Assembly (NCBI GenBank): GCA_020356025.1
Contig: CP070630.1
Span: 1,173,702 to 1,237,701 of the forward strand
Direction of reading: 5' to 3'
Length of the DNA: 64,000 bases
Origin: Dehalococcoidia bacterium
GTDB lineage: Bacteria; Chloroflexota; Dehalococcoidia; SM23-28-2
Shown here: piece by piece, positions 1 through 64,000 of the stretch
How positions within the stretch are numbered: the first letter of the stretch is position 1
How the letters are laid out: the number at the start of each line of letters is the position of its first letter
Translations under genes and position numbers: made by a program
Notes under the pieces: generated by a model
What the model saw: only the letters and a program-made list of their open reading frames with translations
What the model was told of the DNA's origin: nothing
The model's database searches: none

Positions 1-1507
1 CGAAGTCGGCGAGATGGTACAGGAAGGGCTCAGCATCCAGATTGTGCAGGATCACGGAAGTGTTCAATCCGAAGCAGCCAGCATCGACGACCACATAGGC
101 GATCCCATATTCGTCGAAGAGGTGCATCTGAGACCGCTTCTCCAGGAGCATCGTGCGGGCGTCGGCGGCAATGGCTTCTTCTTGGGTGGAGGCCAAGAGC
201 TCTGGAGTGAAGGCGGCCACCGTCGGCCGGCGGGAAAGGAAGTCGATGGGCCAGGCTAGGCAGTAGTCAGTGAGGATTACGTCGTCTTCTTCAGTGCTGT
301 CGGCCAGCCAGGTCAGGGCGTCGTGGGAGTCAGGGGTTAACACCACGTAGAAATCGCTATCAAGTTCGGCACGAAAAACGCCCACCAGGGTCAGGTAGCT
401 GATGATAGCAGCCACTAGAAGCGGTCGGACGATGGTCTTGTGGGTATGCCAGATAGCGTAGGCGGCAGCCGGGGCAAGCACGATGGGAGCGAAGAAAAGG
501 AACCGTTGATAGAAGAAGTTCACGGAGAAAATCCAGGAGTAGCCCAGCAGGGCGGCGGTTCCTGCGAAAGCCAGGACTAGCAGCCGGCCTCCCGCGCCTG
601 AGTGATTCTTCAGCAGGAGAACTACAAGACCGACCCCGGCCACGAGGACGATCACTGGCGTAAAGGCCTGCTGCATCTTGGCAAAGGTGATCTTGGTGGT
701 GGCCGAGGTCCCTTCTCCCAAGGTGGTTTGGATGGCATCGGCCCCGAAATAGGTATCGATAAGGTGAACGAGAATGGGCAGGCCCAGCGCCAGGCCGAAG
801 GTGGCCATGAAGAGGTAGCCGGCTACCACTTGGGGGCGCAAGCGGGCGAGTGCGATGTCCCCCAGGGCGAAGACGGCCAGCGCCAGCACCAAGACCAACG
901 CAGACAGGTGGTGGATCAGGGCTATTCCCACGACCAGGACTGCGGCGAGGGCAGCCCAGCCCAGCGAGCCATCCTGGCCAGCCGCCAGCCGGGAGGCGCG
1001 GAACTTGAGGAGCGCCCATCCCGCCAGGGGCATGAGGGCGAGGGCGAAGATGTTGGAGTAGCCGGACCAGGCCAGCATCTCCAGGCCGGAGGGTAGCAAG
1101 GCCAGGATGAGGGTCGCTAGCAGGGCGGGGCCTGTGCCGACCAACAGGCGGGCTAGAACGAAGATGGTCAGCATTTCAAGGCCGCACAAGATCAGAGCGT
1201 AGTAGGTCAGGGGGATGGACTCCAGGCCGGTCATGAACGATAGGGCAGATAGTAGCAGGGGCAGGCCGGGCAACGACTGGAAGCGAAAGCCTCCCAACTG
1301 GTGGTAGGGGAAGTAGGTGGGCACTTCCCCGTTCTCCATGATCTCGTTGGTGTGGAGGAGGACGTGACTGTAGTCACCGCCGGGCGGATATTCGTGCTGG
1401 AACAGGACGACGGCCCTGAGGAGAAGTCCCAGGGCCAGGATGAGCAAGAAGGCGCCAGCGGTGAACCAGAGGCGGCTCCGCCTCTCAGTCTGTCCTGCTG
1501 GGATCAT
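1..1507 (-). CDS. Polytopic membrane protein, GT-C-like (ArnT/PMT/STT3-type) glycosyltransferase candidate; 3' end runs off the left edge of the window
   Basis: Not in the ORF track because there is no stop inside the window. My minus-strand translation from ATG 1507 reads MIPAGQTERRSRLWFTAGAFLLILALGLLLRAVVLFQHEYPPGGDYSHVLL... and stays open to position 1. It passes through many hydrophobic segments, then a soluble part (...DSDFYVVLTPDSHDALTWLADSTEEDD...). There is an ATGA start/stop overlap with the upstream methyltransferase. Track ORFs 360..1019(-) and 602..1096(+) are other frames with Arg/Pro/Gly-rich junk composition. Confidence 0.6.
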   Translation of the reverse strand, partial: MIPAGQTERRSRLWFTAGAFLLILALGLLLRAVVLFQHEYPPGGDYSHVLLHTNEIMENGEVPTYFPYHQLGGFRFQSLPGLPLLLSALSFMTGLESIPLTYYALILCGLEMLTIFVLARLLVGTGPALLATLILALLPSGLEMLAWSGYSNIFALALMPLAGWALLKFRASRLAAGQDGSLGWAALAAVLVVGIALIHHLSALVLVLALAVFALGDIALARLRPQVVAGYLFMATFGLALGLPILVHLIDTYFGADAIQTTLGEGTSATTKITFAKMQQAFTPVIVLVAGVGLVVLLLKNHSGAGGRLLVLAFAGTAALLGYSWIFSVNFFYQRFLFFAPIVLAPAAAYAIWHTHKTIVRPLLVAAIISYLTLVGVFRAELDSDFYVVLTPDSHDALTWLADSTEEDDVILTDYCLAWPIDFLSRRPTVAAFTPELLASTQEEAIAADARTMLLEKRSQMHLFDEYGIAYVVVDAGCFGLNTSVILHNLDAEPFLYHLADF

Positions 1508-2241
1508 AGGCCATTGTGCCTCGGTCGGAGCTTAGCGATCAGGTAGACGCCATGCACGCTGTCTATCTTGCAGACCAGGCGGGCCAGGCCGGGCGGAAGC
1601 GGATAGTAGCCAGCCGTCTTCAGACCCTCGATCTTCAAACCGTGATAAAGGCACAGCTCGCGGAGGCCTTGAAAGCTGAAGACTCGCAGATGGCTATCGC
1701 CCTGGGAGGGATGGCGCGTTCCTCGCAGCGGGTCGAAGGCGTTGCCTACGATGGCTTCGTTGGATATGTGGAGAGGCGTAGGTTGCATCCCTAGGGCTAG
1801 GGAGAAGACGTTGTGCCAGCTGGCCAGGTTATTGGTGGACACGACGGCGTAGCCATTCGGCCGCAGCACCCTCTTGATTTCTCTGAGGAAGAGGTCGGTG
1901 TTGAACAGGTGCTCGATGATCTGATTGGCGTGGACGATGTCAAAGAAGCGATCCTCGTACGGCAGCGGTTCGTTGAGGTCGGCCTTGGTTACCATGACGC
2001 CCCGGTCGATGGCTTCCCCGATCCGCTCCTCCACGCACTCGATGCCGTAGGCGTCTGACACGTGGGCACGCCGCGCCACCTGGACAGTGAACTCGCCATT
2101 TCCGCAGCCGCAATCGAGAAGACGGCCGCCCGGGCGGGGCTCGACGATGTCCAGAATCTCTGACCTGTTGGCCTGCTCGGTTTGCCTATAGACTTTGTGC
2201 AGATAGGCGGCGCTCGTCCTTCGTACAGAACGCCTGTTCAT
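1504..2241 (-). CDS. Class I SAM-dependent methyltransferase
   Basis: Contains LLDCGCGNGEF (SAM motif I) and FDIVHANQIIEHL. The start is ambiguous: ATG 2292 in the track or ATG 2241 (MNRRSV...). Both overlap the 3' end of the GT4 gene. Confidence 0.8.
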   Translation of the reverse strand: MNRRSVRRTSAAYLHKVYRQTEQANRSEILDIVEPRPGGRLLDCGCGNGEFTVQVARRAHVSDAYGIECVEERIGEAIDRGVMVTKADLNEPLPYEDRFFDIVHANQIIEHLFNTDLFLREIKRVLRPNGYAVVSTNNLASWHNVFSLALGMQPTPLHISNEAIVGNAFDPLRGTRHPSQGDSHLRVFSFQGLRELCLYHGLKIEGLKTAGYYPLPPGLARLVCKIDSVHGVYLIAKLRPRHNGL

Positions 2242-3361
2242 ATAGGGCCTCCATCTTTTGGGCGATGTGGGACCAGTCCTGCTGGGCCGCAAGAGACCGA
2301 CTTCGCTCGGCCATCGTCGCTAACCGGACTGGCTCGGCGAGAAGCCCTGCCAGGGCCGACGCCAGGGAGCGGGGATCGTCACGGCAAACGAGGCCGTTTT
2401 CGCCCTCCTCTATGAGGGCTGGCGCAGCGCTATCGGGCGCGTCCACCACCACGGCGGGCAGGCCGCAGGCCTGAGCCTCGACGACGCAAATGCCAAAGCC
2501 TTCTCGCCGGGAGGGCAAGACAAAGACCTTCGATCGCTTCATCAAGCCATAGAGGTCGTCATGGTCAGCGATGTACCCGGTAAAGGTCACGTTCTCTGCC
2601 AGTCCCAACCGGTCGCTGAGTGCCATCAAAGACTCTCGCTCGGGGCCGGCGCCCACCACTATGCAGCGCAAGTGGGGGAATTCGTGGGTTAGTAGGTTAA
2701 CGGCTTTCAGAAGGGTGGTAACGTTCTTGTGCTTCAGCAGTCGCCCCACGAAGATGATGTCCGACTCCGCCCCTTGCGGCGGGATGCCTTCAATAAGCCC
2801 GTAGTCGACCCCGTTGGGCACCACTGGCAGGTGGTGATCGGCCAGGACTGCCCGCGCCAGGCGACGAGCTGTGAATGTCGAGACGGCCACGGGCACCTGG
2901 GAGAGCCGGGCGGAGGCGTGCTCCACTAGCCGCGCTAGGTGCCCCCGCCAGCCCAGGTAGCTCAGCCAGTAATCATCCCAGAACTCGTGCCAGGTGACCA
3001 CCAGGGGAATGTGTCTGGATCGGGCGATGAGGCGGCAAGGGAAAGTGGGAAAGTAGGGGATGGAGGAGCAGTCGATGACGTCAAAGCGCTCGGTAGGGAA
3101 CGATCGCAGAAGTCGGCTTGCGAAAGCCACCGCCTCGCTGATGGTGCGGCGACCATCCCGACCGTAGAAGGGCTTAGGCTGACCTACGCCGTGATACCAC
3201 ACGCCGTCGCCTTGCACACTAGGGCCCGATGGCCAGTACTGCCAGGAAACGAAATGCACCTCGTGCCTGGAAGCCAGCCGCTTGGCCAGCTCATGGTACC
3301 TTTTCTCGCCGCCCCCCTTGGTGAACGGATAGAGGGCGTCGTAGACGAAGGCGATCTTCAT
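2186..3361 (-). CDS. Glycosyltransferase family 4 (GT-B, retaining type)
   Basis: 391 aa. N-terminal MKIAFVYDALYPFTKGGGEKR and C-terminal REGFGICVVEAQACGLPAVV (E-x7-E signature). Confidence 0.85.
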   Translation of the reverse strand: MKIAFVYDALYPFTKGGGEKRYHELAKRLASRHEVHFVSWQYWPSGPSVQGDGVWYHGVGQPKPFYGRDGRRTISEAVAFASRLLRSFPTERFDVIDCSSIPYFPTFPCRLIARSRHIPLVVTWHEFWDDYWLSYLGWRGHLARLVEHASARLSQVPVAVSTFTARRLARAVLADHHLPVVPNGVDYGLIEGIPPQGAESDIIFVGRLLKHKNVTTLLKAVNLLTHEFPHLRCIVVGAGPERESLMALSDRLGLAENVTFTGYIADHDDLYGLMKRSKVFVLPSRREGFGICVVEAQACGLPAVVVDAPDSAAPALIEEGENGLVCRDDPRSLASALAGLLAEPVRLATMAERSRSLAAQQDWSHIAQKMEALYEQAFCTKDERRLSAQSL

Positions 3362-3370
3362 GGAACCTTC

Positions 3371-4567
3371 CTATTCCGTCTTCATGAGGCCGAGGAGAAA
3401 GGCCACCAGCACGACATCGACGCCCACCACCATGAGGCTCTGCGCCAGGGCTCCTACCTGAGCTTCCTGGGGCGGGCTGTCCAGGGCAGGGGCAACGCCG
3501 AGGAAGACATACAGGCCTATCCCCGCCAGGATCAACGCTCCCGCCGCCACCAGGAAGGCTTCCAGGCTGAAGTGCTGCCGATACAGTCTGGACAAGCGAC
3601 TCTTGCCGATGATGCCTTTGCCTGAGGCAACGAGGTGAGCAGCCAATCCCAGGAGCAGGGCGTTGATCCCTACCACCAAGAGCATCGGCCCGACAAACAC
3701 CGCAGACCAGTGGGGCCAGGCGTCGGCGTTCCCGCGCGAGACCAGTAGGGCTGACGCCATCGCGATCGCCCCCATAAGGGAAAGGATTAGGCCTGGCACG
3801 GTGAAGACGTAGGCTGGCGTGGAGAGCATCAGGAAGCGCAGGTGTCGCCAGCCGTCGCGGAAGGTGTTCAGCTTGGCCTCCCCCACCCGCGGGAAGTAGG
3901 GTATGGGGACCTCAGCGACGCGCAGCCTTCGGCGCATCGCCTTGAGGATCATCTCCGAGGCGAATTCCATGCCGGTGGAGTGGAGCCCCAGGCGCTGGTA
4001 GGCTTCTCGGGTGAAGGCGCGCAGGCCGCACTGGCTGTCGCCCAGGCGGGCTCCGGTGAACGTCCGCAGTAGAAAGGTGATGACGGGTGTGCCGATGTAG
4101 CGGTGGCTCCAGGTCATCGCCCCCGGGCGGATGCCGCCAGCATAGCGGTTTCCCACCACCAAGTCGTACCCGTCACGCAGGGGTGCGATGAGGGGCTCAA
4201 GGTTGGTGAAGTCGTACGTATCATCGCAGTCGCCCATAATGATGTACTTGCCCTGGGCTTGGGGGACCCCCGTCAGGTAAGCGCGACCGTAGCCTCGGCG
4301 CGGCTCCTCGATCACCCTGGCTCCCGCCGCGAGGGCCAGCTCGCGGGAGCGATCGGTGGAGCCGTTGTCCACCACCAGAACCTCGCCCCTGTAGCCGGAC
4401 CTCTCCAGCCAGGCCATTGCCTTCTGCACGCAGATGGCGATGGATGCCTCCTCGTTAAGACAGGGCATTACGATGGAGATATCTAGCTGGCACTCCTCAG
4501 TCCCTGTCTCATCTACTGTCGCGGTGGTTGAGCCGCTGTCGGGCAGTACGGCTACGGCTTCCCTCAT
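3371..4567 (-). CDS. Glycosyltransferase family 2 with C-terminal membrane helices (polyprenyl-phosphate glycosyltransferase-like, DPM1/GtrB/ArnC architecture)
   Basis: GT-A motifs IVMPCLNEE, VVDNGSTDRS and MGDCDDTY, followed by several hydrophobic helices. AGGAGG lies 8 nt upstream of ATG 4567. The track start at 4576 is a GTG inside that SD. The SD overlaps the flippase stop codon. Confidence 0.85.
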   Translation of the reverse strand: MREAVAVLPDSGSTTATVDETGTEECQLDISIVMPCLNEEASIAICVQKAMAWLERSGYRGEVLVVDNGSTDRSRELALAAGARVIEEPRRGYGRAYLTGVPQAQGKYIIMGDCDDTYDFTNLEPLIAPLRDGYDLVVGNRYAGGIRPGAMTWSHRYIGTPVITFLLRTFTGARLGDSQCGLRAFTREAYQRLGLHSTGMEFASEMILKAMRRRLRVAEVPIPYFPRVGEAKLNTFRDGWRHLRFLMLSTPAYVFTVPGLILSLMGAIAMASALLVSRGNADAWPHWSAVFVGPMLLVVGINALLLGLAAHLVASGKGIIGKSRLSRLYRQHFSLEAFLVAAGALILAGIGLYVFLGVAPALDSPPQEAQVGALAQSLMVVGVDVVLVAFLLGLMKTE

Positions 4568-4579
4568 ATCGGGCACCTC

Positions 4580-5839
4580 CTATTCTGGTACGGCCTCCAA
4601 GGCGGCAGTCATTCTCACCCTGATAGAGTTCCACGCTATCAGGGCCGATAGGACCGCCAGGTAGAAGGCCGCGGTTGCGCATAGGCACAAAACTACCGTT
4701 TGGATAGTGTCGTGAAAGGCTAGGAGCAGAGTCAGTTCCAGGGCAACTGTTGCCGCTGCTGAGGCTAGGGCTCCCCGGGCCATGCCGCAGGCCAACATGT
4801 AGGCGATGAGCACCCCTGCCAGCGACAGCAGGAACATGAACAGGCCCATGATCCAGAGGCTTGATGCCAGCCCCGCATAGGACGAACCGAAGACGCACTC
4901 TAGGACAGGGCCGGGGGCAGCGGCGTATAGGAGCAGAATGGGGAGGCCCACCGCTGCGGTGAGAAGGAGCGCACGCGTTAGGAGCGGCTCGCCTGCTTGC
5001 TGCTGCCAGTGGGCCTTGTTGGCGAAGGTGAACAGGGTCTCGGTGATGCCCAGGCTGGCGAAGAGGATGATCCTGCCGGCAAAGGAGAGGACGGCGTATT
5101 GACCGGCCACCTCGCCAGGGAAAAGGCGCTGGACGGCCAGCAGGTCGAGCCAGTACAACGCTGTGTGTCCGGAGTAGACTGCCATCATTATGGAGGTGTA
5201 GCCCAGGAGTCTCCTGACTGGCGACTTCTGGCCACTGCTCGCTGGCCTCCCCTCGCTGGCACCCGCTGCGCAGCGCTCGATCATCTTGGCCGAGACGACG
5301 TTGGCCAGGAGTGCGCCCAGGAGGAGCGCAGCCATGGTGCCCACCAGTCCCACGTTCAGCGCCAACGCGAGAAGGAGCAGGAAGCCGATGCGCGCTACCA
5401 TTTCCACGAGGACAGTTATAGCCACCCACGAGAATCGCAGCCCTCCCTGCAGGAACCCCCTGTCCAGGTACAAGGTGAACGTTATAATTGCGGCAAATCC
5501 CGCCAAAAGAAATGACGATAGATTGGCACCCCTTGTTACGGTAAAGAGAGGCAAAGTCACAAGGAAAAGGAGCACGGTCCCGCCCGCCAGCACGAAGGCG
5601 AGCAGGTTGCGCCGCAGAGCCGTCAGTTCAGCAGAGATCGTGTTCTCGTCTGAGCGTCCTGCATTCTCGGTGGCCAGGCGGACGATGGCCAAGCGGAGGA
5701 CGTTGGCGGGCACGGCCAGTAGGATGACTGCTCCGTACAGGATGGCGTAAGTGGCGAACTCCTCAGGCGGGAGGAGACGGGCCACCAGGACGGTGAAGCC
5801 ATAATTGCCAGCGTTCAGGAGCCCCATGGCAAACAGCAT
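4580..5839 (-). CDS. MOP/Wzx-type polysaccharide (lipid-linked oligosaccharide) flippase-like membrane protein
   Basis: 419 aa and hydrophobic throughout, with multi-helix composition. Sits in an operon with the glycosyltransferases. The assignment rests on architecture and context, not on a sharp motif. Confidence 0.65.
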   Translation of the reverse strand: MLFAMGLLNAGNYGFTVLVARLLPPEEFATYAILYGAVILLAVPANVLRLAIVRLATENAGRSDENTISAELTALRRNLLAFVLAGGTVLLFLVTLPLFTVTRGANLSSFLLAGFAAIITFTLYLDRGFLQGGLRFSWVAITVLVEMVARIGFLLLLALALNVGLVGTMAALLLGALLANVVSAKMIERCAAGASEGRPASSGQKSPVRRLLGYTSIMMAVYSGHTALYWLDLLAVQRLFPGEVAGQYAVLSFAGRIILFASLGITETLFTFANKAHWQQQAGEPLLTRALLLTAAVGLPILLLYAAAPGPVLECVFGSSYAGLASSLWIMGLFMFLLSLAGVLIAYMLACGMARGALASAAATVALELTLLLAFHDTIQTVVLCLCATAAFYLAVLSALIAWNSIRVRMTAALEAVPE

Positions 5840-5910
5840 GGTGACGCTGGCTGCTAGAAGGGCCCGCTCAAGACTACTGGAGGCGGGTGTCCCCGGAAAA
5901 CGACGTGTCC

Positions 5911-7479
5911 CTAGCGTAGCAGGTACCCCCTTATCGGCTCCGTATCGACGTAGCTTTGGCGGCCATAAAGGAAGGGGGCAGTCGGACTCACCTCTAGCAA
6001 CATCTTGGATCCTTCGATGCTATCGAGTCCGTTGGTGTGCTCCCTGACCAGCAGGCGCAGCGGCGCATCTACGATGAGCACCACCTGGCGGCCAGCGCCA
6101 TCCCGGTGTAGGCATGCGCTCGGGTCATCGCCGTTCGCTCGGCGGGTGGGCAGCTCGGTGACGAAATGGTAGGCCTCGGCGTAGTGGGCGCAAAGGGTCG
6201 TCTGTCCCAAAAGATTCGAATCGGCCAAGCGCTGCTCCACCCTAGTCGCCGCCGTGTACTCATAGCTTCTGCTGGCATGCCAGGTGTCGTTGGTTAGGTC
6301 CACCTGCCACAGGAGAAGCCCCAGCAAAGCGACGGTCGATGCGGTCGAAAGGGCCAGCGCTGGCAGCGCCCGCTGCCTGGCGACAAAGCGCGAGAGGAAT
6401 TCCCAGGCCTCGCAGAAAACAAGACCGGTGCCAAAGGCTAGCCCGGGCACCAGCAAGGCAAAATAGCGCATGTCGTTGCGTGGAAGGTAGATAACCAACA
6501 GGGGGACCACTTGGAGCCACAGAGCCCAGCGGTATTCCGGCCGCCAACGGGTCGCCAGAAGGAGGCCGGCGCTGCCGCCGATGACCAGCAGAGGCTCTTG
6601 GTTCAGGAAGTCGTGAAGGCCCGTGAAGACCAGCGCCCCCTCATGCGCAACGGCGGTGGGATCCACGAAGTGGTCGCTGAGGAATTGGGCGGGGTTGAAG
6701 CTGTAGCCGCTCATCACATCGCCGGCCGCCCACCAAAGAGCGAGGACGAACACGGCGAAGAGGCCGGCCATAGACATCAGGTAGGTCTTGATAACGGGCG
6801 CTGGGCTGCTCTGACGAGAGCGCGCGCCGAGGGCCATGAAGGCCACCAGGCTGGGGATCGTCAGGATCAGATCGAAGCGAACGAGGACGAGAATCGCGGC
6901 CGATAGGGCTGCCACTATCACCACAGCCCTTGACCGGTTGCACCCCGCCAGGTAGGCCAGGAGCACGGCCAGGGTCAGGACAAAAGCGGCGGTCGCTTCA
7001 GGCATGACGAAGTTGGACCAAGCGGCGGCGCTGAAGGAAAGGGCTAGCGCCAGGCCAGCCCCAATGGCCGCTGCTCGAGAGCGCACGACTATGAGGGCCA
7101 GAAAGTAGACAGCGGGGACTGTGGCCGTGCCAGCGGCGAAGGACAGGGCTTTCGTCGCCACCTCCGGGTCGCGGGTGAGCAGGTAGATGGGAAAGGCCAA
7201 AAAGGGATACCCAATTCGATAGAAAGGGATGGACCAGGCATCGCCGCCCACACCCAAGGAAGCATCTAGGGGAAGACCGTGGGAGAGCCCCTTGATGACC
7301 AGGAGGAACTGATAGGAGTCGGGGTGGAGAAGAACACCGTCTTGGGCGCTCAAGCGAACAAGAGCGCCGAGTAGTGTGAGGGCAGCTGCCGTTGCCAGGT
7401 CGACAACAGGGAGGCTCGCTGTCGCTGACGTGGCAAGGGGACGCCACCCGGAAACAAAGCGGTCAAATATGGTGGACAC
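5911..7479 (-). CDS. Polytopic membrane protein, second GT-C-like glycosyltransferase candidate
   Basis: 522 aa. About two thirds is hydrophobic helices, with an early loop LLHPDSYQFLLVIKGL, followed by a soluble C-terminal domain of roughly 130 aa. Same overall architecture as the partial gene at 1..1507. Confidence 0.6.
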   Translation of the reverse strand: MSTIFDRFVSGWRPLATSATASLPVVDLATAAALTLLGALVRLSAQDGVLLHPDSYQFLLVIKGLSHGLPLDASLGVGGDAWSIPFYRIGYPFLAFPIYLLTRDPEVATKALSFAAGTATVPAVYFLALIVVRSRAAAIGAGLALALSFSAAAWSNFVMPEATAAFVLTLAVLLAYLAGCNRSRAVVIVAALSAAILVLVRFDLILTIPSLVAFMALGARSRQSSPAPVIKTYLMSMAGLFAVFVLALWWAAGDVMSGYSFNPAQFLSDHFVDPTAVAHEGALVFTGLHDFLNQEPLLVIGGSAGLLLATRWRPEYRWALWLQVVPLLVIYLPRNDMRYFALLVPGLAFGTGLVFCEAWEFLSRFVARQRALPALALSTASTVALLGLLLWQVDLTNDTWHASRSYEYTAATRVEQRLADSNLLGQTTLCAHYAEAYHFVTELPTRRANGDDPSACLHRDGAGRQVVLIVDAPLRLLVREHTNGLDSIEGSKMLLEVSPTAPFLYGRQSYVDTEPIRGYLLR

Positions 7480-8139
7480 GCCTGCCCCTCAATGTCTCTG
7501 ACCTCTTAGTTAGGACGGCGCATGTCCATTAGTGTTACACGCGTCTGCGGGCCGAGCAGCGGGCGGCGGTGACTAGGGCGTTCCAGCGTTGGACGGCGCG
7601 ACAACCCATGCTAATGGCCAGGCCTGGGCGCTTCTGTTGGGGAGGGCGGAAGTCACGGGGCCTACCCGCGACCGATGGCGCTCACAGCCGACGGTGGGGC
7701 TAGCCAGCCCCTGCCCGCTGAACTGGTAGGAGTCTGCCAGACGGAGCACGATTTGCGAACCGCGGTCAACCGCACGACCGCACGGGCTTGGCTGGCTTCA
7801 GGGTGGTGAGGCTGGCTGACGAAGACCGCCGCCTGGCCACAAGCCCTTGGCAAGCCTCACTCCGCCCCGGTATTCGTCACCCCTGGTCTCAACTTGCGTA
7901 GATGCCTTCCCCCTGTTCTCGGCAGGGGCCTCTTGTCACTCGGGGGCAAAATAGCGGAAGATGGAGACGATCCGGTCAAGCTAACGTGTATTACACTCTT
8001 GCCACACTTCGTTCCCTTCGCCAGCCGAGGCCCCAGGAGGCGGCCAAGCAGAGCCGGAAGAGGCTTGCTTCCATTGGCGTTGCTCATTGGGCTTGTTGCT
8101 TGGGCTCGTGGTTCAAGAAGCAAGGCCGGAAGGTCGGGC

Positions 8140-8949
8140 ATGAGCGGCGTCAGCTCCCGTCTCGAAGCGTCTGCGTGGCCAGGGCTATCGCTTTTCTCGG
8201 TCGTTGTCCTGCCGGCGTACACTGCCGCTATCATCACGGCCGAGATCGTGACAGCGTTGGTCGACGCTCGTTGGGGCGTGGGCCTTCACGTAGCCATTCT
8301 TTGGGTCCTGCTTGTCCACTTCGCCTGGGCCACGGAACGTTCAGAGGCCAAGCTCTGCCTGGCACTGGGCCTAGCGCCTCTCACCCGCATCCTTAGCCTA
8401 GGCATGCCCCTGGAGGATGTGGATCTTGTCTACTGGTTCCTGATCGTGGGCGCGCCCATGATCGTGGCCGCCTTCCTGGCTGCGCGCACTCTGGGGCTGA
8501 CCCGGTACGACCTCGGGTTGACTGTCCGGGCCATCCCTGTGCAGCTGCTAATAGGCGCCACGGGCTTGGCGCTGGGCGTCGCGGAGTACTTGATCCTGAA
8601 GCCTGAGCCGCTCATTGACGAGCTGACCTGGCAGCAAGCCTGGTGGCCCGCACTGATCCTGCTGGTCGCCACAGGGTTCGGTGAGGAGCTGATTTTCCGA
8701 GGGGTGATGCAGTCCGCGTCGACAGACGCCCTGGGCAAGGCGACAATCGTCTACGTGGCTATCGTGTTTGCTGCACTCCACGTGGGGTACAAGTCAGTGC
8801 CAGATGTGGCCTTTGTGTTCCTTGTGGCGCTGTTCTTTGGCTGGGCAGTGGCTAGAACCGGGTCGTTGCTGGGCGTGACCTTGTCTCACGGAATAGCCAA
8901 TGTGGTTCTCTATGTCATAGTGCCGTTCACGACCATCGCCGTCGACTGA
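8140..8949 (+). CDS. CPBP family intramembrane glutamic endopeptidase (CAAX protease-like)
   Basis: Motifs GFGEELIFRGV, FAALH and LSHGIANV in a multi-helix protein. I prefer ATG 8140 (MSGVSSRLE..., GGAAGG upstream). The track start at 7894 would add an Arg/Gly-rich N-terminus that does not look protein-like. Confidence 0.8.
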   Translation: MSGVSSRLEASAWPGLSLFSVVVLPAYTAAIITAEIVTALVDARWGVGLHVAILWVLLVHFAWATERSEAKLCLALGLAPLTRILSLGMPLEDVDLVYWFLIVGAPMIVAAFLAARTLGLTRYDLGLTVRAIPVQLLIGATGLALGVAEYLILKPEPLIDELTWQQAWWPALILLVATGFGEELIFRGVMQSASTDALGKATIVYVAIVFAALHVGYKSVPDVAFVFLVALFFGWAVARTGSLLGVTLSHGIANVVLYVIVPFTTIAVD

Positions 8950-9028
8950 TCGGGGTTGCCTGAACCAGGTTGACACCTAGACGCTACCGAGGCTTAGTAG
9001 GCATTACGCATCCCTACACCGATTGGGA

Positions 9029-9056
9029 CAAAAACGACTCCCTCACCGAGGGAGTC
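9029..9056 (-). terminator. Rho-independent terminator downstream of the small membrane protein gene
   Basis: On the minus strand: GACUCCCUC-GGU-GAGGGAGUC (perfect 9-bp stem) followed by GUUUUUG. Confidence 0.6.
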
Positions 9057-9089
9057 AAATCCATCTCTAGACGACACTCTTGCGCCGCT

Positions 9090-9329
9090 CTAGAGCACTT
9101 CCACCACCTTGGCCGCCACAATGGCCGTGAAAACCATCAGAAGCGGAATGATGGCCACGTTGAGGCCGCGGCCAAACCGCTGCAATCGGGGCGCGTCAGT
9201 CGCGCTGGCGAGCTCTTTGGCCACCAGCAGGCTGATCAACGCTAGCACAGCGATAAGCCCCAGCGACGCCGCGAAGCCCGCCGTGCTGGTAACCGTCGAA
9301 ACCGTCGTTGTCGTAATGCTCGAAACCAT
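9090..9329 (-). CDS. Small membrane protein (two hydrophobic helices, Thr/Ser-rich N-terminus), hypothetical
   Basis: Sequence MVSSITTTTVSTVTSTAGFAASLGLIAVLALISLLVAK...AIIPLLMVFTAIVAAKVVEVL. Followed by a terminator. The start is uncertain (9371 in the track, or ATG 9329). Confidence 0.4.
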   Translation of the reverse strand: MVSSITTTTVSTVTSTAGFAASLGLIAVLALISLLVAKELASATDAPRLQRFGRGLNVAIIPLLMVFTAIVAAKVVEVL

Positions 9330-9472
9330 CGGCTTACTCTCACTTGTACCAGAATATAAGGCCGTTGTCAAGTCCTAACCGCTTTTCTAGGCAAATGTTT
9401 AACCCAAGGCCAACGGAAATGGGAACAGAATTGCGAAACGAACCCACCCGCTTGGCGCCGCCGGCCCAGTAA

Positions 9473-10690
9473 CTAGGCCCCGCCTCTGTAACGCCAGGGC
9501 AGCCAGGCCCATGGATAGCGTGGAGGGACGCGAACAAGAGTGAGCAGGCTGGGCGAGGTCTTGGCGAGCTCATAGAATAGACGAGAAGGAAAGTCGATGT
9601 CGCCGTACTCCCGCAGAATGTCCTGCCGTCTCCGAGTGCTCAGTATCGCCAATAGTCGCTCTAGCCGTTCGCTGCTCAGGCTGAGGAAGACGCGTCGAAC
9701 ATCTGTGGCCCGCTTGAACTCGTCTCCCAGTTCGTCCATGAACATCCTATGATACCGGGAAAGGAAGGCCTCGGATAGGTTATCCTCCTTTAGGCCTTCT
9801 ATTGCCGCATGGGCCGCAAGTCTGGCCCCGACCAGACCCGGGTATATGCCTCCCCCGGATGTGGGCTTCATGTGACGAGCAGCGTCACCCACAAGTAGAA
9901 CGTTGCTGGCGTACGGCTTCATGGGCATCCACAGCGGCAGCATTCCCGCCTCAAACCGCATCGGCCTCATATTGCCTAGGCGCGCGGGGAACGCTTGAGC
10001 AAGCAACCGAAGAGATTCCAGAGGTTTGAACTCACCGGCTACGCCAGTGCCCACCTGCCATCGACCGTCTCCCATAGGCAGGGCCCATCCGAACCATCCG
10101 GGGGCAGAACTCTTGTCGAGAAAAACCTCCACCATCTGCTGGGAAGGCGTTCCTCCAATGACCTCAGCTGTGAGGCAACTTATGGTCCCGTCCGCCCGAC
10201 CCCGTCCCACCTGCGCCGCCACCGTGGAACTCGCACCATCGGCGCCAATGAGAAGCTTTGTCCGAAACGACAGCCGCCTGCCATGTCGTTCCACGTAGAT
10301 TCTTAGGAGCCTTCCCTCCCTCTGCAGATATGAGAATCGCGCGTTGAGTTCTAGCAGGGCCTGGGCCTCTTGTGCCTGGTGGCATAGAAGGTCATCGAAT
10401 CGGGCCCGATCCACGACCAGGGCATGAACCCTATCGCCGCCGATCACGAGTTCCTTGCCGGAAGGAACGGAGACACGAGCGCCAACGATCCTGTTCAGCA
10501 CTATGTCATGCCCGACACCGGTCGCCTCTAGCGTCCTGGGCGTAACTAGCCCTGAGCAATGGGTCGGGCGGCCCACGGCCGCGTGCTCTTCAAGTACGAG
10601 AACCTTGAAGCCTTTCCGAGCAATGTCCCTCGCGGTCGCTGAGCCCGCTGGGCCAGCGCCGACAACGACCGCGTCGTAGAGCGTTCGCAA
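9473..10690 (-). CDS. Geranylgeranyl reductase family FAD-dependent oxidoreductase
   Basis: N-terminal YDAVVVGAGPAGSATARDIARKGFKVLVLEE (dinucleotide-binding fold), then HCSGLV and LVGDAARH. TTG start with AGGAG 7 nt upstream. The SD overlaps the stop of the upstream gene. Confidence 0.8.
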   Translation of the reverse strand: MRTLYDAVVVGAGPAGSATARDIARKGFKVLVLEEHAAVGRPTHCSGLVTPRTLEATGVGHDIVLNRIVGARVSVPSGKELVIGGDRVHALVVDRARFDDLLCHQAQEAQALLELNARFSYLQREGRLLRIYVERHGRRLSFRTKLLIGADGASSTVAAQVGRGRADGTISCLTAEVIGGTPSQQMVEVFLDKSSAPGWFGWALPMGDGRWQVGTGVAGEFKPLESLRLLAQAFPARLGNMRPMRFEAGMLPLWMPMKPYASNVLLVGDAARHMKPTSGGGIYPGLVGARLAAHAAIEGLKEDNLSEAFLSRYHRMFMDELGDEFKRATDVRRVFLSLSSERLERLLAILSTRRRQDILREYGDIDFPSRLFYELAKTSPSLLTLVRVPPRYPWAWLPWRYRGGA

Positions 10691-10700
10691 GCGAAATCTC

Positions 10701-11882
10701 CTAGGGGGCCCTTCCGGGTATGACGAGTGTTTGCCCCGCGTGAATCAAGTTTGGATCGGCTATGTCATTGGCGGCTGCTATCTCAGTGAAATGGAGACCG
10801 AAGACAGTGCCGATGTCTATCAATGTATCGCCAGGCTGCACCACATAGGTCAGGCTCGAGGGAGTCGTTGGGGAAGGAAGAGGGCCAGGGGGCAGGGCTT
10901 CCGCTAGAGCCGTGGGCGCTGGGGTCTGAGGGGTCGCTGAGGGTGACTCCGCGGGAGCGCTGGGAGGCGGTGATTCCGGGGTAGCGGTCGCTGACGGCGT
11001 CGCCTGCTCGGGGCTCGGGGTCTCAGTCACGATTGTTTCCGGCGGGGAACCCTCGACGTCCAGCCACAAGTGGAGAGTCCTGTAGGGCACGTCGTCCTCC
11101 CCTTTGTAGAGGACAAACTCCACTTTCTGGTCGCTGCCCGGCTGCGTGGCCATCAATACCAGGGGGCTTTCCCACTTTTCCTTGTTTGCGAGGTGGAGGC
11201 TGTCAACGCGCGCAGCTGGCTGACCGGCTATCGTTGCCTGCACTCGATAACTGGCTTCTTCCCCTTCGTGATTCACAACGCCGACGATGAGCGTGAATAT
11301 GTCTCCGACATCGACCTCCCTGGGGTACCCCTCAGCTTTGCCGCCCGGCCCCAGGACGTAGAACTCCGTAAACTCTTCCGAACCGGTCGAGGAAGTGGCC
11401 AGAAAGTAGGCGCCGACTCCCAAGCCCGCCAGTGCGAGTACAAGGACGAGGCCCAGGAGTCGGTCCGCCAGACGGAGCCGCGGCCATTTCGGGAGGGCGA
11501 GATTAGCAGGAATCCTCATGGCCTCGTCCGAGGGCAGGATCAATCTCCTGTACGTGGCCACACCGGCGGCGAGGACGATGAACAGGGTTACGAAGGCCAG
11601 TATCGGATTGAGACGAATGCCCCAAGGAGAATAGTTGAGGCCCAGGCCTATTAGGGGGACTACCGCGATACTCAGGCCGAGGCTGAGCGCCAGCCGCTCA
11701 ACAAGGTCTAGGTCATCCTTCCGGGGATAGAGAGCTGCCACAAGCACATACCCAGGCAGGAAAAGGACAAAGACGAGCCCCAGACCAATGCGGGCTGGCT
11801 CAGCAAAAGGGGCAAGGAGCACAATCAGGGTGGTGGCCAGCGCCCACGCTATGGCGAGAGCGAGGTCAGTGCTCCTGTTCAT
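10701..11882 (-). CDS. Membrane protein: DUF1616-like N-terminal helices plus beta-rich domain, Pro/Ser/Thr-rich linker, C-terminal LysM domain
   Basis: The C-terminus YVVQPGDTLIDIGTVFGLHFTEIAAANDIADPNLIHAGQTLVIPG is a canonical LysM. The linker reads SPEQATPSATATPESPPPSAPAESPSATPQTPAPT. The N-terminus has four hydrophobic helices; the DUF1616 resemblance is from memory. Confidence 0.7.
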   Translation of the reverse strand: MNRSTDLALAIAWALATTLIVLLAPFAEPARIGLGLVFVLFLPGYVLVAALYPRKDDLDLVERLALSLGLSIAVVPLIGLGLNYSPWGIRLNPILAFVTLFIVLAAGVATYRRLILPSDEAMRIPANLALPKWPRLRLADRLLGLVLVLALAGLGVGAYFLATSSTGSEEFTEFYVLGPGGKAEGYPREVDVGDIFTLIVGVVNHEGEEASYRVQATIAGQPAARVDSLHLANKEKWESPLVLMATQPGSDQKVEFVLYKGEDDVPYRTLHLWLDVEGSPPETIVTETPSPEQATPSATATPESPPPSAPAESPSATPQTPAPTALAEALPPGPLPSPTTPSSLTYVVQPGDTLIDIGTVFGLHFTEIAAANDIADPNLIHAGQTLVIPGRAP

Positions 11883-12015
11883 GCCCAGATTGTACTACTC
11901 TTCTGCCTTTCCTCAAAAACCCACAATCCACAAGTCACCGCTCCAATATTGCATGATGATACCTCAGAAGTCGGCAGTTCCAAGGGTTCGTCATTTGGCG
12001 GCACGCGGCCCAGGT

Positions 12016-12171
12016 CTAGTACAGCTTGATCAGGCTCACGCCGTCCAAGGGGCAGCGGTTCACGCACAGGGTGCAGGGGATGCACTCGTCCTCGTTCTCA
12101 GCGACCGCCTGGGCCGTCTTCCCCTCGGAGCGGGTGAAAGATGGCCACCTGAAGGTTCACGAAGGTACCAT
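12016..12171 (-). pseudogene. Small 4Fe-4S ferredoxin-motif ORF interrupted by an in-frame TGA at codon 5 (pseudogene, or Sec/readthrough candidate)
   Basis: My translation is MVPS-TGA-TFRWPSFTRSEGKTAQAVAENEDECIPCTLCVNRCPLDGVSLIKLY*. It contains C-x2-C-x2-C-x3-C-P. GAGGTG lies 7 nt upstream of ATG 12171, which is 13 nt after the M16 stop codon. There is no alternative start downstream of the TGA. Confidence 0.35.
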
Positions 12172-12184
12172 CGCTGGCACCTCG

Positions 12185-13459
12185 CTAATCCGACGCCAGA
12201 TCCGCTAGCTCCTCGCTTTCCACGTCGGGGCCGATCACTGACAGAACCAGTTTGCCCGCCTGGACGATGCGGCGGGCGACCCGGAGGACATCGTCGGCGG
12301 TAATGGCCTGCACCTTCTCCACCACGGACTCGATGGGCTCGATCTCGCCCATGGTCAGGAGGAGGTCGCCGGCTCGCTGGCCCAGGGCCATGGACGTCTC
12401 GAGGCTGAGGCGGAAGCTGCCGACGCTGTAGTCGCGGACCTTCGTCATCTCGTCGGCACCCACGGGCTCCTCGAGGAGCTTGTGCAGCTCGCCCACAATG
12501 ACGCGCACTGTTTCCTTCAGGTTCTGGGGGGCGACGCCGGCGCTGATCACGAGCAGGCCGGTGTCGAAGTAGCGGCTGACGGACGAGCCGACCGAGTAAG
12601 CCAGGCCTCGCCTTTCGCGGACCTCTTTGAACAGGCGGGAGCTCATGCCCCGACCGAGGAGACTGTTGAATATCATGAGGGCGTAGCGGTCGGGGTCCTT
12701 TCTGGCGAAAGCGGGGAGGGCCATGGCCAGGTTGGCCTGGCTTATGGGACGGCTCTCGACGGCCACGCGCTGGGTGGGGAGGTCGGGATCGAGGGGCAGG
12801 AAGGAAGGGGAGGGTTTGGCTGGACGGTCTTCGAAGTGGCGGCGGGCCACGGTCAGCACATCCTGGTGGCTGACGTTGCCGGCCACGCTCATGACGGTGT
12901 TGGCTGGCACGTACCAGGCATCCATATAGCTCAGGAAGTCCTGGCGCTGCATGGTGGCCACCGTCTCCTCGTTGCCGGCGGTGCTCCAGCCGAGGGGCTG
13001 GTCGCCGTAGAAGGCCTGGGTCAGCAGCTCGCCCACCCACGCGCCCGGCTGGTCGCGATTGCGGCGGATCTCCTGCTGGACGACCGAGCGCTCCCGCTCC
13101 ATCTCCTGGGCATCGAGCAAGGGGTGCAAGAGCATGTCGGCCAGCACATCGACGGCCAGCTCGAGCTTCTCGTAGGGGAGATGGTTCCAGAAGCAGGTGA
13201 CCTCCTTGGAGGTGTAGGCGTTAAGGACGCCGCCCGCCCCCTCGACGGCCTCGGCGATGGCCATGGCGGTGGGGCGGCGCTCACTTCCCTTGAATACCAT
13301 GTGCTCCAAGAAGTGAGCGAGCCCTTGAGAGCCGCGCTCCTCGGCTCGGGAGCCGGTTCCGATGAAGAAGCCGACGCTGACGGACTGGGCGGTGGCGAGG
13401 GGCGTGGTCACCACTCGCAAGCCGTTGGCGAGCTCGGAGATCTCCCAGGAGATGGGCAT
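12185..13459 (-). CDS. M16 family (pitrilysin/insulinase-type) zinc peptidase
   Basis: HFLEHMVFKG is the inverted HxxEH zinc motif, and the length fits a two-domain M16 enzyme. I prefer ATG 13459 (MPISWEISELANGLRVV). Confidence 0.85.
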   Translation of the reverse strand: MPISWEISELANGLRVVTTPLATAQSVSVGFFIGTGSRAEERGSQGLAHFLEHMVFKGSERRPTAMAIAEAVEGAGGVLNAYTSKEVTCFWNHLPYEKLELAVDVLADMLLHPLLDAQEMERERSVVQQEIRRNRDQPGAWVGELLTQAFYGDQPLGWSTAGNEETVATMQRQDFLSYMDAWYVPANTVMSVAGNVSHQDVLTVARRHFEDRPAKPSPSFLPLDPDLPTQRVAVESRPISQANLAMALPAFARKDPDRYALMIFNSLLGRGMSSRLFKEVRERRGLAYSVGSSVSRYFDTGLLVISAGVAPQNLKETVRVIVGELHKLLEEPVGADEMTKVRDYSVGSFRLSLETSMALGQRAGDLLLTMGEIEPIESVVEKVQAITADDVLRVARRIVQAGKLVLSVIGPDVESEELADLASD

Positions 13460-13626
13460 GCACGCCCCCTTTCTAAGCCGGTCGAGAGTAGGCTCAGTAT
13501 AGGTGAGCGATAATCGGATGGTCAAGAAAGAGGGTGACCTGATCTCGGGTCTGCGGCTCTCTTCGCGGTCGGGATTCTGATAATCGATCTACCTTTTTGG
13601 CTAGTTCCCCCGGGCCTCCCCAATGC

Positions 13627-13656
13627 TTGACAGGCCTTTGCCGCCGCCCGTATGAT
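13627..13656 (+). promoter_or_regulatory. Candidate sigma-70-type promoter for pyrG
   Basis: TTGACA-N18-TATGAT, 14 nt upstream of the pyrG ATG. Confidence 0.45.
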
Positions 13657-13669
13657 GATTGTGAATTAC

Positions 13670-15319
13670 ATGACGAAGTACATTTTCGTCACCGGCGGTG
13701 TGGTGAGTTCCGTGGGGAAGGGGATCACCACCGCCGCTCTCGGTCGGCTCCTCAAGGCCCGCAGCATCCCCGTCGTCATCCAGAAGCTCGATCCGTATCT
13801 GAACGTCGACCCCGGCACGATGTCCCCCTACCAGCACGGCGAGGTGTTCGTCACGAGCGACGGCGCGGAAACCGACCTCGATCTGGGCCACTACGAGCGC
13901 TTCCTGGATCAGGACCTGACGCAGGCCAGTTCCGTGACCTCCGGCCAGATCTATCAGGCGGTGATCGCCAAGGAGCGACGGGGCGTGTATCTGGGCCGCA
14001 CCATCCAGTCCATCCCACACGTGACGAACGAGATCAAGGAGCACATTCGCGCTGTCGGGCGGGAGAGCGAAGCCAACGTGGTGATTGTGGAGGTGGGGGG
14101 CACAGTGGGCGACATCGAGGGGCAGCCCTTCTTGGAGGCCGTGCGCCAGATGCGCAAGGAGGAGGGACGGGAGGACACGCTAGCGATCCATGTGACCTTC
14201 CTGCCTTTTATCTCCGCCACCGGTGAGCTGAAGACCAAGCCCACGCAGCACAGCGTTCGCGAGCTGCGCAGCATGGGCATCCAGCCCGACGTGATCATGT
14301 GCCGCAGCGATCACAAGATGACCGACGACCTGCGGGACAAGATCTCGCTGTTCTGCGACGTGGAGAAGCGGGCGGTCGTGCCGCTTCCTACAATGTCGAC
14401 TATCTACGAGGTGCCGCTGACCCTTGAGCAGGCTGGCCTGACGGCTTACATGATGGAGCGCCTGAATCTCCCCGGCGTTTCCCGCGATCTGGCCGATTGG
14501 CAGAAGTGGGTGGAGCGGTTGAAGAGCCCGAGCGGTCGGGTTTCGGTGGCGGTGGTCGGGAAGTACGCGGAACTGCCCGATGCCTACCTTTCGGTGAAGG
14601 AGTCCCTGATCCACGCGGCCGTTCACTACGGCTTGGCGGTGGATATCCGCTGGGTGCCCGCAGGCGAACTGGAGGAGGGCGGCGGTGTGGCCGCGGTGGA
14701 GGGGGTGGACGGCATCGTGGTGCCCGGCGGCTTCGGCGAGCGGGCCATCGACGGGAAGGTTCGTGCCGCCCGCTACGCGCGCGAAAAGGGGGTGCCCTAT
14801 TTGGGGCTGTGCCTGGGCCTGCAGATCATGGTCATCGAATTCGCCCGGCATCTGTTCAAGAGCGACGATCCTCACTCCACGGAGTTCTGCCCCGACACGC
14901 CGTATCCGGTGATAAGCCTTCTCTCCGAGCAGGAGGGAATCGAGGACAAGGGAGGCACGATGCGTTTGGGCGGTTACCCATGCCAGCTGGTGGATGGCAG
15001 CAAGACGCGCGCTGCTTACGGCCAGCCGGAGGTGGTGGAGCGGCACCGGCATCGCTACGAGTTCAACAATGCCTATCGGAAGGCGCTGGCTGAGGCCGGC
15101 CTCATCCCGAGCGGTCTGTCGCCCGACGGGACGCTGGTGGAGATCTGCGAGCTGCGGGATCATCCCTGGATGGTGGGCTCACAGTTCCATCCCGAGTTCC
15201 GCTCCCGGCCCAACCGGCCTCATCCTCTGTTTAGGGGCTTTCTGGAGGCGGTCGCGCGAAGGGCTGGGAAGTTGCCCGCCTCGGCAGCCGCCGTCGAGGA
15301 AACGTCTCGCCGTCGGTGA
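13670..15319 (+). CDS. pyrG: CTP synthase
   Basis: [23 protein letters not shown] at the N-terminus, and a GATase domain with GLCLGLQ and HRHRYEFN. Confidence 0.95.
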
Positions 15320-15388
15320 GGCTGGCGGCGGGCGGGGCGCTTTTCCGGGGGACTAGAAGAGGCTATAATCCTTTCTGAGAGGGTCACG

Positions 15389-16060
15389 ATGCGCTTATTT
15401 CTGGATACGGCGAGCGTCGATGAGATCCGAGAAGCGGCAAAGCTGGGTGTTATCTCGGGGGTGACCACCAACCCCACGCTTTGGGCCAAGGCCGGCGGAG
15501 GCGACTACCGGGATGTCGTTGTGGAGATCTGCGGCATTGTGGATGGGCCTATCTCTGCCGAGTGCCTCTCCCGCGATGTGGAGGGACTGGTGGAGGAGGC
15601 GAAGCGCGTCGCCGGCTGGCACCCGAACGTGGTGGTGAAGATACCCATCGATGAGGCGGGGCTGGAGGCGACCTCCCGCCTATCCAAGGAGGGGGTCAAG
15701 GTAAACATGACCTTGGTCTTCTCCGCCAATCAGGCTCTCCTGGCCGCCCACGCAGGGGCGACCTTTATCAGCCCGTTTGTCGGGCGCCTGGACGATGTGG
15801 GGCACGATGGCATGGCGGTGGTGGCGGACAGTGTGCAGATCCTGGAGCGCTATCACCTGCCGAATCAGGTGCTGGCGGCCAGCCTGAGGCATCCTCTCCA
15901 TGTGATCGGGGCTGCGAAGGCCGGCGCTCACATCGCGACGATGCCCTACAGCGTGCTCAAAGGGATGCTTCGCCATCCCCTGACCGACGTGGGGATCGAG
16001 CGCTTCCTGGCCGACGCTGAGAAGGCGGCGAAAGCGGCGCGGTCGGCGGGTAAGCGCTGA
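15389..16060 (+). CDS. tal: Transaldolase / fructose-6-phosphate aldolase family (short type)
   Basis: [36 protein letters not shown] and [13 protein letters not shown]. Confidence 0.9.
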
Positions 16061-16121
16061 CCTCCCGTTTCATCGAGCCACACGCTATCTGATCCCCTTC
16101 GAGTACGAGAAGCGCACGGGA

Positions 16122-16150
16122 TTGACTAGCATTCCAGATTGGGCTAGACT
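16122..16150 (+). promoter_or_regulatory. Candidate promoter for the desulforedoxin-like gene pair
   Basis: TTGACT-N17-TAGACT, about 70 nt upstream of GTG 16221. Confidence 0.45.
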
Positions 16151-16220
16151 GAGGCCGAGAAGGGTGGGCGTTCTGTCGAGAAGCGTTGCCCTGTATACGT
16201 GTGATGGAGGCTGACGGTAA

Positions 16221-16340
16221 GTGGCCAATCAGGTGGGCAAGCGGTATCAATGCACCAAGTGCGGCACGGAGATGATCGTTACCAAGGGTGGCGAGGGAAA
16301 CCTCTCCTGCTGTGGCGAGCCCATGCAACTGAAGCAATAG
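16221..16340 (+). CDS. Desulforedoxin-like small Fe(Cys)4 protein, copy 1 (39 aa)
   Basis: Below the track size cutoff. GTG start with GGAGG 10 nt upstream. Sequence (M)ANQVGKRYQCTKCGTEMIVTKGGEGNLSCCGEPMQLKQ* matches the desulforedoxin pattern Y-x-C-x2-C-G...GG-x-G-x-L-x-C-C-G-E-x-M (D. gigas Dx as I remember it). Confidence 0.75.
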   Translation: MANQVGKRYQCTKCGTEMIVTKGGEGNLSCCGEPMQLKQ

Positions 16341-16353
16341 GGGGAGGTGGAGC

Positions 16354-16497
16354 ATGGCTAACCAGTTGGGTAAGCGATTTCAGTGCGAGAAGTGCGGGAC
16401 AGAGGTGCTGTGCATCAAGCCAAGCAATGGAAACGTCCATTGCTGCGGAGTGCCGATGAAGCTGCTGGAGCCGAAGGTTCTGCCGTCGGCTGACTAG
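16354..16497 (+). CDS. Desulforedoxin-like small Fe(Cys)4 protein, copy 2 (47 aa)
   Basis: GGGGGAGGTGG SD, then ATG. Sequence MANQLGKRFQCEKCGTEVLCIKPSNGNVHCCGVPMKLLEPKVLPSAD*. It is a paralogue of copy 1 with the same CxxC...CC spacing. Confidence 0.75.
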   Translation: MANQLGKRFQCEKCGTEVLCIKPSNGNVHCCGVPMKLLEPKVLPSAD

Positions 16498-16519
16498 CCC
16501 GCTCGCCGGAGAAAAGGAG

Positions 16520-16552
16520 AGGCCGCTGGGAATGCTCTCAGCGGCCTTTTTG
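16520..16552. terminator. Rho-independent terminator between convergent genes (clear for the plus strand, plausible for the minus strand)
   Basis: AGGCCGCUG-(10 nt loop)-CAGCGGCCU, a perfect 9-bp stem followed by UUUUUG. It lies 22 nt after the Dx-2 stop and 20 nt after the minus-strand FTR-like stop. Confidence 0.65.
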
Positions 16553-16572
16553 TGCCCACTGGGGATGGTGGC

Positions 16573-17001
16573 TTATGGCTTCTTGGGTGCGCGCTTGCTC
16601 TTGGGAAGCCTAGCTGCTTCCTCCGCGGCAGGGAAGAGGCTCTCTCCCAGAGGTGCCACCTCTCCCAGGGTGCTGGGCGCTATCTCCCCCGTCTCCTCGT
16701 AGCGGCGAAGAAACTCTTCGCTCACGAAGAACATTCATATGCAGAAGCCATCGCGGGCGATGTCCTCGTGATGCCTCTCGCAGGGGCAGATCTTCTTGCG
16801 ATCCTCCACGGGATCGCCGCTGAGGGTCATTCAGGGGCAGTAGAGGCGGCCGTGGTTGACGAGGTTCTTGGCCAGGCCCCGCTGGATGCTGTCCACGGTG
16901 TCCGCGAGGGGGAAGAACTGGTAGGGCCCACGCTCGACGTAGCGCTCGGACATGCGCTTGGCGCGCTCAAGGGCCTCCTCGAAGGTGACCGTCTTCTCCA
17001 T
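16573..17001 (-). CDS. Ferredoxin:thioredoxin reductase catalytic-subunit-like protein with two in-frame UGA codons (predicted Sec57 and Sec89)
   Basis: Absent from the track because it is split by TGAs. My codon-by-codon translation is MEKTVTFEEALERAKRMSERYVERGPYQFFPLADTVDSIQRGLAKNLVNHGRLYCP[TGA]MTLSGDPVEDRKKICPCERHHEDIARDGFCI[TGA]MFFVSEEFLRRYEETGEIAPSTLGEVAPLGESLFPAAEEAARLPKSKRAPKKP*. It reproduces the FTR CPC...CPC...CHC(M)LF layout. GAGAGGAG SD lies upstream of ATG 17001, and TATAAT sits at 17034..17039 on the minus strand. Confidence 0.7.
16705..16721 (-). promoter_or_regulatory. SECIS-like hairpin downstream of UGA-2 (16735..16737)
   Basis: mRNA GCGAAGA-GUU-UCUUCGC: perfect 7-bp stem, GU in the loop, also starting 13 nt after the UGA. 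Confidence 0.5.
16798..16817 (-). promoter_or_regulatory. SECIS-like hairpin downstream of UGA-1 (16831..16833)
   Basis: mRNA GCGAUCC-CGUGGA-GGAUCGC: perfect 7-bp stem, GU in the loop, starting 13 nt after the UGA. Confidence 0.5.
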
Positions 17002-17129
17002 AGTGCTCCTCTCTAGCCACGCAGATCGAGTCTATTATAGCCTCTCTTGGTGGGCAAAGAGCTTCCAACAATGCTAAGATGCTCCAGCCAGCGCAATCGA
17101 GGAAATGATTCCGCTGTAGGGGGATTGGC

Positions 17130-18689
17130 TTGACCGCTACTCTCGTGCTACACAATGCGCGCGTGATCACGATGGAGCCGCGGCAGCCGCGCGCCCAGGC
17201 TGTCGCTGTCGAGGGCGGGCGCATCCTGGCGGTCGGCTCGGATGAGGAGATCCGTCGCCAGGTTAGAGGCGCTCAGGCCGAGGCCATCGACTGCCGAGGG
17301 CAGGCGGTGCTTCCCGGCTTCATCGACGCGCACTGCCACGTGCTGGCGTATGCCGCCAACCTCCTCGCTGTGGACTGCAGCCCAGATGCTGTATCGTCCA
17401 TCGGCGACATCCAGGCGGCTGTGCGGCGGCAGGCGGAGGCCACTCCCGCTGGGCGCTGGATCCGCGCCGTCGGCTACAGCGAGATCGACCTGGCCGAGGG
17501 ACGCCATCCCACTCGCTGGGATCTTGACCTCGCGGCACCGGATCACCCGGTGCGGCTGATCCACCTTAGCGGCCACGCATGCGTCCTCAACAGCCTGGGC
17601 CTGCATCTGTGCGGCATCGGTGGGGAGACTGAGGAGCCGCCCGGCGGGTACATGGAGCGTGACGCCGCCAGCGGCGAGCCCAGCGGTCTCCTGCTGGAGA
17701 TGAACGAGCTGGTGAGGCGGGCTGTTCCTCCTCTGAGTTGGGAAGAGCTTGCTGAGGGCGTGCGCCTGGCCAGCGGGCGTTTCCTGACCGCAGGCATCAC
17801 GTCTGTTGTGGACGCGAGCCACACGAACGGGCCGCCAGAGTGGGAGCTTCTGCGACGGCTGTGTGAAGAGGGGCATCTGCTGCCCCGCCTGACGGCTATG
17901 GTGGGCTTCGACCATCGAGAGGCAGCCGGCCGCTGGAAGGAGGACGAAGGCGGCGGTGGCTGCGTTGAGTTGGGGGCGGTGAAGATCGGCATCAAGGAAT
18001 TGGGGGAGGAGATCTACCCCGAGGAGGATGTCCTGGCAGAGATGGTGGCCCAGGCCCACGCTCAGGGCTGGCAGGTGTCCATTCACGCCGTGGAGGAACG
18101 GGCGGTGGCTGCCGCTGCTGGCGCCCTGTCGCGGGCGCTGGCGCAGCTCCCACGCCAGGATCATCGCCATCGCATCGAGCACTGCAGTGTCTGCCCGCCG
18201 GCGCTGGCGGAGCGGATAGGGAAGGCGGAGGTGATGGTGGTCACTCAGCCGTCGTTCCTCTACTACAACCTCGACCGCTACCTGCGGCAGGTGGCGCCGC
18301 AGAGGCAGGCCTACCTCTATCCCCTGCGCTCGCTCCTGAGGGCGGGCGTTCGCTTGGCTGCCGGCTCTGACTGCCCGGTGGTCGGGCCGGAGGTCGTTGC
18401 TGGGCTGCATGGGGCCGTCGCGCGTCGCAGCAAGGGGGGTCAGGAGGTCGGGGGGGAGGAGAGCATCTCGATCGAGGAGGCGCTGGGGCAGTACACGACG
18501 GGAGCGGCCTACGCCTCCTTCGCTGAAGGGGAGCGGGGCAGCATCGCTCCGGGCAGGCTGGCCGATCTGGTGGTGCTGTCGGGCGATCCGATGGCCTGCC
18601 AGCCGGGCGAACTGCTGGCTCTGCGACCGCAGATGACTATCGTCGGAGGGCGGGTGGTCTGGCGCGCCGAGGAATCGGGCGCCGCGTAG
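17130..18689 (+). CDS. Amidohydrolase family metal-dependent hydrolase (YtcJ-like, amidohydrolase 3)
   Basis: LHNARVITMEP...AVAVEGGRILAVGSDEE...PGFIDAHCH, later SIHAVE and AAGSDCPV. TTG start. Confidence 0.85.
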   Translation: MTATLVLHNARVITMEPRQPRAQAVAVEGGRILAVGSDEEIRRQVRGAQAEAIDCRGQAVLPGFIDAHCHVLAYAANLLAVDCSPDAVSSIGDIQAAVRRQAEATPAGRWIRAVGYSEIDLAEGRHPTRWDLDLAAPDHPVRLIHLSGHACVLNSLGLHLCGIGGETEEPPGGYMERDAASGEPSGLLLEMNELVRRAVPPLSWEELAEGVRLASGRFLTAGITSVVDASHTNGPPEWELLRRLCEEGHLLPRLTAMVGFDHREAAGRWKEDEGGGGCVELGAVKIGIKELGEEIYPEEDVLAEMVAQAHAQGWQVSIHAVEERAVAAAAGALSRALAQLPRQDHRHRIEHCSVCPPALAERIGKAEVMVVTQPSFLYYNLDRYLRQVAPQRQAYLYPLRSLLRAGVRLAAGSDCPVVGPEVVAGLHGAVARRSKGGQEVGGEESISIEEALGQYTTGAAYASFAEGERGSIAPGRLADLVVLSGDPMACQPGELLALRPQMTIVGGRVVWRAEESGAA

Positions 18690-18691
18690 GG

Positions 18692-18720
18692 TTGACTGTA
18701 AGCTATGACATAAATAAGAT
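18692..18720 (+). promoter_or_regulatory. Candidate promoter for rpsU operon
   Basis: TTGACT-N17-TAAGAT in a locally AT-rich stretch. Confidence 0.5.
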
Positions 18721-18765
18721 TGGACACGTGCCTTCATTATCCATGGCCAGGGGGAGGGGAAGTAT

Positions 18766-18960
18766 TTGCCGGAAGTAGTCGTGGGCCCGAACGAAACGTT
18801 CGAGCAGGCCCTGAGACGATTCAGCAAAATAGTCCAGCAGACGGGCGTTCTGGCTGAAGCACGACGGCGGGAGCACTACGAGCCGCCCAGCGTCAAGGCC
18901 AAGAAGAAGAAAGCTGCCAAACTGCGCAAGAGCCGCAAGAACAGTCGCCGCTTTAGGTAG
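18766..18960 (+). CDS. rpsU: 30S ribosomal protein S21
   Basis: PEVVVGPNETFEQALRRFSKIVQQTGVLAEARRREHYEPPSVKAKKKK. Confidence 0.9.
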   Translation: MPEVVVGPNETFEQALRRFSKIVQQTGVLAEARRREHYEPPSVKAKKKKAAKLRKSRKNSRRFR

Positions 18961-18976
18961 TCTGAATTCGCTCAAT

Positions 18977-19435
18977 ATGACCCTCAAGGATACACTTGCA
19001 GGCGATCTGAAGGATGCCATCCGCGGCCGCGATGAGCGGCGCAAGACGGCTATTCGTATGGTGATGGCATCCGTCAAGAATGCCGAGGTGGCTGGCGGTG
19101 AGCCTCTGGACGATGCGGGTGTGCTGAAGGTGATCACCAAAGAGGTGCGCAGGCATCGCGAGAGCATCGAGGGGTTTCAGAAGGGCGGGCGCCAGGATCT
19201 GGTGGACGCGGAAGAGGCGGAACTGGCCGTCCTTCAGGCTTACTTGCCCCCTGCCATGTCTCGCGAGGAGATCGTCAAGGCAGCGCGCGAGGTCATCGCT
19301 CAGACGGGAGCAAGCGGGCCAGCCGACAAGGGCAAGGTGATGCCCGTCCTCATCTCTCAGCTAGCAGGCCGGGCCGAGGGCCGCGAGATAAACGAGGTGG
19401 TCACGGAACTGCTGGCCGAAGCCTCTCAGTCCTAG
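18977..19435 (+). CDS. GatB/YqeY domain-containing protein
   Basis: MTLKDTLAGDLKDAIRGRDERRKTAIRMVMASVKNAEV...; typical neighbour of rpsU. Confidence 0.85.
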   Translation: MTLKDTLAGDLKDAIRGRDERRKTAIRMVMASVKNAEVAGGEPLDDAGVLKVITKEVRRHRESIEGFQKGGRQDLVDAEEAELAVLQAYLPPAMSREEIVKAAREVIAQTGASGPADKGKVMPVLISQLAGRAEGREINEVVTELLAEASQS

Positions 19436-19492
19436 CCTTCCTACTCCTCTTGTCCTTTCGCCTGCGATTCGCGTCTGATATCATGGGAAGAC

Positions 19493-21190
19493 GTGACTAG
19501 GCAGGCGCAATCTGTGCGTACGAGATCGACCACTGGAAGGGCAATTTCGGGCCTGCGGGCGGCCGTCTTCAGCGCCGTCGTAGGAGTGGTCCTCATCTTC
19601 ATTCTGTTCCCCGTCTTTCCCGCGCCCTTCGATGTCCGGGAGGGTGACATTGCCACACGGGACATCACCGCCCACGGCGAGGTCATCGTCCAGGAGGGGC
19701 AGGTCGTCGGGGCCACGGCGATGGAGCAGCTTCGGGATGCCGGGCTGGCAGACGTGCACCTGCAGGGAGAGCACGTGGCCGCGGCGGTGTTGGCGGCACT
19801 GCTGGGAGCGCTGGCCCTGGGGGGCTACCTGTACCTCTTTCAGCCCAGGGATGCCTCCAGCCTGCCTCGGCTTATGCTGCTGGCCTTATTGGTCATGCTG
19901 TGGGTAGCGGCCGCCAAGCTCCTGCTGGGTCAGGTGCTGCCCGACGACGACAGGATGTTCCTGGCTTACCTTCTGCCGGTAGCAGCGGCGCCGATGCTGG
20001 TGGCCGCGCTCCTTGATGCGGGCCTGGCGGTGACGGTGGCGGCCGTTCTGGCCTTCCTCGTTACCTTTGCCGGCTTCTATCAGCCCGATGCTCGTAGTGT
20101 GGTGGCCAGCAACCCGACGGGGGCTTTCCAGATGGCGGCGGTGTTCACGCTGGCCGGCCTGGTGGGCATATACGGCGTTCATCGGGCGGAGCGAGTGAAT
20201 CGCTACCTGATGGCCGGCGCGGGCGTGGCCTTCATCTCGTTCGTCGGTCTGCTGATCTTTTGGCTGCTCGACCCCGGGCGTGAGGGGCTGGATCTGCCCT
20301 GGGCCCTTCTGACCACCAGCCTGGGGGGACTTCTGTCGGCGGTGATCACGGTGGGAGCCTTCATCGTCCTGGGCCTGATGTTTGGGATCACCACGCGCGT
20401 GCAGCTCATGGAGCTGGCCCAGCTCAACCATCCCCTCTTGCGGCGACTACAGGCGGAGGCGCCAGGCACCTTCCACCACTGCGTTGTGGTGAGCAACCTG
20501 GCCGAGCGGGCGGCCGACCTGGTGGAGGCCGACTCGCTGCTGGTGCGCGTGGGCTGCTATTACCACGATATCGGCAAGATGATGCGTCCCAGCTTCTACA
20601 TCGAGAACCAGTTGGACAACCGCAACCCCCACGAGAGGCTGGATCCCTACACCAGCGCGAGGGTCATCCTGGCGCATGTGGCGGCCGGGATGGAGCTGGC
20701 GCGCAAGCACAGGCTTCCGCCGCAGGTGAGGGCTTTCATCAACGAGCACCACGGGACTCGCCTGGTGACGTATTTCTATCGCAAGGCGAGTCAGGAGAAC
20801 CCGAACGTGGACCCCCGCCTGTTTGCCTACGCTGGCCCGAAGCCCCAGAGCAAGGAGACGGCCATCGTCATGCTGGCCGACTCGGCGGAGTCGGTGGTGC
20901 GCAGCAGCCGCGACCGCTCGCCGGAGCGGATCGACGCGCTCGTGGACGCGGTGATCTCGGAGCGGCTGACCGAGGGCCAGCTAGAGGAATGCGACCTCAC
21001 GCTGCGCGACCTGAAGGTGATCGGTGAGTCGTTCAAGGCTGACCTGCGAGGGGTCTACCACCCGCGCGTCGAGTACCCTCCTCCCACGGAGGAGGAGAGG
21101 GCGGCGCAGGCAGCCCGCTTCCTGGAGCAGGTGCCCCCCGCGCCGATCGACGGCAGTTCGCCGCCGATGGAGATAGAGCGGCCGGCGTAA
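19493..21190 (+). CDS. 7TM-HD (HDIG) membrane phosphohydrolase, PgpH/YqfF-like
   Basis: A central block of hydrophobic helices, then the HD domain HHCVVVSNLAERAA...YYHDIGK...NEHHGT. The start is uncertain. Confidence 0.8.
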   Translation: MTRQAQSVRTRSTTGRAISGLRAAVFSAVVGVVLIFILFPVFPAPFDVREGDIATRDITAHGEVIVQEGQVVGATAMEQLRDAGLADVHLQGEHVAAAVLAALLGALALGGYLYLFQPRDASSLPRLMLLALLVMLWVAAAKLLLGQVLPDDDRMFLAYLLPVAAAPMLVAALLDAGLAVTVAAVLAFLVTFAGFYQPDARSVVASNPTGAFQMAAVFTLAGLVGIYGVHRAERVNRYLMAGAGVAFISFVGLLIFWLLDPGREGLDLPWALLTTSLGGLLSAVITVGAFIVLGLMFGITTRVQLMELAQLNHPLLRRLQAEAPGTFHHCVVVSNLAERAADLVEADSLLVRVGCYYHDIGKMMRPSFYIENQLDNRNPHERLDPYTSARVILAHVAAGMELARKHRLPPQVRAFINEHHGTRLVTYFYRKASQENPNVDPRLFAYAGPKPQSKETAIVMLADSAESVVRSSRDRSPERIDALVDAVISERLTEGQLEECDLTLRDLKVIGESFKADLRGVYHPRVEYPPPTEEERAAQAARFLEQVPPAPIDGSSPPMEIERPA

Positions 21191-21221
21191 GCTGCCGGAG
21201 GGCTTCGAAAGACGACAGAGG

Positions 21222-21250
21222 GTGCCAGCGAGGCCGCCGTCGGGTATAAT
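21222..21250 (+). promoter_or_regulatory. Candidate promoter giving a leaderless or near-leaderless purQ mRNA
   Basis: GTGCCA-N17-TATAAT. The -10 element ends 9 nt before ATG 21260. The only SD-like GGGAG abuts the ATG with no spacer. Confidence 0.35.
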
Positions 21251-21259
21251 CGACGGGAG

Positions 21260-21961
21260 ATGCGCTTCGCGGTCATCGTTTTCCCGGGCACCTGGAGCGA
21301 CGGCGACTGCTACTACGTCCTGAACGACATCCTGGGCCAGCCCACGGACTATGTGTGGCATCGTGAGGCCGACCTCTCCCCCTATGACTGCATCATCCTG
21401 CCCGGCGGCTTCTCCTACGGCGACTACCTGCGGGCGGGGGCCATCGCGCGCTTCTCGCCGGTGATGGAGTCGGTGGTGCGCCAGGCTCAGGTGGGCAAGC
21501 TGGTCCTGGGCATCTGCAACGGCTTCCAGATCCTGTGCGAGGCGGGGCTGCTGCCGGGCGCTCTGATACGGAACGAGAGCCTCCAGTACCGCTGCCAGTG
21601 GGTGAACCTGCGGGTGGAGAACATCGATACGCCCTTCACCATCGCCTGCCGGCAGGGGCAGGTGCTGGGCATCCCCATCGGGCACGGCGAGGGCCGCTAC
21701 TACGCCGACGCCGAGACGCTGGCGCGTCTGGAGGCAGAAGGGCAGGTGGTCTTCCGCTACTGCGACGCCGACGGCCAGGCGACGGCGGAGGCCAATCCCA
21801 ACGGCAGCGCCAACAACATCGCCGGCATCGTCAACGAGCGGGGAAACGTGCTGGGGATGATGCCTCACCCTGAGCGGGCGAGCGAGGCGCTGCTGGGAGG
21901 CGAGGGCGGTCTTCCCATCTGGCGCTCGATCATCGAAGCCTCGGCGCCGAGCGCGGCGTGA
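21260..21961 (+). CDS. purQ: Phosphoribosylformylglycinamidine synthase subunit PurQ (glutaminase)
   Basis: [38 protein letters not shown] and MMPHPER. Confidence 0.95.
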
Positions 21962-21976
21962 GAAGGGGGTACGGCT

Positions 21977-23083
21977 ATGGCTACGGCTGAATCGGCACCT
22001 TACCCGGCGATCTTCGAGGCGGTGTGTCCGGAGCGGGTGTCGCGCTGGAAGGTGCTGCTGCGCATCTTCCTGGCGATTCCGGTCCTCATATTCTGGGCGG
22101 TCGTGTCGTCAGCCGCGGACGCTGTGGTGCTGGGCTCGTGGCTGGCGATCATCGTCAGGCGGCGGATACCGCGCTGGCTGTTCGACTTCCAGGTGGCGCT
22201 CTATCGCTGGCAATACCGAGCGATGAGCTACGTTCTTCTGCTGACGGAGGCGTATCCGCCCTTCGAGGGCGACTACCCCATCGACTTCGACGTGCGCTAT
22301 CCGGAGCGGCTTATCCGCTGGAAGGTTCTCGTCTGGAAGGTCATCACCTCTATTCCCCACTTCATCCTTCTTTTCTTCCTGTGGATAGGCGCTCTGCTGG
22401 CAACCATTGTGGCGTGGTTCTACGCTCTCATTGCGGGGCGATATCCCAAGGGGCTGTTCGACTACGTGGTGGGGGTGATCCGCTGGAGCGCGCGGGTCAA
22501 CGCGTATGTTCTCTCCCTTACGGACGAGTATCCGCCCTTCAACCTGTCGGCGACGGCTGGGCCAGCAGGCGGGGACGCCTACCTCATCTCTTCCATCATC
22601 GGCTTTCTGCTGACGGGGGGAATCATCGCTGGAGGAGTCGTACTGGCAGTAACCCTGCCGGAGGATCTGGAGGTGGAGGTGAACTACGAGCGGTTGCAGG
22701 CGGGCGTGCCGGCTATGGGCGTGGAGGTCGGTGATGTGAGGGTGTCGATGCTTTCGGCGACCGACCCGCTGGCGGAGGAGGAGACGCTTCTGGAGCCGGA
22801 GAGCGGCAACCGGCTGATCATGTTCGAGTTCTCGATGCTGAACGATAGCTGGCGGGACGTCGAGATCAAGAAGTCGGACTTCAAGCTCAAGGACGAAGAA
22901 GGGGACAAGCACGACACCGAACTGGTGACGGTCGACGGTCACGCCGCGCCGGAGGAGGTGGAGGAGGACGAGCTGACGACAGTGCAGGTTGTGTTCGAGG
23001 TGCCCTCGGAGGTGGACCCGGAGCGGCTGGACTTCTCGCCGGGGTTCGCCTTCGCCAAGACGGTGAAGTACGTGTTCGAGTGA
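21977..23083 (+). CDS. DUF4389 membrane protein (two DUF4389 modules) with extra helix and C-terminal DUF4352-like beta domain
   Basis: Repeated ...RWK(V)L...IPH/IPV...AWF..L..GRYPKGLFD....RW..RVNAY...LTDEYPPF modules. The C-terminal part reads ...LIMFEFSMLNDSWRDVEIKKSDFKLKDEEGDKHD...VQVVFEVPSEVD. Confidence 0.75.
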   Translation: MATAESAPYPAIFEAVCPERVSRWKVLLRIFLAIPVLIFWAVVSSAADAVVLGSWLAIIVRRRIPRWLFDFQVALYRWQYRAMSYVLLLTEAYPPFEGDYPIDFDVRYPERLIRWKVLVWKVITSIPHFILLFFLWIGALLATIVAWFYALIAGRYPKGLFDYVVGVIRWSARVNAYVLSLTDEYPPFNLSATAGPAGGDAYLISSIIGFLLTGGIIAGGVVLAVTLPEDLEVEVNYERLQAGVPAMGVEVGDVRVSMLSATDPLAEEETLLEPESGNRLIMFEFSMLNDSWRDVEIKKSDFKLKDEEGDKHDTELVTVDGHAAPEEVEEDELTTVQVVFEVPSEVDPERLDFSPGFAFAKTVKYVFE

Positions 23084-23090
23084 GGGGGCG

Positions 23091-23119
23091 TTGACAGCCT
23101 TCGCCGTGGCGTGTAAGTT
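23091..23119 (+). promoter_or_regulatory. Candidate internal promoter upstream of the second DUF4389 gene
   Basis: TTGACA-N17-TAAGTT. Confidence 0.4.
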
Positions 23120-23154
23120 GGCGGCGGCAAGGCATTCTTAGAGGAGGGAGTGCT

Positions 23155-23730
23155 ATGGCTACTGAAGGTGCTGCTTATCCCGTGACCTTCGATGTGGACC
23201 ACCCGGAACGCCTCTCGCGCTGGAAGATCTTCGTCAAGTGGCTTCTGGCCTTTCCCCACTACATTGTGCTGATGCTCTACGGCATCGCCTATTTCGTTAC
23301 GCTGATCATCGCCTGGTTCGCCATCCTGTTCACCGGCCGCTACCCACGGGGGCTGTTCGACTTCGCGGTGGGCCTGTTGCGCTGGAGCGCTCGCGTGAAT
23401 GTCTACACGAATCTCCTGCGGGACGAATATCCGCCGTTCGGTACCGGCGGCGACTACCCGGCGCGGCTGGAGGTTGAGTACCCGGAGCAGCTCTCGCGCT
23501 GGAAGATATTCGTCAAGTGGTTTCTGGCCATCCCCCACCTGATCATCCTCTACGGCTACGGCATCTTGGCCAACGCCATTACGCTCGTGGCTTTCTTCAT
23601 TATCCTGTTCACCGCGAGCTATCCGAAGGCCCTGTTCGATCTGGTCGTGGGCTACTACCGCTGGAACAATCGGGTCTACGCCTACGTGCTGCTGCTGACG
23701 GACGAATACCCGCCGTTCACCAACGCTTAG
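23155..23730 (+). CDS. DUF4389 membrane protein (two modules)
   Basis: YPVTFDVDHPERLSRWKIFVKWLLAFPHYIVL...AWFAILFTGRYPRGLFDFAVGLLRWSARVNVYTNLLRDEYPPF, then a second copy of the same module. AGGAGGGAG SD. Confidence 0.8.
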   Translation: MATEGAAYPVTFDVDHPERLSRWKIFVKWLLAFPHYIVLMLYGIAYFVTLIIAWFAILFTGRYPRGLFDFAVGLLRWSARVNVYTNLLRDEYPPFGTGGDYPARLEVEYPEQLSRWKIFVKWFLAIPHLIILYGYGILANAITLVAFFIILFTASYPKALFDLVVGYYRWNNRVYAYVLLLTDEYPPFTNA

Positions 23731-23802
23731 GGATGGCTGGGGCCTCGGTGCGGGGCCAGGAATCACGTTTGTGTTTTAGAGGCACCTCGAGGAGGGAATC
23801 CT

Positions 23803-24423
23803 ATGGCTGATGAGGCTGTTGCATATCCCGTCACCTACGACGTCGAGCCTCAGATCGCTGAGCGGAACCGGCTGACGGTCGCCTTCCGGTTCATCCTCGC
23901 GATCCCGCACCTACTGCTCGTGGGAGGCCCGGGATTTGGGCTTGGGGTGGGCAGTGACCGGACAGGGGTCCTGGGAACGGTGGCCGCAGTCGCGGCGATC
24001 ATCAACTGGTTCATCATCGTGTTCACAGGGCGGGCCAACGAGGGCCTCCTGAGCCTGCAGCAGTACTACCTCCGCTGGCGGGCACGCGCGCTAGCCTATG
24101 AGGCCCTCCTGCGCGATGAGTATCCGCCCTTCGGCGACGGCGATTACCCGGTCTCGGCTGACTTCCCCGCCGTCATCGAGGGCAGGAACCGCTGGACGGT
24201 GGGCTTCCGGTTGCTGTTGGCTATTCCACAGGCGATAGTGCTCTTTTTCGTACTCATCGCCTGGGTGGTCACGGCCATCATAGGCTGGTTCGCCGTGCTC
24301 TTCACTGGTCGCTACCCCAATGGCCTCTGGCAGTTCGGCCAAGGTGCGATGAGGTGGACTTTGCGGGTCGAAGCATACCTTCTTTTGCTTCGTGACGAAT
24401 ATCCGCCTTTCTCCCTGCAATAG
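23803..24423 (+). CDS. DUF4389 membrane protein (two modules)
   Basis: YPVTYDVEPQIAERNRLTVAFRFILAIPH...FTGRANEGL...LLRDEYPPF, then ...GWFAVLFTGRYPNGLWQFGQGAMRWTLRVEAYLLLLRDEYPPF. Confidence 0.8.
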   Translation: MADEAVAYPVTYDVEPQIAERNRLTVAFRFILAIPHLLLVGGPGFGLGVGSDRTGVLGTVAAVAAIINWFIIVFTGRANEGLLSLQQYYLRWRARALAYEALLRDEYPPFGDGDYPVSADFPAVIEGRNRWTVGFRLLLAIPQAIVLFFVLIAWVVTAIIGWFAVLFTGRYPNGLWQFGQGAMRWTLRVEAYLLLLRDEYPPFSLQ

Positions 24424-24445
24424 ATCGCCCACCTTGTGCTAAGAT

Positions 24446-24474
24446 GGCTGTGGCCCCGCACCGGAGCCACAGCC
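24446..24474 (+). promoter_or_regulatory. GC-rich hairpin abutting the purL start codon
   Basis: GGCUGUGGC-(11 nt)-GCCACAGCC, a perfect 9-bp stem ending one base before ATG 24475. The only GGAG lies at the junction of loop and 3' arm. Confidence 0.35.
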
Positions 24475-26691
24475 ATGTCTGTATCGCAGAGTTTCCTCGA
24501 CCAGATCGCCCTGAGCTGGGATGAGTACGAGCTCATTGTGGAGCGCCTGGGGCGCGAGCCCAACGAGCTCGAGCTGGGCATGTTCGGCGCGCTGTGGAGC
24601 GAGCACTGCGGCTACAAGAACTCCGGGCCGCTACTGCGCATTCTGCCGTCTGAAGGGCCCTTTGTGCTCACCCGGCGGGGAGCCGAGAACGCCGGCGCCG
24701 TCGACATCGGCGACGGGCTGTGCGTGGTGATGAAGATCGAGTCCCACAATCATCCGTCGGCGATCGAGCCGTACCAGGGGGCGGCGACCGGCATCGGCGG
24801 CATCGTGCGGGATGTCTTCGCGATGGGGGCGCGGCCTATCGCGCTGCTGGACTCGCTGCGCTTCGGGCCGCTCAACGAGCAGCGGAATCGCTACCTGTTC
24901 GAGGGAGTGGTGGCGGGCATCGCTGGCTATGGCAACTGCCTGGGCATCCCCACCGTGGGGGGCGAGGTCTATTTCGAGAGGGCGTACTCTCAGAACCCGC
25001 TGATCAATGTGATGTGTGTTGGGGTGGTGCTCAAGGAGCAGCTGGCGAGCGCTCGGGCCACAGGAGCGGGCAATCCGCTGATGCTGGTGGGGGCGGACAC
25101 GGGACGCGACGGCCTGCACGGCGCCTCGGGTCTGGCCTCGCGCACCGACCCGCACGCTCGCTACGACGAGTTGCGGCCGGCGGTGCAGATAGGCGACCCG
25201 TTTCTGGAGAAGCTGCTGATGGAGGCCTGCCTGGACCTGGCTCACAACCACGCGGAGTGGATCGTCGGTATTCAGGATCTGGGGGCGGCCGGACTCACCG
25301 CCTCCTCCCTGGAGTCGGCGGCTAGAGGGGGCAGCGGCCTGGAGATCGACGTGGCCAAGGTGCCCCGGCGAGAGGAGGGGATGACTCCCTACGAGGTCAT
25401 GATCGCCGAGTCGCAGGAGCGCATGCTGATCATCGTCAGGAAGGGGCACGAGGACGACGTGAAGGCGCTGTTCGACCGCTGGGAACTGCGTTCGACGATC
25501 ATCGGCGTGGTGACGGACGACGGCCTGGCGCGCATCCGCGAGGGCGAGCGGGAGGTGGCACGGCTGCCGGTGGGGATGCTGACCGAGGCGCCCCAATACA
25601 GCCGGCAGGGGGTGCCGCCCGCTGAGTTGGCCGAGTTGCAGGCGTTTGAACTCGATTCGCTGCCGGACGAGACCGAGCCGGGGTCCGCTCTCCTGCGGCT
25701 GCTGTCGCGGCCCACTGTCGCTGGCAAGCAATGGGTGTACCGTCAGTACGACCACCACGTGCTCACCAATACTGCGGACGGCCCTGGGGGCGACGCTGCC
25801 GTGATGCGCATCCGGGGCACGAAAAAGGGCATCGCTCTGTGCACCGACGGCAACGGGCGCTACTGCTACCTGGACCCGTACGCGGGTGGGGCCATCGCTG
25901 TGGCGGAGGCGGCCCGCAATGTGGTCTGCGTGGGCGCGCAGCCCGTCGCCATCACCGACTGCCTGAACTTCGGGGACCCAAACCGGCCGGAGGTGTACTA
26001 CCAGATGGAGCAGGTCATCGGGGGGATGGCCGCGGCCTGCGCCAAGCTGGGCGTTCCTGTGATATCGGGCAACGTGAGCCTGTACAACGAGACCGGCGGG
26101 GAAGCCGTCTACCCGTCGCCGGTCATCGGCATGCTGGGGCTGCTGGAGGATGTCTCCCGTCGCTGCCCGATGGCCTTCGCTGAGGAGGGGCAGGAGGTGT
26201 TCCTGCTGGGCGGTGGGCTGGAGGGCGATGCCTCGGCGCTGGCGGGGAGCGAGTACCTGAAAGAGGCGCATGGCCTCGTGGCCGGGCGGCCATCGATCGA
26301 CCCCGATCTGGAGGTGCGGGTGCAGCGGGCGGCGCTGGAGGCCATTGGCGAGGGGCTGGCGACGGCCTGCCACGACTGCTCGGAGGGCGGCCTGGCGGTG
26401 GCGCTGGCGGAGATGTGCATCGGCGGCCTGGGTCTCGACGCCTCGGGTATCAAGACGGGCGGTCGTGTGGACGCTGCGCTGTTCGGCGAGAGGCAGTCGC
26501 GTATCGTGATGGCGGTTGCGCCGGAGGCGGGGGAACGACTGGCAGAGGTTGCGGCCGCCCACGATGTGCCCATCGCTCACATCGGGCGGGTGGCGGGCCA
26601 GCGGCTGGTGCTGGGGAGCTACGTCGACCTGCCGGTGGCCGAACTGGCGGTCGCCTATGGGGGAGGCGTGGAGAGGGCGCTGGGAACATGA
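24475..26691 (+). CDS. purL: Phosphoribosylformylglycinamidine synthase subunit PurL
   Basis: MSVSQSFLDQIALSWDEYELIVERLGREPNELELGMFGALWSEHCGYK, KIESHNHPS and GNVSLYNE. I prefer ATG 24475 over the track TTG 24436. Confidence 0.95.
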   Translation: MSVSQSFLDQIALSWDEYELIVERLGREPNELELGMFGALWSEHCGYKNSGPLLRILPSEGPFVLTRRGAENAGAVDIGDGLCVVMKIESHNHPSAIEPYQGAATGIGGIVRDVFAMGARPIALLDSLRFGPLNEQRNRYLFEGVVAGIAGYGNCLGIPTVGGEVYFERAYSQNPLINVMCVGVVLKEQLASARATGAGNPLMLVGADTGRDGLHGASGLASRTDPHARYDELRPAVQIGDPFLEKLLMEACLDLAHNHAEWIVGIQDLGAAGLTASSLESAARGGSGLEIDVAKVPRREEGMTPYEVMIAESQERMLIIVRKGHEDDVKALFDRWELRSTIIGVVTDDGLARIREGEREVARLPVGMLTEAPQYSRQGVPPAELAELQAFELDSLPDETEPGSALLRLLSRPTVAGKQWVYRQYDHHVLTNTADGPGGDAAVMRIRGTKKGIALCTDGNGRYCYLDPYAGGAIAVAEAARNVVCVGAQPVAITDCLNFGDPNRPEVYYQMEQVIGGMAAACAKLGVPVISGNVSLYNETGGEAVYPSPVIGMLGLLEDVSRRCPMAFAEEGQEVFLLGGGLEGDASALAGSEYLKEAHGLVAGRPSIDPDLEVRVQRAALEAIGEGLATACHDCSEGGLAVALAEMCIGGLGLDASGIKTGGRVDAALFGERQSRIVMAVAPEAGERLAEVAAAHDVPIAHIGRVAGQRLVLGSYVDLPVAELAVAYGGGVERALGT

Positions 26692-26716
26692 GGCGAGATG
26701 GGCTTGGCAGGAACGT

Positions 26717-26750
26717 GGGCCGCGATAGGGAGGCGGCCCTTCTTGCATTC
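26717..26750 (+). terminator. Terminator after purL
   Basis: GGGCCGC-(9 nt)-GCGGCCC, a 7-bp stem followed by the U-rich UUCUUGCAUUCUU. Confidence 0.55.
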
Positions 26751-26758
26751 TTACGGGC

Positions 26759-26786
26759 TTGACATCTTTAGGGCACATAGTACACT
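26759..26786 (+). promoter_or_regulatory. Candidate promoter of the rplI-dnaB operon
   Basis: TTGACA-N16-TACACT in a locally AT-rich patch. Confidence 0.5.
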
Positions 26787-26807
26787 GGAATAGAGCACAT
26801 GTTCGCA

Positions 26808-26870
26808 TGTGGAGAATGTGGATAACAAAGGATAAGTCGGCAGATAGGGCGTGGATAACGTCGTGGACAA
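26808..26870. promoter_or_regulatory. Cluster of four co-oriented DnaA-box-like 9-mers
   Basis: TGTGGAGAA (26808), TGTGGATAA (26817; perfect complement of TTATCCACA), CGTGGATAA (26850) and CGTGGACAA (26862). The first two are directly adjacent. Confidence 0.55.
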
Positions 26871-26948
26871 GTGTCTTGAACCGCCGCCATCGGGTCGTGG
26901 CATGATGCTGACGGCGGGAGGCGGTCATCCTGACGGGGAGGGTGCTCA

Positions 26949-27698
26949 GTGAAGGTGGTATTTCTGGAGGAGGTGGAGGGCTCCGGCCGCATCGGCGAGG
27001 TGAGGAACGTGGCCAACGGCTACGCTCGGAACTATCTTCTGCCGCGGAAGCTGGCCGTGCCTGCCACCGACCACAACGTTCGTATAGCTCAGGCGAGAGC
27101 CGAGGTGGAGGCCAAGCGCCAGGCGAAGCTGGACGCCGATGCCGAGGTGCTGGCGGAGAAGCTCGTTGGGCTGAGCGTCAGTATCGAGGTGAAAGTGGGT
27201 GAGCAGGGCCGGCTGTACGGCTCGGTGACCGGTCGCGACATCAGCGAGGCGCTGGAGAAGCCGCTGGGGTTTCTGCTGGAGCATCGGCAGGTGGAGCTGG
27301 AAGAGCCCATTCGTCAGGTGGGAGTGTTCGAGGTGCCGCTGAGGCTCTCGCGCAATGTGCGTCGCAGCGTGCAGGTGGCAGTGCTGGGGGAGGGGCAGAC
27401 GCTGGAGGAACTGCTGGCCGCTGTGGCTGCGGAAGAGGAGCAGCCAGAGGAAGCCGCTGAGGCAGAGGCTCCGCAGGAGGCGGAGGTGGCGGAACCAGAG
27501 GAGCAGTCAGAGGAAGTCGCCGAGGAGCCTGCTGAGGAGGCGGAGGTAGAGGAAGAGGAAAAGCCTGTCGAGGAGGCGGAGGTAGAGGAAGAGGAGAAGC
27601 CTGTCGAGGAGGCGGAGGTAGAGGAGGAAGAGAAGCCTGTCGGGGAGGCGGAGGTGGAACAGACGCAGGAAGCGGCCGAAGAGTCGTCGCAGGAATAG
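26949..27698 (+). CDS. rplI: 50S ribosomal protein L9 with about 100-aa acidic repeat C-terminal extension
   Basis: MKVVFLEEVEGSGRIGEVRNVANGYARNYLLPRKLAV... is canonical L9. After about residue 150 the sequence becomes Glu-rich with EEAEVEEEEKPV x3. Confidence 0.9.
   Translation: MKVVFLEEVEGSGRIGEVRNVANGYARNYLLPRKLAVPATDHNVRIAQARAEVEAKRQAKLDADAEVLAEKLVGLSVSIEVKVGEQGRLYGSVTGRDISEALEKPLGFLLEHRQVELEEPIRQVGVFEVPLRLSRNVRRSVQVAVLGEGQTLEELLAAVAAEEEQPEEAAEAEAPQEAEVAEPEEQSEEVAEEPAEEAEVEEEEKPVEEAEVEEEEKPVEEAEVEEEEKPVGEAEVEQTQEAAEESSQE
27534..27660 (+). repeat. In-frame 36-nt tandem repeat (3.5 copies) inside rplI
   Basis: The unit GAGGAGGCGGAGGTAGAGGAAGAGGAAAAGCCTGTC starts at 27534, 27570 and 27606, and a partial copy follows. 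Confidence 0.85.
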
Positions 27699-27710
27699 AG
27701 GAGGTCAGCC

Positions 27711-27911
27711 ATGACCATGTCTGTCGAAGAGACGGAAGCCCTTCTGAAGAAAGCGGAGCAAGAGCTGGACGGTGCCAAGACCGCGGACGAGATCCGTCAG
27801 ACCTGGCGGAAGTACTACCTCCAGGTAGGGCACAGGAGCCTGGGAAGGCTGCTCCTCGGCCGCTCGGCTGAGGAGATCGTCGCGCGTAGAAGGTCTCGCG
27901 AGCAGGAGTAG
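27711..27911 (+). CDS. Small hypothetical protein (66 aa) between rplI and dnaB
   Basis: AGGAGG 6 nt upstream of the ATG. Protein-like helical composition (MTMSVEETEALLKKAEQELDGAKTADEIRQTWRKYYLQVG...). I recognise no family. Confidence 0.5.
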   Translation: MTMSVEETEALLKKAEQELDGAKTADEIRQTWRKYYLQVGHRSLGRLLLGRSAEEIVARRRSREQE

Positions 27912-27920
27912 GCCGAGGCT

Positions 27921-29318
27921 GTGGCGACGGTAGTAGCCGAGAGGCTTCCCCCGCACGACGTCGAGGCAGAGGAGGCGGTTATCGCCTCGCTCCTGGTGGA
28001 CGGCGAGGCCATATTCAAGGTAGCGCCGGTACTGCAACCAGCGGACTTCTTTCGGGAGAAGAACGCCTGGGCCTACGACGCCTGCCTGGCCCTCTGGGGG
28101 CGTAACGAGGCCATAAATCAGATCACCCTGGCCCACGAGCTGGCCCGGCGAGGGCGGCTGGAGGAGATGGGCGGTGTGGCCTACCTGAGCCAGCTGGTGG
28201 CGGAGTTGCCCACCCCTCTTGGCGTCGAGTACTACGCCCAGATCGTGCAGAGGGACGCCGTCTATCGCCGTCTGATCGATGCAAGCCAGAGGATACAACA
28301 GATGGCCTACCAGGGAGGTGCCGACCAGGCGGCGCTGCTGTCCCGAGCCGAGGGCCTGCTGGTGGCTGTGCGGGGGGAAAAGCTGGCCAGCGATTTCGTG
28401 CACATCAAGGAGTTGCTGGAACGCCACGTGGAGGGGCCGGGGATGGAGGAGGCGGGCGCTGTGTCCGGCGGTCACATCCGCACCGGCTTCATGGACATGG
28501 ACACGCTCCTGGGAGGACTCAAGCGGGCCGACCTGGTGATCCTGGCCGCTCGCCCGAGCCTAGGGAAGACGTCGCTGGCCCTGAACATCGCTCGCAATGC
28601 CGCTGTGGGCCAGCAGGCCACAGTGGCCGTCTTCAGCCTGGAGACGGCCGGCGAGCAGGTGGCTCAGCGGTTGCTGGCCATGGAGTCCAGCGTCGACTCC
28701 ACCCGTCTGCGCCTCGGCACCCATAACGAGGCCGAGGAGCGGCGGATCATGCAGGCTATCGGCGTGCTGGCCAACGCCAACATCTACGTGGACGACAGCG
28801 CCGTGGTGCGCGTGCCCGAGATGCGGGGCAAGGCCTGGCGTCTGTCCAGAGAGGGCCGGCTGGACCTGATAATCGTTGACTACTTGCAGCTTATGCACGG
28901 CGGGGTGCCGGCGGAGAACCGAGTGCAGGAGATCAGCTACATCTCGCGCTCACTCAAGGAGCTGGCGCGGGAGCTGAACGTGCCGGTGCTGGCTGTGTCG
29001 CAGCTATCGAGGGCGGTGGAGGCGCGGGCCACCCACATACCCATGCTGAGCGACCTGCGGGAGTCGGGGAGCATAGAGCAGGACGCCGACGTGGTGCTTT
29101 TCATCTATCGCGAGGATGCCTACGTGCGCAGGGACGAATGGGAGCGCGTGCATCCCGACCGCCCGGGGGAGAGCTACCCGCAAGGCATCGCCCAGATCAT
29201 CGTGGCGAAGCACCGCAACGGCCCCACGGGTACGCTCCATCTGCGCTTTCGGGAGAAGACGGCTCGCTTTGAAGACCTCCTCGTCCTCCCTTCAGAAGGG
29301 GAGGGCGAATGGAACTAG
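27921..29318 (+). CDS. dnaB: Replicative DNA helicase DnaB
   Basis: PPHDVEAEEAVIASLL, Walker A ARPSLGKTS, IIVDYLQLM and SQLSRAVE. Confidence 0.95.
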   Translation: MATVVAERLPPHDVEAEEAVIASLLVDGEAIFKVAPVLQPADFFREKNAWAYDACLALWGRNEAINQITLAHELARRGRLEEMGGVAYLSQLVAELPTPLGVEYYAQIVQRDAVYRRLIDASQRIQQMAYQGGADQAALLSRAEGLLVAVRGEKLASDFVHIKELLERHVEGPGMEEAGAVSGGHIRTGFMDMDTLLGGLKRADLVILAARPSLGKTSLALNIARNAAVGQQATVAVFSLETAGEQVAQRLLAMESSVDSTRLRLGTHNEAEERRIMQAIGVLANANIYVDDSAVVRVPEMRGKAWRLSREGRLDLIIVDYLQLMHGGVPAENRVQEISYISRSLKELARELNVPVLAVSQLSRAVEARATHIPMLSDLRESGSIEQDADVVLFIYREDAYVRRDEWERVHPDRPGESYPQGIAQIIVAKHRNGPTGTLHLRFREKTARFEDLLVLPSEGEGEWN

Positions 29319-30040
29319 AGAAGAGTCGGTTCGAGGGCTTTCCTGCCGGGGCGTTGGCGACCACCATCCCGAACCTTTTTTTCACTGCTGTGTTGCCCCG
29401 CATCAGCGACCCGGCGGAGCTGGTGGTCAGCCTTTACTGCTTCTTTGCCCACGGCCGCAAGAAGGGGCAGCCCCGCTTTCTGACCTACGCTGAGCTGAGC
29501 GCGGATCGCGTACTGGCTGCCGCGCTCGATCCACTGGGGGAGGGCGCCCTGCGACGGGGCGTCGACGCGGCGGTGGAGCGGGGAACGCTTCTGCGGCTGG
29601 ACGTGGAGCCTGAGCCTGTGGCAGGCGGGCACGAGGGGCAGACGCAAGAGCTGTACTTCCTCAACACGGCGGCCGGCCGGCGGCAGGTGACGGCGATCGA
29701 GGCTGGCGAGCAAAGGTTGGGGCGGCTCCTGCCTTCGCCGACTGAGCCGCCTGAACTCAAGCCCAACATCTTCGACCTTTACGAACAACACATCGGCCCC
29801 CTGACGCCGATGGTCGCCGAGGAACTGAAGGACGCTGAGGGGCAGTATCCTGCCGACTGGTTTGAGCCGGCCTTTCGGATAGCGGTGGAACAAAACAAGC
29901 GTAGCTGGAGCTACATCGCTGCGATTCTCAGGCGATGGGAGACAGAGGGTCCGGACTATGAGAAGGCTGGACGAGATTCTGAAGGGCCTGGGCGCAAACG
30001 CTCCCTCTCAGGGCGATACCGACATCTCGTCCGTCACTGA
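29309..30040 (+). CDS. DnaD-domain (DnaB_2-type) replication initiation / helicase-loading accessory protein
   Basis: The C-terminal part NIFDLYEQHIGPLTPMVAEELKDAEGQYPADWFEPAFRIAVEQNKRSWSYIAAILRRWETEG matches the DnaD C-terminal domain pattern. The start overlaps the dnaB stop. Confidence 0.7.
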   Translation: MELEKSRFEGFPAGALATTIPNLFFTAVLPRISDPAELVVSLYCFFAHGRKKGQPRFLTYAELSADRVLAAALDPLGEGALRRGVDAAVERGTLLRLDVEPEPVAGGHEGQTQELYFLNTAAGRRQVTAIEAGEQRLGRLLPSPTEPPELKPNIFDLYEQHIGPLTPMVAEELKDAEGQYPADWFEPAFRIAVEQNKRSWSYIAAILRRWETEGPDYEKAGRDSEGPGRKRSLSGRYRHLVRH

Positions 30041-31379
30041 GGCCGCTGAGCGGGTCGAGGAGGGCGTTTGCCCGCTGTGCCGGGGGGCGGGCTTCGTGCG
30101 CAAGGATGTCCCGCTCGACGATACCGACTTCGGTCGGGCCTTCCCCTGCCGGTGCGTGCTGGAGGAGAAGGAAGAGGAGCGGCTGGCGCGCCTGCAGCGC
30201 TACAGCAACCTGGGGCCTCTGGTTCGCCTGACCTTCGCCAACCTGATGAGCCGCGGCCGCAGCACCGATCCCGGCAACCAAGAGAGGTTCGCGCGAGCGG
30301 TGGCGGCGGCCCAGCAGTTCGCCGAGGAGCCGAGCGGCTGGCTGGTGCTCGGCGGGCCCAGCGGCTGCGGGAAGACGCATCTGGCGGCGGCGATCGGCAA
30401 CGCCTCCATCGAGCAGGGGCGGCCGGCCTTCTTTGTGGTGGTGCCCGACCTGCTGGATCATCTTCGGGCTGCCTACAAGCCGGGCAGCGAGGTCTCGTAC
30501 GATGAACTGTTCGAGCAGGTGCGCAACGCTCCGCTGGTGATCCTTGACGACCTGGGGGGTCACAGCGCTACTGCCTGGGCGCAGGAGAAGCTCTTCCAGC
30601 TACTGAACCATCGCTACAACCACCGGCTTCCGACCGTCTTCACGACCGGTGTTCCCCTGGAGGAGATGGACGAGCGGCTGCGCACGCGCCTGAGCGATGC
30701 GAGTCTGGCGCAGGTGTTCGTGCTGGAAGATGGGCTGGGTGGAGGGACGGCTGCCTTCGGTGGGCTGGCGCTGCCGGTCATCCGCGAGATGACGTTCGAG
30801 AGCTTCTATCTGGGAGGCATCGGTATCAGCTCGGAGGCTAGTCAGAGCCTGCGTAATGCTTTCCGGGCGGCTAAGAACTACGCGGAGAGCCCTGAAGGAT
30901 GGCTTGTGCTGCTGGGGCGAACCGGTTGTGGCAAGACCCACCTGGCAGCGGCGATCGGCCACCATCTGGAGAGCAAGGGCATAACAGTGGAGTTCTGCGT
31001 GGTGCCCGACCTGCTGGAGCTGCTGCGCTCGTCCTTTCGGGAGGAGGCAGCAGGCGGTCAGTTCGACCAGATCTTCGAGGCGGCGCGCACGACTCCCTGC
31101 CTGATCCTTGACGACCTGGGGGTGCACAGCGCTACTCCGTGGGCTCAAGAGAAGCTGTTCCAGATCCTCAACTATCGCTACAATGCCAAACTGCCGACCG
31201 TCATCACGGTGGGTTGCGCCCTGGACGACCTGCCCGATTCCTGGGTCTCGCGCATGTATGACACCAAGGTGAGCATGATCTTCGAGATAGAGGCGCCGGA
31301 CTATCGGGGGCGGCCCAGGAAGCAGGCTCCGCCGCCTCAGCCGGCACGGCGGGGAGGGCGCAAGCGGGCCGCTCGCTGA
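29958..31379 (+). CDS. DnaC/DnaI-type helicase loader with two tandem AAA+ modules and an N-terminal Cys4 motif
   Basis: Module 1 is GGPSGCGKTHLAAAIGN...VVPDLLDHLR...LVILDDLGGHSATAWAQEKLFQLLNHRYNHRLPTVFTT. Module 2 is LGRTGCGKTHLAAAIGH...VVPDLLELLR...LILDDLGVHSATPWAQEKLFQILNYRYNAKLPTVITV. N-terminal CPLCRG...FPCRC. There is an 83-nt overlap with the upstream gene. Confidence 0.8.
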   Translation: MRRLDEILKGLGANAPSQGDTDISSVTEAAERVEEGVCPLCRGAGFVRKDVPLDDTDFGRAFPCRCVLEEKEEERLARLQRYSNLGPLVRLTFANLMSRGRSTDPGNQERFARAVAAAQQFAEEPSGWLVLGGPSGCGKTHLAAAIGNASIEQGRPAFFVVVPDLLDHLRAAYKPGSEVSYDELFEQVRNAPLVILDDLGGHSATAWAQEKLFQLLNHRYNHRLPTVFTTGVPLEEMDERLRTRLSDASLAQVFVLEDGLGGGTAAFGGLALPVIREMTFESFYLGGIGISSEASQSLRNAFRAAKNYAESPEGWLVLLGRTGCGKTHLAAAIGHHLESKGITVEFCVVPDLLELLRSSFREEAAGGQFDQIFEAARTTPCLILDDLGVHSATPWAQEKLFQILNYRYNAKLPTVITVGCALDDLPDSWVSRMYDTKVSMIFEIEAPDYRGRPRKQAPPPQPARRGGRKRAAR

Positions 31380-31924
31380 GAACGGCGGCGGGTGTCGCGG
31401 CGGGCGCGCAGCCAGTCGCGCAGGGCCGAGTGGGTGGTTGGGAAGGAGAGGTCGTCCCAGGGGATGTCGTCCGGGGCAAACCAGCGGGCCTCGAGCGCCT
31501 CGTGCCCGGCCTTCGCGCGACCCGTCGGGCGCTGGCCCTGGAAGACCACAGTGAGGATCCCCGGGCTCTCGGGGGCTGGCCGCGAGTAGACGCCCACCAG
31601 CGGTCCTGCCTTCACCTTCAGGCCGACCTCCTCCTCTGTCTCCCGTACGGCTGCCTCCTCGGCTGTCTCGTCGATCTCCATGTAGCCGGCGGGGAAGGTC
31701 CAGGTGCCGCGACGGGGCTCGATGGCGCGGCGCAGAAGAAGCAGGCGGCCGCCGCGCTCGATGATGACGCCGGCCACGACTCTAGGGTTGAGGTAGAGGA
31801 TGCGGTCGCACTGGTCGCAGACCAGGCGGGGGCGGTCTTCCGTCTCTAGGAGGCGTTCGCTGAGATGACCGCCGCAGTTGGGGCAGAAGCGGGGCGGGCT
31901 GAGGCTGAAATGAGCGCTGGTCAT
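31337..31924 (-). CDS. NUDIX hydrolase with N-terminal zinc ribbon (NudC-like architecture)
   Basis: FCPNCGG...CDQCDRILYLNPR, then the Nudix box GTWTFPAGYMEIDETAEEAAVRETEEEVGL. ATGA overlap with moaE. Confidence 0.85.
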   Translation of the reverse strand: MTSAHFSLSPPRFCPNCGGHLSERLLETEDRPRLVCDQCDRILYLNPRVVAGVIIERGGRLLLLRRAIEPRRGTWTFPAGYMEIDETAEEAAVRETEEEVGLKVKAGPLVGVYSRPAPESPGILTVVFQGQRPTGRAKAGHEALEARWFAPDDIPWDDLSFPTTHSALRDWLRARRDTRRRSQRAARLRPPRRAG

Positions 31925-32355
31925 TCAGGATGCAGGGTAGGTTGCCCTTCCCCCTCGATCCAGGCCTCGCCTCCCTCCCAGACCTCCTTCTTCCAGATGG
32001 GGGCGACCTCCTTGATGCGATCCACGGCGTGCTGACAGGCGTCGAAGGCCTCGCGGCGATGAGGGGATGAGACGACCACGACGAGGCTGGTCTCCCCTAC
32101 CCCCAGGCGGCCGGTTCGATGGGCGATGGCGATATCGCTGATGGGCCAGCGCGTCATGATCTCCTCAGCTACCTGCCGCAGCTTCTTTTCGGCCATCTGG
32201 GGATAGGCATCGTACTCCAGATGGAGGACGCGGCGGCCCAGGTTGCTGCTACGAACGACGCCCAGGAAGAGGGCCACCGCGCCGCTCTCGTCGCGGCGGA
32301 CGTGCTCGATGAAGGGCTGAGGGTCGAGGGGGTCGGCGGTGATGCTAATGAGCAT
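31921..32355 (-). CDS. moaE: Molybdopterin synthase catalytic subunit MoaE
   Basis: MLISITADPLDPQPFIEHVRRDESGAVALFLGVVR...HRTGRLGVGETSLVVVVSSPHRREAF...IWKKE. I prefer ATG 32355, which overlaps the moaD 3' end by 11 nt. Confidence 0.9.
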   Translation of the reverse strand: MLISITADPLDPQPFIEHVRRDESGAVALFLGVVRSSNLGRRVLHLEYDAYPQMAEKKLRQVAEEIMTRWPISDIAIAHRTGRLGVGETSLVVVVSSPHRREAFDACQHAVDRIKEVAPIWKKEVWEGGEAWIEGEGQPTLHPE

Positions 32356-32602
32356 GAGTGCCTCCGCTGACGGGGGGGATGAAGGCCACCTCATCGCCGT
32401 CATGCAGGGCGTGGTCGGCGGGGACATACTCGGCGTTCACGGTGAACAGCAGGCTGCCGCCGTAGTCGGCGAGGCGGGGGAAGCGAGCGCGGAGGTCGTG
32501 GTAGAGTTCGGAGACCGTCAGTCCTTCCCTGACTTCGAGATCTAGCTCGCGTCTGCCGGTCATGTCGTGAAAAGCGGCAAAGAATTTCACTGTGGCTTTC
32601 AT
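32345..32602 (-). CDS. moaD: MoaD/ThiS-family sulfur carrier protein
   Basis: 85 aa with DEVAFIPPVSGG near the C-terminus, followed by four extra residues (THAH). Confidence 0.85.
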   Translation of the reverse strand: MKATVKFFAAFHDMTGRRELDLEVREGLTVSELYHDLRARFPRLADYGGSLLFTVNAEYVPADHALHDGDEVAFIPPVSGGTHAH

Positions 32603-32694
32603 GGTTTTGTCTGCCTCCAGTCTAATGCAGCCGTCTCGGGCGGGGCAAGACGAAGGAGGTATAATACTAGGTACCCGCGACAGGGAGGCAAGCG

Positions 32695-33402
32695 ATGGCA
32701 GGTCTTTCTCCTCTGACCCGCGTGGGCCAGGTGGTGCTGGATGTCCTCTTTCCGTCGCGCTGTGTCGGCTGCGGGGTGTACGGCTCGTTTCTCTGCCAGG
32801 CCTGCCAAGCGGAACTGCCGCGCGCTCGGCCGCCGCGCTGCCCGATCTGCTGGCAGCCGCAGCGTCGGTCGACTCCCTGCGGTCGCTGCCGAGAGGAGAG
32901 GCCTGCCTTCCAGGGGGCGCGCTCGCTCTACATCTACGAGGGTGCGGCTCGTGAGGCGGTGCGCGCTCTCAAGTACAATTACCTCTCCGCGCTGGCTCAG
33001 CCGATGGCGCAGCTTATGGCGGGCTATGTAGAAGAGGAGGACATAGAGGCCGACCTGCTGGTGGCGGTGCCTCTCTACGGGAGAAGGAGGCGATTGCGGG
33101 GCTACAACCAGTCGGCGTTGCTGGCGCGAGAACTCTCGCGGCTGTGCGGCCTTTCGCTGGCGGAGCGAGGGTTGGCGCGGCGTCGCAATACTCCGCCGCA
33201 GGCTCGAAGTGTGGACGCGGAAGCGCGCAAGCGGAACGTGGCCGATGCCTTCAGCGCTGACCGTCGCCGAGTGGAGGGCAAGCGAGTTCTGCTCATCGAC
33301 GACGTCATGACGACCGGCGCCACCCTTAGCGCGTGCGCGCACGCTTTGCGCGAAGCCGGCGCTGCCTCCGTCTGGGCGCTTACCTTCGCGCGGGAGGACT
33401 GA
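32695..33402 (+). CDS. comF: ComF family protein (phosphoribosyltransferase domain)
   Basis: N-terminal CVGCG...CQAC...CPICW...CGRC zinc fingers, and the PRT motif VLLIDDVMTTGATL. Confidence 0.85.
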   Translation: MAGLSPLTRVGQVVLDVLFPSRCVGCGVYGSFLCQACQAELPRARPPRCPICWQPQRRSTPCGRCREERPAFQGARSLYIYEGAAREAVRALKYNYLSALAQPMAQLMAGYVEEEDIEADLLVAVPLYGRRRRLRGYNQSALLARELSRLCGLSLAERGLARRRNTPPQARSVDAEARKRNVADAFSADRRRVEGKRVLLIDDVMTTGATLSACAHALREAGAASVWALTFARED

Positions 33403-33407
33403 CCGCC

Positions 33408-33437
33408 TTGAAGGGGGAAGCGAGGTCGTTCTACAAT
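33408..33437 (+). promoter_or_regulatory. Candidate promoter for hpf
   Basis: TTGAAG-N18-TACAAT. Confidence 0.4.
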
Positions 33438-33485
33438 GGGATCGCAGGCTTGAGCTTAGGGACTCCAAGGAGGGATTGAACCGAT

Positions 33486-34073
33486 ATGGAGCTGACCTTT
33501 CGTTCGCGTCGTGTCACTGTAACCGATAGCTTGCGGGAGTACACTAACCGCAAGCTGAGCCGTCTGAGCCGCTATCTACCTCCGGTGGATGAGGCGGTGG
33601 TTGAGTTGAAGCAGGAGGGGGGCGAGAACGCTCGGCGGTACGTGGTACAGCTAACAGTGAACTGTGATGGGACCTACCTGCGGGCGGAGGAGAGAGGCTC
33701 TCGTCTGCTGCCTGCCATCGACGCCGCCGCCGACATTCTATCCCATCAGGCGCGGCGCTATAAAGAGAAGGTGTATCACAGAGATAAGCATGTCAAGGCC
33801 AGACAGGCAGCACTGGCTGGCAAGGCTGCTGAGCCTGCGGAAGTTGAGGAGGAAGAGGAACGGGAGGAGGAGGAGACAGAGATCGTTCTGGGGCGAGTGG
33901 TGCGCATTAAGCGCTTTCCTGTAAAGCCGATGAGCGAGGAGGAGGCCATCGAGCAAATGGAGCTTCTGCACCACGACTTCTTCCTCTTCTTCGATGCCGA
34001 CGCTAACACATACGCGCTCCTCTATCGGCGGCGCGAGGGGGACTACGGCATGATCATCCCCGAGGCGTTGTAG
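33486..34073 (+). CDS. hpf: Ribosome hibernation-promoting factor (long HPF)
   Basis: MELTFRSRRVTVTDSLREYTNRKLSRLSRYL..., an acidic linker EVEEEEEREEEETE, and the C-terminal dimerisation domain IVRIKRFPVKPMSEEEAIEQMELLHHDFFLFFD. Confidence 0.9.
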   Translation: MELTFRSRRVTVTDSLREYTNRKLSRLSRYLPPVDEAVVELKQEGGENARRYVVQLTVNCDGTYLRAEERGSRLLPAIDAAADILSHQARRYKEKVYHRDKHVKARQAALAGKAAEPAEVEEEEEREEEETEIVLGRVVRIKRFPVKPMSEEEAIEQMELLHHDFFLFFDADANTYALLYRRREGDYGMIIPEAL

Positions 34074-34096
34074 ATAGAGGTTTCCCTTCTGATGAT

Positions 34097-35221
34097 TTGT
34101 CTGAGGCTCCCACCCTTGTAGCCTTTCTGGGCGGTCTGAGCGGCAGTCCTCTGGAGGAGATGGTGGCCGCCGCTCGCCGCGCTGCTGCGCTCGATAGTCT
34201 GGAGCGAGCGCTCTCCACAGGGGCCTTCGCTTCTGCGATTCTTGTCACCGACTCGCAAGAGGGGCTGACAGAGCTGCCGGCCGGTGTCGTTCTGGACGTG
34301 GACACTGAAGCCTTCCACTTCGGCCGCCGTCTGGCGCGGGTCATCGATAGGTACGGTGTGGAGAGGGTCGTCTATTTCAGCGGCGGCGGTCTGCCTCTCC
34401 TGTCGGCTCAGGAGTTCGTGGGCATCGCCCAGGAGCTGAGTCGAGGCGCTGGCCTGGTCATCACCAACAACCTGTACTCGGCGGACCTGGTGGCCTTCTC
34501 GCCGGGGGAAGCCGTGAAGAAGATCAAGCTGCCCGAGAGCGATAACCCCCTGGCGCGTCTGCTGGCCGAGCAGGCAGGCTTGTCGGCGCGGCCGCTGCCC
34601 CGCAGCGTCTCGAGCCAATTCGACATCGACTCGCCGTCCGACCTGGCGATCCTGACGCTGGTGGGAGGAGCGGGCCCGCGCTTGCAGGGCCTGCTGGACT
34701 GCTGGCGACTGGACGTAGCGCCCTATCGAGGGGTACTGGCCTATTTCATCGAATCCGCAGCTCAGGTTCTGGTGGCCGGTCGGGTGGGCAGCCAGGTATG
34801 GCAGTATCTGGAAAAGGAGACGGCGTGTCGGGTGCGTTTCTTCGCCGAGGAGCGGGGCATGCAGGCCGAGGGGCGTCTTCAGGGAGGCCAGGCGCGCTCG
34901 CTGCTGGGATTCTACCTGGGCGAGGTGGGAGCGGAGCGCTTCTTCGTGACGCTGGCGGAGCTGGCCGACGCCGCCTTCCTGGACACGCGCGTGCTCCTGG
35001 CTCATCGGGGGATCGAGGCGAGCCGCGCCGACCGCTTCCTCTCGGACGTTGGGCGGCATGAGGCGATCGAGGAGCCGTTCCTGCGGCAGTTCACGGAGGC
35101 GGCCGGCCGGGCGCCCATACCGGTGATGCTGGGCGGCCATTCGCTGGTCTCGGGGGGCCTGATGGCGCTGGTGGAGTACGCCTGGCAGGAGCACGACCGT
35201 CGGCTGGGGGGCGAAGGCTGA
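34097..35221 (+). CDS. Hypothetical protein (N-terminal half loosely resembles MobA/CofC-type nucleotidyltransferase folds)
   Basis: 374-aa ORF with normal protein composition. ...ILVTDSQEG...VVYFSGGGLPLL...QFDIDSPSDLAIL is reminiscent of nucleotidyltransferases. I recognise no firm motif. TTG start is uncertain. Confidence 0.5.
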   Translation: MSEAPTLVAFLGGLSGSPLEEMVAAARRAAALDSLERALSTGAFASAILVTDSQEGLTELPAGVVLDVDTEAFHFGRRLARVIDRYGVERVVYFSGGGLPLLSAQEFVGIAQELSRGAGLVITNNLYSADLVAFSPGEAVKKIKLPESDNPLARLLAEQAGLSARPLPRSVSSQFDIDSPSDLAILTLVGGAGPRLQGLLDCWRLDVAPYRGVLAYFIESAAQVLVAGRVGSQVWQYLEKETACRVRFFAEERGMQAEGRLQGGQARSLLGFYLGEVGAERFFVTLAELADAAFLDTRVLLAHRGIEASRADRFLSDVGRHEAIEEPFLRQFTEAAGRAPIPVMLGGHSLVSGGLMALVEYAWQEHDRRLGGEG

Positions 35222-35223
35222 CG

Positions 35224-35252
35224 TTGACGCCGGGCAGACGCTGGACTAAACT
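35224..35252 (+). promoter_or_regulatory. Candidate promoter for glyA
   Basis: TTGACG-N17-TAAACT immediately after the upstream stop codon. Confidence 0.4.
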
Positions 35253-35307
35253 GGGGCCGACATCAAGAGGAGCAGGCTCTCTTCAAACGGCAACGAGGGC
35301 GACGGAG

Positions 35308-35350
35308 AGGCAGGAGCGACGACCTTCACGGGTTGGCCTGCCTTTTTCTT
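35308..35350 (+). terminator. Terminator-like hairpin inside the glyA leader (attenuator or riboswitch expression-platform candidate)
   Basis: AGGCAGG...(inner CGACC/GGUUG pairing)...CCUGCCU followed by UUUUUCUU. It ends 28 nt before the glyA ATG. Confidence 0.5.
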
Positions 35351-35378
35351 AGCGGACTGAACGGACGAGGGGGAAGAG

Positions 35379-36635
35379 ATGGGCGTTCTGGAACAGCAGG
35401 ACCGTGAGGTGGCGGGGATCATCCAGCGCGAGGAGGAGCGGCACCGCCTGGGTCTCGAGCTCATCGCCTCGGAGAACTATGCGAGCGCCGCCGTTCTGGA
35501 GGCGTTGGGCACTGTCCTCGGCACGAAGTACGCCGAGGGCTATCCGAGGAAGCGCTACTACGGCGGCTGTCAGCACATGGACGAGGTGGAGGATCTGGCG
35601 CTCGACCGGCTGAAGCAGCTATTCGGCGCCGATCACGCCAACGTCCAGCCACATAGCGGCGCGGAGGCCAACAGGGCCGCCTACGCTGCCCTCCTGGAGG
35701 TGGGCGACACGGCCATGGGCATGGACCTTGCCCAGGGCGGCCACCTTACCCACGGCCTCGCGGTGAACTTCTCGGGGAAGATGTACCGCTTCGTCCACTA
35801 CGGCGTCGACCGGGAGACGGAGCTTCTGGACTACGACGGGATGGCCGCTCTCGCGCGTGAGCACAAGCCCAAGGTCATCGTGGTGGGGGCGACGGCTTAC
35901 CCTCGGATCATCGACTTCGCCCGCTGCCGGGAGATCGCCGATGAGGTGAAGGCTTACCTCCTGGCGGACATAGCCCACATCGCGGGCCTGGTAGCTGCGG
36001 GACTGCATCCGTCGCCGGTGCCGCACGCCCATGTGATCACATCCACCACACACAAGACGCTTCGGGGACCGCGGGGCGCCTTCATTCTTTGCGAGGCGGA
36101 CCTGGCCAAGAAGATCGATCGGTCCGTCTTCCCGGGCACTCAGGGTGGGCCTCACATGCACAGTATCGCCGCGAAGGCCGTCTGCTTCGGCGAGGCTTTG
36201 CGTCCGGAGTTCGGCGAGTATCAGCGGCGGATCGTGGAGAATGCGAAGGTGCTGGCCGAGGAGCTTCAGGGCCACGGCCTGCGCATCGTCTCTGGGGGCA
36301 CCGACAACCACCTGCTGCTGGTGGACGTGGGGGTAAAGGGGATCACCGGTCGTGATGTCCAGCTGGCGCTGGAAGCTGTGGGCATCACTGTGAACAAGAA
36401 CACCATCCCCTACGACGAGCGGCCGCCGACGGTGTGCAGCGGCATCCGCATCGGCACGCCGGCCGTTACCAGTCGGGGCTTTGGGCCGGACGAGATGCGC
36501 CGCATCGCTGCGCTCATCGGGAGTATCCTGGACAACATGGAGGATGAGAAGGTGGCGGTGGCCGTGCGTCGGGAGGTGGCGGAACTCGCCAGCAGCTTCC
36601 CCGTGCCGGGCGTGCCCGATGCAGCCAGGGGCTGA
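35379..36635 (+). CDS. glyA: Serine hydroxymethyltransferase
   Basis: [20 protein letters not shown] and [13 protein letters not shown] (PLP lysine motif). Confidence 0.95.
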
Positions 36636-36686
36636 CGGGTCTCCGGCGCGTGAGCGTTGGCGGGGCTTGCCCGGAAACCGCTTCGC

Positions 36687-36715
36687 TTGTGAAGGAAGCA
36701 GTCGCATGCTATAAT
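36687..36715 (+). promoter_or_regulatory. Candidate promoter for rpsF-ssb-rpsR
   Basis: TTGTGA-N17-TATAAT. Confidence 0.55.
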
Positions 36716-36788
36716 GCGCTGCGTTCTATGGAGCGCGGCGGGTGGACGTTGGGTTTCGCCTGCTAGCAAGAAGGAGGGGAGCGAGCCC

Positions 36789-37094
36789 TTGCGCGACTAC
36801 GAGCTGGTGATAATCATTAGTCCTGATGTTCCCGAGGAGGAAGTGCCCAATACTATCGACAAGGTGGGCCAGCTGATCACCAGCCGCGGCGGCGAGGTGG
36901 CCGACGTGAACCGCTGGGGCCGAAGGAAGCTGGCCTATCCCATCAAGCGGTATACGGAGGGCGACTACGTACTTACCCAGTTCAAGCTTGACCCGACACA
37001 GGTGACCGATCTGGAAGCGAGCATGGAGCTGACAGAGGAAGTGATACGCCATCTGGTCGTGCGGAAGGAGGAGGGCGAAAGCGCCGCCCCCTGA
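36789..37094 (+). CDS. rpsF: 30S ribosomal protein S6
   Basis: (M)RDYELVIIISPDVPEEEV...VNRWGRRKLAYPIK. TTG 36789 with AGGAGG upstream. The track start at 36714 adds an implausible N-terminus. Confidence 0.9.
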   Translation: MRDYELVIIISPDVPEEEVPNTIDKVGQLITSRGGEVADVNRWGRRKLAYPIKRYTEGDYVLTQFKLDPTQVTDLEASMELTEEVIRHLVVRKEEGESAAP

Positions 37095-37136
37095 AGTACG
37101 CGGGCGTCGCGGGGTTGAGCGAAAGGAGCTGGCGCG

Positions 37137-37550
37137 ATGGCGGGTTTGAATAAGGTAATGGTTATTGGCAATGTGGGCACCGATCCGGAGATGCGCTACA
37201 CTGCCAACGGGAGGGCCGTCACGAGCTTCCGCGTGGCTGCCAACCGCAGCTTCACCACGGCCGAAGGGGAGCGGCGGGAAGAGACCGAGTGGTTCGCAGT
37301 GGTGGCCTGGCAGAAGCTGGCGGAGCAGTGCAGCCAGTACCTCCAGAAGGGGCGGCGGGTCTACGTGGAGGGGCGGCTCCAAACCCGCTCTTGGGACACT
37401 CCTGATGGCCAGCGGCGCTTTCGCACTGAGGTCATCGCGGACAGGGTGATCTTCCTCGACCGGGCGATGGGTGTCCCCTTGCCGGAGGAGGGAGAGGCGG
37501 AAACGGTGGAAGCCGAGACGACGGAAGCCGAGGCGCTACCTTTTGAGTAG
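37137..37550 (+). CDS. ssb: Single-stranded DNA-binding protein
   Basis: MAGLNKVMVIGNVGTDPEMRYTANGRAVTSFRVA...WFAVVAWQKLAE, with an acidic tail ending LPFE. Confidence 0.95.
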   Translation: MAGLNKVMVIGNVGTDPEMRYTANGRAVTSFRVAANRSFTTAEGERREETEWFAVVAWQKLAEQCSQYLQKGRRVYVEGRLQTRSWDTPDGQRRFRTEVIADRVIFLDRAMGVPLPEEGEAETVEAETTEAEALPFE

Positions 37551-37563
37551 ATGGGTCTGAGCG

Positions 37564-37887
37564 ATGGTAAGGCAGTCAGAAGGACATCCCCGAGAAGAGG
37601 ACGCAGGCGAGGGGGGTAGACGCAGGCCTCGTGGGCGGTACGGCCGACGGCGCAAGGTGTGCATGTTCTGTGTGGAGCACGTCACGGCTATCGACTACAA
37701 AGACGTTGGTAAGCTGCGGCGCTTCCTGTCCGATCGTGGGCGTATCGAGCCCAAGAGGAAGCTGGGGACCTGCGCGAAGCATCAGAGGGCGCTATCGCAG
37801 GCCCTGAAGCGGGCCAGGCATCTGGCCCTTCTGCCCTACACGGCAGAGCACATTCGAGCAACGGGATCTTTTTCATCGCGCCAGTAG
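37564..37887 (+). CDS. rpsR: 30S ribosomal protein S18 (with basic N-terminal extension)
   Basis: [60 protein letters not shown]. Confidence 0.9.
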
Positions 37888-37966
37888 CTGGTGCTGTCCA
37901 GGCTGGAACGGTGGGAGAGGGTTTTCGCTCGCTTCTCCGTCCGTTATCCTTGAGGGGGTTTTATCC

Positions 37967-39025
37967 TTGGTCAAGAAGAGACGACAGAGACCCCTGCCGA
38001 TCCCGCCGCGGCCAGAGCGGCGGCCGTGGAGCCGCGAATTTCGGCTCCAGGTGGCGGTCATTGCCGGGTTTGTGCTGTTCTTGGTCGTCATCGGGGGAAT
38101 CATCGGCCTTGGCTTCTTTCAGGATTGGTACGAGGAGAACGTCGAGCGTCCCAACTCCAAGGCGCTTGAGGTAGGCGAAACCACCTTCGATCTCGACTAC
38201 TTTGCCCGTCGCCTGAAACTCATGGTCGCTGAGTACGGCCTTCAACAACAGCCTGAGCAGGCCTCTCTGGTCGTTGGCCTGCTGGCCAATACTCTCGGGA
38301 GCGAGGAACTGCTGCGGCAGAGAGCGCCCGTTGACCTGGGCGTGTCCGTAACGCCGGAGGAGTTGGAGCTAACGATCGGCGAGCAGCTGGGCCTGACGGA
38401 GAGCAATCCGGAGGCGTTCGCCGCCGCCCTAGAGCAAGAGTTGAAGAGGAGTGATCTCTCGGAAGATGAGTATCGAGGGATGATAGAGGCGGGTCTCTTA
38501 GGCACCAAGGCGCAGGAGGTCTTCTCGCTGTCTGTGCCCGAGACCATCGAGCAGGTGAAGATGCGCCAGATCCTGGTAGGTACGGATGATGAAGCCCTCT
38601 CGGTGCTGGAACGTCTGGAGGCCGGTGAAGACTTCGGCGATCTGGCTCGTGAGCTTTCTCTGGATGAGGCGACCAAGGAGCAGGGCGGCGAGCGGGGCTG
38701 GCCGGACAACGCCAGCGAGGAGGAAGAGGTCGAGCGGCAGTGGCTGGCCCGCGACGAACTGAACCTATCGTACGCTGCCAGGGTGTTCGATCTGGAGGTG
38801 GGTGTTCCGAGTGAGCCCATCCCCGGGCCGGGCGGCTACTTCATCTTTGAGGTGGAGGAGAAGGAGGCCGACCGGGAGGTGACGGACGAGCAGCGGACCA
38901 GCATCAGCAGCAGCTATTTCACGCATTGGCTCGACGAGCAGAGCACGCTGGTGCCCAGCACGGAGTTCGTATCTAGCGACCAAGATAAGTTCCAGTGGGC
39001 AGCCGAGAAGGCTTATGGATTGTAG
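37967..39025 (+). CDS. Membrane-anchored parvulin-type peptidyl-prolyl isomerase (PrsA/SurA-like)
   Basis: An N-terminal signal anchor VIAGFVLFLVVIGGIIGLGFF, a chaperone-like region, then the PpiC-type block VKMRQILVGTDDEALSVLERLEAGEDFGDLARELSLDEATKEQGGERGW. Confidence 0.8.
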   Translation: MVKKRRQRPLPIPPRPERRPWSREFRLQVAVIAGFVLFLVVIGGIIGLGFFQDWYEENVERPNSKALEVGETTFDLDYFARRLKLMVAEYGLQQQPEQASLVVGLLANTLGSEELLRQRAPVDLGVSVTPEELELTIGEQLGLTESNPEAFAAALEQELKRSDLSEDEYRGMIEAGLLGTKAQEVFSLSVPETIEQVKMRQILVGTDDEALSVLERLEAGEDFGDLARELSLDEATKEQGGERGWPDNASEEEEVERQWLARDELNLSYAARVFDLEVGVPSEPIPGPGGYFIFEVEEKEADREVTDEQRTSISSSYFTHWLDEQSTLVPSTEFVSSDQDKFQWAAEKAYGL

Positions 39026-39036
39026 GAAAGGGAGCG

Positions 39037-40347
39037 ATGGCCAAGCAGGATGAGATCCAGGTCGCTTTGCTGGGCATAGGGGTGATAGGCAGCGGTGTGG
39101 CGCGCACCCTCCTGATGAAAGGATCAGCCTACGCCGAGCAACTGGGGTTTCAGCTAAACCTGCGCCACATCCTGGAGCGCGATCTGCACAAGGCTGACGA
39201 GGTGCCCGTAGACCGCGGTCTGGTCAGCGATGACCCCCGCACGGTTCTGGACGACGAAGCGGTCGATATCGTCATCGAGCTGCTGGGCGGCGAGCGGCCG
39301 GCCTATGATTTCATCAAGGAAGCCCTGAGCTCGGGTCGCTACGTGGTGACCGCGAACAAGGAGGTCATGGCCAAGCATGGACTCGAGCTGATGGCTTTGG
39401 CCCAGGAGCGTGAGGTGGACATCCTCTTCGAGGCCAGCGTGGGCAGCGGCACGCCCGTGATTGGCCCCCTCAGGCGCGACCTTTCGGCTAACGAGATCAC
39501 CTCGATTCGGGCCATCATCAACGGCACGACAAACTACATTCTCACCCGCATGAGCAAAGAGGGGTTGGACTTCGACGAGGCGCTGAGGCAGGCTCAGTCC
39601 TTGGGCTACGCCGAGGCTGATCCCACCAACGACGTGGAAGGGTTCGATGCCGCCTACAAGGTGGCCATCCTGGCCAGTCTGGCCTTCCACACTCATGTCC
39701 AGCCAGACGATGTCTACCGCGAAGGGATCACCAGTCTCAACGCGCGCGACTTCCGCTACGCTCAGGAGCTAGGCTATGGCATCAAGCTTCTGGCTGTGGC
39801 CAGAATGGAGGAGGACGGCGTGGATGCCAGGGTGCACCCGTCGTTCGTGCCGAGGGAGGAGCTTCTGGCCAACGTGGACGGGGTGCTCAACGCGGTTCAG
39901 GTGGAGGGCGATCTACTGGGGCGGGTGCTCTTTCAGGGGCCGGGAGCTGGACCTCTTCCCACGGCCAGCGCAATCATGGCCGATCTCATGGACGCTGCTC
40001 GCAGCGTGGCAGCGGCCCGGGCCGGCCGGAGGGGAGACCGCTTGCCCTGGCGAGCGGGTCGGCCGCTGCGCATGAAGCCGGTGGCCGAACTGACCACCCG
40101 CTACTATCTGCGCATGGAGGTGGCGGACCAGCCGGGCGTGCTGGCTCAGATCGCCCGTTGCTTCGGCGATCACGGCGTGAGCATCGCCTCGGTCATCCAG
40201 AAGGAGAGCGACGAGGTGGCCCAGACGGCGGAACTGGTCATTATGACTCACGTTGCGCGCGAGGAATCGGTGCAGAAGACCATCGAGGAGGCAGGCAAGC
40301 TGGCGGTGGTGAGTCGCATCGGCAACCTTCTGCGGGTGGAGAGCTGA
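39037..40347 (+). CDS. hom: Homoserine dehydrogenase (with C-terminal ACT domain)
   Basis: VALLGIGVIGSGVAR, VVTANK, EASVGSGTPVI, GYAEADPTNDVEG, and the ACT region YYLRMEVADQPGVLAQIA. I prefer ATG 39037. Confidence 0.9.
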   Translation: MAKQDEIQVALLGIGVIGSGVARTLLMKGSAYAEQLGFQLNLRHILERDLHKADEVPVDRGLVSDDPRTVLDDEAVDIVIELLGGERPAYDFIKEALSSGRYVVTANKEVMAKHGLELMALAQEREVDILFEASVGSGTPVIGPLRRDLSANEITSIRAIINGTTNYILTRMSKEGLDFDEALRQAQSLGYAEADPTNDVEGFDAAYKVAILASLAFHTHVQPDDVYREGITSLNARDFRYAQELGYGIKLLAVARMEEDGVDARVHPSFVPREELLANVDGVLNAVQVEGDLLGRVLFQGPGAGPLPTASAIMADLMDAARSVAAARAGRRGDRLPWRAGRPLRMKPVAELTTRYYLRMEVADQPGVLAQIARCFGDHGVSIASVIQKESDEVAQTAELVIMTHVAREESVQKTIEEAGKLAVVSRIGNLLRVES

Positions 40348-40368
40348 CCGGTGTAGCGGCAGGCAGGG

Positions 40369-41421
40369 GTGATATCGATGGGCGCGGACAAGAAGGGGCC
40401 AAAGGCCGATCCTCCGCGGGGGGACGCGGATGCTCCCTCGGCCGACGTTGTTCCCTGGCTGGAGGAGGAGGTGCGGCAGGCCAAGAGCCAGCTCCATAAG
40501 CTGGGGCAGCAGGTGGAGCAGACGCGGAACCAGGTCTGGAACCTGGCGGAGAGTGTGCAGAAGGGGGAAGACGTTCTCTCTGCCCTGGGAACACATCTTG
40601 CAGCGTTTCCCCACCTTCAGGATGAGGTGCGCCAGGCCAAGGAGCAACTGGGGCGCTTGCAGGAGCGGCAACTGGCCAATCAGAGTCGCATCGAAGAGGT
40701 GATCCGTCAACAGCAGGCGGCGGCTGAGCGGGAGAGGGAGCTGCACAGTGCCTCCCTGCGGCGGCTGGAGGCCGCGGAGAGGCTGACCCAATCCTACGAG
40801 GGGCGCATGCTGGCGGTGGAGGAGGGCGGGCGGCGCTTTCGGGATGATAGCTCTCTCTTGGAGAAGCGGATGGAGGCTGCGGATAAGAGCGTCGAAGAGT
40901 TGGGGGGGAAGACGGCTCGGCACGGCGAAGCTGTCAAGCGTCTGGAAGAGGAGGGGAGGCGTCTGCACAGTGAGATCGACGCCTTGACTAAGCAGGACGC
41001 TATCCTCTCGGAGCGCGCGCAGCTCTTGGTGGAGCAGGTGCGCCGGCTGGGGGAGCAGGTGACCATTCTCACCGAGGATCGGGTGGTCCAGCAGGAGCTG
41101 GCGGACGTGCAGGAGCACTGGCGAACGGAGGGCCAGCGGCTGGACGAGCGGCTGAAGGTGCTGGAGCAGGCGATGGGAGAGCGGCGGCAGCACGCCGAAG
41201 ACCACGCTCGTGCGCTGGAGCTGCTGGAGAGCAAGAGCCAGACCCAGGCGGAGCGCCTGGCGGCCTTTCAGCAGCAGATCCGTGAACAACGCCAGCAGGT
41301 GGCGGCCTACCTGCGCAAGATGAGCCAGTTCCAGGAGCGCCAGAAACGGCGGCAGTTGGCTGCGATGGAACAGGAACTGAAGGAGATGAAGCAGCGTGAC
41401 CTCAAGCTGGGCGGCGAGTGA
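40369..41421 (+). CDS. Coiled-coil protein, hypothetical
   Basis: About 350 aa, rich in Glu/Gln/Arg/Leu with heptad-like character throughout (..LEEEVRQAKSQLHKLGQQVEQTRNQVWNL..). The 3' end overlaps the thrC start by 26 nt. I recognise no family. Confidence 0.6.
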   Translation: MISMGADKKGPKADPPRGDADAPSADVVPWLEEEVRQAKSQLHKLGQQVEQTRNQVWNLAESVQKGEDVLSALGTHLAAFPHLQDEVRQAKEQLGRLQERQLANQSRIEEVIRQQQAAAERERELHSASLRRLEAAERLTQSYEGRMLAVEEGGRRFRDDSSLLEKRMEAADKSVEELGGKTARHGEAVKRLEEEGRRLHSEIDALTKQDAILSERAQLLVEQVRRLGEQVTILTEDRVVQQELADVQEHWRTEGQRLDERLKVLEQAMGERRQHAEDHARALELLESKSQTQAERLAAFQQQIREQRQQVAAYLRKMSQFQERQKRRQLAAMEQELKEMKQRDLKLGGE

Positions 41422-42472
41422 TCGGCCTGGCGTACTGAACCGGTATCGGGAGTATCTGCCGCTAACGGATGCCACGCCCCTCGTTTGCATGGGAGAAGGG
41501 GAGACGCCTCTGGTGCGCTCGCAGCGGCTGGAGGCGCGACTGGGCTGTGGCCCGCTTTATTTCAAGCTCGAGAGCTGCAACCCTACCGGCTCATTCAAGG
41601 ACCGCGGCATGGTGGTGGCAGTGGCGAAGGCGATAGAGGAGGGGCGGAAGGCGGTACTCTGCGCTTCCACCGGCAATACCAGCGCCGCTGCGGCGGCGTA
41701 TGCCGCTCACTGCGGTCTGAAGGCCTACGTTCTCGTGCCGAAGGGGAACATCGCCCAGGGGAAGCTGGCCCAGGCGGTGGCTCACGGTGCCGAGGTGGTC
41801 GCTGTGAACGGCAACTTCGACCAAGCCCTGTCGCTGGCCCTGGCCATCGTCGACAAGCATCCCATCGCCCTGGTGAACTCGCTCAATCCCTATCGCCTGG
41901 AGGGTCAGAAGACGGCTGCCTTCGAGATCATTGATCACCTGGGGGATGCTCCCGACTATCTGTTTATTCCGGTGGGCAATGCCGGCAACATTACCGCTTA
42001 CTGGCGAGGCTTCGTGGAGTATCACCAGAGGGGGAAGGCCACCAAGAGGCCGCGGATGATGGGTTTCCAGGCAGAGGGGGCGGCTCCCATCGTTTTGGGA
42101 AGGCCGGTGGAAGAGCCGGTGACGGTGGCCACGGCCATACGCATCGGGAATCCGGCCAGTTGGAAGGGGGCGGAGGCCGCTCGCGACGCTTCGGGCGGCG
42201 TGATCGAGGCGGTGAGCGATGAGGAGATCCTGAAGGCTTATCGCCTGCTGGCTCAGGAGGAGGGCATCTTCGGTGAGCCGGCCTCGGCAGCGTCGGTGGC
42301 GGGTCTTTTCAAGATGAGCCGCCAGGGGCTGGACCTGAACAAAAGCACCATCGTCTGCATCATCACCGGCAGCGGCCTTAAGGACCCTGATACGGCCATG
42401 TCTATACCGGCCGAGATCCGCGAGGTGCCCGCCGACCTTGCCGCTGTAGAGAAGGCCATCGGCGTGGCGTAG
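41396..42472 (+). CDS. thrC: Threonine synthase
   Basis: RYREYLPLTDATPLVCMGEGETPLV and FKLESCNPTGSFKDRGM (PLP lysine motif). GTG start. Confidence 0.9.
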   Translation: MTSSWAASDRPGVLNRYREYLPLTDATPLVCMGEGETPLVRSQRLEARLGCGPLYFKLESCNPTGSFKDRGMVVAVAKAIEEGRKAVLCASTGNTSAAAAAYAAHCGLKAYVLVPKGNIAQGKLAQAVAHGAEVVAVNGNFDQALSLALAIVDKHPIALVNSLNPYRLEGQKTAAFEIIDHLGDAPDYLFIPVGNAGNITAYWRGFVEYHQRGKATKRPRMMGFQAEGAAPIVLGRPVEEPVTVATAIRIGNPASWKGAEAARDASGGVIEAVSDEEILKAYRLLAQEEGIFGEPASAASVAGLFKMSRQGLDLNKSTIVCIITGSGLKDPDTAMSIPAEIREVPADLAAVEKAIGVA

Positions 42473-42496
42473 GTGCGTACCGCATCTTCGTACTGA

Positions 42497-42526
42497 TTGA
42501 TCGTGGGGTGGGCCCGCCTGTAGAAT
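42497..42526 (+). promoter_or_regulatory. Candidate promoter for folE
   Basis: TTGATC-N18-TAGAAT. Confidence 0.4.
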
Positions 42527-42550
42527 ATCGGCAAGCTGCCAGTTTGCGAC

Positions 42551-42589
42551 CGCGCCTGACACTTGGCTGCTGCCAGTGACTCAGGCGCG
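42551..42589 (+). promoter_or_regulatory. Extended imperfect hairpin in the folE 5' leader
   Basis: CGCGCCUGA...UCAGGCGCG is a 9-bp outer stem, with further inner pairing CACU(U)GGC/GCCAGUG around a UGCU loop. It lies between the candidate promoter and the GAGGUGG SD. Confidence 0.4.
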
Positions 42590-42603
42590 GACTTTCCTTA
42601 GAG

Positions 42604-43173
42604 GTGGGGGACGTGATAGATCGCGCCAGGATCGCTGAGGCGATGCGACAGATCATCGAGGCCATCGGGGAGAACCCCGAGCGGGAGGGTCTCGCTGAGA
42701 CGCCGCGGCGCATCGCCAAGATGTACGCCGATCTCTTCTCCGGCCTCGACCGGGACCCCCTGGAGGTGCTGCGGAGCGGTTTCGAGGGGGAGAAGGATGA
42801 GCCGGTGGTCCTCAGGGACGTGCCCTTCTACTCCCTCTGCGAGCACCATTTTCTCCCCTTTCACGGAGTGGCTCACGTGGGCTACATCCCCAATGGTCGA
42901 CTGGTGGGCATCAGCAAGATCGCCCGGGCGCTGGACATCCTGGCCAGGAGGCCGCAGGTTCAGGAGCGTCTGACCCGGCAGCTGGCCGATTGCATTCTGG
43001 AGGCGCTGGATGCCGATGGTGTGGGGGTTGTGCTGGAGGCGGAGCATCTCTGCCTGAGCATGCGAGGCGTGCACAAGCCGGGCACGCGGGTGGTGACATT
43101 GGCAGTGCAGGGCCCCTTTCGCAAGGGGAAATACGCTCGCTCTGAGTTTCTGGCCCTAGTGCAGGGGAAATGA
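42604..43173 (+). CDS. folE: GTP cyclohydrolase I
   Basis: GENPEREGLAETPRRIAKMY, FYSLCEHHFLPFHG and RPQVQERLT. Confidence 0.9.
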   Translation: MGDVIDRARIAEAMRQIIEAIGENPEREGLAETPRRIAKMYADLFSGLDRDPLEVLRSGFEGEKDEPVVLRDVPFYSLCEHHFLPFHGVAHVGYIPNGRLVGISKIARALDILARRPQVQERLTRQLADCILEALDADGVGVVLEAEHLCLSMRGVHKPGTRVVTLAVQGPFRKGKYARSEFLALVQGK

Positions 43174-43315
43174 GTCATGGCATGGAGCGGCTCTCCATCA
43201 ATATGTTCTGGCTGGCCCTGGCCGCTACATGGCTAGCCTGCTCTACTGGGGTCACGCGTTCGACGTCAATCTCTGGTTGAGCGGTCTCCACAGCTACTCG
43301 AGTGTGTGAGCGCTC

Positions 43316-43342
43316 TTGACAGCGGCTGAAGTTTGATATAGT
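43316..43342 (+). promoter_or_regulatory. Possible promoter of the str operon (spacing is short)
   Basis: TTGACA-N15-TATAGT. The 15-nt spacer is suboptimal. Confidence 0.3.
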
Positions 43343-43510
43343 CTAGCTTTGGCGTCTGGCGTCTATTACGTATATACGCTATACGTAGCAGGTCGAAAGA
43401 CCCCAAAGTGACAACGGTCGGCGGATAATTGGGGATTGAAGCCCCACCGCCGTACTGGCTCAGAAATAAGGTTTTCGACCTTTTTTTGCTGTGTCTGAAG
43501 GGGAGAGGAT

Positions 43511-43933
43511 TTGCCGACAATAAATCAGTTGGTGCGGAAGGGGCGCAGGAAGCTGGTCAAGAAGACGAAGGCGCCAGCGCTGCGCTTTTCCTACAACGCT
43601 TTGAGGAACAGGATGGTCCGGGCGCAGGGGGCTCCTCAGAAGCGGGGTGTGTGCGTCCAGGTGCGGACGGTGACCCCCAAGAAGCCTAACTCCGCTCTGC
43701 GCAAGGTGGCGCGGGTGCGTCTGACCAACGGGATGGAAGTTACTGCCTACATTCCTGGCGAGGGGCACAGCCTTCAGGAGCACTCGGTGGTGCTGATCCG
43801 GGGAGGGCGAGTGAAGGATCTGCCGGGGGTGCGCTATCACATCATCCGGGGGGCCCTCGATTCCCAGGGGGTGGTGGGGCGGAAGCGTAGTCGCAGCAAG
43901 TACGGCACCCGTCGCACCGAGGAGCCCAGGTAG
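43511..43933 (+). CDS. rpsL: 30S ribosomal protein S12
   Basis: [13 protein letters not shown]...[22 protein letters not shown] start with a GGAGAGG SD. Confidence 0.95.
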
Positions 43934-43946
43934 GAAAGGGAGAGCG

Positions 43947-44417
43947 ATGCCGAGGCGAGGGAAGGTCATCCGTAGGCGGGTGCCGCCTGATGCCAAGCAC
44001 AATAGCGTCTGGCTACAGATGTTCATAAACAAGCTGATGAAAGACGGCAGGAAGAGTACCGCCGAGCGGATCATGTACGACACCCTGGACATCATCGAGC
44101 AGCGGGCCCACCGGAACCCTGTGGAGGTATTCGAGCAGGCGATACGCAATGCCCGGCCTATTCTGGAGGTGCGGCCCCGGCGCGTAGGTGGTGCCACCTA
44201 TCAGATCCCGCTGGAGGTGCGGCCGGAGCGGCAGATGGCACTGGCTATACGCTGGCTCTTGATGGCGACGCGTGCTCGCACGGGGAGGCCCATGGCCGAG
44301 AGGCTAGCCGCTGAGCTGATGGATGCCGCCAGCGGCCAGGGTGTGACCATCAAGCGTCGCGACGACACCCACCGCATGGCCGAAGCCAATAGGGCCTTTG
44401 CCCACTACCGATGGTAA
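43947..44417 (+). CDS. rpsG: 30S ribosomal protein S7
   Basis: MPRRGKVIRRRVPPDAKH...FINKLMKDGRKSTAE...ANRAFAHYRW. Confidence 0.95.
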   Translation: MPRRGKVIRRRVPPDAKHNSVWLQMFINKLMKDGRKSTAERIMYDTLDIIEQRAHRNPVEVFEQAIRNARPILEVRPRRVGGATYQIPLEVRPERQMALAIRWLLMATRARTGRPMAERLAAELMDAASGQGVTIKRRDDTHRMAEANRAFAHYRW

Positions 44418-44486
44418 CCTCTGTGTAGCAGCCGCACCCATGAACGCTTAACGAATTCCCTCTCCTGATGATCTTGAGATAAAGCC

Positions 44487-46670
44487 ATGACTAGACCTGT
44501 GCCCATCGAGAAGGTTCGCAACATAGGAATCATTGCCCACATTGATGCGGGCAAGACGACCGTTACCGAGCGTGTCCTCTTCTACAGCGGCCGCACCTAC
44601 AAGATCGGCGAGGTGGACGAGGGGACGGCTGTGATGGATTGGATGACCCAGGAACGGGAGCGAGGGATCACTATCACGGCGGCCGCCACCACCTGCCAAT
44701 GGGCAGGGCACATGATCAACATCGTTGACACGCCCGGCCACGTGGACTTCACGGTGGAGGTGGAGCGCAGCCTGCGGGTCTTGGACGGCGGCATCGTCCT
44801 GTTCGACGCTGTGGCCGGCGTCCAGTCCCAGTCGGAGACGGTATGGCGCCAGGCCGATCGCTATCACATCCCCCGTATCTCTTTCGTGAACAAGATGGAC
44901 CGGGTGGGGGCGGACTTCTGGCGTACAGTGGACATGATCCACGACAGGCTGGTAGCGCGGCCGCTGCCCGTCCAGATCCCGCTGGGTGTGGAGGAGAAGC
45001 ATCTGGGGGTCATCGACTTGGTAGAAGAGGTGGTCTGGATCTTCCCCGGTGATAAGGACGAGGGGCCCGTCAAGGTTCCCCTGCCCGAGAGGTACGGCGA
45101 AGATCGCAACGGCTGGCCTGAGGAGTTCGTGGCTGCCTTGCCGCTGGCGGATGCAATAGCTCCAGGAGCAAGCGAGCTTATCATCAGCTCCCTGGAAGAA
45201 GCGAGGGTACGGCGGGAGGAACTCGTTGAGGCGGTGGCCGAGCTGGACGACCAGCTGCTCATCAGCTATATAGAAGGGCGGCACGTAGCAGCGGCTGAGC
45301 TGGACAAGGCCGTCCGCCGTGCCACTCTGGCCAACGTGGTCACTCCCGTTCTGTGCGGCAGCGCCATGCGCAACCGGGGCATCCAGCCCTTGCTGGACGC
45401 AGTGATCGACTACCTGCCGTCGCCAGTGGATGTGCCACCCATTAAGGGTGTGCATGCCAAGACAGGGGAGACGATCGAGCGCCAGGCTGCCGATGATGAG
45501 CCCTTCGCTGCGCTGGCTTTCAAGATCGTGGCCGACCCCTATGTGGGGCGCTTGGCCTATTTTCGGGTCTATTCCGGCAAGATTAGCCAGGGCTCTTCGG
45601 TCTACAATAGCACCCGCGGTGAACGGGAGCGCATCAGCCGCCTGCTGCGCATGCACGCCGAGCGGCGAGAGGACGTTCAGGAGACGTATGCAGGCGCCGT
45701 CGTGGCGGCGGTGGGCCTCAAGAAGACTTTCACTGGCGACACCCTCTGCGACAAGAGCCACCCCATCATCCTGGAGGCCATCAAGTTCCCCGAGCCGGTT
45801 ATCTCTATAGCCATCGAGCCGAGAACCAAAGACGACCAGGATCGCATGAGCGAAACCCTGGGGCGTCTGTCGGAGGAGGACCCCACTTTCCGCACCCGCT
45901 ATGACTCTGATACAGGCCAGACGATTATCTCCGGCATGGGGGAGCTTCATCTGGAGATCATCGTCGATCGCATGATGAAGGAATACCGGGTGAAGGCGAA
46001 CGTGGGCAAGCCGGAGGTGGCTTACAGGGAGGCGATCACGCGTCCGGCCAAGACCGAGGGTCGATTCATCCGCCAGACGGGCGGCCGCGGTCAGTACGGC
46101 GTGGTGGAGCTGGAGGTGGCTCCCCGCGAGCGGGGCGCTGGCTTCCAGTTCGCGAACAAGATCGTGGGCGCGGCCATCCCGCGAGAGTTCATCCCGCCGG
46201 TGGAGCAGGGGGTGAAGGAAGCGCTGGAGACAGGTGTCCTGGCAAACTATCCGGTGGTCGATGTGGAAGTGACGCTGGTGGATGGCAGCTATCATCCGGT
46301 GGACTCGTCTGAGCTGGCGTTTCGGATGGCCGGCTCGATGGCGGTGCGTCAGGCGCTGTCCCAGGCCAAGCCCATCTTGCTGGAGCCGATCATGGAGATA
46401 GAGGTGGCTACGCCGGAGCAGTTCTTCGGCGACGTGCTGGCCGACGTCAACGGGCGGCGTGGCCACGTTAGCATGGTGGACCAGCGGGGCCATATGCGGC
46501 TGATTCGGGCCTTGGTGCCGCTGGCCGAGACGTTTGGCTATGCCACCGGTTTGCGCTCCTTGACGCAAGGTCGGGCTACCTACACTATGGAGTTTGACCA
46601 CTACGAGGAGGTGCCGAGCTCAGTGGCGGAGGCGCTGCTGGGGCGGGTAAGAGGATACGTGAGAAGGTAG
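44487..46670 (+). CDS. fusA: Elongation factor G
   Basis: [23 protein letters not shown] and NKMDR, plus full five-domain length. Confidence 0.95.
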
Positions 46671-46673
46671 GGC

Positions 46674-46982
46674 ATGCCCAGACAGAAGATACGCATTCGG
46701 CTGAAGGCCTACGATCATCGAATCCTCGACCAGTCCGCCGTCCTCATCTGCGAGGCGGCGGAGAGGACGGGGGCGGTGGTGGCTGGCCCCGTGCCGCTGC
46801 CGACCGAGATCAGGAAGTTTTGTGTTATTCGCTCACCGCACGTCGACAAGGACTCGCGGGAGCAGTTCGAGATTCGGACTCATAAGAGGCTTATCGATAT
46901 TGTGGAGCCCACATCCAAGACGGTGGATGCGCTGATGCGCCTGCAAGTGCCTGCGGGTGTGGACATCGAGATCAAGCTGTAA
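46674..46982 (+). CDS. rpsJ: 30S ribosomal protein S10
   Basis: [18 protein letters not shown]...[24 protein letters not shown]. Confidence 0.95.
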
Positions 46983-46984
46983 TC

Positions 46985-48037
46985 ATGATCGAAGGACTTC
47001 TGGGCCGCAAGCTGGGCACGATGCAGGTCTTCGACCGAGACGGCACGGTGGTGCCGGTGACGGTCATCGAGACCGGGCCCTGCACTGTGCTTCAGGTGAA
47101 GACGAAGGACCGCGACGGCTATGAGGCCGTCCAGTTGGGCTTCGGGGTGCGAAGGCGAGCCAACGAGCCGATGAAGGGGCACTTCAAGGGCTTGGGCTCG
47201 TTCCGCTACCTGCGGGAGTTTCGGGTGGACGAGATCAGCCAGTGGGAGGTGGGCCAGCGAGTGGGCGCAGAGGTCTTCGAGCCCGGCGATCTGGTGGACG
47301 TGAGCGGCATCTCCAAGGGCCGTGGTTTCGCTGGCGTGGTGAAGCGCCACGGCTTCCGTGGCGGGCCCAAGACTCACGGCCAGTCGGACCGCTATCGCTC
47401 CCCCGGATCCATTGGAGCCAGCGCCAGCCCCTCGCGGGTGATCAAGGGCCTGAAGATGGCCGGCCACATGGGTGCCGTGAAGGTGACGGTGCGCAACTTA
47501 GAGGTGGTGGACTCCAATCCGGCCCGAGGCGTGATCATGGTCAAGGGCTCCGTGCCTGGGGCTAAGGACGGCCTTCTGAGGATTCGGGTGGCGCGCAAGC
47601 AAGCTGTGAAGCGGAGGGTGGTCGAGAGGAAGGCTGAAGAGCCTCCGGTTGAAGAGGCGCCGACTGAAGAGCCGGTGGCCGAGGAGGCGAAAGCCGAAGA
47701 AGCGCCGGTCGAAGAGCCGTCGGTTGAGGAGGCGAAGGCCGAAGAGGCGCCAGCCGAGGAGCCGGTGGCTGAGGAGGCGAAGGCCGAGGAAGCGACGGTC
47801 GAAGAGCCGGTGGCCGAGGAGGCGAAGGCCGAGGAAGCGCCGGTCGAAGAGCCGGTGGCTGAGGAGGCGAAGGCCGAGGAAGCGACGGTCGAAGAGCCGG
47901 TGGCCGAGGAGGCGAAGGCCGAGGAAGCGCCGGTCGAAGAGCCTCCGGCTGAGGAGGCGAAGGCCGAGGAAGCGCCAGCCGAAGAGCTTCCGGCTGAGGA
48001 TACTGAGGGCGAGGATACGGAGGGCAAGCAGTCGTGA
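46985..48037 (+). CDS. rplC: 50S ribosomal protein L3 with about 140-aa acidic tandem-repeat C-terminal extension
   Basis: [14 protein letters not shown]...[19 protein letters not shown] is canonical L3 to about residue 205. It is followed by a degenerate copy plus 7 clear 15-aa repeats of [15 protein letters not shown] type. Confidence 0.9.
47681..47995 (+). repeat. In-frame 45-nt tandem repeat, 7 copies, inside rplC
   Basis: Units start at 47681, 47726, 47771, 47816, 47861, 47906 and 47951 (GAGGAGGCGAAGGCCGAGGAAGCGCCGGTCGAAGAGCCGGTGGCT type). Units 3 and 5 read identically, and a degenerate copy precedes at about 47636. Confidence 0.9.
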
Positions 48038-48717
48038 AGCTTCCCGTATACAGCGCCCAGGGAGCGAAGTTGAAGCCGATCACAGTGGACGATCAGGTAT
48101 TCGCCATGAAGCCTAACCTGGCGGTGGTGCATCAGGCCTTTGTGGCTCAGCAGGCCAATCAGCGGGCTGGCAGCGCCAGCACGAAGACGCGGAGCGAGAA
48201 GCGGGGCAGCACTGCTAAGGTGCGCATACAGAAGGGGACTGGCCGGGCGCGTCAGGGGCCGAATCGCGCGCCCCACCGTCGGGGCGGCGGTGTCGCCTTC
48301 GGGCCTAAGCCTCGCAGCTATCGCCAGGCGCTGCCCAAGCGCATGAAGCGGCTGGCCATCCGCTCGGTCCTATCGGGCAAGGTGGCCGACGGCCGCCTGA
48401 TGGTGGTCAAGGAGCTGGCTCTGGAGAAGCCGCACACCAAGGACATGGTGAGCGTACTGACAAACATCGGCATCGAGCGCTCGGCCCTCATCGTCACCGG
48501 CGAGCCGGACCGGGGCGTGCACATGAGCGCCCGCAACATAGCAAAGACGAAGGTTCTGCCCGCCGACTACCTCAACGTGGTGGACATGATCACGCATCGC
48601 GATCTGGTGATGACGGTGGCGGCGGTGCGCCGCTGCGAGGCCCTTTGGGGCGGCGATCGCGTCGGGCAGCGGCGGCCAAGGACGGGCGTGGCTGCCGGTG
48701 GGCAGGAGGCGAGCTAG
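48034..48717 (+). CDS. rplD: 50S ribosomal protein L4
   Basis: Position in the S10 operon, plus ...GTGRARQG....[13 protein letters not shown]. Confidence 0.95.
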
Positions 48718-48718
48718 G

Positions 48719-49015
48719 ATGCCCAAGGCCCTTCACCCCTACGACATAATTGAGCAGCCCCTAATGACTGAGAAGGGGAGCTACCTGCTGGCCGAGGACA
48801 AGTATGCTTTCCGGGTGGCGAGAGGAGCCAACAAGACCCAGATCAAGCAGGCGGTGGAGAAGGCCTTCGACGTGCGGGTGACGGCGGTTAACGTGATGAA
48901 CGTGAGGGGTAAGCAGCGACGGTGGGGCAGAAGGCAAGTGGTCAGTCCCACCTGGAAGAAGGCTATTGTCACGCTGGCACCAGGGGACAAGATCGAGCTG
49001 TTCGAGGGCGTGTAG
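48719..49015 (+). CDS. rplW: 50S ribosomal protein L23
   Basis: [20 protein letters not shown]...[25 protein letters not shown] lies 1 nt after the rplD stop. Confidence 0.95.
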
Positions 49016-49017
49016 AG

Positions 49018-49848
49018 ATGGGGATTAAGCAGTACAAGCCTACCTCTCCCGGCCGACGGGGAGCGACCGGCTACACCTTCGAGGAGATAACCAAGAGGAA
49101 GCCGGAGAAGTCTCTGACGGTGCCTCTGAAGAAGAAGGCTGGTCGCAATCGTCAGGGGCGGATCACCGTGCGCCACCGCGGCGGCGGCGCCAAGCGGATG
49201 CTGCGCCTGATCGACTTCAAGCGGGACAACTTTGGCGTGCCGGGCAAAGTGGCAGCCATCGAATACGACCCCAACCGCTCGGCGCGCATCGCTCTCATCC
49301 ACTACGCGGACGGCGACAAGCGCTACATCCTCTGGCCGGTGGGCCTGAAGGTGGGAGATACGGTGATGTGTGGCCCCGAGGCGGAAATACGGCCGGGCAA
49401 TGCTCTGCCCCTGAGGAGGATACCGTTGGGCACGGCGGTGCACAACGTGGAGCTAGCCTTGAAGCGGGGTGGCCAACTGGTGCGCAGTGCCGGCGGCTCT
49501 GCCCAGGTGATGGCCAAGGAGGAGCGATACGTGCTCGTGCGGCTGCCCTCGGGGGAGATACGCAAGATCCTGGCGGACTGCCTGGCGACTATCGGGCAGG
49601 TGGGCAACGTTGAGCACAGTCAGATCAAGCTCGGCCGGGCAGGACGTGCCCGCCTCATGGGGAGGCGGCCCACGGTGCGCGGCTCGGCCATGAGCCCGCG
49701 GGATCACCCTCACGGCGGCGGCGAGGGCAAGTCGCCCATCGGTATGCCTGGGCCGAAGACGCCGTGGGGCAAGCCGGCGCTGGGTTATCGTACGCGCCGG
49801 CGCAAGGGCAGCGACAAGTACATTGTGCGACGTCGCCGTGGCAGGTAG
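49018..49848 (+). CDS. rplB: 50S ribosomal protein L2
   Basis: [15 protein letters not shown] and [17 protein letters not shown] prefer ATG 49018. Confidence 0.95.
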
Positions 49849-49858
49849 GGGGTAAGCG

Positions 49859-50149
49859 TTGACCAGATCGACCAAGAAGGGGCCATTCATAGAAGCCAAG
49901 CTGGCGAAGAGGGTCGAGGCGGTGCAGCTGTCAGGCGAGAAGGCAGTCATTCGCACCTGGTCGCGGGCGTCCACTATCATGCCTCGGATGGTCGGGCTGA
50001 CCATCGCTGTGTACGACGGTCGGCGCCATGTGCCTATCTTTATCACTGAGAACATGGTCGGCCATCGCTTGGGAGAGTTCGCCCTGACGCGCACCTTCCG
50101 CGGCCACGGTGGCCGATCGGAGAAGTTCACCAAGGTTCAGCGACGGTAG
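49859..50149 (+). CDS. rpsS: 30S ribosomal protein S19
   Basis: [10 protein letters not shown]...[32 protein letters not shown]. Confidence 0.95.
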
Positions 50150-50158
50150 GGACGTAGT

Positions 50159-50497
50159 ATGCAGGTGAAAGCCGTAGCCAGGAACGTAGGCGTATCGCCT
50201 AAGAAGATACGGCTGGTGCTCCAGCAGTTGCCGGGCAGGAGCACGACCGAGATTCTTGCCCGTCTGCGTCACATGCCGTCACCTCATGCCAGGGTGGTGG
50301 CCAAGGTGGTGCGGTCGGCAGTAGCGAACGCCGAGAACAACTACCAGATAGACCCCCGTTACCTGCGAGTCATCGCTGCCTATGCTGGCGATGCGCCGGT
50401 GGTGAAGCGATGGCGGGCGCGCCCCCGCGGACGGGCTTCTCCCATCCTGAAGCGACGCAGCCACGTTACGATTGTAGTAGAGGAGGTTGGAGGCTAG
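50159..50497 (+). CDS. rplV: 50S ribosomal protein L22
   Basis: [20 protein letters not shown]...[25 protein letters not shown]. Confidence 0.95.
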
Positions 50498-50498
50498 C

Positions 50499-51179
50499 AT
50501 GGGTCAGAAGGTTCATCCTCACGGCTTTCGCCTCGGCTATCTCTACGGCTGGAAGAGCAGGTGGTTCGCCGAGAAGGCCTACACCGACCTTCTGCACGAG
50601 GACCTGACAATCCGGCAGGTGCTCAGCCGAATGCTGACCGACGCCGGCGTGTCCAATGTGGAGATCGACCGTAACGCCAACCAGGTGACGGTGACCATTC
50701 ACACGGCGCGGCCGGGCATCGTGATCGGCCGCGGCGGTCAGCGGGTGGACGAGGTGCGCAAGGAGCTGGAGGGGCTGACGGGACGGCGGATGCGGGTGAA
50801 CATCGTCGAGATCCGCATGCCGGAGATGGACGCTACCCTGGTGGCCAGGGCGGTGGCAGATCAGTTGGAGCGGCGAGTGTCGCATCGGCGAGCGATGAAG
50901 CAAACGGTGGCCCGAACTATGCAACGGGGGGTCGAGGGCATCAAGATCAGGGTGTCGGGGCGTCTGGGCGGCAGCGAGATGTCGCGCACGGACATGGAGA
51001 TGGTGGGGCGAGTGCCTTTGCATACCCTGAAAGCGGACATCGACTACGGCACTGCCGAGGCCCACACCACGCTCGGCCGCATCGGCGTCAAGGTTTGGAT
51101 TTATAAGGGCGATATTGTGCCCGAGGCCAGGGAACGAATGGAAGAGGAGGAATCTCCCTCGCCGAGTGCTGGGGAGTGA
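50499..51179 (+). CDS. rpsC: 30S ribosomal protein S3
   Basis: [13 protein letters not shown], the KH domain, and [10 protein letters not shown]. Confidence 0.95.
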
Positions 51180-51185
51180 GCGGCC

Positions 51186-51611
51186 ATGCTGCAACCTAAG
51201 CGAGTGAAACATCGGAAGGTTCATCGAGGCCGGCGCAGAGGCAAAGCCAATGCCGGCAACAGGCTGACGTTCGGCGAGTTCGGGCTCCAGGCGCTGGGAT
51301 GCACCTGGATAACCGCACGCCAGATCGAGGCTGCGCGTCGCGCTATCACCCACCACATGCGCCGTGGCGGCAAGGTGTGGATCTGCATCTTCCCCGACAA
51401 GTCCGTCACCAAGAAGGCAGCGGAGACGCGCATGGGTAGCGGCAAGGCTGCCCCCGACCACTGGGTGGCGGTGGTCAAGCCGGGGAGGATTCTGTTCGAG
51501 ATCGCTGGTGTGCAGGAGGACGTGGCACGGGAGGCCATGCGGCTGGCGTCGCACAAGCTGCCAATTCCCACGCGGGTGGTGGCTCGCGAGGCGACGGCCT
51601 TGAGGGGATAG
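51186..51611 (+). CDS. rplP: 50S ribosomal protein L16
   Basis: [16 protein letters not shown]...[13 protein letters not shown]. Confidence 0.95.
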
Positions 51612-51613
51612 CG

Positions 51614-51844
51614 GTGACAAGGGTCAACCGAAAGGCTGATGAGATTCGCCACCTGTCCGATGGCGACCTGGCCAAGGAGATGGAGGAGGCGCACCGCCGT
51701 CTCTTCTCGTTGCGCCTGCGCTGGATGACCCGCCAGGAGTCCAACTACCGGCAGATCAAACAGATCAAGCGGCGGATTGCTCGGCTGAAGACGATCCAGA
51801 AGGAGCGGCAGTTGGCCGCGCAGGTGGCTGCCGAGAAGGGGTAG
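51614..51844 (+). CDS. rpmC: 50S ribosomal protein L29
   Basis: Position and length fit, plus ...[29 protein letters not shown] start. Confidence 0.9.
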
Positions 51845-51845
51845 G

Positions 51846-52532
51846 ATGGCGAAAGTCAGCTACGGTCGCCAGAAGACCCGTGTGGGGGTGGTAGTCAAAG
51901 ACAAGATGTCGAAGACGGTGGTGGTGGCGGTGGGAGCCATCAAGCGACATCGATTGTACAAGAAGATCATGCGGCGGGTGACGCGCTATAAGGCACACGA
52001 CGAGGAGAACGCCTGTCGGGTGGGCGATAGGGTGCTCATCGTGGAGACGCGGCCCCTATCGCGGGACAAGCGCTGGCGGGTGGCCGAGATCCTGGCGACC
52101 GCTGCCCTGCCTGAGGAGGAGAAGGCCATCATCGAGGAAGAGGTGGCTGAGGAAGTGAGGGAGCTGGACGAGGCAATAGCTGCTGAAGCCGCGGCAGCAG
52201 AAGAAGAGGCGGCACGAGCGGCGGCGGAGGCAGCGGCGGCAGAAGAAGAGGCGTCTGAGGCTGCGGAAGAAGAAGAGCCGCCGGCAGAGGAAGAGGCGCC
52301 GGAGGCTGAGGAGGAAGAGCAGCCGCCGGTAGAGGAAGAGGCGCCTGAGGCTGAGGAAGAGGAGCAGCCGCCGGCAGAGGAAGAGACGCCTGAGGCCGAG
52401 GAGGAAGAGCAGCCGCCGGCAGAGGAAGAGGCGCCGGAGGCTGCGGAAGAAGAAGAGCCGCCGGCAGAAGAAGAGGAACCGAAGGCTGAAGAGGAAGAGC
52501 AGTCTGAGAAGGAAGAAACGCAGAAATCATGA
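51846..52532 (+). CDS. rpsQ: 30S ribosomal protein S17 with about 135-aa acidic tandem-repeat C-terminal extension
   Basis: [16 protein letters not shown]...[37 protein letters not shown] is canonical S17 (about 90 aa). Glu/Ala/Pro repeats [15 protein letters not shown] follow. Confidence 0.9.
52255..52500 (+). repeat. In-frame 45-nt tandem repeat (about 5 copies) inside rpsQ
   Basis: GCCGCCGG(C/T)AGAGG recurs at 52277, 52322, 52367, 52412 and 52457, an exact 45-nt period. Confidence 0.85.
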
Positions 52533-52897
52533 TCCAGTCGTCTACGCGCCTCAAGGTTGCCGACAACACTGGCGCCCGCCAGATCATGTGCATTCGGGTG
52601 TTGGGTGGCTCACGCCGTCGGTATGCCCGCGTGGGCGACGTTTTTGTGGGTACGATCAAGCAGGCTGTACCCGGCTCATCAGTGAAGAAGGGCGAGGTGG
52701 TTAGAGCAGTGGTGGTGCGGGTGGCCAAGGGGTACGGCCGGCCGGATGGCAGTCACATCCGCTTCGATGAGAACGCGGCTGTCATCCTGGCTGATAACTG
52801 GAATCCGAGGGGCACGCGCATCTTCGGGCCGGTGGCTCGCGAGCTGCGGGAGAGGAACTTCATGAAGATCGTGTCCCTGGCACCGGAAGTGGTGTAG
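52529..52897 (+). CDS. rplN: 50S ribosomal protein L14
   Basis: [21 protein letters not shown] overlap with rpsQ. Confidence 0.95.
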
Positions 52898-52899
52898 TC

Positions 52900-53211
52900 A
52901 TGGCCAAGATCAGGCGCGAGGACACAGTGCTGGTCATCAAGGGCAAAGAGAGGGGTAAGACGGGCGTGGTTCGCCAGGTGGTGCCGCGTCAGAGGCGGGT
53001 GATTGTCACCGGTGTGAATATAGTGAAGCGTCACATGCGACCGCGCGCCGATCGCCCTGGAGGGATCATCGAAAGGGAGGCGCCCATCCACGTGTCTAAC
53101 GTCATGGTCATCTGCAAGAGCTGCAGCAAGCCGACGCGGGTGGGGTTTCGCTTCCGTGATGGCGGCGGTAAGGTGCGCTTCTGCCACCAGTGCGATCAGC
53201 CTCTGGACTAG
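52900..53211 (+). CDS. rplX: 50S ribosomal protein L24
   Basis: [22 protein letters not shown] (KOW motif), plus position. Confidence 0.95.
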
Positions 53212-53222
53212 GAGTAGTAGCG

Positions 53223-53768
53223 ATGGCACCCCGGCTGAAGGAGCGATATCGAGAGGAAGTGGTGGCGGCTCTTGTGAAGGAGTTCGGATACAAGAACGTA
53301 ATGCAGGCGCCGCGCTTGGAGAAGATCGTGCTGAACGTGGGCATGGGGGAGGCACTCCAGAACCCGAAGGCGCTGGACTCGGCGGCTGAGGACGCGGCCA
53401 CGATCACAGGGCAGAGGCCGGTGATCACGCATGCTAAGAAGTCCATCGCGGCCTTCAAGATCCGCAAGGGGATGGCTGTCGGTCTTACGGTGACGGTGCG
53501 GGGTGACCGCATGTACGAGCTGTTCGACCGTATGGTGAACGCCGCTTTGCCCCGCATTCGCGACTTTCAGGGGGTGTCGCCCTACTCGTTCGATGGGCGC
53601 GGCAACTACAGCCTGGGCATCAAGGAGCAGTTGATCTTTCCCGAGGTGGACTACGATAAGATCGATCGAATTCGCGGCTTTCAGATAACGGTGGTAACCA
53701 CCGCCAGGAGCGATGAGGAGGGCAAGCGGCTGCTGGAGCTGTTGGGCATGCCTTTCGCCCGTAGCTGA
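53223..53768 (+). CDS. rplE: 50S ribosomal protein L5
   Basis: [41 protein letters not shown] prefer ATG 53223. Confidence 0.95.
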
Positions 53769-53803
53769 GCCTGCTTGGAGGCAGGCAGGGCAAGGAGGGA
53801 GCG

Positions 53804-53992
53804 TTGACCCGTAAGGCCCTTTACGTTAAGGCCTTCTACAAGGAACCGAAATACAAGGTGCGGCGGATTAATCGCTGCAGGCTGTGCGGGCGGCCGCGGG
53901 CCTACATGCGGCGGTTTGCCCTCTGCCGTATCTGCTTCCGCGAGCTGGCGCTAGAGGGCAAATTGCCCGGGGTCAAGAAATCCAGTTGGTAG
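53804..53992 (+). CDS. rpsN: 30S ribosomal protein S14, zinc-binding type Z (61 aa)
   Basis: [26 protein letters not shown] (CxxC...CxxC). Confidence 0.95.
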
Positions 53993-54004
53993 GGAGTGAT
54001 ACAT

Positions 54005-54397
54005 ATGGTGACCGACCCCATCGCCGATTTGCTGACGCGCATTCGCAATGCGCTGGTGGCCAGGCACGAGTCCGTTCAGGTGCCGGCCTCCAAAATGAAG
54101 ATCGCTATCGCGAAGGTGCTGAAGGAAGAGGGGTTTATTAAGGACTTCGAGGTAGTGCCTGAGGGCGTCAAGAGGACCGTGCGCATCAATCTGGCTTACA
54201 GCGGCAAGGATCCCAGTATCAGCGGTCTGCGGCGGGTAAGCAGGCCCGGCCTGAGGGTGTATGTGCAGAAACGGGAGATCCCGCGCGTGTATGGCGGCTT
54301 GGGCATCGCCATTCTCACCACTCCCCAGGGGGTGATGACTGGACAGGAAGCCTGGCGCCGGCAGGTGGGTGGCGAGGTCCTCTGCTACGTATGGTAA
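54005..54397 (+). CDS. rpsH: 30S ribosomal protein S8
   Basis: [21 protein letters not shown] lies 8 nt upstream of ATG 54005. Confidence 0.95.
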
Positions 54398-54410
54398 GGG
54401 ATAGGCGGTA

Positions 54411-54959
54411 ATGTCTCGGGTAGGCCGACAGCCGATAGTCGTTCCCTCGGCGGTGAAGGTGAACATCGAGGGTGACCGGGTGACTGTGAGCGGCCCCAAG
54501 GGGGAGCTCAGCCGCGAGTTTCACCCTGACATCGACATTCGTCTGGACGATGGACAGCTGCTGGTCAGCCGGCCCAGCGACCGGCCCGAACATCGCTCGC
54601 TGCACGGCCTCACTCGCAGTTTGCTGGCCAACATGGTCACCGGCGTGAGCGAGGGCTTCACCAAGATGCTGGAGCTGCATGGTGTGGGCTATAGAGCCCA
54701 GATGCAAGGGCAGAAGCTGGTGCTTCAGGTGGGCTATTCGCAGCCGGTGGAGATAACGCCGCCGCCAGAGATCACGCTGGCGGTGGAGGGCACGAGTCGA
54801 GTGATGGTGCAGGGCATAAGCAGGGAACTGGTGGGCCAAGTGGCAGCCGATATTCGTGCTGTGCGGCCGCCCGATCCCTACAAGGGCAAGGGCATCCGCT
54901 ATCAGGGCGAGAGGGTCCGCCACAAGGCAGGCAAGGCGGGCAAGGTCATTAAGCATTAG
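54411..54959 (+). CDS. rplF: 50S ribosomal protein L6
   Basis: [17 protein letters not shown]...GYRAQ...[11 protein letters not shown]. Confidence 0.95.
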
Positions 54960-54961
54960 TC

Positions 54962-55330
54962 ATGAAGGGCAGGAAGACAGCGCGAGCAGCAAGAGTGCGT
55001 CGCCATCGGCGGGTGCGCCAGAAGGTGATGGGCACCCTCCGGAGGCCACGGTTGTGCGTCTTTCGCAGCGTCAATCACATCTATGCCCAGGTGATCGACG
55101 ATGAGAGCGGCCACACGCTGGTAGCGGCCTGCGACCTGGAGGCGGACATCCGCAAGAAGGCTAACGGCAAGCGCAAGACAGAGGTGGCCAGCCTCGTGGG
55201 CCAGCGATTGGCCGAGCGTGCCCAAGAGAAAGGCATCGGGACGGCGGTGTTCGACCGCGGAGGCTACAAGTTTCACGGTCGGGTCAAGGCGCTGGCTGAT
55301 GCCGCTCGCAAGGGTGGGCTCGTATTCTAG
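54962..55330 (+). CDS. rplR: 50S ribosomal protein L18
   Basis: [29 protein letters not shown]...[25 protein letters not shown]. Confidence 0.95.
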
Positions 55331-55342
55331 AGACGGGGAGAG

Positions 55343-55870
55343 ATGTCGAATCCCAGGAAATACATAGGCAGTGACCAGAAGATCGACCCGCTGGAGTTGG
55401 AGTTGGCCGAGAAGGTGGTGTTCATCAACCGAGTGGCCAAGGTGGTCAAGGGTGGCCGCCGCTTCCACTTCACCGCCGTCGTGGTGGTAGGCGACGGCGA
55501 GGGGCGTGTAGGCGCTGCTATAGGCAAGGCCAGGGAGGTGCCCGAGGCCATCCGTAAGGCTACTACCGTAGCGCGCAAGAACCTGATAAGGGTTCCCATG
55601 AAGGGAACGACCATCCCTCACGAGGCGTGGGTGCACTTTGGCGCAGCCAAGGTGCTGATCAAGCCGGCGCCGCCGGGCACCGGCCTCATCGCTGGCGGGG
55701 GCGTGCGAGCGGTGTTGCAGATGGCGGGCATTCGGGACGTGGTGGCCAAGTCGCTGGGCAGCGACAACGCGGTGAACGTGGTGAAAGCCACCATGCTCGG
55801 GCTTTCCCAGATGAGGGACGTCAAGTCAACGGTGGCCAAACGTCGTGCTCTGGCTACCGTCGAGACGTAG
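55343..55870 (+). CDS. rpsE: 30S ribosomal protein S5
   Basis: [30 protein letters not shown]. Confidence 0.95.
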
Positions 55871-55876
55871 GGAGCG

Positions 55877-56062
55877 ATGGCCAAGCTGAAGATCACTTGG
55901 AGGAAGAGCGCTCTCGGCTACGCGCCAAACCAGCGGCGGACTATCCGCGCCCTGGGGCTGCGGCGCTTGAGGCAGGTGGTGGAGCATAGCGACTCGCCAG
56001 TTGTGCGTGGTATGATACTTAAGGTGCGCCATCTGGTGGAGGTGGAGGAGGTGGAGGAGTAG
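55877..56062 (+). CDS. rpmD: 50S ribosomal protein L30
   Basis: [31 protein letters not shown]. Confidence 0.9.
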
Positions 56063-56064
56063 GG

Positions 56065-56535
56065 ATGCAAGCCCACGAGTTGAGACCTACCAAAGGCGCT
56101 CGACACAAGCGAAAGCGAGTCGGCCGCGGCGATGCGAGCGGTCACGGTAGCCACTCGGGACGCGGCTCGAAAGGCCAGAAGGTGCGTTCCGGTGGCGGGC
56201 CTCGCCTGGGCTTTGAGGGCGGCCAGACTCCTCTCATCAAGCGTCTACCCCGGCGGCGGGGCTTCACGAACATCTTCCGGGTGGAGTATGCGTCCGTGAA
56301 CGTGAAGCAGCTGGAGCGCTTTGAGGAGGGCACGGAGGTGACGCCCGAACTCCTGCGCGAGGTAGGAATCATCAAGACTTTGAGGCAGCCGGTGAAGGTT
56401 CTGGGCGACGGCGAGATAACCAAGGCCCTGATAGTGCGGGCCCACAGGTTCTCGGCGGTGGCCAAAGGGAAGATCGAGGCGGCTGGAGGAAGCGTCGAGG
56501 AGGTAGCGCATGGCGCGAGCGCCCACGGTCGCTAG
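56065..56535 (+). CDS. rplO: 50S ribosomal protein L15
   Basis: [26 protein letters not shown]...[11 protein letters not shown]. Confidence 0.95.
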
Positions 56536-57874
56536 GCCGCGGCTTCTCCAGGCCGTCATCGACGCTTTCCAGCAGGCGGACGTCCGGCAGAAGATCGTAT
56601 TCACTCTGGCGCTGCTGGTGGTGTTCCGGTTTGTGGCCAATCTGCCGCTCCCAGGCGTCGACAGGGATGCCTTGTCGGACATCTTCGAGGGGAATGCTGT
56701 CCTTGGCTTTCTGAACATCTTCAGCGGGGGTGCCCTGCGGAACATGAGTGTGGCCGCTTTGGGGGTCTATCCCTACGTGACGGCGTCCATCGTCATGCAG
56801 CTACTCGTCCCCATAGTGCCCCAACTTCAGGCTTTGACGAAGGAGGGGGAGCAGGGCCGCCGTCAGATCCAGATCTACACGCACTATCTGACAATACCGA
56901 TGTGCATAGTGCAGGGCTACGGGCAGTTGTTCCTTATCGACAACCTGGGCGGTTTCGGGGGAGAGACAAAGATCGGCCTCACCGGCGATGCTTTGATACC
57001 CACTCTTTCCATGATCACCACTATGACGGCTGGCACGATGTTCCTGGTTTGGCTGGGCGAGCTGATCAGTGAGAAGGGGATCGGCAATGGCATATCGGTG
57101 CTGATCTTCGCCGGGATCGTCTCCAACATACCGCGGATGATCTGGACCGAGGTCTATACCTCGACGGCGATGACGGGCGTTGTGATGCTGGTTCTGTTCA
57201 TCATCTTCATTCTGGGGGTCATTGTCTTCTTCCAGGAGGCCCAGAGGCGCATCCCGGTTCAGTACTCGCGCAGCCTGTTCCGAGGCGGGCGAATGTATCG
57301 GCAGTCGGGTCAGACGCACATCCCGCTGCGGGTGAACTCTGCAGGGATGATCCCTCTTATCTTTGCTTTTTCCATTGTCATCTTCCCGGCGTATGCCGCC
57401 AGCATGTTCGAGACATCGGACACCGCTTGGATAGCGAACGTGGCGGACAAGGTGAAGGGGGTCTTCGATCCCTCAAGCTGGGGGTACTGGATCTTTCTGT
57501 TCTTATTGGTAGTAATCTTTGCTTTCTTCTATACGATGGTTATCTTCCAGCAGCAGAACCTGGCGGAGAACCTGCAGCGGCAGGGGGGCTTCATCCCTGG
57601 GATCCGGCCGGGGCGCCCCACGGCGGAGTACATTACGCGGGTGCTCATTCGCATCACCTGGGCTGGTGCTCTCTTCCTTGGCTTTGTTGCGGTGATACCC
57701 TTCGTTGCCTCGGCCCTGACGGGGGAGCAATCCCTTAGTTTAGGCCGCGGAGGGGGATTATCCCTGGGCATCACCAGCGCCGGCCTGATCATCGTGGTGG
57801 GTGTGGTGCTGGATACGATGCGCCAACTGGAGGCCCAGTTGCTGATGCGTCAGTACGAGGGCTTCATCCGCTAG
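56510..57874 (+). CDS. secY: Preprotein translocase subunit SecY
   Basis: ...[26 protein letters not shown]..., ten-helix composition, and position after rplO. Confidence 0.95.
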
Positions 57875-57891
57875 GGGGTGGACGAGAGCCC

Positions 57892-58539
57892 TTGTACGTT
57901 ATCCTCTTTGGTGCTCCAGGCGTGGGCAAAGGAACTCAGGCAGTACTTCTGGCCGAGAAGACGGGTTTGTCGCACATTACGACAGGGGAGCTGTTCAGGG
58001 AGGCTATCAGACAGGAGACGGAGCTGGGGAAGCAGGCCAAGGTCTACTACGATCGGGGACAGTTGGTGCCCGATCATTTTACTATCGCGATGCTGCTGGA
58101 GCGCCTATCGAAGGGCGATTGTGCCGATGGCTGCATCTTGGATGGCTTCCCCCGCACGCTGGAACAGGCAGCCGCTCTGGATGAGGCCCTGGTCCGGGAG
58201 GGCAGGGTCATCGACAAGGTGGTCTATATTCAGGCGCCGGAGGGCGAGCTGTTGAGCCGTCTCTCCGGCCGGTGGAGCTGTCGGCAGTGCGGGAGCGTCT
58301 ATCATGAGCGCTTCCAGCCGCCGCGAGAGGCCGGTCGTTGTGACCAGTGCGGCGGCGAGCTGTACCAGCGAGAGGACGATAAGCCTGAGACGGCGCGAAG
58401 GCGTCTGGAGGTCTATGCTCAGCAAACGGCGCCCCTCATTGACTACTACCGGGAGAGGGGCAAGCTGTTGGAGATAGACGGCGATAAGTCAGTGGAGGAG
58501 GTTGCTGAGAACCTGCTGGCGGCTGTGGAGGGCTCCTAG
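57892..58539 (+). CDS. adk: Adenylate kinase (zinc-lid type)
   Basis: ILFGAPGVGKGTQA, and the lid CRQCG...CDQCGG. TTG start. Confidence 0.95.
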   Translation: MYVILFGAPGVGKGTQAVLLAEKTGLSHITTGELFREAIRQETELGKQAKVYYDRGQLVPDHFTIAMLLERLSKGDCADGCILDGFPRTLEQAAALDEALVREGRVIDKVVYIQAPEGELLSRLSGRWSCRQCGSVYHERFQPPREAGRCDQCGGELYQREDDKPETARRRLEVYAQQTAPLIDYYRERGKLLEIDGDKSVEEVAENLLAAVEGS

Positions 58540-58559
58540 GAAGGAGCCCACGAGAATCC

Positions 58560-59309
58560 ATGCCTATCGAGCTGAAGGGGCCCGAGGAGATAGCCCTGAT
58601 GCGGCAGGCGGGCCGGGCTGTGGCCGAGGTTTTGGATATGATGCTGCAGGAGCTTCGGCCGGGGCTGGTGCTCAAGAAGCTGGACGACATTGTGCGACGG
58701 GAGTTCGCCAAGAGAAAGGTGGTTCCCACCTTCCTGGGCTATCAGGGCTATCCGGCGCGCGCTTGTGTGTCGCTGAACGACGAGGTGGTGCATGGCATAC
58801 CCGATAGGCGCGTCCTTCAGGAGGGCGACATCGTGAGCATCGACCTGGGAGCCACGTACAAGGGTTTCGTGGGCGATGCGGCCATCACCGTCGGCGTCGG
58901 GACCATAAGCCCTGTGGCCGAGCGCCTTGTGCGGGTAACGGAGGAAGCGCTCTGGCAGGGCATCAAGGCAGCGAAGGCTGGCGGCCGTCTGGGGCAGATC
59001 TCAGCGGCCATTCAGGCTCAGGTCGAGGGGAACGGCTTCTCTGTGGTGCGGGAGTACGTGGGCCACGGCGTCGGTCGGAGTATGCACGAGGAGCCGCAGG
59101 TGCCCAACTTCGGTCCGCCCGACCGGGGGCCGCTGCTTCAGAAGGGCATGACGCTGGCGTTGGAGCCGATGGTTACCACCGGCAATTGGCGAACCAAGAA
59201 GGATTCCGACGGTTGGACGGTGCGAACAGCCGATGGTAGCCTCGCCGCCCACTTCGAGCACACGATAGTGATAACGGAAGGCGAGGCGGAGGTGCTGACG
59301 CTTCGTTGA
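58560..59309 (+). CDS. map: Type I methionine aminopeptidase
   Basis: VHGIPD...GDIVSIDLG...GHGVGRSMHEEP...LALEPM...EHT. Confidence 0.95.
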   Translation: MPIELKGPEEIALMRQAGRAVAEVLDMMLQELRPGLVLKKLDDIVRREFAKRKVVPTFLGYQGYPARACVSLNDEVVHGIPDRRVLQEGDIVSIDLGATYKGFVGDAAITVGVGTISPVAERLVRVTEEALWQGIKAAKAGGRLGQISAAIQAQVEGNGFSVVREYVGHGVGRSMHEEPQVPNFGPPDRGPLLQKGMTLALEPMVTTGNWRTKKDSDGWTVRTADGSLAAHFEHTIVITEGEAEVLTLR

Positions 59310-59354
59310 GGATGCTGGTAAACTATCTGGGGGTGATTGGGCTTCGGGCCCTTT

Positions 59355-59573
59355 ATGGGTAAAAAAGAAGCTATAGAGGTCGAAGGGGTAGTCAAAGAAG
59401 CGCTGCCCAATGCTGTGTTTCGGGTAGAGCTGCCCAATGGGCACCGGGTTCTTGCCCACGCCTCTGGCAAGATACGGGTGCACTTCATCCGTATTCTGCC
59501 CGGCGACCGAGTGCTGGTGGAACTGTCGCCATACGACCTTACTCGTGGTAGGATTACCTATCGGCTCCGCTAG
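59355..59573 (+). CDS. infA: Translation initiation factor IF-1
   Basis: [41 protein letters not shown]...[22 protein letters not shown]. Confidence 0.95.
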
Positions 59574-59599
59574 ACTTTTCGGTGGCAGCAGGACTGACG

Positions 59600-59713
59600 A
59601 TGAAAGTAAAGGCTTCGGTCAAGCGACGGTGCGATAAGTGCAAGATCGTGCGTCGCAAGGGTGTGGTGAGGGTGATCTGCGAAAACCCGCGGCACAAGCA
59701 GCGCCAAGGGTAG
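59600..59713 (+). CDS. rpmJ: 50S ribosomal protein L36 (37 aa)
   Basis: Below the track cutoff. My translation is [37 protein letters not shown]. Confidence 0.95.
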
Positions 59714-59723
59714 AGGAGGCGTT

Positions 59724-60107
59724 ATGGCACGTATCGCTGGCGTGGACATTCCCAGGGACAAGCGGGTGGACGTGTCGCTGCGCTACATCTACGGCATAGG
59801 GCCCACTCTGGCCCACAACATCTGCGACAACGCACGAGTGGAGCCCGCCACGAAGGTGCGGGACCTAACGGACGACGAGATCAGCCGCATCCGTGAGTTT
59901 ATCGACCGGAATTATACGGTGGAGGGCGAGCTGCGCAAGGGAGTGCGGCAGAACGTGCAGCGCCTCATCGAGATCAACTGCTATCGGGGAGTGCGCCATC
60001 GCCGTGGCCTGCCGGCACGTGGCCAGCGCACTCGGACCAACGCTCGCTGCAAGCGAGGCCCGCGCAAGACGGTGGCTGGCAAGCGGCGGGCGATGACGAA
60101 GAAGTAG
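59724..60107 (+). CDS. rpsM: 30S ribosomal protein S13
   Basis: [23 protein letters not shown]. Confidence 0.95.
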
Positions 60108-60141
60108 GACGGCCAGCTAGAGGTAAGCAGCAAGGAGGGAT

Positions 60142-60537
60142 ATGGCTGAGAAGAAAGGCCGAAGCCGGGCAAGACGGCGGGAGCGCAAGAACGTTCCCGT
60201 GGGCCGTGCCTACATTCAGTCCACGTTCAACAATACGATCATTACACTGACCGATCCCAACGGCAACGTGCTCGCCTGGGCTAGCGCGGGCACGGTCGGC
60301 TTCAAGGGCTCCCGCAAGAGCACGCCCTACGCTGCCCAGATAGCGGCCGATAGGGCGGCGAAGCGGGGGATGGAGCACGGGCTGCGCCAGGTGGAGGTCT
60401 ATGTGAAGGGGCCGGGTAGCGGGCGCGAGGCGGCCATACGCTCTCTCCAGGGGGCGGGCATCCAGGTGACGAGCATCCGGGACGTGACCCCTATTCCCCA
60501 CAACGGTTGTCGCCCACCCAAGCGGCGGCGAGTGTAA
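60142..60537 (+). CDS. rpsK: 30S ribosomal protein S11
   Basis: [44 protein letters not shown]. Confidence 0.95.
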
Positions 60538-60576
60538 GGTGGGGACGTTTCTGTCTCAGGTGGTGAAGGAGAGCTA

Positions 60577-61203
60577 GTGGCACGCTATAGAGGACCTGTT
60601 TGTCGGATATGTCGGCGCTTGGCCGAAAAGCTCTATCTGAAAGGGGAGAAGTGCTACACTCCCCGCTGTCCCTTTGAGCGCCGTCCCTACGCACCTGGGC
60701 GACGCTCCATGCGGCGGCGCAAGGTGTCCGACCGCGGCCTTCAGCTGCGGGAGAAGCAGAAGGCGCGCTCCGCCTACGGCCTGCTGGAGCGGCAGTTCCG
60801 CCGCTACTACAGGGAGGCGGTGCGGAGCAAGGGCATCACGGGCGAGGATCTGCTGTGCATCATGGAGATGCGGCTGGACAATGTTGTGTACCGTCTGGGC
60901 TTCGCCGATTCGCGCAACCAGGCTCGCCAGTTGGTGCTGCATGGCCATATCAGCGTAAACGGCCACAAGGCCGATATCCCCTCTCACGTCATCAAGGTGA
61001 ACGATGTCATCGGTTGGACGGCGAGGGGGGCTAAGAGCGGAATCTTCCAGGTGGTCAAGGAGCAGGTGGCCGAGCGGTCTCTTCCATCCTGGCTGAGCCT
61101 GGACGGTGGGCAAATGACGGGGCGGGTGCTGTCGCTACCAACCATGGAAGACATCGGCGCCAAATTCGACCCGGCTACTGTTGTTGAGTACTACTCGCGT
61201 TAG
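60577..61203 (+). CDS. rpsD: 30S ribosomal protein S4
   Basis: MARYRGPVCRICRR...GEKCYTPRC..., and the S4 domain LDNVVYRLGFA.SR.QARQLV.HGHI.VNG. Confidence 0.95.
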   Translation: MARYRGPVCRICRRLAEKLYLKGEKCYTPRCPFERRPYAPGRRSMRRRKVSDRGLQLREKQKARSAYGLLERQFRRYYREAVRSKGITGEDLLCIMEMRLDNVVYRLGFADSRNQARQLVLHGHISVNGHKADIPSHVIKVNDVIGWTARGAKSGIFQVVKEQVAERSLPSWLSLDGGQMTGRVLSLPTMEDIGAKFDPATVVEYYSR

Positions 61204-61239
61204 CAATCACTTGTTGCCAGAGTGAGGAGGTGGGTCTCA

Positions 61240-62556
61240 GTGACCCAGTTGGTCGTTGCCCAGGTTGAGATTGTGGAGAGCGACGACAACTATGTGTGCA
61301 TCGTCGCCGAGCCTCTGGAGCCAGGCTTCGGCACTACCGTGGGCAATTCCTTGAGGAGGGTTCTTCTCAGCTCTCTGCCGGGCGCTGCTATTACCTCCGT
61401 GCGCATCGACGGCATACAGCACGAGTTCTCTACCATTCCTCACATGAAGGAGGACACCATCGAGTTCCTCCTGAACGTGAAGGAGCTTCGCCTGCGGGCC
61501 CTGTCCGACCGGCCGGGCACGCTGCTGCTAGAGGTGAGCGGTCGTGAAGGGGAAATAACCGCCGCCGAGATCCAAGTTCCGCCGGACTATGAGATCCTCA
61601 ACCCTGAGCAGCACCTGGCCACGCTGGACTCGGCGGAGGGGGAGCTGAGGGTGGAGTTCAATGTGGAGCAGGGCCATGGCTATGTCCCGGCGGGGGAGAG
61701 CGATGAACTGCCCATTGGGGTAATCCCGGTGGACGCCATTTACACGCCCGTGCGCAAGGTGAACTATAGGGTGGAGCGCACGCGCGTGGGCCAGATCAGC
61801 AACTATGACCGCCTGGTGCTGGAGGCCTGGACGGACGGCACCATGACCGGCGTGGAGGCCATGAGCCAGAGCGCCGATATCCTTTTGGAGCAGCTCTCCC
61901 CGTTCAGTCAGTTGGGTAAGCCGGCGCCGCCAATGGTGGAGCGCGGTCTGGGTGCGGGCACCGTGCTCACGCCGGACCGCTACAACACGACCATTGAGGA
62001 CCTCAGCCTGTCGGTGCGGGCCTACAATTGCCTCAAGCGCAGCGGGCTGATGACGGTGGGTCAGGTGCTGGAGAAGAGCGAGGACGAGCTTCTTGCCCTA
62101 CGCAACTTCGGCCGCAAGTCCTACGACGAGCTCAAGACGCGCCTGCGGGAACTGGACTTCCTGCCCGACGAGACGGTGGAGGAGGAACTGCCGGTCGAGG
62201 TTCCCTCGGTGATCGAAGAGGAAGGGCTACCGGCGGTGGTCGGGCGCGGCAGGGAGGCAGCGGCTGTGACGGCAGAGCCGGCCGCTGGTCTTGAAGAGCC
62301 CACGGTGGTCGTCGAGGAGGCAGCGCTGCCGAAAGCGGCCGAGGTGGCGGCGCCAGAGCTTGCTGAGGAGGCGGTGGCCGCGCCGACTGAGGAGGAGGTC
62401 GAGGCCAAGGCTAAGCCTAAGGCTAAGCCCAAGGCTAAGGCTAAGGCCAAGGCAGAAGAGCCAGCGGTTGAAGAAGAAGAGGGCGAAGAGATGGCCGAGT
62501 GGCAGCGGATGCTGCAAAAGCTGAAGGACGAGGTCGGCGAGGAGGGCGAGGGCTAG
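61240..62556 (+). CDS. rpoA: DNA-directed RNA polymerase subunit alpha with about 110-aa C-terminal extension
   Basis: [31 protein letters not shown], and the alpha-[46 protein letters not shown] prefer GTG 61240 because GAGGAGGTGG sits just upstream. The track start at 61222 lies inside that SD. Confidence 0.9.
62404..62454 (+). repeat. AAGGCT-type hexanucleotide microrepeat encoding [17 protein letters not shown] in the RpoA tail
   Basis: GCCAAGGCTAAGCCTAAGGCTAAGCCCAAGGCTAAGGCTAAGGCCAAGGCA. Confidence 0.7.
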
Positions 62557-62561
62557 CCGAC

Positions 62562-62945
62562 ATGGCGCACGGTATCGCTGGACGCAGGCTGAGTCGCTCT
62601 CCGAGCCACCGCCTGGCCATGTTTCGCAACCAGGTGACCGATCTGCTACGTCATGAGAAGATCGTGACCACCGAGGCCAAGGCGAAGGAGGTGCGGAGCA
62701 TCGCCGAGAAGGTGATCACGCTGGGCAGGCACGGAACCCTTCACGCTCGGCGACGGGCTCTGCGCATCGTGAGCGACAAGGATGTGCTGAAGAAGATCTT
62801 CGATGAGTTGGGGCCTCGCTATGCCAGTCGGCCCGGCGGCTATACGCGCATCATCAAGCTGGGGCCGCGTCAGGGCGATGCCGCTAGGATGGCCCAACTG
62901 GAGCTGGTGGAGGAGGAAGAGGAAGAGGAGGAGGAGAAGCAGTAG
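62562..62945 (+). CDS. rplQ: 50S ribosomal protein L17 (poly-Glu tail)
   Basis: [43 protein letters not shown]. The C-terminus is [14 protein letters not shown] prefer ATG 62562. Confidence 0.95.
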
Positions 62946-62984
62946 GGAGCCTGTCGGCCAGCCGGCGGGTGGCGGGTTGTCATC

Positions 62985-63791
62985 GTGGTGGTCGAGCAGG
63001 GCGAGGAGGAAAGATCCCTTCGGAGAATTGTCCTGGTGGTGGAGTATGACGGAGCGGCCTATGCCGGCTCTCAGTATCAAAAGAATGTTCCCACCATCCA
63101 GGGGGAGTTGGAGAAAGCGCTGAGCAAGCTAACAGGCGAACGAACGAGGGTGGCGCTGGCCGGTCGCACCGACGCCGGTGTCCACGCCGAGGGACAGGTA
63201 GCTTCCTTTCGGACGCGGGCGCCCTACGAGGTGGAGGTGTTCGTGCGGGCGCTGAACGTACATCTTCCTGAGGATATCGTCGTGCGTTCGTCCCGTGAGG
63301 TGCCGCTAAGCTTTCAGGTGCGTCGGCAGGCAAAGAGGCGGCGGTATCGCTACCTCATATACAACGGGCGGGAGCGGCCAGCCCTTCTCAGGGGCTACTG
63401 CTGGCACGTCGCCCAGCCTCTGGACGTAGAAGCGATGCAGGCGGCAGTTCGACAACTTGTGGGTGAGCACGATCTCGCGTCCTTCGCTGCACCGTCGGCC
63501 CCCGGCAGGACTGTGCGAACGGTGTACAGGGCCGTGGTTCGGCGTCAGCGTTCCTGGGTGACGTTCGACATCGAAGGCAACTCGTTCCTGTTGCAGCAGG
63601 TGCGACGGACGGTAGGGGCGCTGGTGCAGGTGGGCCTGGGCAAGCAGACGGTGGAGGACTTCCGGCGGCTGCTGGCGTCGGCTGAGAGAGGAGCAGCCAC
63701 TCAGGTGGCGCCGCCGCAGGGGCTCTGCCTGATGGCTGTAGAGTACGAGGGTTTGAGTGAAAGTGGCCACGAAGAGGACACGAACCTTTAG
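62985..63791 (+). CDS. truA: tRNA pseudouridine(38-40) synthase TruA
   Basis: [15 protein letters not shown] and [14 protein letters not shown] (catalytic Asp motif). The GTG start is uncertain. Confidence 0.9.
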
Positions 63792-64000
63792 CCTGAAGGG
63801 CGGCGATATCACCCGCGACTGGGTGGTGGTAGACGCGGCCGACCAGACGCTGGGACGTCTGGCAACGCGCATAGCGCGCCTTCTGCGGGGCAAGCACAAG
63901 CCCACCTTTTCGCCTCATCTGGAGATGGGCGACTACGTCATCGTGGTGAATGCCGCGCGCGTGCGGGTGACCGGTAAGAAGCTAAGCGATAAGGTCTACT
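63757..64000 (+). CDS. rplM: 50S ribosomal protein L13, 5' part (continues beyond the right edge)
   Basis: Not in the track because there is no stop. My translation is (M)[80 protein letters not shown]... Start is GTG 63757 or 63763, overlapping the truA 3' end. Confidence 0.9.

Follow-up and report, generated by a model that had tools for sequence, protein, structure and literature searches.

Ferredoxin:thioredoxin reductases and their selenocysteine-containing homologues

In the catalytic subunit of ferredoxin:thioredoxin reductase (FTR), a [4Fe-4S] cluster is bound by Cys55, Cys74, Cys76 and Cys85, and the redox-active disulfide is formed between Cys57 and Cys87 (Dai et al., via PMC2398784). 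In the classical enzymes His86 also plays a catalytic role. Two other solved structures are of interest here, namely 4tpu and 7pwe. The former was deposited as 'Rubredoxin' and is the ferredoxin:disulfide reductase FDR from M. acetivorans, and the latter carries the deposited name 'Ferredoxin-thioredoxin reductase subunit B'. A search of the accessible literature gave nothing useful on 4TPU, 7PWE or FDR.

Seven new selenoprotein families were reported from the GOS metagenome, and homologues of the FTR catalytic subunit that contain selenocysteine (Sec) are one of them (Zhang & Gladyshev 2008, PMC2398784). In that protein, two Sec residues occupy exactly both redox-active positions (GOS read JCVI_READ_1093012271142), and the description was based on two unassigned marine reads (PMC2398784). 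The family was subsequently listed in a 2022 review (COG4802 FtrB, CxU) and in a 2026 review (NF041072, CxU, 2 Sec, example MCS5647748.1; PMC13188914). No experimental or biochemical study on the FtrB double-selenoprotein family was found in the literature.

The gene described here is located in a stretch of 64,000 nucleotides (64 kb, the window) from an uncultured member of the Dehalococcoidia (Chloroflexota). With a probability of roughly 0.93, it is a member of the FtrB double-selenoprotein family, in which both UGA codons would be read as Sec with the help of downstream hairpins and catalysis would proceed via a diselenide. An earlier note on this DNA had already proposed that both redox-active Cys are replaced by UGA-encoded Sec, and this core reading is supported by the conservation of the codons, the mapping of the sites, the Cys homologues and the hairpins. 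The novelty implied by the same note does not hold, given the 2008 description (PMC2398784), the listing in both reviews and the curated NF041072 model. With this gene, a family that was already known and curated, the FtrB double-selenoproteins, has been correctly rediscovered.

The gene and its reading frame

The features of the locus are collected in Table 1. Codon-by-codon translation of the minus strand yields 142 sense codons followed by TAA, with the TGA triplets at codons 57 and 89 as the sole internal stops. The translated motifs around these sites are LYCP-TGA-M, KICPCERHH and GFCI-TGA-MFF. The frame, its interruption by these two codons only and the motifs quoted beforehand were all confirmed by this re-translation.

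Upstream of the start codon, a Shine-Dalgarno-like AGGAG and a TATAAT (17039..17034, minus strand, 33 nt upstream of the gene) can be read from the sequence. Downstream, a terminator-like hairpin consists of an 8-bp GC-rich stem (16546..16539 with 16528..16521), a 10-nt loop and the tail TCTCCTTTTC. A consensus scan on the strand of the gene returned no sigma-70 promoter (no usable -35) and no terminator; the loop of the hairpin exceeds the limit of the scanner, and its T run is weak. Of the expression signals that had been claimed for the gene, the AGGAG, the TATAAT and the hairpin are present, but a promoter or terminator backed by the scanner is not.

The G+C content of the window is 63.5%. 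Three of its genes (pyrG, tal and purQ) terminate with TGA and encode complete domains, and TAG or TAA serves as the stop of other genes. TGA is thus an ordinary stop codon in the source organism. With these three stops confirmed, the view that UGA is recoded locally, and not reassigned throughout the genetic code, could be upheld.

Table 1. Positions (within the 64-kb window) of the FtrB-family gene, its recoding and expression signals and the flanking genes
Feature	Position	Strand	Remarks
FtrB-family double-selenoprotein gene	16573..17001	-	ATG 17001..16999, TAA 16575..16573; based on frame, FeThRed_B and NF041072
UGA codon 57, predicted Sec57	16831..16833	-	equivalent to Synechocystis FTR Cys57, the exposed redox-active Cys
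UGA codon 89, predicted Sec89	16735..16737	-	equivalent to Synechocystis FTR Cys87, the cluster-proximal redox-active Cys
SECIS-like hairpin 1	16798..16817	-	GCGAUCC-CGUGGA-GGAUCGC; 7-bp stem, 6-nt loop, loop position 2 = G
SECIS-like hairpin 2	16705..16721	-	GCGAAGA-GUU-UCUUCGC; 7-bp stem, loop GUU
Shine-Dalgarno-like AGGAG	17006..17010	-	4 nt before ATG; read directly from sequence
Possible intrinsic terminator	16511..16546	-	GGCCGCUG, 10-nt loop, CAGCGGCC, then UCUCCUUUUC; read from sequence
tal	15389..16060	+	flanks the FtrB gene
Amidohydro_3 gene	17130..18689	+	divergent; flanks the FtrB gene on the other side

Protein family and mapping of the redox-active sites

When Cys is placed at both UGA sites, the product matches the Pfam family FeThRed_B (PF02943) with 66.3 bits, above the gathering cutoff of 22, and it contains the CPC / CPC / CxC cysteine framework of this family. 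The NCBIfam entry NF041072 ('FtrB family double-selenoprotein') is a curated equivalog model with a cutoff of 160 bits. Here, the product scores 217.2 bits with Cys at both sites and 206.5 bits with X at both sites, and model positions 1-121 of 121 are covered. In addition to the score, the two in-frame UGA codons that define this family occupy the redox positions of the CPx and CxU motifs. The proposed homology to the FTR catalytic subunit is borne out by these two matches. The solved structures closest to the product are 4tpu (E = 4.5e-11) and 7pwe (E = 4e-10); similarity to the catalytic chains of classical FTR from plants and cyanobacteria is weak (7bzk, 9e-4; 1dj7, 0.04).

In an alignment to 1dj7_A (crystal numbering), C55, C72, C74 and C87 of the window protein correspond to Cys55, Cys74, Cys76 and Cys85, respectively, while U57 is equivalent to Cys57, U89 to Cys87 and I88 to His86. 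Together with the FeThRed_B match, this alignment confirms columns 57 and 89 as the positions of the redox-active Cys, and the TGA codons hit exactly both disulfide positions, as the earlier note had claimed. The note was also right that all four ligand cysteines have been kept, but the middle pair is C72/C74 and not C71/C73.

The four ligands are invariant in the 81 sequences that were compared (the window and the best 80 of 198 genomes). The same is true for Ile88, which takes the position of the classical His86; the low-pKa selenol might dispense with a residue of this type. The C-terminal tail of about 40 residues is specific for the family, and the nearest Cys homologues are devoid of it. 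The window protein would work like an FTR core yet is no classical FTR.

Conservation of the two UGA codons

Among 5.8 billion proteins searched, the homologues fell into three groups: full-length proteins with 'W' at both sites; fragments whose last residue is 56 or 88; and fragments that start at residue 90. The 'W' at both sites is an artefact of gene callers that apply a TGA=Trp table to short contigs. No close full-length relative was found in an exhaustive search of representative proteins. The nearest full-length relatives (34-48% identity) contain Cys at both columns, in the motifs YCPC and CxC. Pairing of Cys and Sec among orthologues had been suggested as a check, and it is seen in these relatives at both columns. 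In two metagenomic variants (P0002 and P0003) that share about 90% identity with the window gene, site 1 is TGC and site 2 is TGA.

In a scan of GTDB with one genome per species, at least 198 genomes were found to contain a relative, and the best 80 were examined at the DNA level. All 80 belong to the Chloroflexota, mostly labelled Dehalococcoidia and some SAR202, and their protein identity to the window gene ranges from 54 to 93%. TGA is present at both codons in 81/81 sequences (the window and the best 80 of the 198 species-representative genomes), and no further stop or frameshift occurs in the reading frame of this set. Agreement of this extent lies far outside what chance would produce. 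The most conserved stretches of the gene are the residues right after each TGA, where the protein is near-invariant (MxLSGDPxEDRKKICPCxRHHEDI and MFFVSEEFLR). The earlier judgement that decay is very unlikely agrees with this pattern. Overall, three general marks of a selenoprotein gene were found at this locus: a conserved in-frame UGA with a continuing frame, Cys homologues and a downstream stem-loop with G in its apical loop.

SECIS-like hairpins

Both SECIS-like hairpins (Table 1) begin exactly 13 nt after their respective UGA (UGA57 and UGA89) and hence share an identical geometry. The loop of hairpin 1 has the consensus NGUNGA. A clear constraint on codon choice can be observed in this hairpin: the wobble position of Gly62 is C in 81/81 sequences, compared to an entropy of 1.55-1.76 bits for the other Gly codons, and the wobble position of Glu66 is G in 81/81. 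Asp63 and Asp67 are encoded by GAU in 70/81 and 61/81 sequences, respectively, in contrast to Asp80, which follows the gene's own bias and is GAC in 70/81. In hairpin 2, the 81 sequences use GAA for Glu95 (65 sequences), GAG for Glu96 (81/81) and CUU for Leu98 (79/81). Phe97 is UUU in 65/81, and Phe91 and Phe92 are UUC in 70. The series GAA-GAG-UUU-CUU after site 2 is preferred against the GC bias.

In the 150-column alignment, standard pairs are formed in 93.8% of the cells, compared to 23-55% when the partners are slid by 1-3 columns. Within the fixed register no pair is altered on both sides, since the partner bases are locked by invariant amino acids. The register of hairpin 2 is broken in five genomes, all of which re-form an equivalent stem one base over through compensatory changes. 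In three of them the shifted stem is UCGAGCG-AGUU-CGCUCGA, accompanied by the paired changes E95S and L98A, and in the other two it is CGGAGG-AGUU-CCUCCG.

Folding of single sequences is unexceptional (z = -0.06 and -1.82 for the two hairpins). With the window sequence, minimum-free-energy folding at site 2 favours another small hairpin nearby. The predicted hairpin structure is decided by the comparative data and not by single-sequence energies. In Rfam, the region matches no family, with noise far below the gathering scores, a result that carries little weight. In the two variants with Cys57 and TGA89, hairpin 1 has not been relaxed; at about 90% identity to the window gene, the switch is too recent for this to count for or against the hairpin.

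Two other candidates were dismissed during this analysis. A long helix around UGA89 proposed by RNAalifold (columns 71-80 with 106-116) is supported solely by G-U-compatible transitions. The window was also scanned for other ORFs that are interrupted by TGA and have a Cys close by as well as a hairpin further downstream; the output was noisy, with nothing convincing besides the two FtrB sites.

Genomic neighbourhood and a likely glutaredoxin-like partner

The FtrB gene is flanked by tal and a divergent Amidohydro_3 gene. Beyond the latter lie YqeY, a 7TM-HD protein and purQ, and pyrG is found on the opposite side. None of the neighbours in the window points to a substrate, and none encodes an FTR variable (alpha) subunit. 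In the window's clade, no thioredoxin or ferredoxin gene adjoins the FtrB gene. Two MAG contigs from Dehalococcoidia are collinear with the window over about 13 kb (roughly 12.2-26 kb) at a nucleotide identity of 87-90%, which places the source organism in the Dehalococcoidia.

A different arrangement was found in the relatives with 54-70% identity. At 42 loci, a gene of about 80 residues with a glutaredoxin fold (PF00462, 52 bits) is located 3' of the FtrB gene on the same strand, and at two further loci the glutaredoxin-like gene is a divergent neighbour, giving a total of 44 genomes among the best 80 of 198. The two genes are nearly contiguous, with the TGA of the glutaredoxin-like gene at a median of 52 nt past the FtrB stop. 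All copies contain this TGA within a G-U-G-P-C-H motif, and in every copy a conserved 7-bp hairpin (GUGAAAG-UGUAY-CUUUCAC) comes 15 nt after it. The protein scores below every curated NCBIfam cutoff, its nearest entries being YruB/NrdH-like. The gene was found neither in the window (tblastn) nor in the examined flanks of the close relatives (L001-L026).

It is plausible that the adjacent glutaredoxin-like selenoprotein is the likely dedicated substrate of FtrB in this sister clade. A more extensive proposal, to which we assign slightly less than even odds, is that FtrB and the Grx/NrdH-like selenoprotein are co-transcribed in a large Dehalococcoidia/SAR202 clade and constitute a dedicated all-selenium relay with three Sec residues. 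Electrons would then pass from ferredoxin to the [4Fe-4S] cluster, on to the diselenide and finally to the selenenylsulfide of the redoxin. No discussion of the FtrB-Grx selenoprotein pairing was found in the searchable literature. If true, the relay would name a physiological substrate for an enzyme family that has been known since 2008 as a catalogue entry alone, and the window's own lineage would use an unlinked partner.

Selenocysteine machinery in the clade

ARAGORN was used to search for tRNA-Sec, and tblastn with the E. coli proteins (E <= 1e-5) for selA, selB and selD. Neither the 64-kb window nor the 80 related loci (about 1.3 Mb in total) yielded any of the four, and the window contains no tRNA of any kind. 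The Sec machinery is thus unlinked to the gene, and its presence in the source genome is an assumption made from its relatives. Indirect support comes from related loci, which carry GrdA (NF040748, 188 bits versus a cutoff of 130) with TGA in the canonical CFVU motif as well as the glutaredoxin-like gene with its conserved TGA. According to BSepDB, two Dehalococcoidia MAGs rank in the top ten of selenoprotein-rich bacteria, with 49 and 46 genes (PMC13326102).

Alternative explanations

Two in-frame stops within 142 codons, in a gene that public gene callers split or truncate, could simply be the nonsense mutations of a decaying pseudogene. Such decay would not be expected to leave TGA at the same two codons in all 81 sequences across 54-93% identity, to spare the rest of the frame from stops and frameshifts, to preserve a near-invariant protein downstream of both sites, or to strike exactly the two redox-active positions; a pseudogene is therefore extremely improbable. 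A changed code or a suppressor tRNA might also cause the UGA codons to be read as Trp, Gly or Cys. The several database entries with W at both sites would fit this possibility, as would the lack of Sec machinery in the DNA searched (the window and the related flanks). However, the W entries are the gene-caller artefact described above, three genes of this window (pyrG, tal and purQ) terminate with TGA and encode complete domains, and 10/80 of the FtrB orthologues themselves terminate with TGA. The position-specific hairpins after each UGA, the presence of Cys (the usual partner of Sec) at the homologous positions and the classical selenoprotein GrdA in the same lineages also argue for Sec, making decoding as another amino acid very unlikely. 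Taken together, the conserved in-frame UGA, the Cys homologues and the use of TGA as a normal stop effectively exclude both a pseudogene and a reassigned code.

Equally unlikely is a regulatory role, in which UGA57 would normally terminate translation to give a 56-residue peptide and the downstream part would be translated rarely or separately. Bacteria insert Sec with low efficiency, and the loss is compounded by two UGAs in series, which lends this explanation some appeal. The 56-residue product would hold only one of the four cluster ligands, though, and strong purifying selection acts on all 142 codons, in phase across both UGAs. Since the whole frame is under this selection, it is the full-length product that selection maintains. 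The reading of both UGAs as Sec in a full-length FtrB-family protein is preferred on these grounds.

Proposed mechanism

From the comparative data, both in-frame UGAs would be decoded as selenocysteine by the SelB/tRNA-Sec system, and at each UGA the insertion would be directed by the short hairpin that begins 13 nt further on. Homology to FTR is the basis for assigning the diselenide and the cluster as well as the electron donor and the substrate. The folded protein would bind one [4Fe-4S] cluster via Cys55, Cys72, Cys74 and Cys87. As Sec57 and Sec89 occupy the positions of the Cys57-Cys87 disulfide of FTR, the oxidised enzyme should carry a diselenide beside this cluster. A ferredoxin-type donor would then deliver electrons to the cluster, and the Se-Se bond would be cleaved in two successive one-electron transfers, during which Sec89 may transiently interact with a cluster iron. 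The exposed Sec57 would subsequently attack a small redoxin at its disulfide or selenenylsulfide. In the large sister clade, this substrate is probably the downstream-encoded Grx/NrdH-like selenoprotein with its G-U-G-P-C-H motif.

Comparison with known systems

The window protein belongs to the same family as NF041072 and the proteins of Zhang & Gladyshev (2008), with two Sec at both redox-active positions. Compared to the 2008 marine reads, the gene is now seen in a 64-kb genomic context of a Dehalococcoidia bacterium, and nothing essential differs. The window thus adds another member to a curated family, for which the point of the diselenide had already been made in 2008. What is added here is the breadth of the family (at least 198 species-level genomes, with both TGA codons in all 80 examined), the definition of a matched pair of SECIS-like hairpins and a likely glutaredoxin-like selenoprotein partner, adjacent in 44 genomes. 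The gene is fragmented in public protein sets or carries 'W' at the two active-site positions, and automated annotation will be misled by this.

With 4tpu and 7pwe, the window protein shares the CPC...CPC...CxC spacing and the xFVS motif. The third motif contains no His in either case, reading CYC in these two structures and CIU in the window protein. Both structures have Cys at the redox positions where the window protein has Sec. The accessory parts are also distinct: 4tpu has a fused rubredoxin domain and 7pwe an N-terminal extension, whereas the window protein has its C-terminal tail of about 40 residues.

The classical FTR catalytic chains of cyanobacteria and chloroplasts (1dj7, 2pu9 and 7bzk) belong to the same Pfam family, and each of the six Cys/Sec positions has its counterpart in the alignment. 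A redox-active dichalcogenide beside a [4Fe-4S] cluster would, by homology, be common to both. The overall similarity is weak, however (E = 0.04 to 9e-4), and His86 has been substituted by Ile88. The classical heterodimeric FTR is characterised by a variable subunit and by His86; the former was not found among the neighbours of the window gene and the latter not in the 81-sequence alignment. Moreover, both redox residues are Sec here and the source organism is non-photosynthetic.

A comparable replacement of a redox-active Cys pair by two Sec, forming a diselenide, is described for the eukaryotic SelL (UxxU; Shchedrina et al. 2007, via PMC2398784). SelL has an unrelated, thioredoxin-like fold without an Fe-S cluster and relies on a eukaryotic SECIS, and its Sec pair lies within a single UxxU motif, whereas the two Sec of the window protein are 32 residues apart. 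A diselenide beside a [4Fe-4S] cluster would be chemically unusual, and the FtrB family is among the very few natural proteins predicted to contain one.

Selenoprotein genes in the vicinity of FtrB

The gene of the FtrB double-selenoprotein, with TGA at codons 57 (site 1) and 89 (site 2), is accompanied in many related loci by further genes that carry an in-frame TGA. In 42 loci (e.g. L027, L032-L034, L036-L039, L041, L042, L046, L047, L049-L051, L053-L062 and L064-L079) a glutaredoxin/NrdH-like gene follows immediately at its 3' side, as in L044. The TGA is conserved within a G-U-G-P-C-H motif, at a median of 52 nt from the FtrB stop codon. This gene also possesses a conserved hairpin of its own (GUGAAAG-UGUAY-CUUUCAC), located 15 nt 3' of the UGA. 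Its product reached no cutoff of the curated NCBIfam models, and the gene was found neither in the window nor in the examined flanks of the window's close relatives. The glutaredoxin-like selenoprotein is likely an operon partner or a substrate of the FtrB double-selenoprotein.

Another possible selenoprotein is a fusion of a glutaredoxin and a DinB-family domain, whose G-U-F-S-C motif includes a TGA in frame. It likewise met no curated NCBIfam cutoff. In the more distant clade, the FtrB gene is directly preceded on the same strand by a conserved ORF with conserved cysteines (CEC...C), which occupies this position in 42 of the 81 loci. This ORF is not present in the window and has no match in Pfam or NCBIfam. 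ARAGORN found no tRNA genes in the whole 64 kb of the window (1..64000).

Features in the window and in FtrB-related loci (A2, alignment of FtrB gene sequences)
Feature	Locus	Position	Strand	Details
GrdA	L035	~8660-9130	+	TGA at 8787
GrdA	L052			TGA at 975
GrdA	L063			TGA at 4924
Glutaredoxin/NrdH-like gene	L044	10435-10686	+	PF00462, ~80 aa, in-frame TGA
Divergent glutaredoxin-like neighbour of FtrB	L035	9483..9289
Divergent glutaredoxin-like neighbour of FtrB	L063	6602..6390
Glutaredoxin-DinB fusion	L076		-	~250 aa, TGA at 5415
Glutaredoxin-DinB fusion	L065	6348-6121	-
Conserved ORF	L078	9610-9961	+	~116 aa, directly upstream of FtrB
10-bp helix (RNAalifold)	window	16769..16760 with 16734..16724		A2 columns 71-80 with 106-116
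FtrB variant	L083	397-830		TGC site 1, TGA site 2
FtrB variant	L084	428-860		TGC site 1, TGA site 2

Natural variants and RNA structure

Two metagenomic variants (L083 and L084), which share about 90% identity with the window gene, contain Cys (TGC) at site 1. Hairpin 1, which starts 13 nt after UGA57 in the window, is still fully intact in both. These variants could be recent Sec-to-Cys switches or a strain polymorphism. The opposite strand of L083 carries a small Desulfoferrodoxin_N (PF06397) gene about 250 nt downstream of the variant.

The second UGA is enclosed by a proposed long-range helix, ACGAGGACAU/AUGUUCUUCGU. Every variation in it is a G-U-compatible transition at a two-fold degenerate site, and the helix could reflect conserved amino acids only. 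Alternatively, it could form an extended lower stem of SECIS 2, the SECIS-like hairpin behind UGA89.

Representation in public protein collections

The FtrB double-selenoprotein is stored in two faulty forms. Full-length entries show Trp at both active-site positions (protein clusters P0001, P0004-P0011), a result of gene calling on short contigs with a table that reads TGA as Trp. Elsewhere, the protein is split into three separate fragments, ending at residue 56, ending at 88 or starting at 90 (P0013, P0014, P0015, P0023, P0024, P0041 and P0047). One fragment is labeled 'sugar phosphate isomerase/epimerase'.

Proximity to GrdA

In three Chloroflexota genomes, selenoprotein A of the glycine/sarcosine/betaine reductase (GrdA; NF040748, 188 bits; PF04723) is encoded about 1-2.5 kb from the FtrB gene, its TGA residing in the CFVU motif. 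This GrdA is independent evidence that the clade decodes Sec, and its proximity is a hint that FtrB is connected with the reductive glycine/betaine pathway.

What the first reader, a model, noticed from the sequence alone, without database searches (positions are those of the whole stretch)
16705..16817. Matching hairpins at an identical 13-nt distance after each in-frame UGA (SECIS-like)
After UGA-1 the mRNA reads AUGACCCUCAGCG (13 nt), then GCGAUCC-CGUGGA-GGAUCGC.
- After UGA-2 it reads AUGUUCUUCGUGA (13 nt), then GCGAAGA-GUU-UCUUCGC.
- Both hairpins are perfect 7-bp stems, both loops contain GU, and both UGAs are followed by AUG.
- Bacterial SECIS elements are stem-loops placed shortly 3' of the UGA, with a conserved G/U in the apical loop roughly 16-37 nt downstream. 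These sit about 20 nt downstream.
- The repeated geometry at two sites in one short gene is hard to explain by chance. The amino-acid sequences they encode are unrelated, so the structure seems to be selected at the RNA level.
Basis: seen in the sequence. Interest (0 to 1): 0.75.

Follow-up and report, generated by a model that had tools for sequence, protein, structure and literature searches.

The report
Two SECIS hairpins in double-selenocysteine FtrB
The two hairpins are real and look like the selenocysteine-insertion signals of a small iron-sulfur disulfide reductase whose two catalytic cysteines are both replaced by selenocysteine, but this "FtrB double-selenoprotein" family and its signals were already described in 2008 and are curated at NCBI.

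Summary
On the minus strand one 142-codon gene (17001..16573) carries in-frame TGAs at 16833..16831 and 16737..16735. Each is followed 13 nt later by a perfect 7-bp hairpin with GU in the loop.

This is not chance. Perfect 7-bp hairpins start at 6e-4 of window positions. All 80 related species genomes fetched (Dehalococcoidia/SAR202) also have TGA at both sites and a hairpin at the same place. Synonymous codon positions inside the stems are nearly frozen (GGC 80/80, GAG 80/80 and 81/81, CTT 76/78), while loop and flanking codons vary freely. One clade rebuilt hairpin 2 in a register shifted by one base, at the cost of two amino-acid changes.

Both hairpins meet every structural criterion of the published bacterial SECIS model. 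The protein scores 217 bits on NCBIfam NF041072, "FtrB family double-selenoprotein" (cut-off 160). The UGAs align with the second Cys of the CPC and CHC motifs, the redox-active pair of ferredoxin:thioredoxin reductase. TGA is an ordinary stop elsewhere in the window.

The Sec machinery genes could not be checked.

The parts
16573..17001 (-). FtrB-family double-selenoprotein gene. It has 142 codons including two Sec-UGA codons: ATG at 17001..16999 and TAA stop at 16575..16573. A mechanical ORF list splits it into pieces of 56, 31 and 53 aa.
   Evidence: ORF pieces. Pfam PF02943 E=3e-18 spanning both UGAs. NCBIfam NF041072 FtrB_double_U, 217.2 bits against a cut-off of 160. Codon GC pattern is coding-like on both sides of each TGA.
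17006..17013 (-). Shine-Dalgarno-like GAGAGGAG, ending 4 nt upstream of the ATG.
   Evidence: Read directly from the sequence. Its function is inferred.
16831..16833 (-). UGA-1, predicted Sec57, in the motif C-P-U. It aligns with the second Cys of the first CPC motif of FTR catalytic subunits.
   Evidence: TGA in 81/81 sequences. Alignment to PDB chains 4tpu_A, 7pwe_A and 7bzk_A.
16798..16817 (-). SECIS-like hairpin 1. The 5' arm is GCGAUCC (16817..16811), the loop is CGUGGA (16810..16805) and the 3' arm is GGAUCGC (16804..16798). The loop G at 16809 is invariant.
   Evidence: 94.5% of cells paired across 75 distinct sequences. Stem codons are frozen: GGC 80/80, GAG 80/80, CGC 76/81. Loop codons CCN and GUN vary freely. 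G at +24 is invariant although the residue varies among V, D, G, A and E, all encoded GNN. Hairpin energy is -12.0 kcal/mol.
16735..16737 (-). UGA-2, predicted Sec89, in the motif C-I-U. It aligns with the second Cys of the CHC motif of FTR catalytic subunits.
   Evidence: TGA in 81/81 sequences. Alignment to PDB chains.
16705..16721 (-). SECIS-like hairpin 2. The 5' arm is GCGAAGA (16721..16715), the loop is GUU (16714..16712) and the 3' arm is UCUUCGC (16711..16705). If the closing A-U pair opens, the loop becomes AGUUU. G16714 and U16713 are invariant.
   Evidence: It is the MFE structure. 93.1% of cells are paired. Stem codons are frozen: AGC 76/81, GAG 81/81, CUU 76/78, CGC 74/81. L043, L045 and L047 rebuild a perfect 7-bp stem shifted by one base, with E-to-S and L-to-A changes.
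16693..16731 (-). Possible lower helix around hairpin 2, pairing +6..+14 with +36..+44. Only moderately supported.
   Evidence: Predicted in the 54-nt fold. 83.4% of cells are paired across species, mostly with one-sided changes and with 1 pair compensatory. Inconclusive.
16521..16546 (.). GC-rich palindrome GGCCGCUG(10 nt)CAGCGGCC, flanked by T-runs on both strands. It lies between the FtrB gene and the convergent desulforedoxin-like genes and is probably a bidirectional terminator.
   Evidence: Read from the sequence. The terminator scan did not call it because the loop is longer than 8 nt. Its function is inferred.

Best explanation
The two hairpins are bacterial SECIS elements. Each lies inside the coding sequence about 13 nt after an in-frame UGA and presents a G-U in a small apical loop about 20 nt downstream.

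Inferred mechanism, from the established E. coli and Moorella model: SelB carrying GTP and Sec-tRNA(Sec) binds each hairpin. It delivers Sec when the UGA reaches the ribosomal A site and so outcompetes RF2. The ribosome then melts the hairpin and reads on.

The product is one 142-residue FtrB-type [4Fe-4S] disulfide reductase. Both residues of its redox-active pair are selenocysteine: the second Cys of the CPC motif and the second Cys of the CHC motif (here CPU and CIU). It presumably cycles through a diselenide next to the cluster.

Shown here:
- the anatomy of both sites;
- conservation of both UGAs and both hairpins in 81 species;
- RNA-level selection on the stem nucleotides;
- family membership;
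- ordinary use of UGA as a stop elsewhere in the window.

Inferred, not shown:
- SelB binding;
- actual Sec insertion;
- diselenide chemistry.
For: 1. The sequence and the two perfect 7-bp stems are as described and are far above chance.
2. TGA is present at both positions in the window and in all 80 GTDB species loci kept, out of 198 relatives found. All are Dehalococcoidia, SAR202 or other Chloroflexota.
3. Every one of the 81 sequences folds a hairpin at the same place at both sites.
4. Codon entropy for 4- and 6-fold codons is 0-0.51 bits in the stems and 1.07-2.37 bits outside them (exact MWU p=2.4e-5). CUU, which makes up no more than 4% of codons at the two other conserved Leu positions, is 76/78 in stem 2. 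GAA is preferred over GAG only where an A is needed to pair.
5. The loop G is invariant at both sites. At site 1 the residue varies among V, D, G, A and E, all GNN codons.
6. Stem 2 is rebuilt in a shifted register with two coupled amino-acid changes in L043, L045 and L047. Stem 1 is extended to 11 bp by coupled Ser AGC-to-UCG and Lys-to-Leu AAG-to-CUG changes in L029 and L078.
7. All four criteria of the bSECIS consensus are met.
8. NCBIfam NF041072 "FtrB family double-selenoprotein" scores 217 bits against a cut-off of 160. The GOS paper PMC2398784 reported this 2-Sec FTR homologue and a predicted SECIS.
9. The UGAs align with the second Cys of the CPC and CHC motifs in solved FTR-type structures.
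10. TGA terminates 18 of 63 crude gene calls in the window, including rpsC just before rplP. No other coding-like in-frame TGA exists in the window.
11. In 44 of the 55 more distant loci, a neighbouring glutaredoxin-like gene has its own in-frame UGA (UGPC motif) and a hairpin of the same design, also with frozen synonymous sites. This is independent evidence that the lineage decodes Sec.
Against: - No selA, selB, selC or selD gene was seen. There is no tRNA in the 64-kb window, no tRNA-Sec in the flanks of the 60 loci scanned (L001-L060), and none of ten window ORFs tested is a sel gene. The rest of the genome is not available.
- Fixed-column covariation statistics are flat for site 1: no pair changes on both sides, and the observed values equal the shuffles. 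The stem sequence is almost invariant, so the support comes from conservation, not from classical covariation.
- 10 and 18 of the 75 distinct sequences carry an A.C mismatch at one of the two central A-U pairs of stem 1.
- Two close relatives with Cys (TGC) at site 1 still keep hairpin 1. The expected decay of an unneeded SECIS is therefore not seen, although these relatives are about 90% identical and probably converted recently.
- No Rfam family matches the hairpins.
Confidence: 0.9

Rival explanations
1. The hairpins are a by-product of a very conserved amino-acid sequence (GDPxEDRK and VSEEFLR) and have no RNA function.
For: - The peptide segments after both UGAs are nearly invariant in the family.
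- With the protein sequence fixed, 1-4% of random synonymous recodings already give a 7-bp stem.
- Hairpin 1 persists in two relatives that have Cys at site 1.
Against: - Synonymous positions that pair are frozen: GGC 80/80, GAG 80/80 and 81/81, CUU 76/78, AGC 76/81.
- The same amino acids elsewhere in the gene, and the loop codons, use all their codons (p=2.4e-5).
- One clade changes two otherwise invariant residues together so that a shifted 7-bp stem is kept.
- The loop G stays fixed while the encoded residue varies.
Confidence: 0.03
2. UGA is decoded here as something other than selenocysteine. One option is a lineage-wide code change (UGA read as Trp or Gly). Another is Cys insertion by a SelC-like tRNA(Cys) carried by a SelB-type factor, which would still use the hairpins.
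For: - Public gene callers translated these UGAs as W in P0001 and P0004-P0011.
- The tRNA set and the sel genes of the organism could not be examined.
- SelC-like tRNA(Cys) genes have been proposed in some bacteria (my recollection of Mukai et al. 2017, not checked here).
Against: - TGA ends 18 of 63 gene calls in the window, including rpsC two codons before the rplP start. No other coding-like in-frame TGA occurs in the window. A general code change is therefore excluded, and the W calls are table-4 artefacts on short contigs.
- The UGAs sit only at the two redox-active Cys positions, the classic Sec/Cys pair signature.
- The family is curated as a selenoprotein.
Confidence: 0.04
3. The locus is three separate small ORFs coupled by UGA-AUG termination-reinitiation, or a decaying pseudogene, and the hairpins act as pause or coupling signals.
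For: - Both UGAs are followed directly by AUG, in 81/81 sequences at site 1 and 80/81 at site 2.
- Gene callers report the pieces as separate ORFs (P0013-P0015).
Against: - The three pieces together make one FTR catalytic domain. Its four cluster-ligand Cys lie in pieces 1 and 2, and pieces 2 and 3 each start directly after one of the predicted Sec residues.
- Both TGAs and the frame are conserved in 81 species, with coding-type substitution patterns on both sides. This excludes a pseudogene.
- The neighbouring Sec-glutaredoxin-like gene has UGA-GGC, so AUG is not a general requirement.
Confidence: 0.01
4. At site 1 the functional structure is not the reader's 7-bp stem but the longer imperfect hairpin that is the MFE of the single sequence. 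It pairs +5..+16 with +22..+33 and has the loop CGAUC.
For: It is the minimum-free-energy fold of the 41- and 54-nt segments in this window.
Against: - Across species only 78% of its cells pair, and four of its ten pairs are broken in 24-44 of 75 sequences.
Confidence: 0.04

Closest known systems
FtrB family double-selenoprotein (NCBIfam NF041072), the FTR-homologue selenoprotein of Zhang and Gladyshev 2008 (PLoS Genet, PMC2398784)
   Same: - Same domain, and the same two Sec positions (CxU twice) at the redox-active pair.
- SECIS predicted downstream of UGA.
- The window protein scores 217 bits against a cut-off of 160 over the full model (positions 1-121 of 121).
- The family is listed in the 2022 and 2026 reviews.
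   Different: - Nothing essential differs.
- Added here: 81-species evidence for both hairpins, their consensus, and the register shift in one clade.
- Also added: the gene neighbours, which are desulforedoxin-like genes in this clade and a Sec-containing NrdH/YruB-like redoxin in others.
Bacterial SECIS elements (E. coli fdhF/fdnG type; bSECIS consensus of Zhang and Gladyshev 2005)
   Same: - Located inside the ORF, immediately 3' of UGA.
- A stem-loop with G followed by U in the apical loop, at +23/+24 nt. In E. coli fdhF these are G23 and U24 (my recollection).
- All four criteria of the consensus model are met.
   Different: - A compact 7-bp perfect stem without the bulged U of fdhF.
- Two elements sit 96 nt apart in one short gene.
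- Both share the same four basal pairs (GCGA/UCGC).
- No Rfam model matches them.
Ferredoxin:thioredoxin reductase catalytic subunit (Pfam PF02943; PDB 7bzk) and the archaeal/bacterial FTR-like enzymes 4tpu and 7pwe
   Same: The CPC...CPC...CxC cysteine framework is shared. Four Cys bind the [4Fe-4S] cluster and two form the redox-active pair. Matches: E=4.5e-11 to 4tpu_A, 4e-10 to 7pwe_A and 9e-4 to 7bzk_A.
   Different: - Both redox-active Cys are Sec.
- The His of the CHC motif is Ile (CIU).
- Met follows each Sec.
- There is no fused rubredoxin domain. 4tpu is deposited under the name "Rubredoxin". By my recollection it is the M. acetivorans FDR, with a rubredoxin domain fused to the FTR-like domain.
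- No variable subunit is evident.
Diselenide or multi-Sec redox proteins (for example SelL with a UxxU motif, cited as ref. 40 in PMC2398784)
   Same: Two Sec residues are predicted to form the redox couple.
   Different: The fold is unrelated. Here the pair sits next to an Fe-S cluster, and the two Sec are 32 residues apart, each with its own SECIS.

Membership tests
Bacterial SECIS (bSECIS consensus model) | Apical loop of 3-9 nt on an upper stem of 4-16 bp | tested here: met
   Site 1 has 7 bp and a 6-nt loop. Site 2 has 7 bp and a 3-nt loop, or 6 bp and a 5-nt loop. Criteria taken from PMC13188914.
Bacterial SECIS (bSECIS consensus model) | A G in one of the first two loop positions, usually followed by G or U | tested here: met
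   The site 1 loop is C-G-U-G-G-A and the site 2 loop is G-U-U (or A-G-U-U-U). The G is invariant in 81/81 at both sites. The following U is 56/81 at site 1 and 81/81 at site 2.
Bacterial SECIS (bSECIS consensus model) | [quoted passage not shown] | tested here: met
   20 nt at both sites in the window.
Bacterial SECIS (bSECIS consensus model) | MFE of -7.5 kcal/mol or lower | tested here: met
   -12.0 kcal/mol (site 1) and -12.3 kcal/mol (site 2) for the 28-nt segments in the window. The family range is -7.3 to -20.6, and a few relatives are borderline.
Bacterial SECIS (bSECIS consensus model) | Binds SelB and is required for Sec insertion at the upstream UGA | not testable with these tools
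   This needs a reporter assay, SelB binding assay or mass spectrometry.
FtrB family double-selenoprotein (NF041072) | Full-length HMM score above the curated cut-off (160 bits) | tested here: met
   217.2 bits, E=3.5e-65, model positions 1-121 of 121 (U entered as C).
FtrB family double-selenoprotein (NF041072) | Two in-frame UGA codons at the positions of the redox-active Cys pair | tested here: met
   CP-UGA and CI-UGA align with the second Cys of the CPC and CHC/CYC motifs in 7bzk, 4tpu and 7pwe. Both are conserved in 81/81 sequences.
FTR catalytic subunit domain (Pfam PF02943) | Domain match above the gathering score, with the four cluster-ligand Cys present | tested here: met
   66.3 bits against a cut-off of 22. 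C55, C72, C74 and C87 are invariant in the alignment.
Sec-decoding organism | selA, selB, selC (tRNA-Sec) and selD present in the same genome | not testable with these tools
   None was found in the 64-kb window or in the locus flanks scanned. Indirect support comes from a second UGA-containing redoxin gene with its own hairpin in 44 related genomes.

The most novel reading that the evidence does not exclude
The double-Sec FtrB may be one link of a dedicated selenium-based electron relay that has not been described as a unit.

- In 44 of 55 SAR202-type relatives, an uncurated Sec-containing NrdH/YruB-like redoxin (UGPC motif) lies next to it: directly downstream on the same strand in 42, upstream on the opposite strand in 2. 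This would be its likely substrate.
- In the window's own clade the gene instead lies beside one or two desulforedoxin-like Fe(Cys)4 proteins. These could be the electron donor, echoing the rubredoxin domain fused to the FTR-like domain in 4tpu.
- All three UGAs would be served by one lineage-specific mini-SECIS: a 7-bp stem, an N-G-U-N-N loop, and the G at +23 to +26.
Probability: 0.3. Interest if true: 0.45.

Novelty: already known. Interest (0 to 1): 0.22.

Why it matters
The practical point is annotation. Standard gene callers split this gene into three ORFs or translate the UGAs as Trp. Public protein databases hold such products.

Biologically, the enzyme would carry a diselenide beside a [4Fe-4S] cluster, and as far as I could find this has never been studied biochemically. 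The family is widespread in Dehalococcoidia and SAR202, with 198 species genomes matching.

The dense comparative set gives a clean example of an RNA signal constraining codon choice, and even amino-acid choice, inside a coding region. None of this changes what is already known about the family.

Tried and rejected
- **Fixed-column covariation, site 1.** The counts were uninformative. No pair changes on both sides and the observed values equal the shuffles, because the stem sequence is almost invariant. I used synonymous-site entropy instead.
- **Alternative fold, site 1.** The MFE fold was tested and rejected on comparative pairing.
- **Shifted register, site 2.** Applied to all sequences it pairs only 49% of cells. 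It applies to one clade only.
- **Natural control.** Two relatives with Cys at site 1 (P0002 and P0003, loci L082 and L081) still carry hairpin 1. They are too close (about 90% identity) to be informative.
- **Rfam.** No match at the gathering thresholds over the window, and only noise below them around the gene.
- **tRNA-Sec.** None in the window or in the flanks of 60 loci.
- **sel genes.** NCBIfam scan of ten window ORFs found none.
- **Other selenoprotein genes in the window.** Scans for coding-like in-frame TGAs and for TGA plus a SECIS-like hairpin found only the two FtrB sites. The other same-frame TGA junctions are ordinary stops between adjacent genes, such as pyrG/transaldolase and rpsC/rplP.
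- **Literature.** A search for the M. acetivorans FDR paper did not retrieve it, so that comparison rests on memory and on the PDB match.
- **Not attempted.** Structure prediction was skipped because the tool gives no inter-atomic distances. A covariance-model search was skipped because the regex and fold scans already covered the window.

Full report
**Anatomy**

On the minus strand a single reading frame runs from ATG 17001..16999 to TAA 16575..16573. A GAGAGGAG Shine-Dalgarno-like sequence lies upstream. The frame is interrupted by TGA at 16833..16831 and at 16737..16735.
- After UGA-1 come 13 nt, then GCGAUCC / CGUGGA / GGAUCGC (16817..16798).
- After UGA-2 come 13 nt, then GCGAAGA / GUU / UCUUCGC (16721..16705).

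A mechanical ORF list reports three pieces of 56, 31 and 53 aa.

**What the gene is**

With the two UGAs read as Cys, the 142-residue product matches Pfam PF02943, the ferredoxin-thioredoxin reductase catalytic chain, across both sites (E=3e-18). It scores 217.2 bits on NCBIfam NF041072, "FtrB family double-selenoprotein" (cut-off 160, full model length).

Alignments to solved FTR-type proteins (4tpu_A, 7pwe_A, 7bzk_A) place UGA-1 on the second Cys of the first CPC motif. They place UGA-2 on the second Cys of the CHC/CYC motif. By established knowledge of FTR, these two residues form the redox-active disulfide. The other four Cys bind the [4Fe-4S] cluster. The GOS paper says the same about its 2-Sec FTR read.

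**Is it more than chance?**

Perfect 7-bp hairpins with loops of 3-8 nt start at 6e-4 of positions in this window. Two at one given offset behind two chosen codons is about 4e-7.

A stricter null keeps the protein sequence and redraws synonymous codons from the window's own usage. It yields a stem of 7 bp or more in 4.3% (site 1) and 1.3% (site 2) of 5000 recodings. The peptide sequence therefore predisposes to the hairpins, but it does not explain them.

**Comparative evidence**

A scan of one genome per GTDB species found 198 relatives. The best 80 were kept, and all are Dehalococcoidia, SAR202 or other Chloroflexota MAGs. All 80, like the window, have TGA at both positions, and the two TGAs are always 96 nt apart. 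Ungapped alignments of the 60 nt starting at each UGA were built (A2 and A3).

Site 1:
- The alternative MFE fold of the single sequence is paired in only 78% of cells, and several of its pairs are broken in a third to a half of the sequences.
- Classical covariation is absent because the stem hardly varies.

Site 2:
- The stem is paired in 93.1% of cells.

The informative signal is at synonymous sites.
- In stem 1: Gly is GGC in 80/80, Glu is GAG in 80/80, and Arg is CGC in 76 and CGU in 5.
- In stem 2: Ser is AGC in 76/81, Glu is GAA in 66/78 (against the family's GAG preference), the next Glu is GAG in 81/81, Leu is CUU in 76/78 (CUU is no more than 4% of codons at the two other conserved Leu positions), and Arg is CGC in 74/81.
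- Loop codons (CCN, GUN) and the same amino acids elsewhere in the gene use all their codons.
- For 4- and 6-fold codons, entropy is 0-0.51 bits in the stems and 1.07-2.37 bits outside them, with no overlap (exact Mann-Whitney p=2.4e-5). For 2-fold codons the trend is weaker (p=0.08).

The loop G is invariant at both sites. At site 1 the encoded residue varies among V, D, G, A and E, all of which are GNN codons.

Some clades changed the protein in ways that keep or lengthen a hairpin.
- L043, L045 and L047 replace AGCGAA...CUUCGC with UCGAGC...GCUCGA. This gives a perfect 7-bp stem shifted by one base with loop AGUU, at the cost of E-to-S and L-to-A changes in otherwise invariant residues.
- L029 and L078 make a partial version of the same change.
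- At site 1, L029 and L078 extend the helix to 11 bp. They do this through coupled Ser AGC-to-UCG and Lys-to-Leu (AAG-to-CUG) changes.
- Every one of the 81 sequences folds a hairpin at the same place at both sites.

**Comparison with the SECIS definition**

The published bacterial consensus is given in the Fig. 2A legend of PMC13188914. It requires four things:
- a 3-9 nt loop on a 4-16 bp stem;
- a G in the first two loop positions, mostly followed by G or U;
- 16-37 nt between the UGA and the loop;
- an MFE of -7.5 kcal/mol or lower.

Both sites meet all four. The gap is 20 nt. The loops are C-G-U-G-G-A and (A)-G-U-U-(U). The energies are -12.0 and -12.3 kcal/mol.

The conserved quantity is the position of the loop G (+24 and +23), not the 13-nt gap to the base of the stem. 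No Rfam family matches the hairpins.

**Alternative readings of UGA**

TGA is an ordinary stop in this window. It ends 18 of 63 crude gene calls, including rpsC two codons before the rplP start and pyrG. No other coding-like in-frame TGA exists in the window. A code change is therefore excluded.

Public proteins of this family with W at both sites (P0001, P0004-P0011) are artefacts of translation table 4. A pseudogene is excluded by the 81-species conservation.

Three separately translated peptides coupled by UGA-AUG are implausible, because the pieces together form one Fe-S domain. However, the near-invariant AUG after each UGA remains unexplained. Cys-type homologues have R, A, T or M there, and the neighbouring Sec-redoxin gene has GGC there.

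**What could not be shown**

There is no tRNA gene in the window and no tRNA-Sec near the related loci. No sel gene was found among the ten ORFs tested.

Indirect support for Sec decoding in the lineage comes from 44 of the 55 more distant loci. There, a glutaredoxin/NrdH/YruB-like gene carries its own in-frame UGA (motif UGPC). In 42 of them it lies directly downstream of FtrB. It has a 7-bp hairpin (GUGAAAG-UGUAY-CUUUCAC), again with frozen synonymous sites and an invariant loop G-U.

The literature records Sec-decoding Chloroflexi.

**Prior knowledge**

Zhang and Gladyshev (PLoS Genet 2008, PMC2398784) reported FTR-homologue selenoproteins from the GOS metagenome. One read had two Sec at the two redox-active Cys positions, and they showed a predicted SECIS. 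The family is listed in the 2022 and 2026 reviews, the latter recording two Sec residues and model NF041072. It has a curated NCBIfam equivalog model.

**Verdict**

The additions made here are modest:
- multi-species proof of RNA-level selection on both hairpins;
- the register shift in one clade;
- a shared mini-SECIS design;
- the gene-neighbourhood links described above.

Noticed in passing
window 16221..16340 (+) and 16354..16497 (+): Two tandem small genes (39 and 47 aa) encode desulforedoxin-like Cys4 proteins (CxxC...CC), convergent with the FtrB gene. Both fall below the TIGR00319 cut-off (28.9 and 17.6 bits against 36). At least one such gene lies next to FtrB in 21 of the 25 closest loci, L001-L025, and in L081. 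None is present in the more distant loci. They may be the electron donor, by analogy with the rubredoxin domain fused in 4tpu.
   Followed up: partly
L027, L032-L037, L039-L042, L044, L046, L049-L077, L079, L080 (for example L042, TGA at 3483): A gene of about 85 aa for a glutaredoxin/NrdH/YruB-like protein has an in-frame TGA in a UGPC motif (..VYTSxG-U-GPCHMVKVYLSRKG..). In 42 loci it lies directly downstream of FtrB, and in 2 loci it is divergent. All 44 have TGA and none has Cys. It has its own conserved 7-bp hairpin with loop UGUAY. It falls below the curated cut-offs of all NCBIfam Grx and Uxx-star models (best 69 bits against 88.6)..
   Followed up: partly
whole window (63 crude gene calls): TAG is the dominant stop codon (41 TAG, 18 TGA, 4 TAA), including most ribosomal-protein genes at 43.5-63 kb. 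This is unusual for a 63.5% GC bacterium, where TGA usually dominates (my general knowledge). The gene calls are crude, based on GC3.
   Followed up: no
window 21977..23083, 23155..23730 and 23803..24423 (+): Three tandem ORFs share an N-terminal motif (A.YP.T[FY]DV...ER.SRWK) and look like paralogues. The first has no NCBIfam match at E<=1e-5.
   Followed up: no
public protein ids P0001 and P0004-P0015: Database entries for this family are either translated with Trp at both UGAs (table-4 calls on short contigs) or cut into fragments at the UGAs. One fragment is mis-named "sugar phosphate isomerase/epimerase".
   Followed up: yes
L081 565..567 and L082 596..598: Two metagenome relatives (about 90% identical) have TGC (Cys) instead of TGA at site 1, but keep TGA at site 2 and keep hairpin 1 intact. 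These are either recent Sec-to-Cys conversions or sequence variants.
   Followed up: yes
window 16830..16828 and 16734..16732 (-): AUG (Met) directly follows both Sec-UGAs, in 81/81 species at site 1 and 80/81 at site 2. Cys-type FTR homologues have R, A, T or M there, and the neighbouring Sec-redoxin has GGC. The reason is unknown: it could be a protein-level requirement, a UGA context effect, or a fallback restart.
   Followed up: partly

Follow-up and report, generated by a model that had tools for sequence, protein, structure and literature searches.

A DnaC/DnaI-type helicase loader with two AAA+ modules in one polypeptide, encoded behind dnaB in a Dehalococcoidia bacterium

How would a replicative helicase be served by a loader that carries two AAA+ modules in a single chain? 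The characterised loaders DnaC and DnaI each combine one helicase-binding domain with one AAA+ fold (Puri et al. 2021, PMC8213410), in agreement with the preliminary description of this DNA, which had called the known loaders single-module proteins. We found no description of a two-module DnaC/DnaI-type loader architecture in the literature. The question is raised by one gene in a window of 64,000 nucleotides from a Dehalococcoidia bacterium (contig CP070630.1), where it lies among the following features.

26949..27698, +, rplI (ribosomal protein L9), from ORF and translation, 249 aa
27921..29318, +, dnaB, replicative DNA helicase, 465 aa
29309..30040, +, DnaD-domain protein gene, 243 aa
29944..29949, +, Shine-Dalgarno-like AGAGGG inside the DnaD-domain gene, 8 nt 5' of the loader ATG
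29958..30040, +, dual-coding overlap of the DnaD-domain gene 3' end and the loader gene 5' end, 83 nt
29958..31379, +, two-module helicase-loader gene, uninterrupted ORF, 473 aa plus stop
29958..29993, +, conserved N-terminal helix MRRLDEILKGLG, residues 1-12
30069..30155, +, 4-Cys zinc module CPLCRGAGF...PCRC, residues 38-66, one per polypeptide
30210..30731, +, AAA+ module 1, residues 85-258
30732..30764, +, Gly-rich inter-module linker GLGGGTAAFGG, residues 259-269
30765..31313, +, AAA+ module 2, residues 270-452
31314..31376, +, basic Pro/Arg-rich C-terminal tail PRKQAPPPQPARRGGRKRAAR, residues 453-473, predicted disordered
31337..31924, −, convergent Nudix-like ORF whose 3' end shares 43 nt (stop codon included) with the loader gene

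The rplI gene, whose product has here an acidic repeat tail of roughly 100 aa, opens a conserved rplI-dnaB-DnaD-loader array; the Pfam models Ribosomal_L9_N/C were matched on the orthologous rplI of two related loci (L082 and L083). The Bacillus dnaB(co-loader)-dnaI arrangement differs from this operon. The dnaB product matches TIGR00665 (481 bits, cut-off 385) as well as Pfam DnaB and DnaB_C, and is presumably the client of the loader. The next gene shares 10 nt with dnaB and encodes a protein with matches to TIGR01446 DnaD_dom and PF07261 DnaB_2 (E 9e-10, residues 155-214). An operon with an 83-nt overlap had been proposed, and we indeed find dnaB and the DnaD-domain gene directly upstream on the same strand, with an overlap of exactly 83 nt (29958-30040). 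Among the best 80 of at least 591 related loci, 78 have dnaB and the DnaD-domain gene directly 5' of the loader, and most have an L9 homologue 5' of dnaB.

Within the overlap the loader is read in the +1 frame, and of 68 loci in which the positions of both genes were established, 66 have an overlap of 80-95 nt with the identical frame offset (mode 83 nt). Both products are conserved there: the DnaD-domain protein ends in the motif ...SGRYRHLVRH, for which the relatives have KGKYGH[LM]V[KR]R, and the loader begins with M-x-x-L-[DE]-E-I-L-K, kept down to about 50 % overall identity. A helix is predicted at residues 4-12 with low pLDDT. Since this N-terminal helix is conserved, the ATG at 29958 is supported as the true start, and the AGAGGG preceding it is a candidate Shine-Dalgarno element for the loader gene. 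The long conserved overlap probably ties translation of the two proteins together.

From N- to C-terminus, the loader runs from the helix and the zinc module through two complete AAA+ modules of the DnaC/DnaI type to the disordered tail. Residues 1-259 and 260-473 align by BLASTP over 173 residues with 45 % identity, 64 % positives and 2 gaps (E 3e-51), which is far beyond chance and longer than the approximately 150 residues given earlier. Every motif quoted in the preliminary description (Walker A, VVPDLL, Walker B, the AWAQEKLFQ block, CPLC...CRC and the tail) is present in the translation; VVPDLL and the AWAQEKLFQ.LN.RYN..LPTV block occur in both modules, and neither module lacks an N-linker motif (TFxxF/L), a P-loop, Walker B, an Arg-finger or the ssDNA-binding tetrad. 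Pfam IstB_IS21 (PF01695, E 3e-37, the best Pfam match) and Bac_DnaA each match in two stretches, as does NCBIfam PRK08116 (218.9 bits, cut-off 189), while the protein scores below the NCBIfam equivalog cut-offs for DnaC (104.7 bits versus 357) and DnaI (129 bits versus 228). The fold of each module matches DnaC (3EC2, target TM 0.81; 6QEM_G, rmsd 2.4 A), DnaI, IstB and DnaA, with sequence matches to these PDB proteins at E 1e-13 to 1e-14. The AlphaFold model of the whole loader (pTM 0.48) gives no confident prediction of how the modules are oriented to each other. In keeping with the preliminary description, the loader belongs to the DnaC/DnaI clade of AAA+ proteins, and its entire AAA+ module is duplicated in tandem within one covalent chain. 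It is encoded in an operon with dnaB and the DnaD-domain gene and is conserved phylum-wide.

The zinc module is present once per chain. C38, C41, C64 and C66 of the zinc module, for which two short beta strands are predicted, are invariant among 59 aligned relatives; C38 and C41 are found in 96 of 101 relatives, the remaining 5 being N-terminally shorter, so that the cysteines are kept wherever the position exists. By its position, and by analogy, this module is presumed to be the helicase (DnaB)-binding region. It had been likened to the zinc motif of DnaI: CPLC...CRC is present at residues 38-66, and the likeness holds as a positional analogy and not by sequence, where neither the DnaI N-domain nor Pfam DnaI_N was matched. 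The linker is variable in the family (pLDDT < 50 at residues 260-264) and, judged against single-module tails, stands where a single-module loader has its sensor-II segment and tail. The tail (residues 453-473, pLDDT < 50) is Arg-rich across the family. It had been described as distinct to module 2; the tail exists, and single-module relatives have a similar one, so it is not a peculiarity brought about by duplication.

To compare the two ATP sites, residues were mapped to K112, E170, N203, R216, R220 and R237 of E. coli DnaC and to its tetrad K143/F146/S177/Y179 (PMC8213410), which places the catalytic elements as follows.

30354-30377, +, module 1 Walker A GPSGCGKT (residues 133-140), K139/T140
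30534-30551, +, module 1 Walker B LVILDD (193-198), D197/D198
30675-30689, +, module 1 Arg-coupler R240 and Arg-finger R244
30915-30938, +, module 2 Walker A GRTGCGKT (320-327), K326/T327
31098-31115, +, module 2 Walker B CLILDD (381-386), D385/D386
31239-31253, +, module 2 Arg-finger R432, with S428 at the coupler position
31299-31307, +, module 2 sensor-II D448-Y449-R450

The tetrad equivalents are R170, Y173, T205 and W207 in module 1, which has no sensor-II Arg, and R357, F360, T393 and W395 in module 2. Neither module is degenerate at Walker A or B and both Arg-fingers are intact, while sensor II is found only in module 2. Residues were counted in 323 two-module proteins, in 27 single-module relatives and in a set of 118 proteins like that of the window. 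Across the 323, module 1 has the Walker A Lys in 323, the coupler Arg in 303, the finger Arg in 315 and the sensor-II Arg in only 42; for module 2 the corresponding numbers are 322, 107, 316 and 273. The P-loop, Walker B, Arg-finger and four tetrad positions are kept at 97-100 % in both modules, the tetrad at about 99 % (n = 323). In the window-like set the sensor-II Arg of module 1 is absent throughout (0/118) and the coupler Arg of module 2 is present in 22/118. The single-module relatives have the coupler in 26, the finger in 27 and sensor II in 25 of 27 proteins. The two ATP sites have thus diverged, as had been anticipated for a fused protein, module 1 having lost sensor II and module 2 mostly the Arg-coupler. 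Identity between relatives is 52 % for module 1 and 45 % for module 2; module 2 evolves faster.

Both modules have Gly at the sensor-I position (G231 and G419) in place of the Asn corresponding to DnaC N203, and this Asn is missing clade-wide, single-module relatives included. In E. coli DnaC it is essential for ATPase activity and loading (PMC8213410). ATPase competence of the loader is assumed here from the motifs other than sensor I.

We consider it probable that the protein is a chromosomal loader in which modules 1 and 2 follow each other in turn along a DnaC-like spiral on DnaB, with three polypeptides per hexamer and a full ATP site at module 2. By analogy with DnaC and DnaI, the zinc module would dock on DnaB and the AAA+ modules would form a head-to-tail spiral behind the helicase, binding ATP and ssDNA. 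Given the near-invariance of Arg-finger and P-loop in both modules, the two should alternate in one continuous spiral. Six modules would then probably correspond to three polypeptides per DnaB hexamer, which leaves only three helicase-binding modules per hexamer. The module 2 ATP site would be completed by the finger and coupler of module 1 to give a full, DnaC-like, ssDNA-gated catalytic site; that of module 1, which has no sensor II and receives a coupler-less finger, would probably be a site for ATP binding, for slow hydrolysis or without gating. The complementary losses suggest that only every second ATP site of the loader assembly need be fully equipped. Independent support for one good site per module pair comes from Anaerolineae, where module 1 is fully canonical and the finger position of module 2 is Leu in 88/119, so that the same composite site is crippled via a different residue. 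In one subclade the polarity is reversed, module 2 being the decayed one and module 1 complete; a catalytic module 2 site is therefore lineage-specific and not a rule.

In Dehalococcoidia and Anaerolineae the two-module form is the usual one. Two Walker A motifs are present in all of the best 120 database relatives, and two modules in 120/120 of the best Dehalococcoidales and 119/120 of the best Anaerolineae relatives. At least 591 stretches were confirmed in GTDB species genomes of Dehalococcoidia, Anaerolineae and other Chloroflexota, and the best 80 of these all have both modules in one ORF. In other lineages the same operon slot holds one-module (278-281 aa) or four-module (827 aa) loaders, the latter with a single zinc module. 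Cultured Chloroflexi have one dna[CI] gene and no dciA (Brezellec et al. 2016), consistent with this gene being the resident loader. A 792-aa database protein, from a single small contig, has its first two modules 84 % identical, and a 671-aa database protein is a DnaD-loader fusion.

The alternating spiral has to be weighed against other arrangements on the helicase. Six loader polypeptides per DnaB hexamer, so that each DnaB subunit has a zinc module to itself, is an unlikely arrangement in our view; only one module type would enter the canonical spiral and the other would be a second tier or a regulator, for instance an intramolecular cap that keeps the protein from self-assembling too early, or a platform on which DnaA or the DnaD-domain protein could bind. 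Such a stoichiometry agrees with the 6:6 complexes of characterised DnaC and DnaI (PMC11087952, PMC3791466) and with the one zinc module per polypeptide, and differing motif complements and the faster evolution of module 2 would suit a division of roles. However, near-complete conservation of P-loop, Walker B, finger and tetrad in both modules fits a DNA-bound spiral and would not be expected of a cap or adaptor, the two modules have complementary losses that are not gathered in either one, and six four-module chains, each with its one zinc module, would amount to 24 modules. Less plausible again, to us, is that the two modules of a chain close on each other as a pseudo-dimer that has one composite ATP site, forms no continuous spiral and acts on DnaB independently of other pairs. 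The Leu at the module 2 finger of many sampled Anaerolineae fits an orphan outer face, as the missing sensor II of module 1 in the lineage of the window fits an orphan ATP site, but the module 2 finger is kept in 117/118 window-like and 120/120 Dehalococcoidales proteins, and module 1 has an invariant Walker A Lys and a nearly invariant Walker B, which is hard to explain without a partner.

It is very improbable that the gene is part of a mobile element or prophage and encodes an IstB-type helper of IS21 transposition, or a protein of phage replication, in place of the chromosomal loader. IstB_IS21 is the top Pfam match, dna[CI] genes are thought to be phage-derived (PMC5109545) and viral contigs often carry single-module relatives at 24-46 % identity; against this, the score with the NCBIfam IS21 helper model is 150 bits, short of its cut-off of 200, no transposase adjoins the gene, about 80 species share the order of its neighbours rplI, dnaB and DnaD-domain gene, each of the 80 closest viral relatives has one module only, and base composition is uniform across the window. 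There is hardly any chance that two adjacent loader genes were joined artificially by a frameshift or assembly error. Nothing specific speaks for it beyond occasional odd database entries such as the 792-aa and 671-aa proteins; the continuous two-module ORF recurs across the phylum in hundreds of independent assemblies from varied sources and lineages (46-95 % identity), which excludes such an error, and the linker and the N-linker motif of module 2 are conserved in frame.

Like each loader module, the DnaC proteins of E. coli (6QEL/6QEM) and Aquifex aeolicus (3EC2/3ECC) belong to the AAA+ initiator clade (target TM 0.60-0.81, rmsd 2.4-3.3 A). They share with the loader Walker A and B, the R-x3-R coupler/finger (module 1), the sensor-II Arg (module 2), the ssDNA tetrad equivalents (both modules) and an N-linker motif of the sFxNF type. 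Unlike DnaC, the loader has two AAA+ modules per chain, a 4-Cys zinc module in place of the helical helicase-binding domain, no sensor-I Asn and a gene linked to dnaB and the DnaD-domain gene. DnaI of Bacillus, Geobacillus and Staphylococcus (4M4W, 2W58, 5HE8, 2QGZ) likewise has a DnaC-like AAA+ module behind a zinc-binding N-terminal region and co-occurs with a DnaD-family protein, and 2QGZ is the best PDB sequence match of module 2 (E 1.3e-14); it differs in having one AAA+ module and an N-domain to which the zinc module has no similarity. The single-module Chloroflexota loaders (278-281 aa; P0289, P0276) are built from the same N-terminal helix, zinc module, AAA+ module and basic tail, and their genes take the same place in the operon and likewise overlap the DnaD-domain gene, but they keep together the coupler, finger and sensor II that are spread over two modules here. 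IstB, the IS21 transposition helper (5BQ5, 8Q3W, 8Q4D), shares PF01695, the AAA+ clade and, with module 2, the lack of an Arg-coupler, whereas the loader has no IstA partner and sits among chromosomal replication genes.

Non-equivalent ATP sites within a ring or spiral, some catalytic and some structural, are established for clamp loaders and ORC/Cdc6. There the asymmetry is distributed over separate paralogous subunits, whereas here it lies within one DnaC/DnaI-clade polypeptide. Tandem duplication has also been described for DciA, whose fold is unrelated to that of the loader, as a 'DciA dyad' in 11 actinobacterial proteins (bioRxiv 10.1101/2022.01.24.477630).

The 473-aa loader was found to be a tandem duplication of a DnaC/DnaI-type AAA+ module, as the preliminary description had claimed. 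Its two halves are 45 % identical over 173 residues (E = 3e-51, BLASTP, half versus half), and the motifs named in that description are all found at their places in the protein. The gene and its neighbours are as follows.

26949..27698, + strand, rplI, ORF
27921..29318, + strand, dnaB, 465 aa (TIGR00665 equivalog passed, 481 bits)
29309..30040, + strand, DnaD-domain gene, 243 aa (PF07261/TIGR01446)
29958..31379, + strand, two-module loader, 473 aa

Pfam IstB_IS21 (PF01695, E 3e-37) matches the protein in two stretches, as do Bac_DnaA (PF00308) and many generic AAA models. Module 1 and module 2 separately match the sequences of solved DnaC, DnaI and IstB with E of 1e-13 to 1e-14. Walker A (GxxGxGKT) and Walker B are intact in both modules (K139/T140, D197/D198, K326/T327, D385/D386), and these positions are 94-100 % conserved among relatives. 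The AlphaFold model has a mean pLDDT of 79.7, and each module taken by itself matches DnaC (3EC2, target TM 0.81; 6QEM_G, rmsd 2.4 Å), DnaI, IstB and DnaA in Foldseek, with target TM of 0.6-0.8 against DnaC and DnaI. The pTM of 0.48 gives low confidence in the relative placement of the modules, and disorder is predicted for residues 1-35, 260-264 and 453-473. The four Cys of the N-terminal module are invariant and suggest that it binds zinc. The likeness of this motif to that of DnaI, proposed earlier, found no support: a profile search against all PDB sequences gave no DnaI or DnaC match to the N-terminal region, and Pfam DnaI_N did not match the zinc module at E up to 1. The zinc module resembles the DnaJ CxxCxGxG motif at a non-significant level only.

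The two-module loader is conserved across the phylum. A frameshift or assembly artefact, which the preliminary description had kept in view, is rejected because the same continuous ORF is present in hundreds of independent assemblies. In a search of 5.8 billion proteins, two Walker A motifs are present in all of the best 120 matches (120/120; 377-506 aa), whose named members are Dehalococcoidia or Chloroflexota. A scan of GTDB with one genome per species confirmed at least 591 stretches; the best 80 of these cover both modules and are almost all from Dehalococcoidia, Dehalococcoidales, Anaerolineae, 'Chloroflexia' or Ardenticatenales MAGs. Among the fetched loci, 80 genes encode two modules per ORF, two encode one and one encodes four. 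By module count, a Dehalococcoidaceae-seeded search returned 120/120 two-module proteins and an Anaerolineaceae-seeded search 119/120. When 1.84 billion cluster representatives were scanned exhaustively with HMMER, 679 proteins matched at E below 1e-30, the best 150 of which include 101 two-module and 46 one-module proteins (some of them fragments), one three-module and one four-module protein. The closest 80 relatives on viral contigs each have a single module. The proteins from the Dehalococcoidaceae- and Anaerolineaceae-seeded searches are MAG-derived only, with no cultured isolate carrying the two-module form. Two apparent DnaD-loader fusions (P0394, 671 aa, and P0309, 638 aa) are probably indel errors and less probably frameshift products, their junctions lying at or near the gene overlap on tiny contigs of about 2 kb.

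The same-strand array of dnaB, DnaD-domain gene and loader is kept in about 80 species. A DnaD-domain homologue lies immediately 5' of the loader in 78 of the best 80 of at least 591 GTDB loci; dnaB precedes it wherever the contig extends, and L9 is found 5' of dnaB in most of the 80 loci. The overlap of the loader ORF with the DnaD-domain gene is exactly the 83 nt reported earlier, and it measures 80-95 nt in 66 of the 68 loci in which both genes could be placed, with a mode of 83 nt (30 loci). Coupled bacterial genes usually overlap by 1-4 nt, and 80-95 nt is far longer. The loader is always in the +1 frame relative to the DnaD-domain gene, and both frames of the overlap are conserved at the protein level: a KGKYGH[LM]V[KR]R-like motif closes the DnaD-domain protein, and ME.[IL]G[ED]ILK or MRRLDEILK opens the loader. 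Within the overlap, the conserved peptide of either frame faces a variable stretch of the other. A downstream loader start that would avoid the 83-nt overlap is ruled out by the conserved N-terminal helix of the loader (M-x-x-L-[DE]-E-I-L-K), the DnaD C-terminal motif and the overlap length. An AGAGGG element is located 8 nt 5' of the loader ATG, and from this arrangement we infer that translation of the two genes would be coupled. The dnaB and DnaD-domain genes also overlap, by 10 nt (29309-29318), so that successive overlaps link the three ORFs from dnaB to the loader.

On its other side, the loader meets a convergent Nudix-like ORF on the minus strand (31337..31924), with which it shares its last 43 nt (31337-31379, tail and stop) at the 3' end of that ORF. 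The Nudix-like ORF, too, is Arg-rich at its C-terminus, and one tail may be a by-product of the other. The rplI product L9 has 249 aa compared with the usual ~148, owing to a very acidic C-terminal extension of about 100 aa (about 27390-27698) with three EEAEVEEEEKPV repeats. Homologues of L9 in most related loci align over residues 1-145 only, and the tail thus looks lineage-specific.

Characterised DnaC and DnaI have one N-terminal helicase-binding domain and one AAA+ module, whereas the window protein has two AAA+ modules. It scores below the equivalog cut-offs for both DnaC (PRK07952, 104.7 bits versus 357) and DnaI (PRK08939, 129.4 versus 228) and passes only the generic subfamily model PRK08116 (218.9 bits versus 189), the score being summed over two stretches. 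Other AAA+ families were considered and rejected. The IS21 helper IstB is below threshold (NCBIfam IS21_help_AAA, 150.1 bits versus 200), and no IstA transposase is found beside the loader, where the neighbours are replication and housekeeping genes. DnaA equivalog models reach 96-101 bits against cut-offs of 344-410, and Hda reaches 76.6 against 194.8. For the stacked double-ring type II AAA+ proteins with D1-D2 domains (p97, NSF, ClpB), whole-chain hits are uninformative: Foldseek gives rmsd of 14-23 Å and TM of 0.17-0.29 against p97, NSF and ATAD2, matches that reflect just the presence of two P-loop modules. The loader is best classed as a separate subfamily within the DnaC/DnaI/IstB clade, set apart by its two-module architecture, and as a protein that would work like DnaC/DnaI. 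Genomic context and homology strongly suggest that its function is to load DnaB.

The two-module loader is apparently undescribed in the searchable literature, as full-text searches (tandem/duplicated/fused AAA+, Chloroflexi, Dehalococcoid-) found no description of a two-module DnaC/DnaI loader. Cultured Chloroflexi are reported to lack dciA and to have a single domesticated dna[CI] gene (Brezellec et al. 2016), and the architecture is uncommented in the main text and supplement of that study. The dyad noted for DciA (bioRxiv 10.1101/2022.01.24.477630) concerns a family unrelated to the window loader.

Catalytic residues were transferred to the modules by HMMER alignment from E. coli DnaC, whose sequence was checked against the printed alignment. 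The reference residues are K112 (Walker A), E170 (Walker B), N203 (sensor I), R216 (Arg-coupler), R220 (Arg-finger), R237 (sensor II) and the ssDNA tetrad K143/F146/S177/Y179 (Puri et al. 2021, PMC8213410).

Catalytic positions in the loader. Brackets give the number of proteins with the residue among 323 two-module proteins; the last entry, where present, gives the number among 27 full-length single-module relatives.
Walker A Lys: module 1 K139 (323/323); module 2 K326 (322/323); single-module 27/27
Walker B: module 1 D198; module 2 D386
Sensor-I position: module 1 G231; module 2 G419
Arg-coupler: module 1 R240 (303/323); module 2 S428, lost (107/323, 33 %); single-module 26/27
Arg-finger: module 1 R244 (315/323); module 2 R432 (316/323); single-module 27/27
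Sensor-II Arg: module 1 none, Gly-rich linker (42/323); module 2 R450, in D448-Y449-R450 (273/323, 85 %); single-module 25/27
ssDNA tetrad (by alignment): module 1 R170/Y173/T205/W207; module 2 R357/F360/T393/W395

Whether finger and sensor residues are intact in both modules, a question raised in the preliminary description, has a divided answer: the Arg-finger is present in both, sensor II is present in module 2 and absent from module 1, and the sensor-I Asn is absent from both. The R-x3-R coupler/finger pair is whole in module 1, and module 2 keeps the finger only. Arg occupies the module 2 coupler position in only 22 of the 118 two-module relatives of the window-like set, and a sensor-II Arg in module 1 is found in 0/118 of this set and in 0/120 Dehalococcoidales proteins. 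The DYR segment and basic tail are C-terminal elements of the ancestral form with a single module; in module 1 of the fused protein both are gone, with a Gly-rich linker instead. The sensor-I position (DnaC N203) is variable in both modules and in the single-module relatives, and since the Asn is unconserved in all three classes its absence is a trait of the clade and not an effect of the duplication. The Thr two positions before it (T229, T417) is invariant and might act as a substitute. The ssDNA tetrad is kept at about 99 % in both modules as R/[YF]/[TS]/W, and ssDNA binding by these residues is predicted from the alignment. That one module is a pseudo-ATPase can be dismissed for the window protein, in which both P-loops are canonical. 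About 20 representatives were flagged by regular expression as P-loop-less in one module; most retain GK[TS] and are without only an upstream Gly.

The way in which the sites have decayed differs between lineages. In the sampled Anaerolineae (n = 119; among proteins P0424-P0543, and locus L068, 4304-5716), module 1 is fully canonical: it has the R-x3-R pair, sensor II and, in 118/119, the sensor-I Asn. In module 2 the Arg-finger position is occupied by Leu in 88/119 (PRLKSL[IL]LD). An alignment-register error was considered, and direct inspection found the loss to be real in most. This Leu would weaken the same composite site as in the lineage of the window, made of the module 1 P-loop and the trans residues of module 2, via a different residue, an independent line of support for one well-equipped site per pair. 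In a third, divergent two-module group the polarity is reversed: module 1 is whole, sensor II included, while in module 2 the P-loop and Walker B are altered and sensor II is absent. In this subclade (P0153, P0160, P0173, P0174, P0187, P0203, P0211, P0215, P0261) the upstream P-loop glycines of module 2 are gone and the Walker B context is DDFS or DDFD. What these patterns share is that each pair keeps one fully equipped site, and which one is lineage-dependent.

The same operon slot is occupied by one-module loaders of 278-281 aa in two loci from Dehalococcoidia/Chloroflexota MAGs (L082, L083) and by a four-module loader of 827 aa in another (L081, two contigs). Modules 1-3 of the latter protein each keep PDYR or PNFR, motifs of the sensor-II type, and the 53-65 % mutual identity of these modules points to a separate, more recent multiplication. 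In L081 (3433-8484) a DnaB with an intein (PF14890) is followed by the four-module loader, which has a single zinc module. Eight single-module proteins (P0229, P0230, P0239, P0240, P0258, P0264, P0268, P0270) carry an insert of 150-300 aa between the MERMGDILAK helix and the zinc module; the one tested, P0258, has no Pfam match in the insert.

The nearest neighbour of a module 1 is another module 1 in 181/203 cases, and that of a module 2 is another module 2 in 161/203. Within Dehalococcoidia, group identities are 0.60 for module 1 against module 1 versus 0.43-0.51 for module 1 against module 2, which would place the duplication before the split of the two sampled Dehalococcoidia groups. These group identity matrices support an old duplication within Dehalococcoidia, one that Anaerolineae may or may not share. 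The single-module forms are closest to module 2 of Dehalococcoidales (0.61) and thus may be secondary losses.

In AAA+ assemblies the Arg-finger acts in trans on the ATP site of the neighbour and sensor II acts in cis; the DnaC coupler likewise acts in trans. Because the fingers and P-loops of both modules are near-invariant in the lineage of the window, the simplest arrangement would be one unbroken spiral of alternating modules 1 and 2, joined head to tail, irrespective of which interface is intramolecular. The module 2 ATP site would receive finger and coupler from module 1 and use its own sensor II, making it complete, DnaC-like and ssDNA-gated. The module 1 site has no sensor II and would receive a finger without coupler. 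In E. coli DnaC, the R237D mutant has no ATPase but still loads, and in R216A the ATPase is uncoupled from ssDNA (PMC8213410), phenotypes from which the module 1 site is plausibly ATP-binding and slowly hydrolysing or ungated. Three chains would supply six modules per DnaB hexamer, with three zinc modules per hexamer.

This alternating spiral, with three chains per hexamer and half of the sites complete, is our best inference from the residue patterns. The finger loss in Anaerolineae would also fit a closed, non-polymerising pseudo-dimer, but the conservation of R432 in the lineage of the window argues against it there. The broader proposition built on the alternating spiral is that Chloroflexota load DnaB with a covalent AAA+ chain of three two-module polypeptides per hexamer (four-module in some lineages), with only three helicase-binding modules and with only alternate ATP sites fully functional. 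We advance it tentatively, judging its chances to be somewhat short of even.

The numbers of loader subunits, of contacts to the helicase and of active ATP sites required for opening and placing a DnaB ring are still debated from mutants of homo-oligomeric DnaC/DnaI, in which all sites are identical and cannot be altered singly. Fusion of modules in a fixed order sets the register of the ATP sites, and the conservation pattern reveals which decay is tolerated: loss of sensor II from one module and of the coupler or finger from the other. If the proposition holds, it would provide a natural, repeatedly evolved demonstration that a DnaC/DnaI-type spiral needs only half of its ATP sites and helicase contacts. 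It would also be a single-chain counterpart of the clamp loaders and ORC/Cdc6, in which sites are divided into catalytic and structural. Fused modules permit site-specific mutagenesis of 'odd' versus 'even' spiral positions, and the one-, two- and four-module forms in one operon slot offer a natural series for stoichiometry. The results also refine the published picture in which Chloroflexi acquired dna[CI] once, and flag a phylum-wide dual-coding overlap of 80-95 nt between the DnaD-domain and loader genes.

Internal initiation at Met278 (30789-30791), which would yield a free module 2, was considered. This Met starts the N-linker motif MTF of module 2 and is kept in 99/101 close relatives; module 1 mostly has Leu at the corresponding place, and Anaerolineae are without this Met.

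For annotation pipelines, these results give grounds to drop the labels 'ATP-binding protein' or 'DnaA' for two-module loaders. Two such proteins, P0420 and P0472, carry the source label 'Chromosomal replication initiator protein DnaA', and the source databases call most of the others 'ATP-binding protein' or 'DnaC'.
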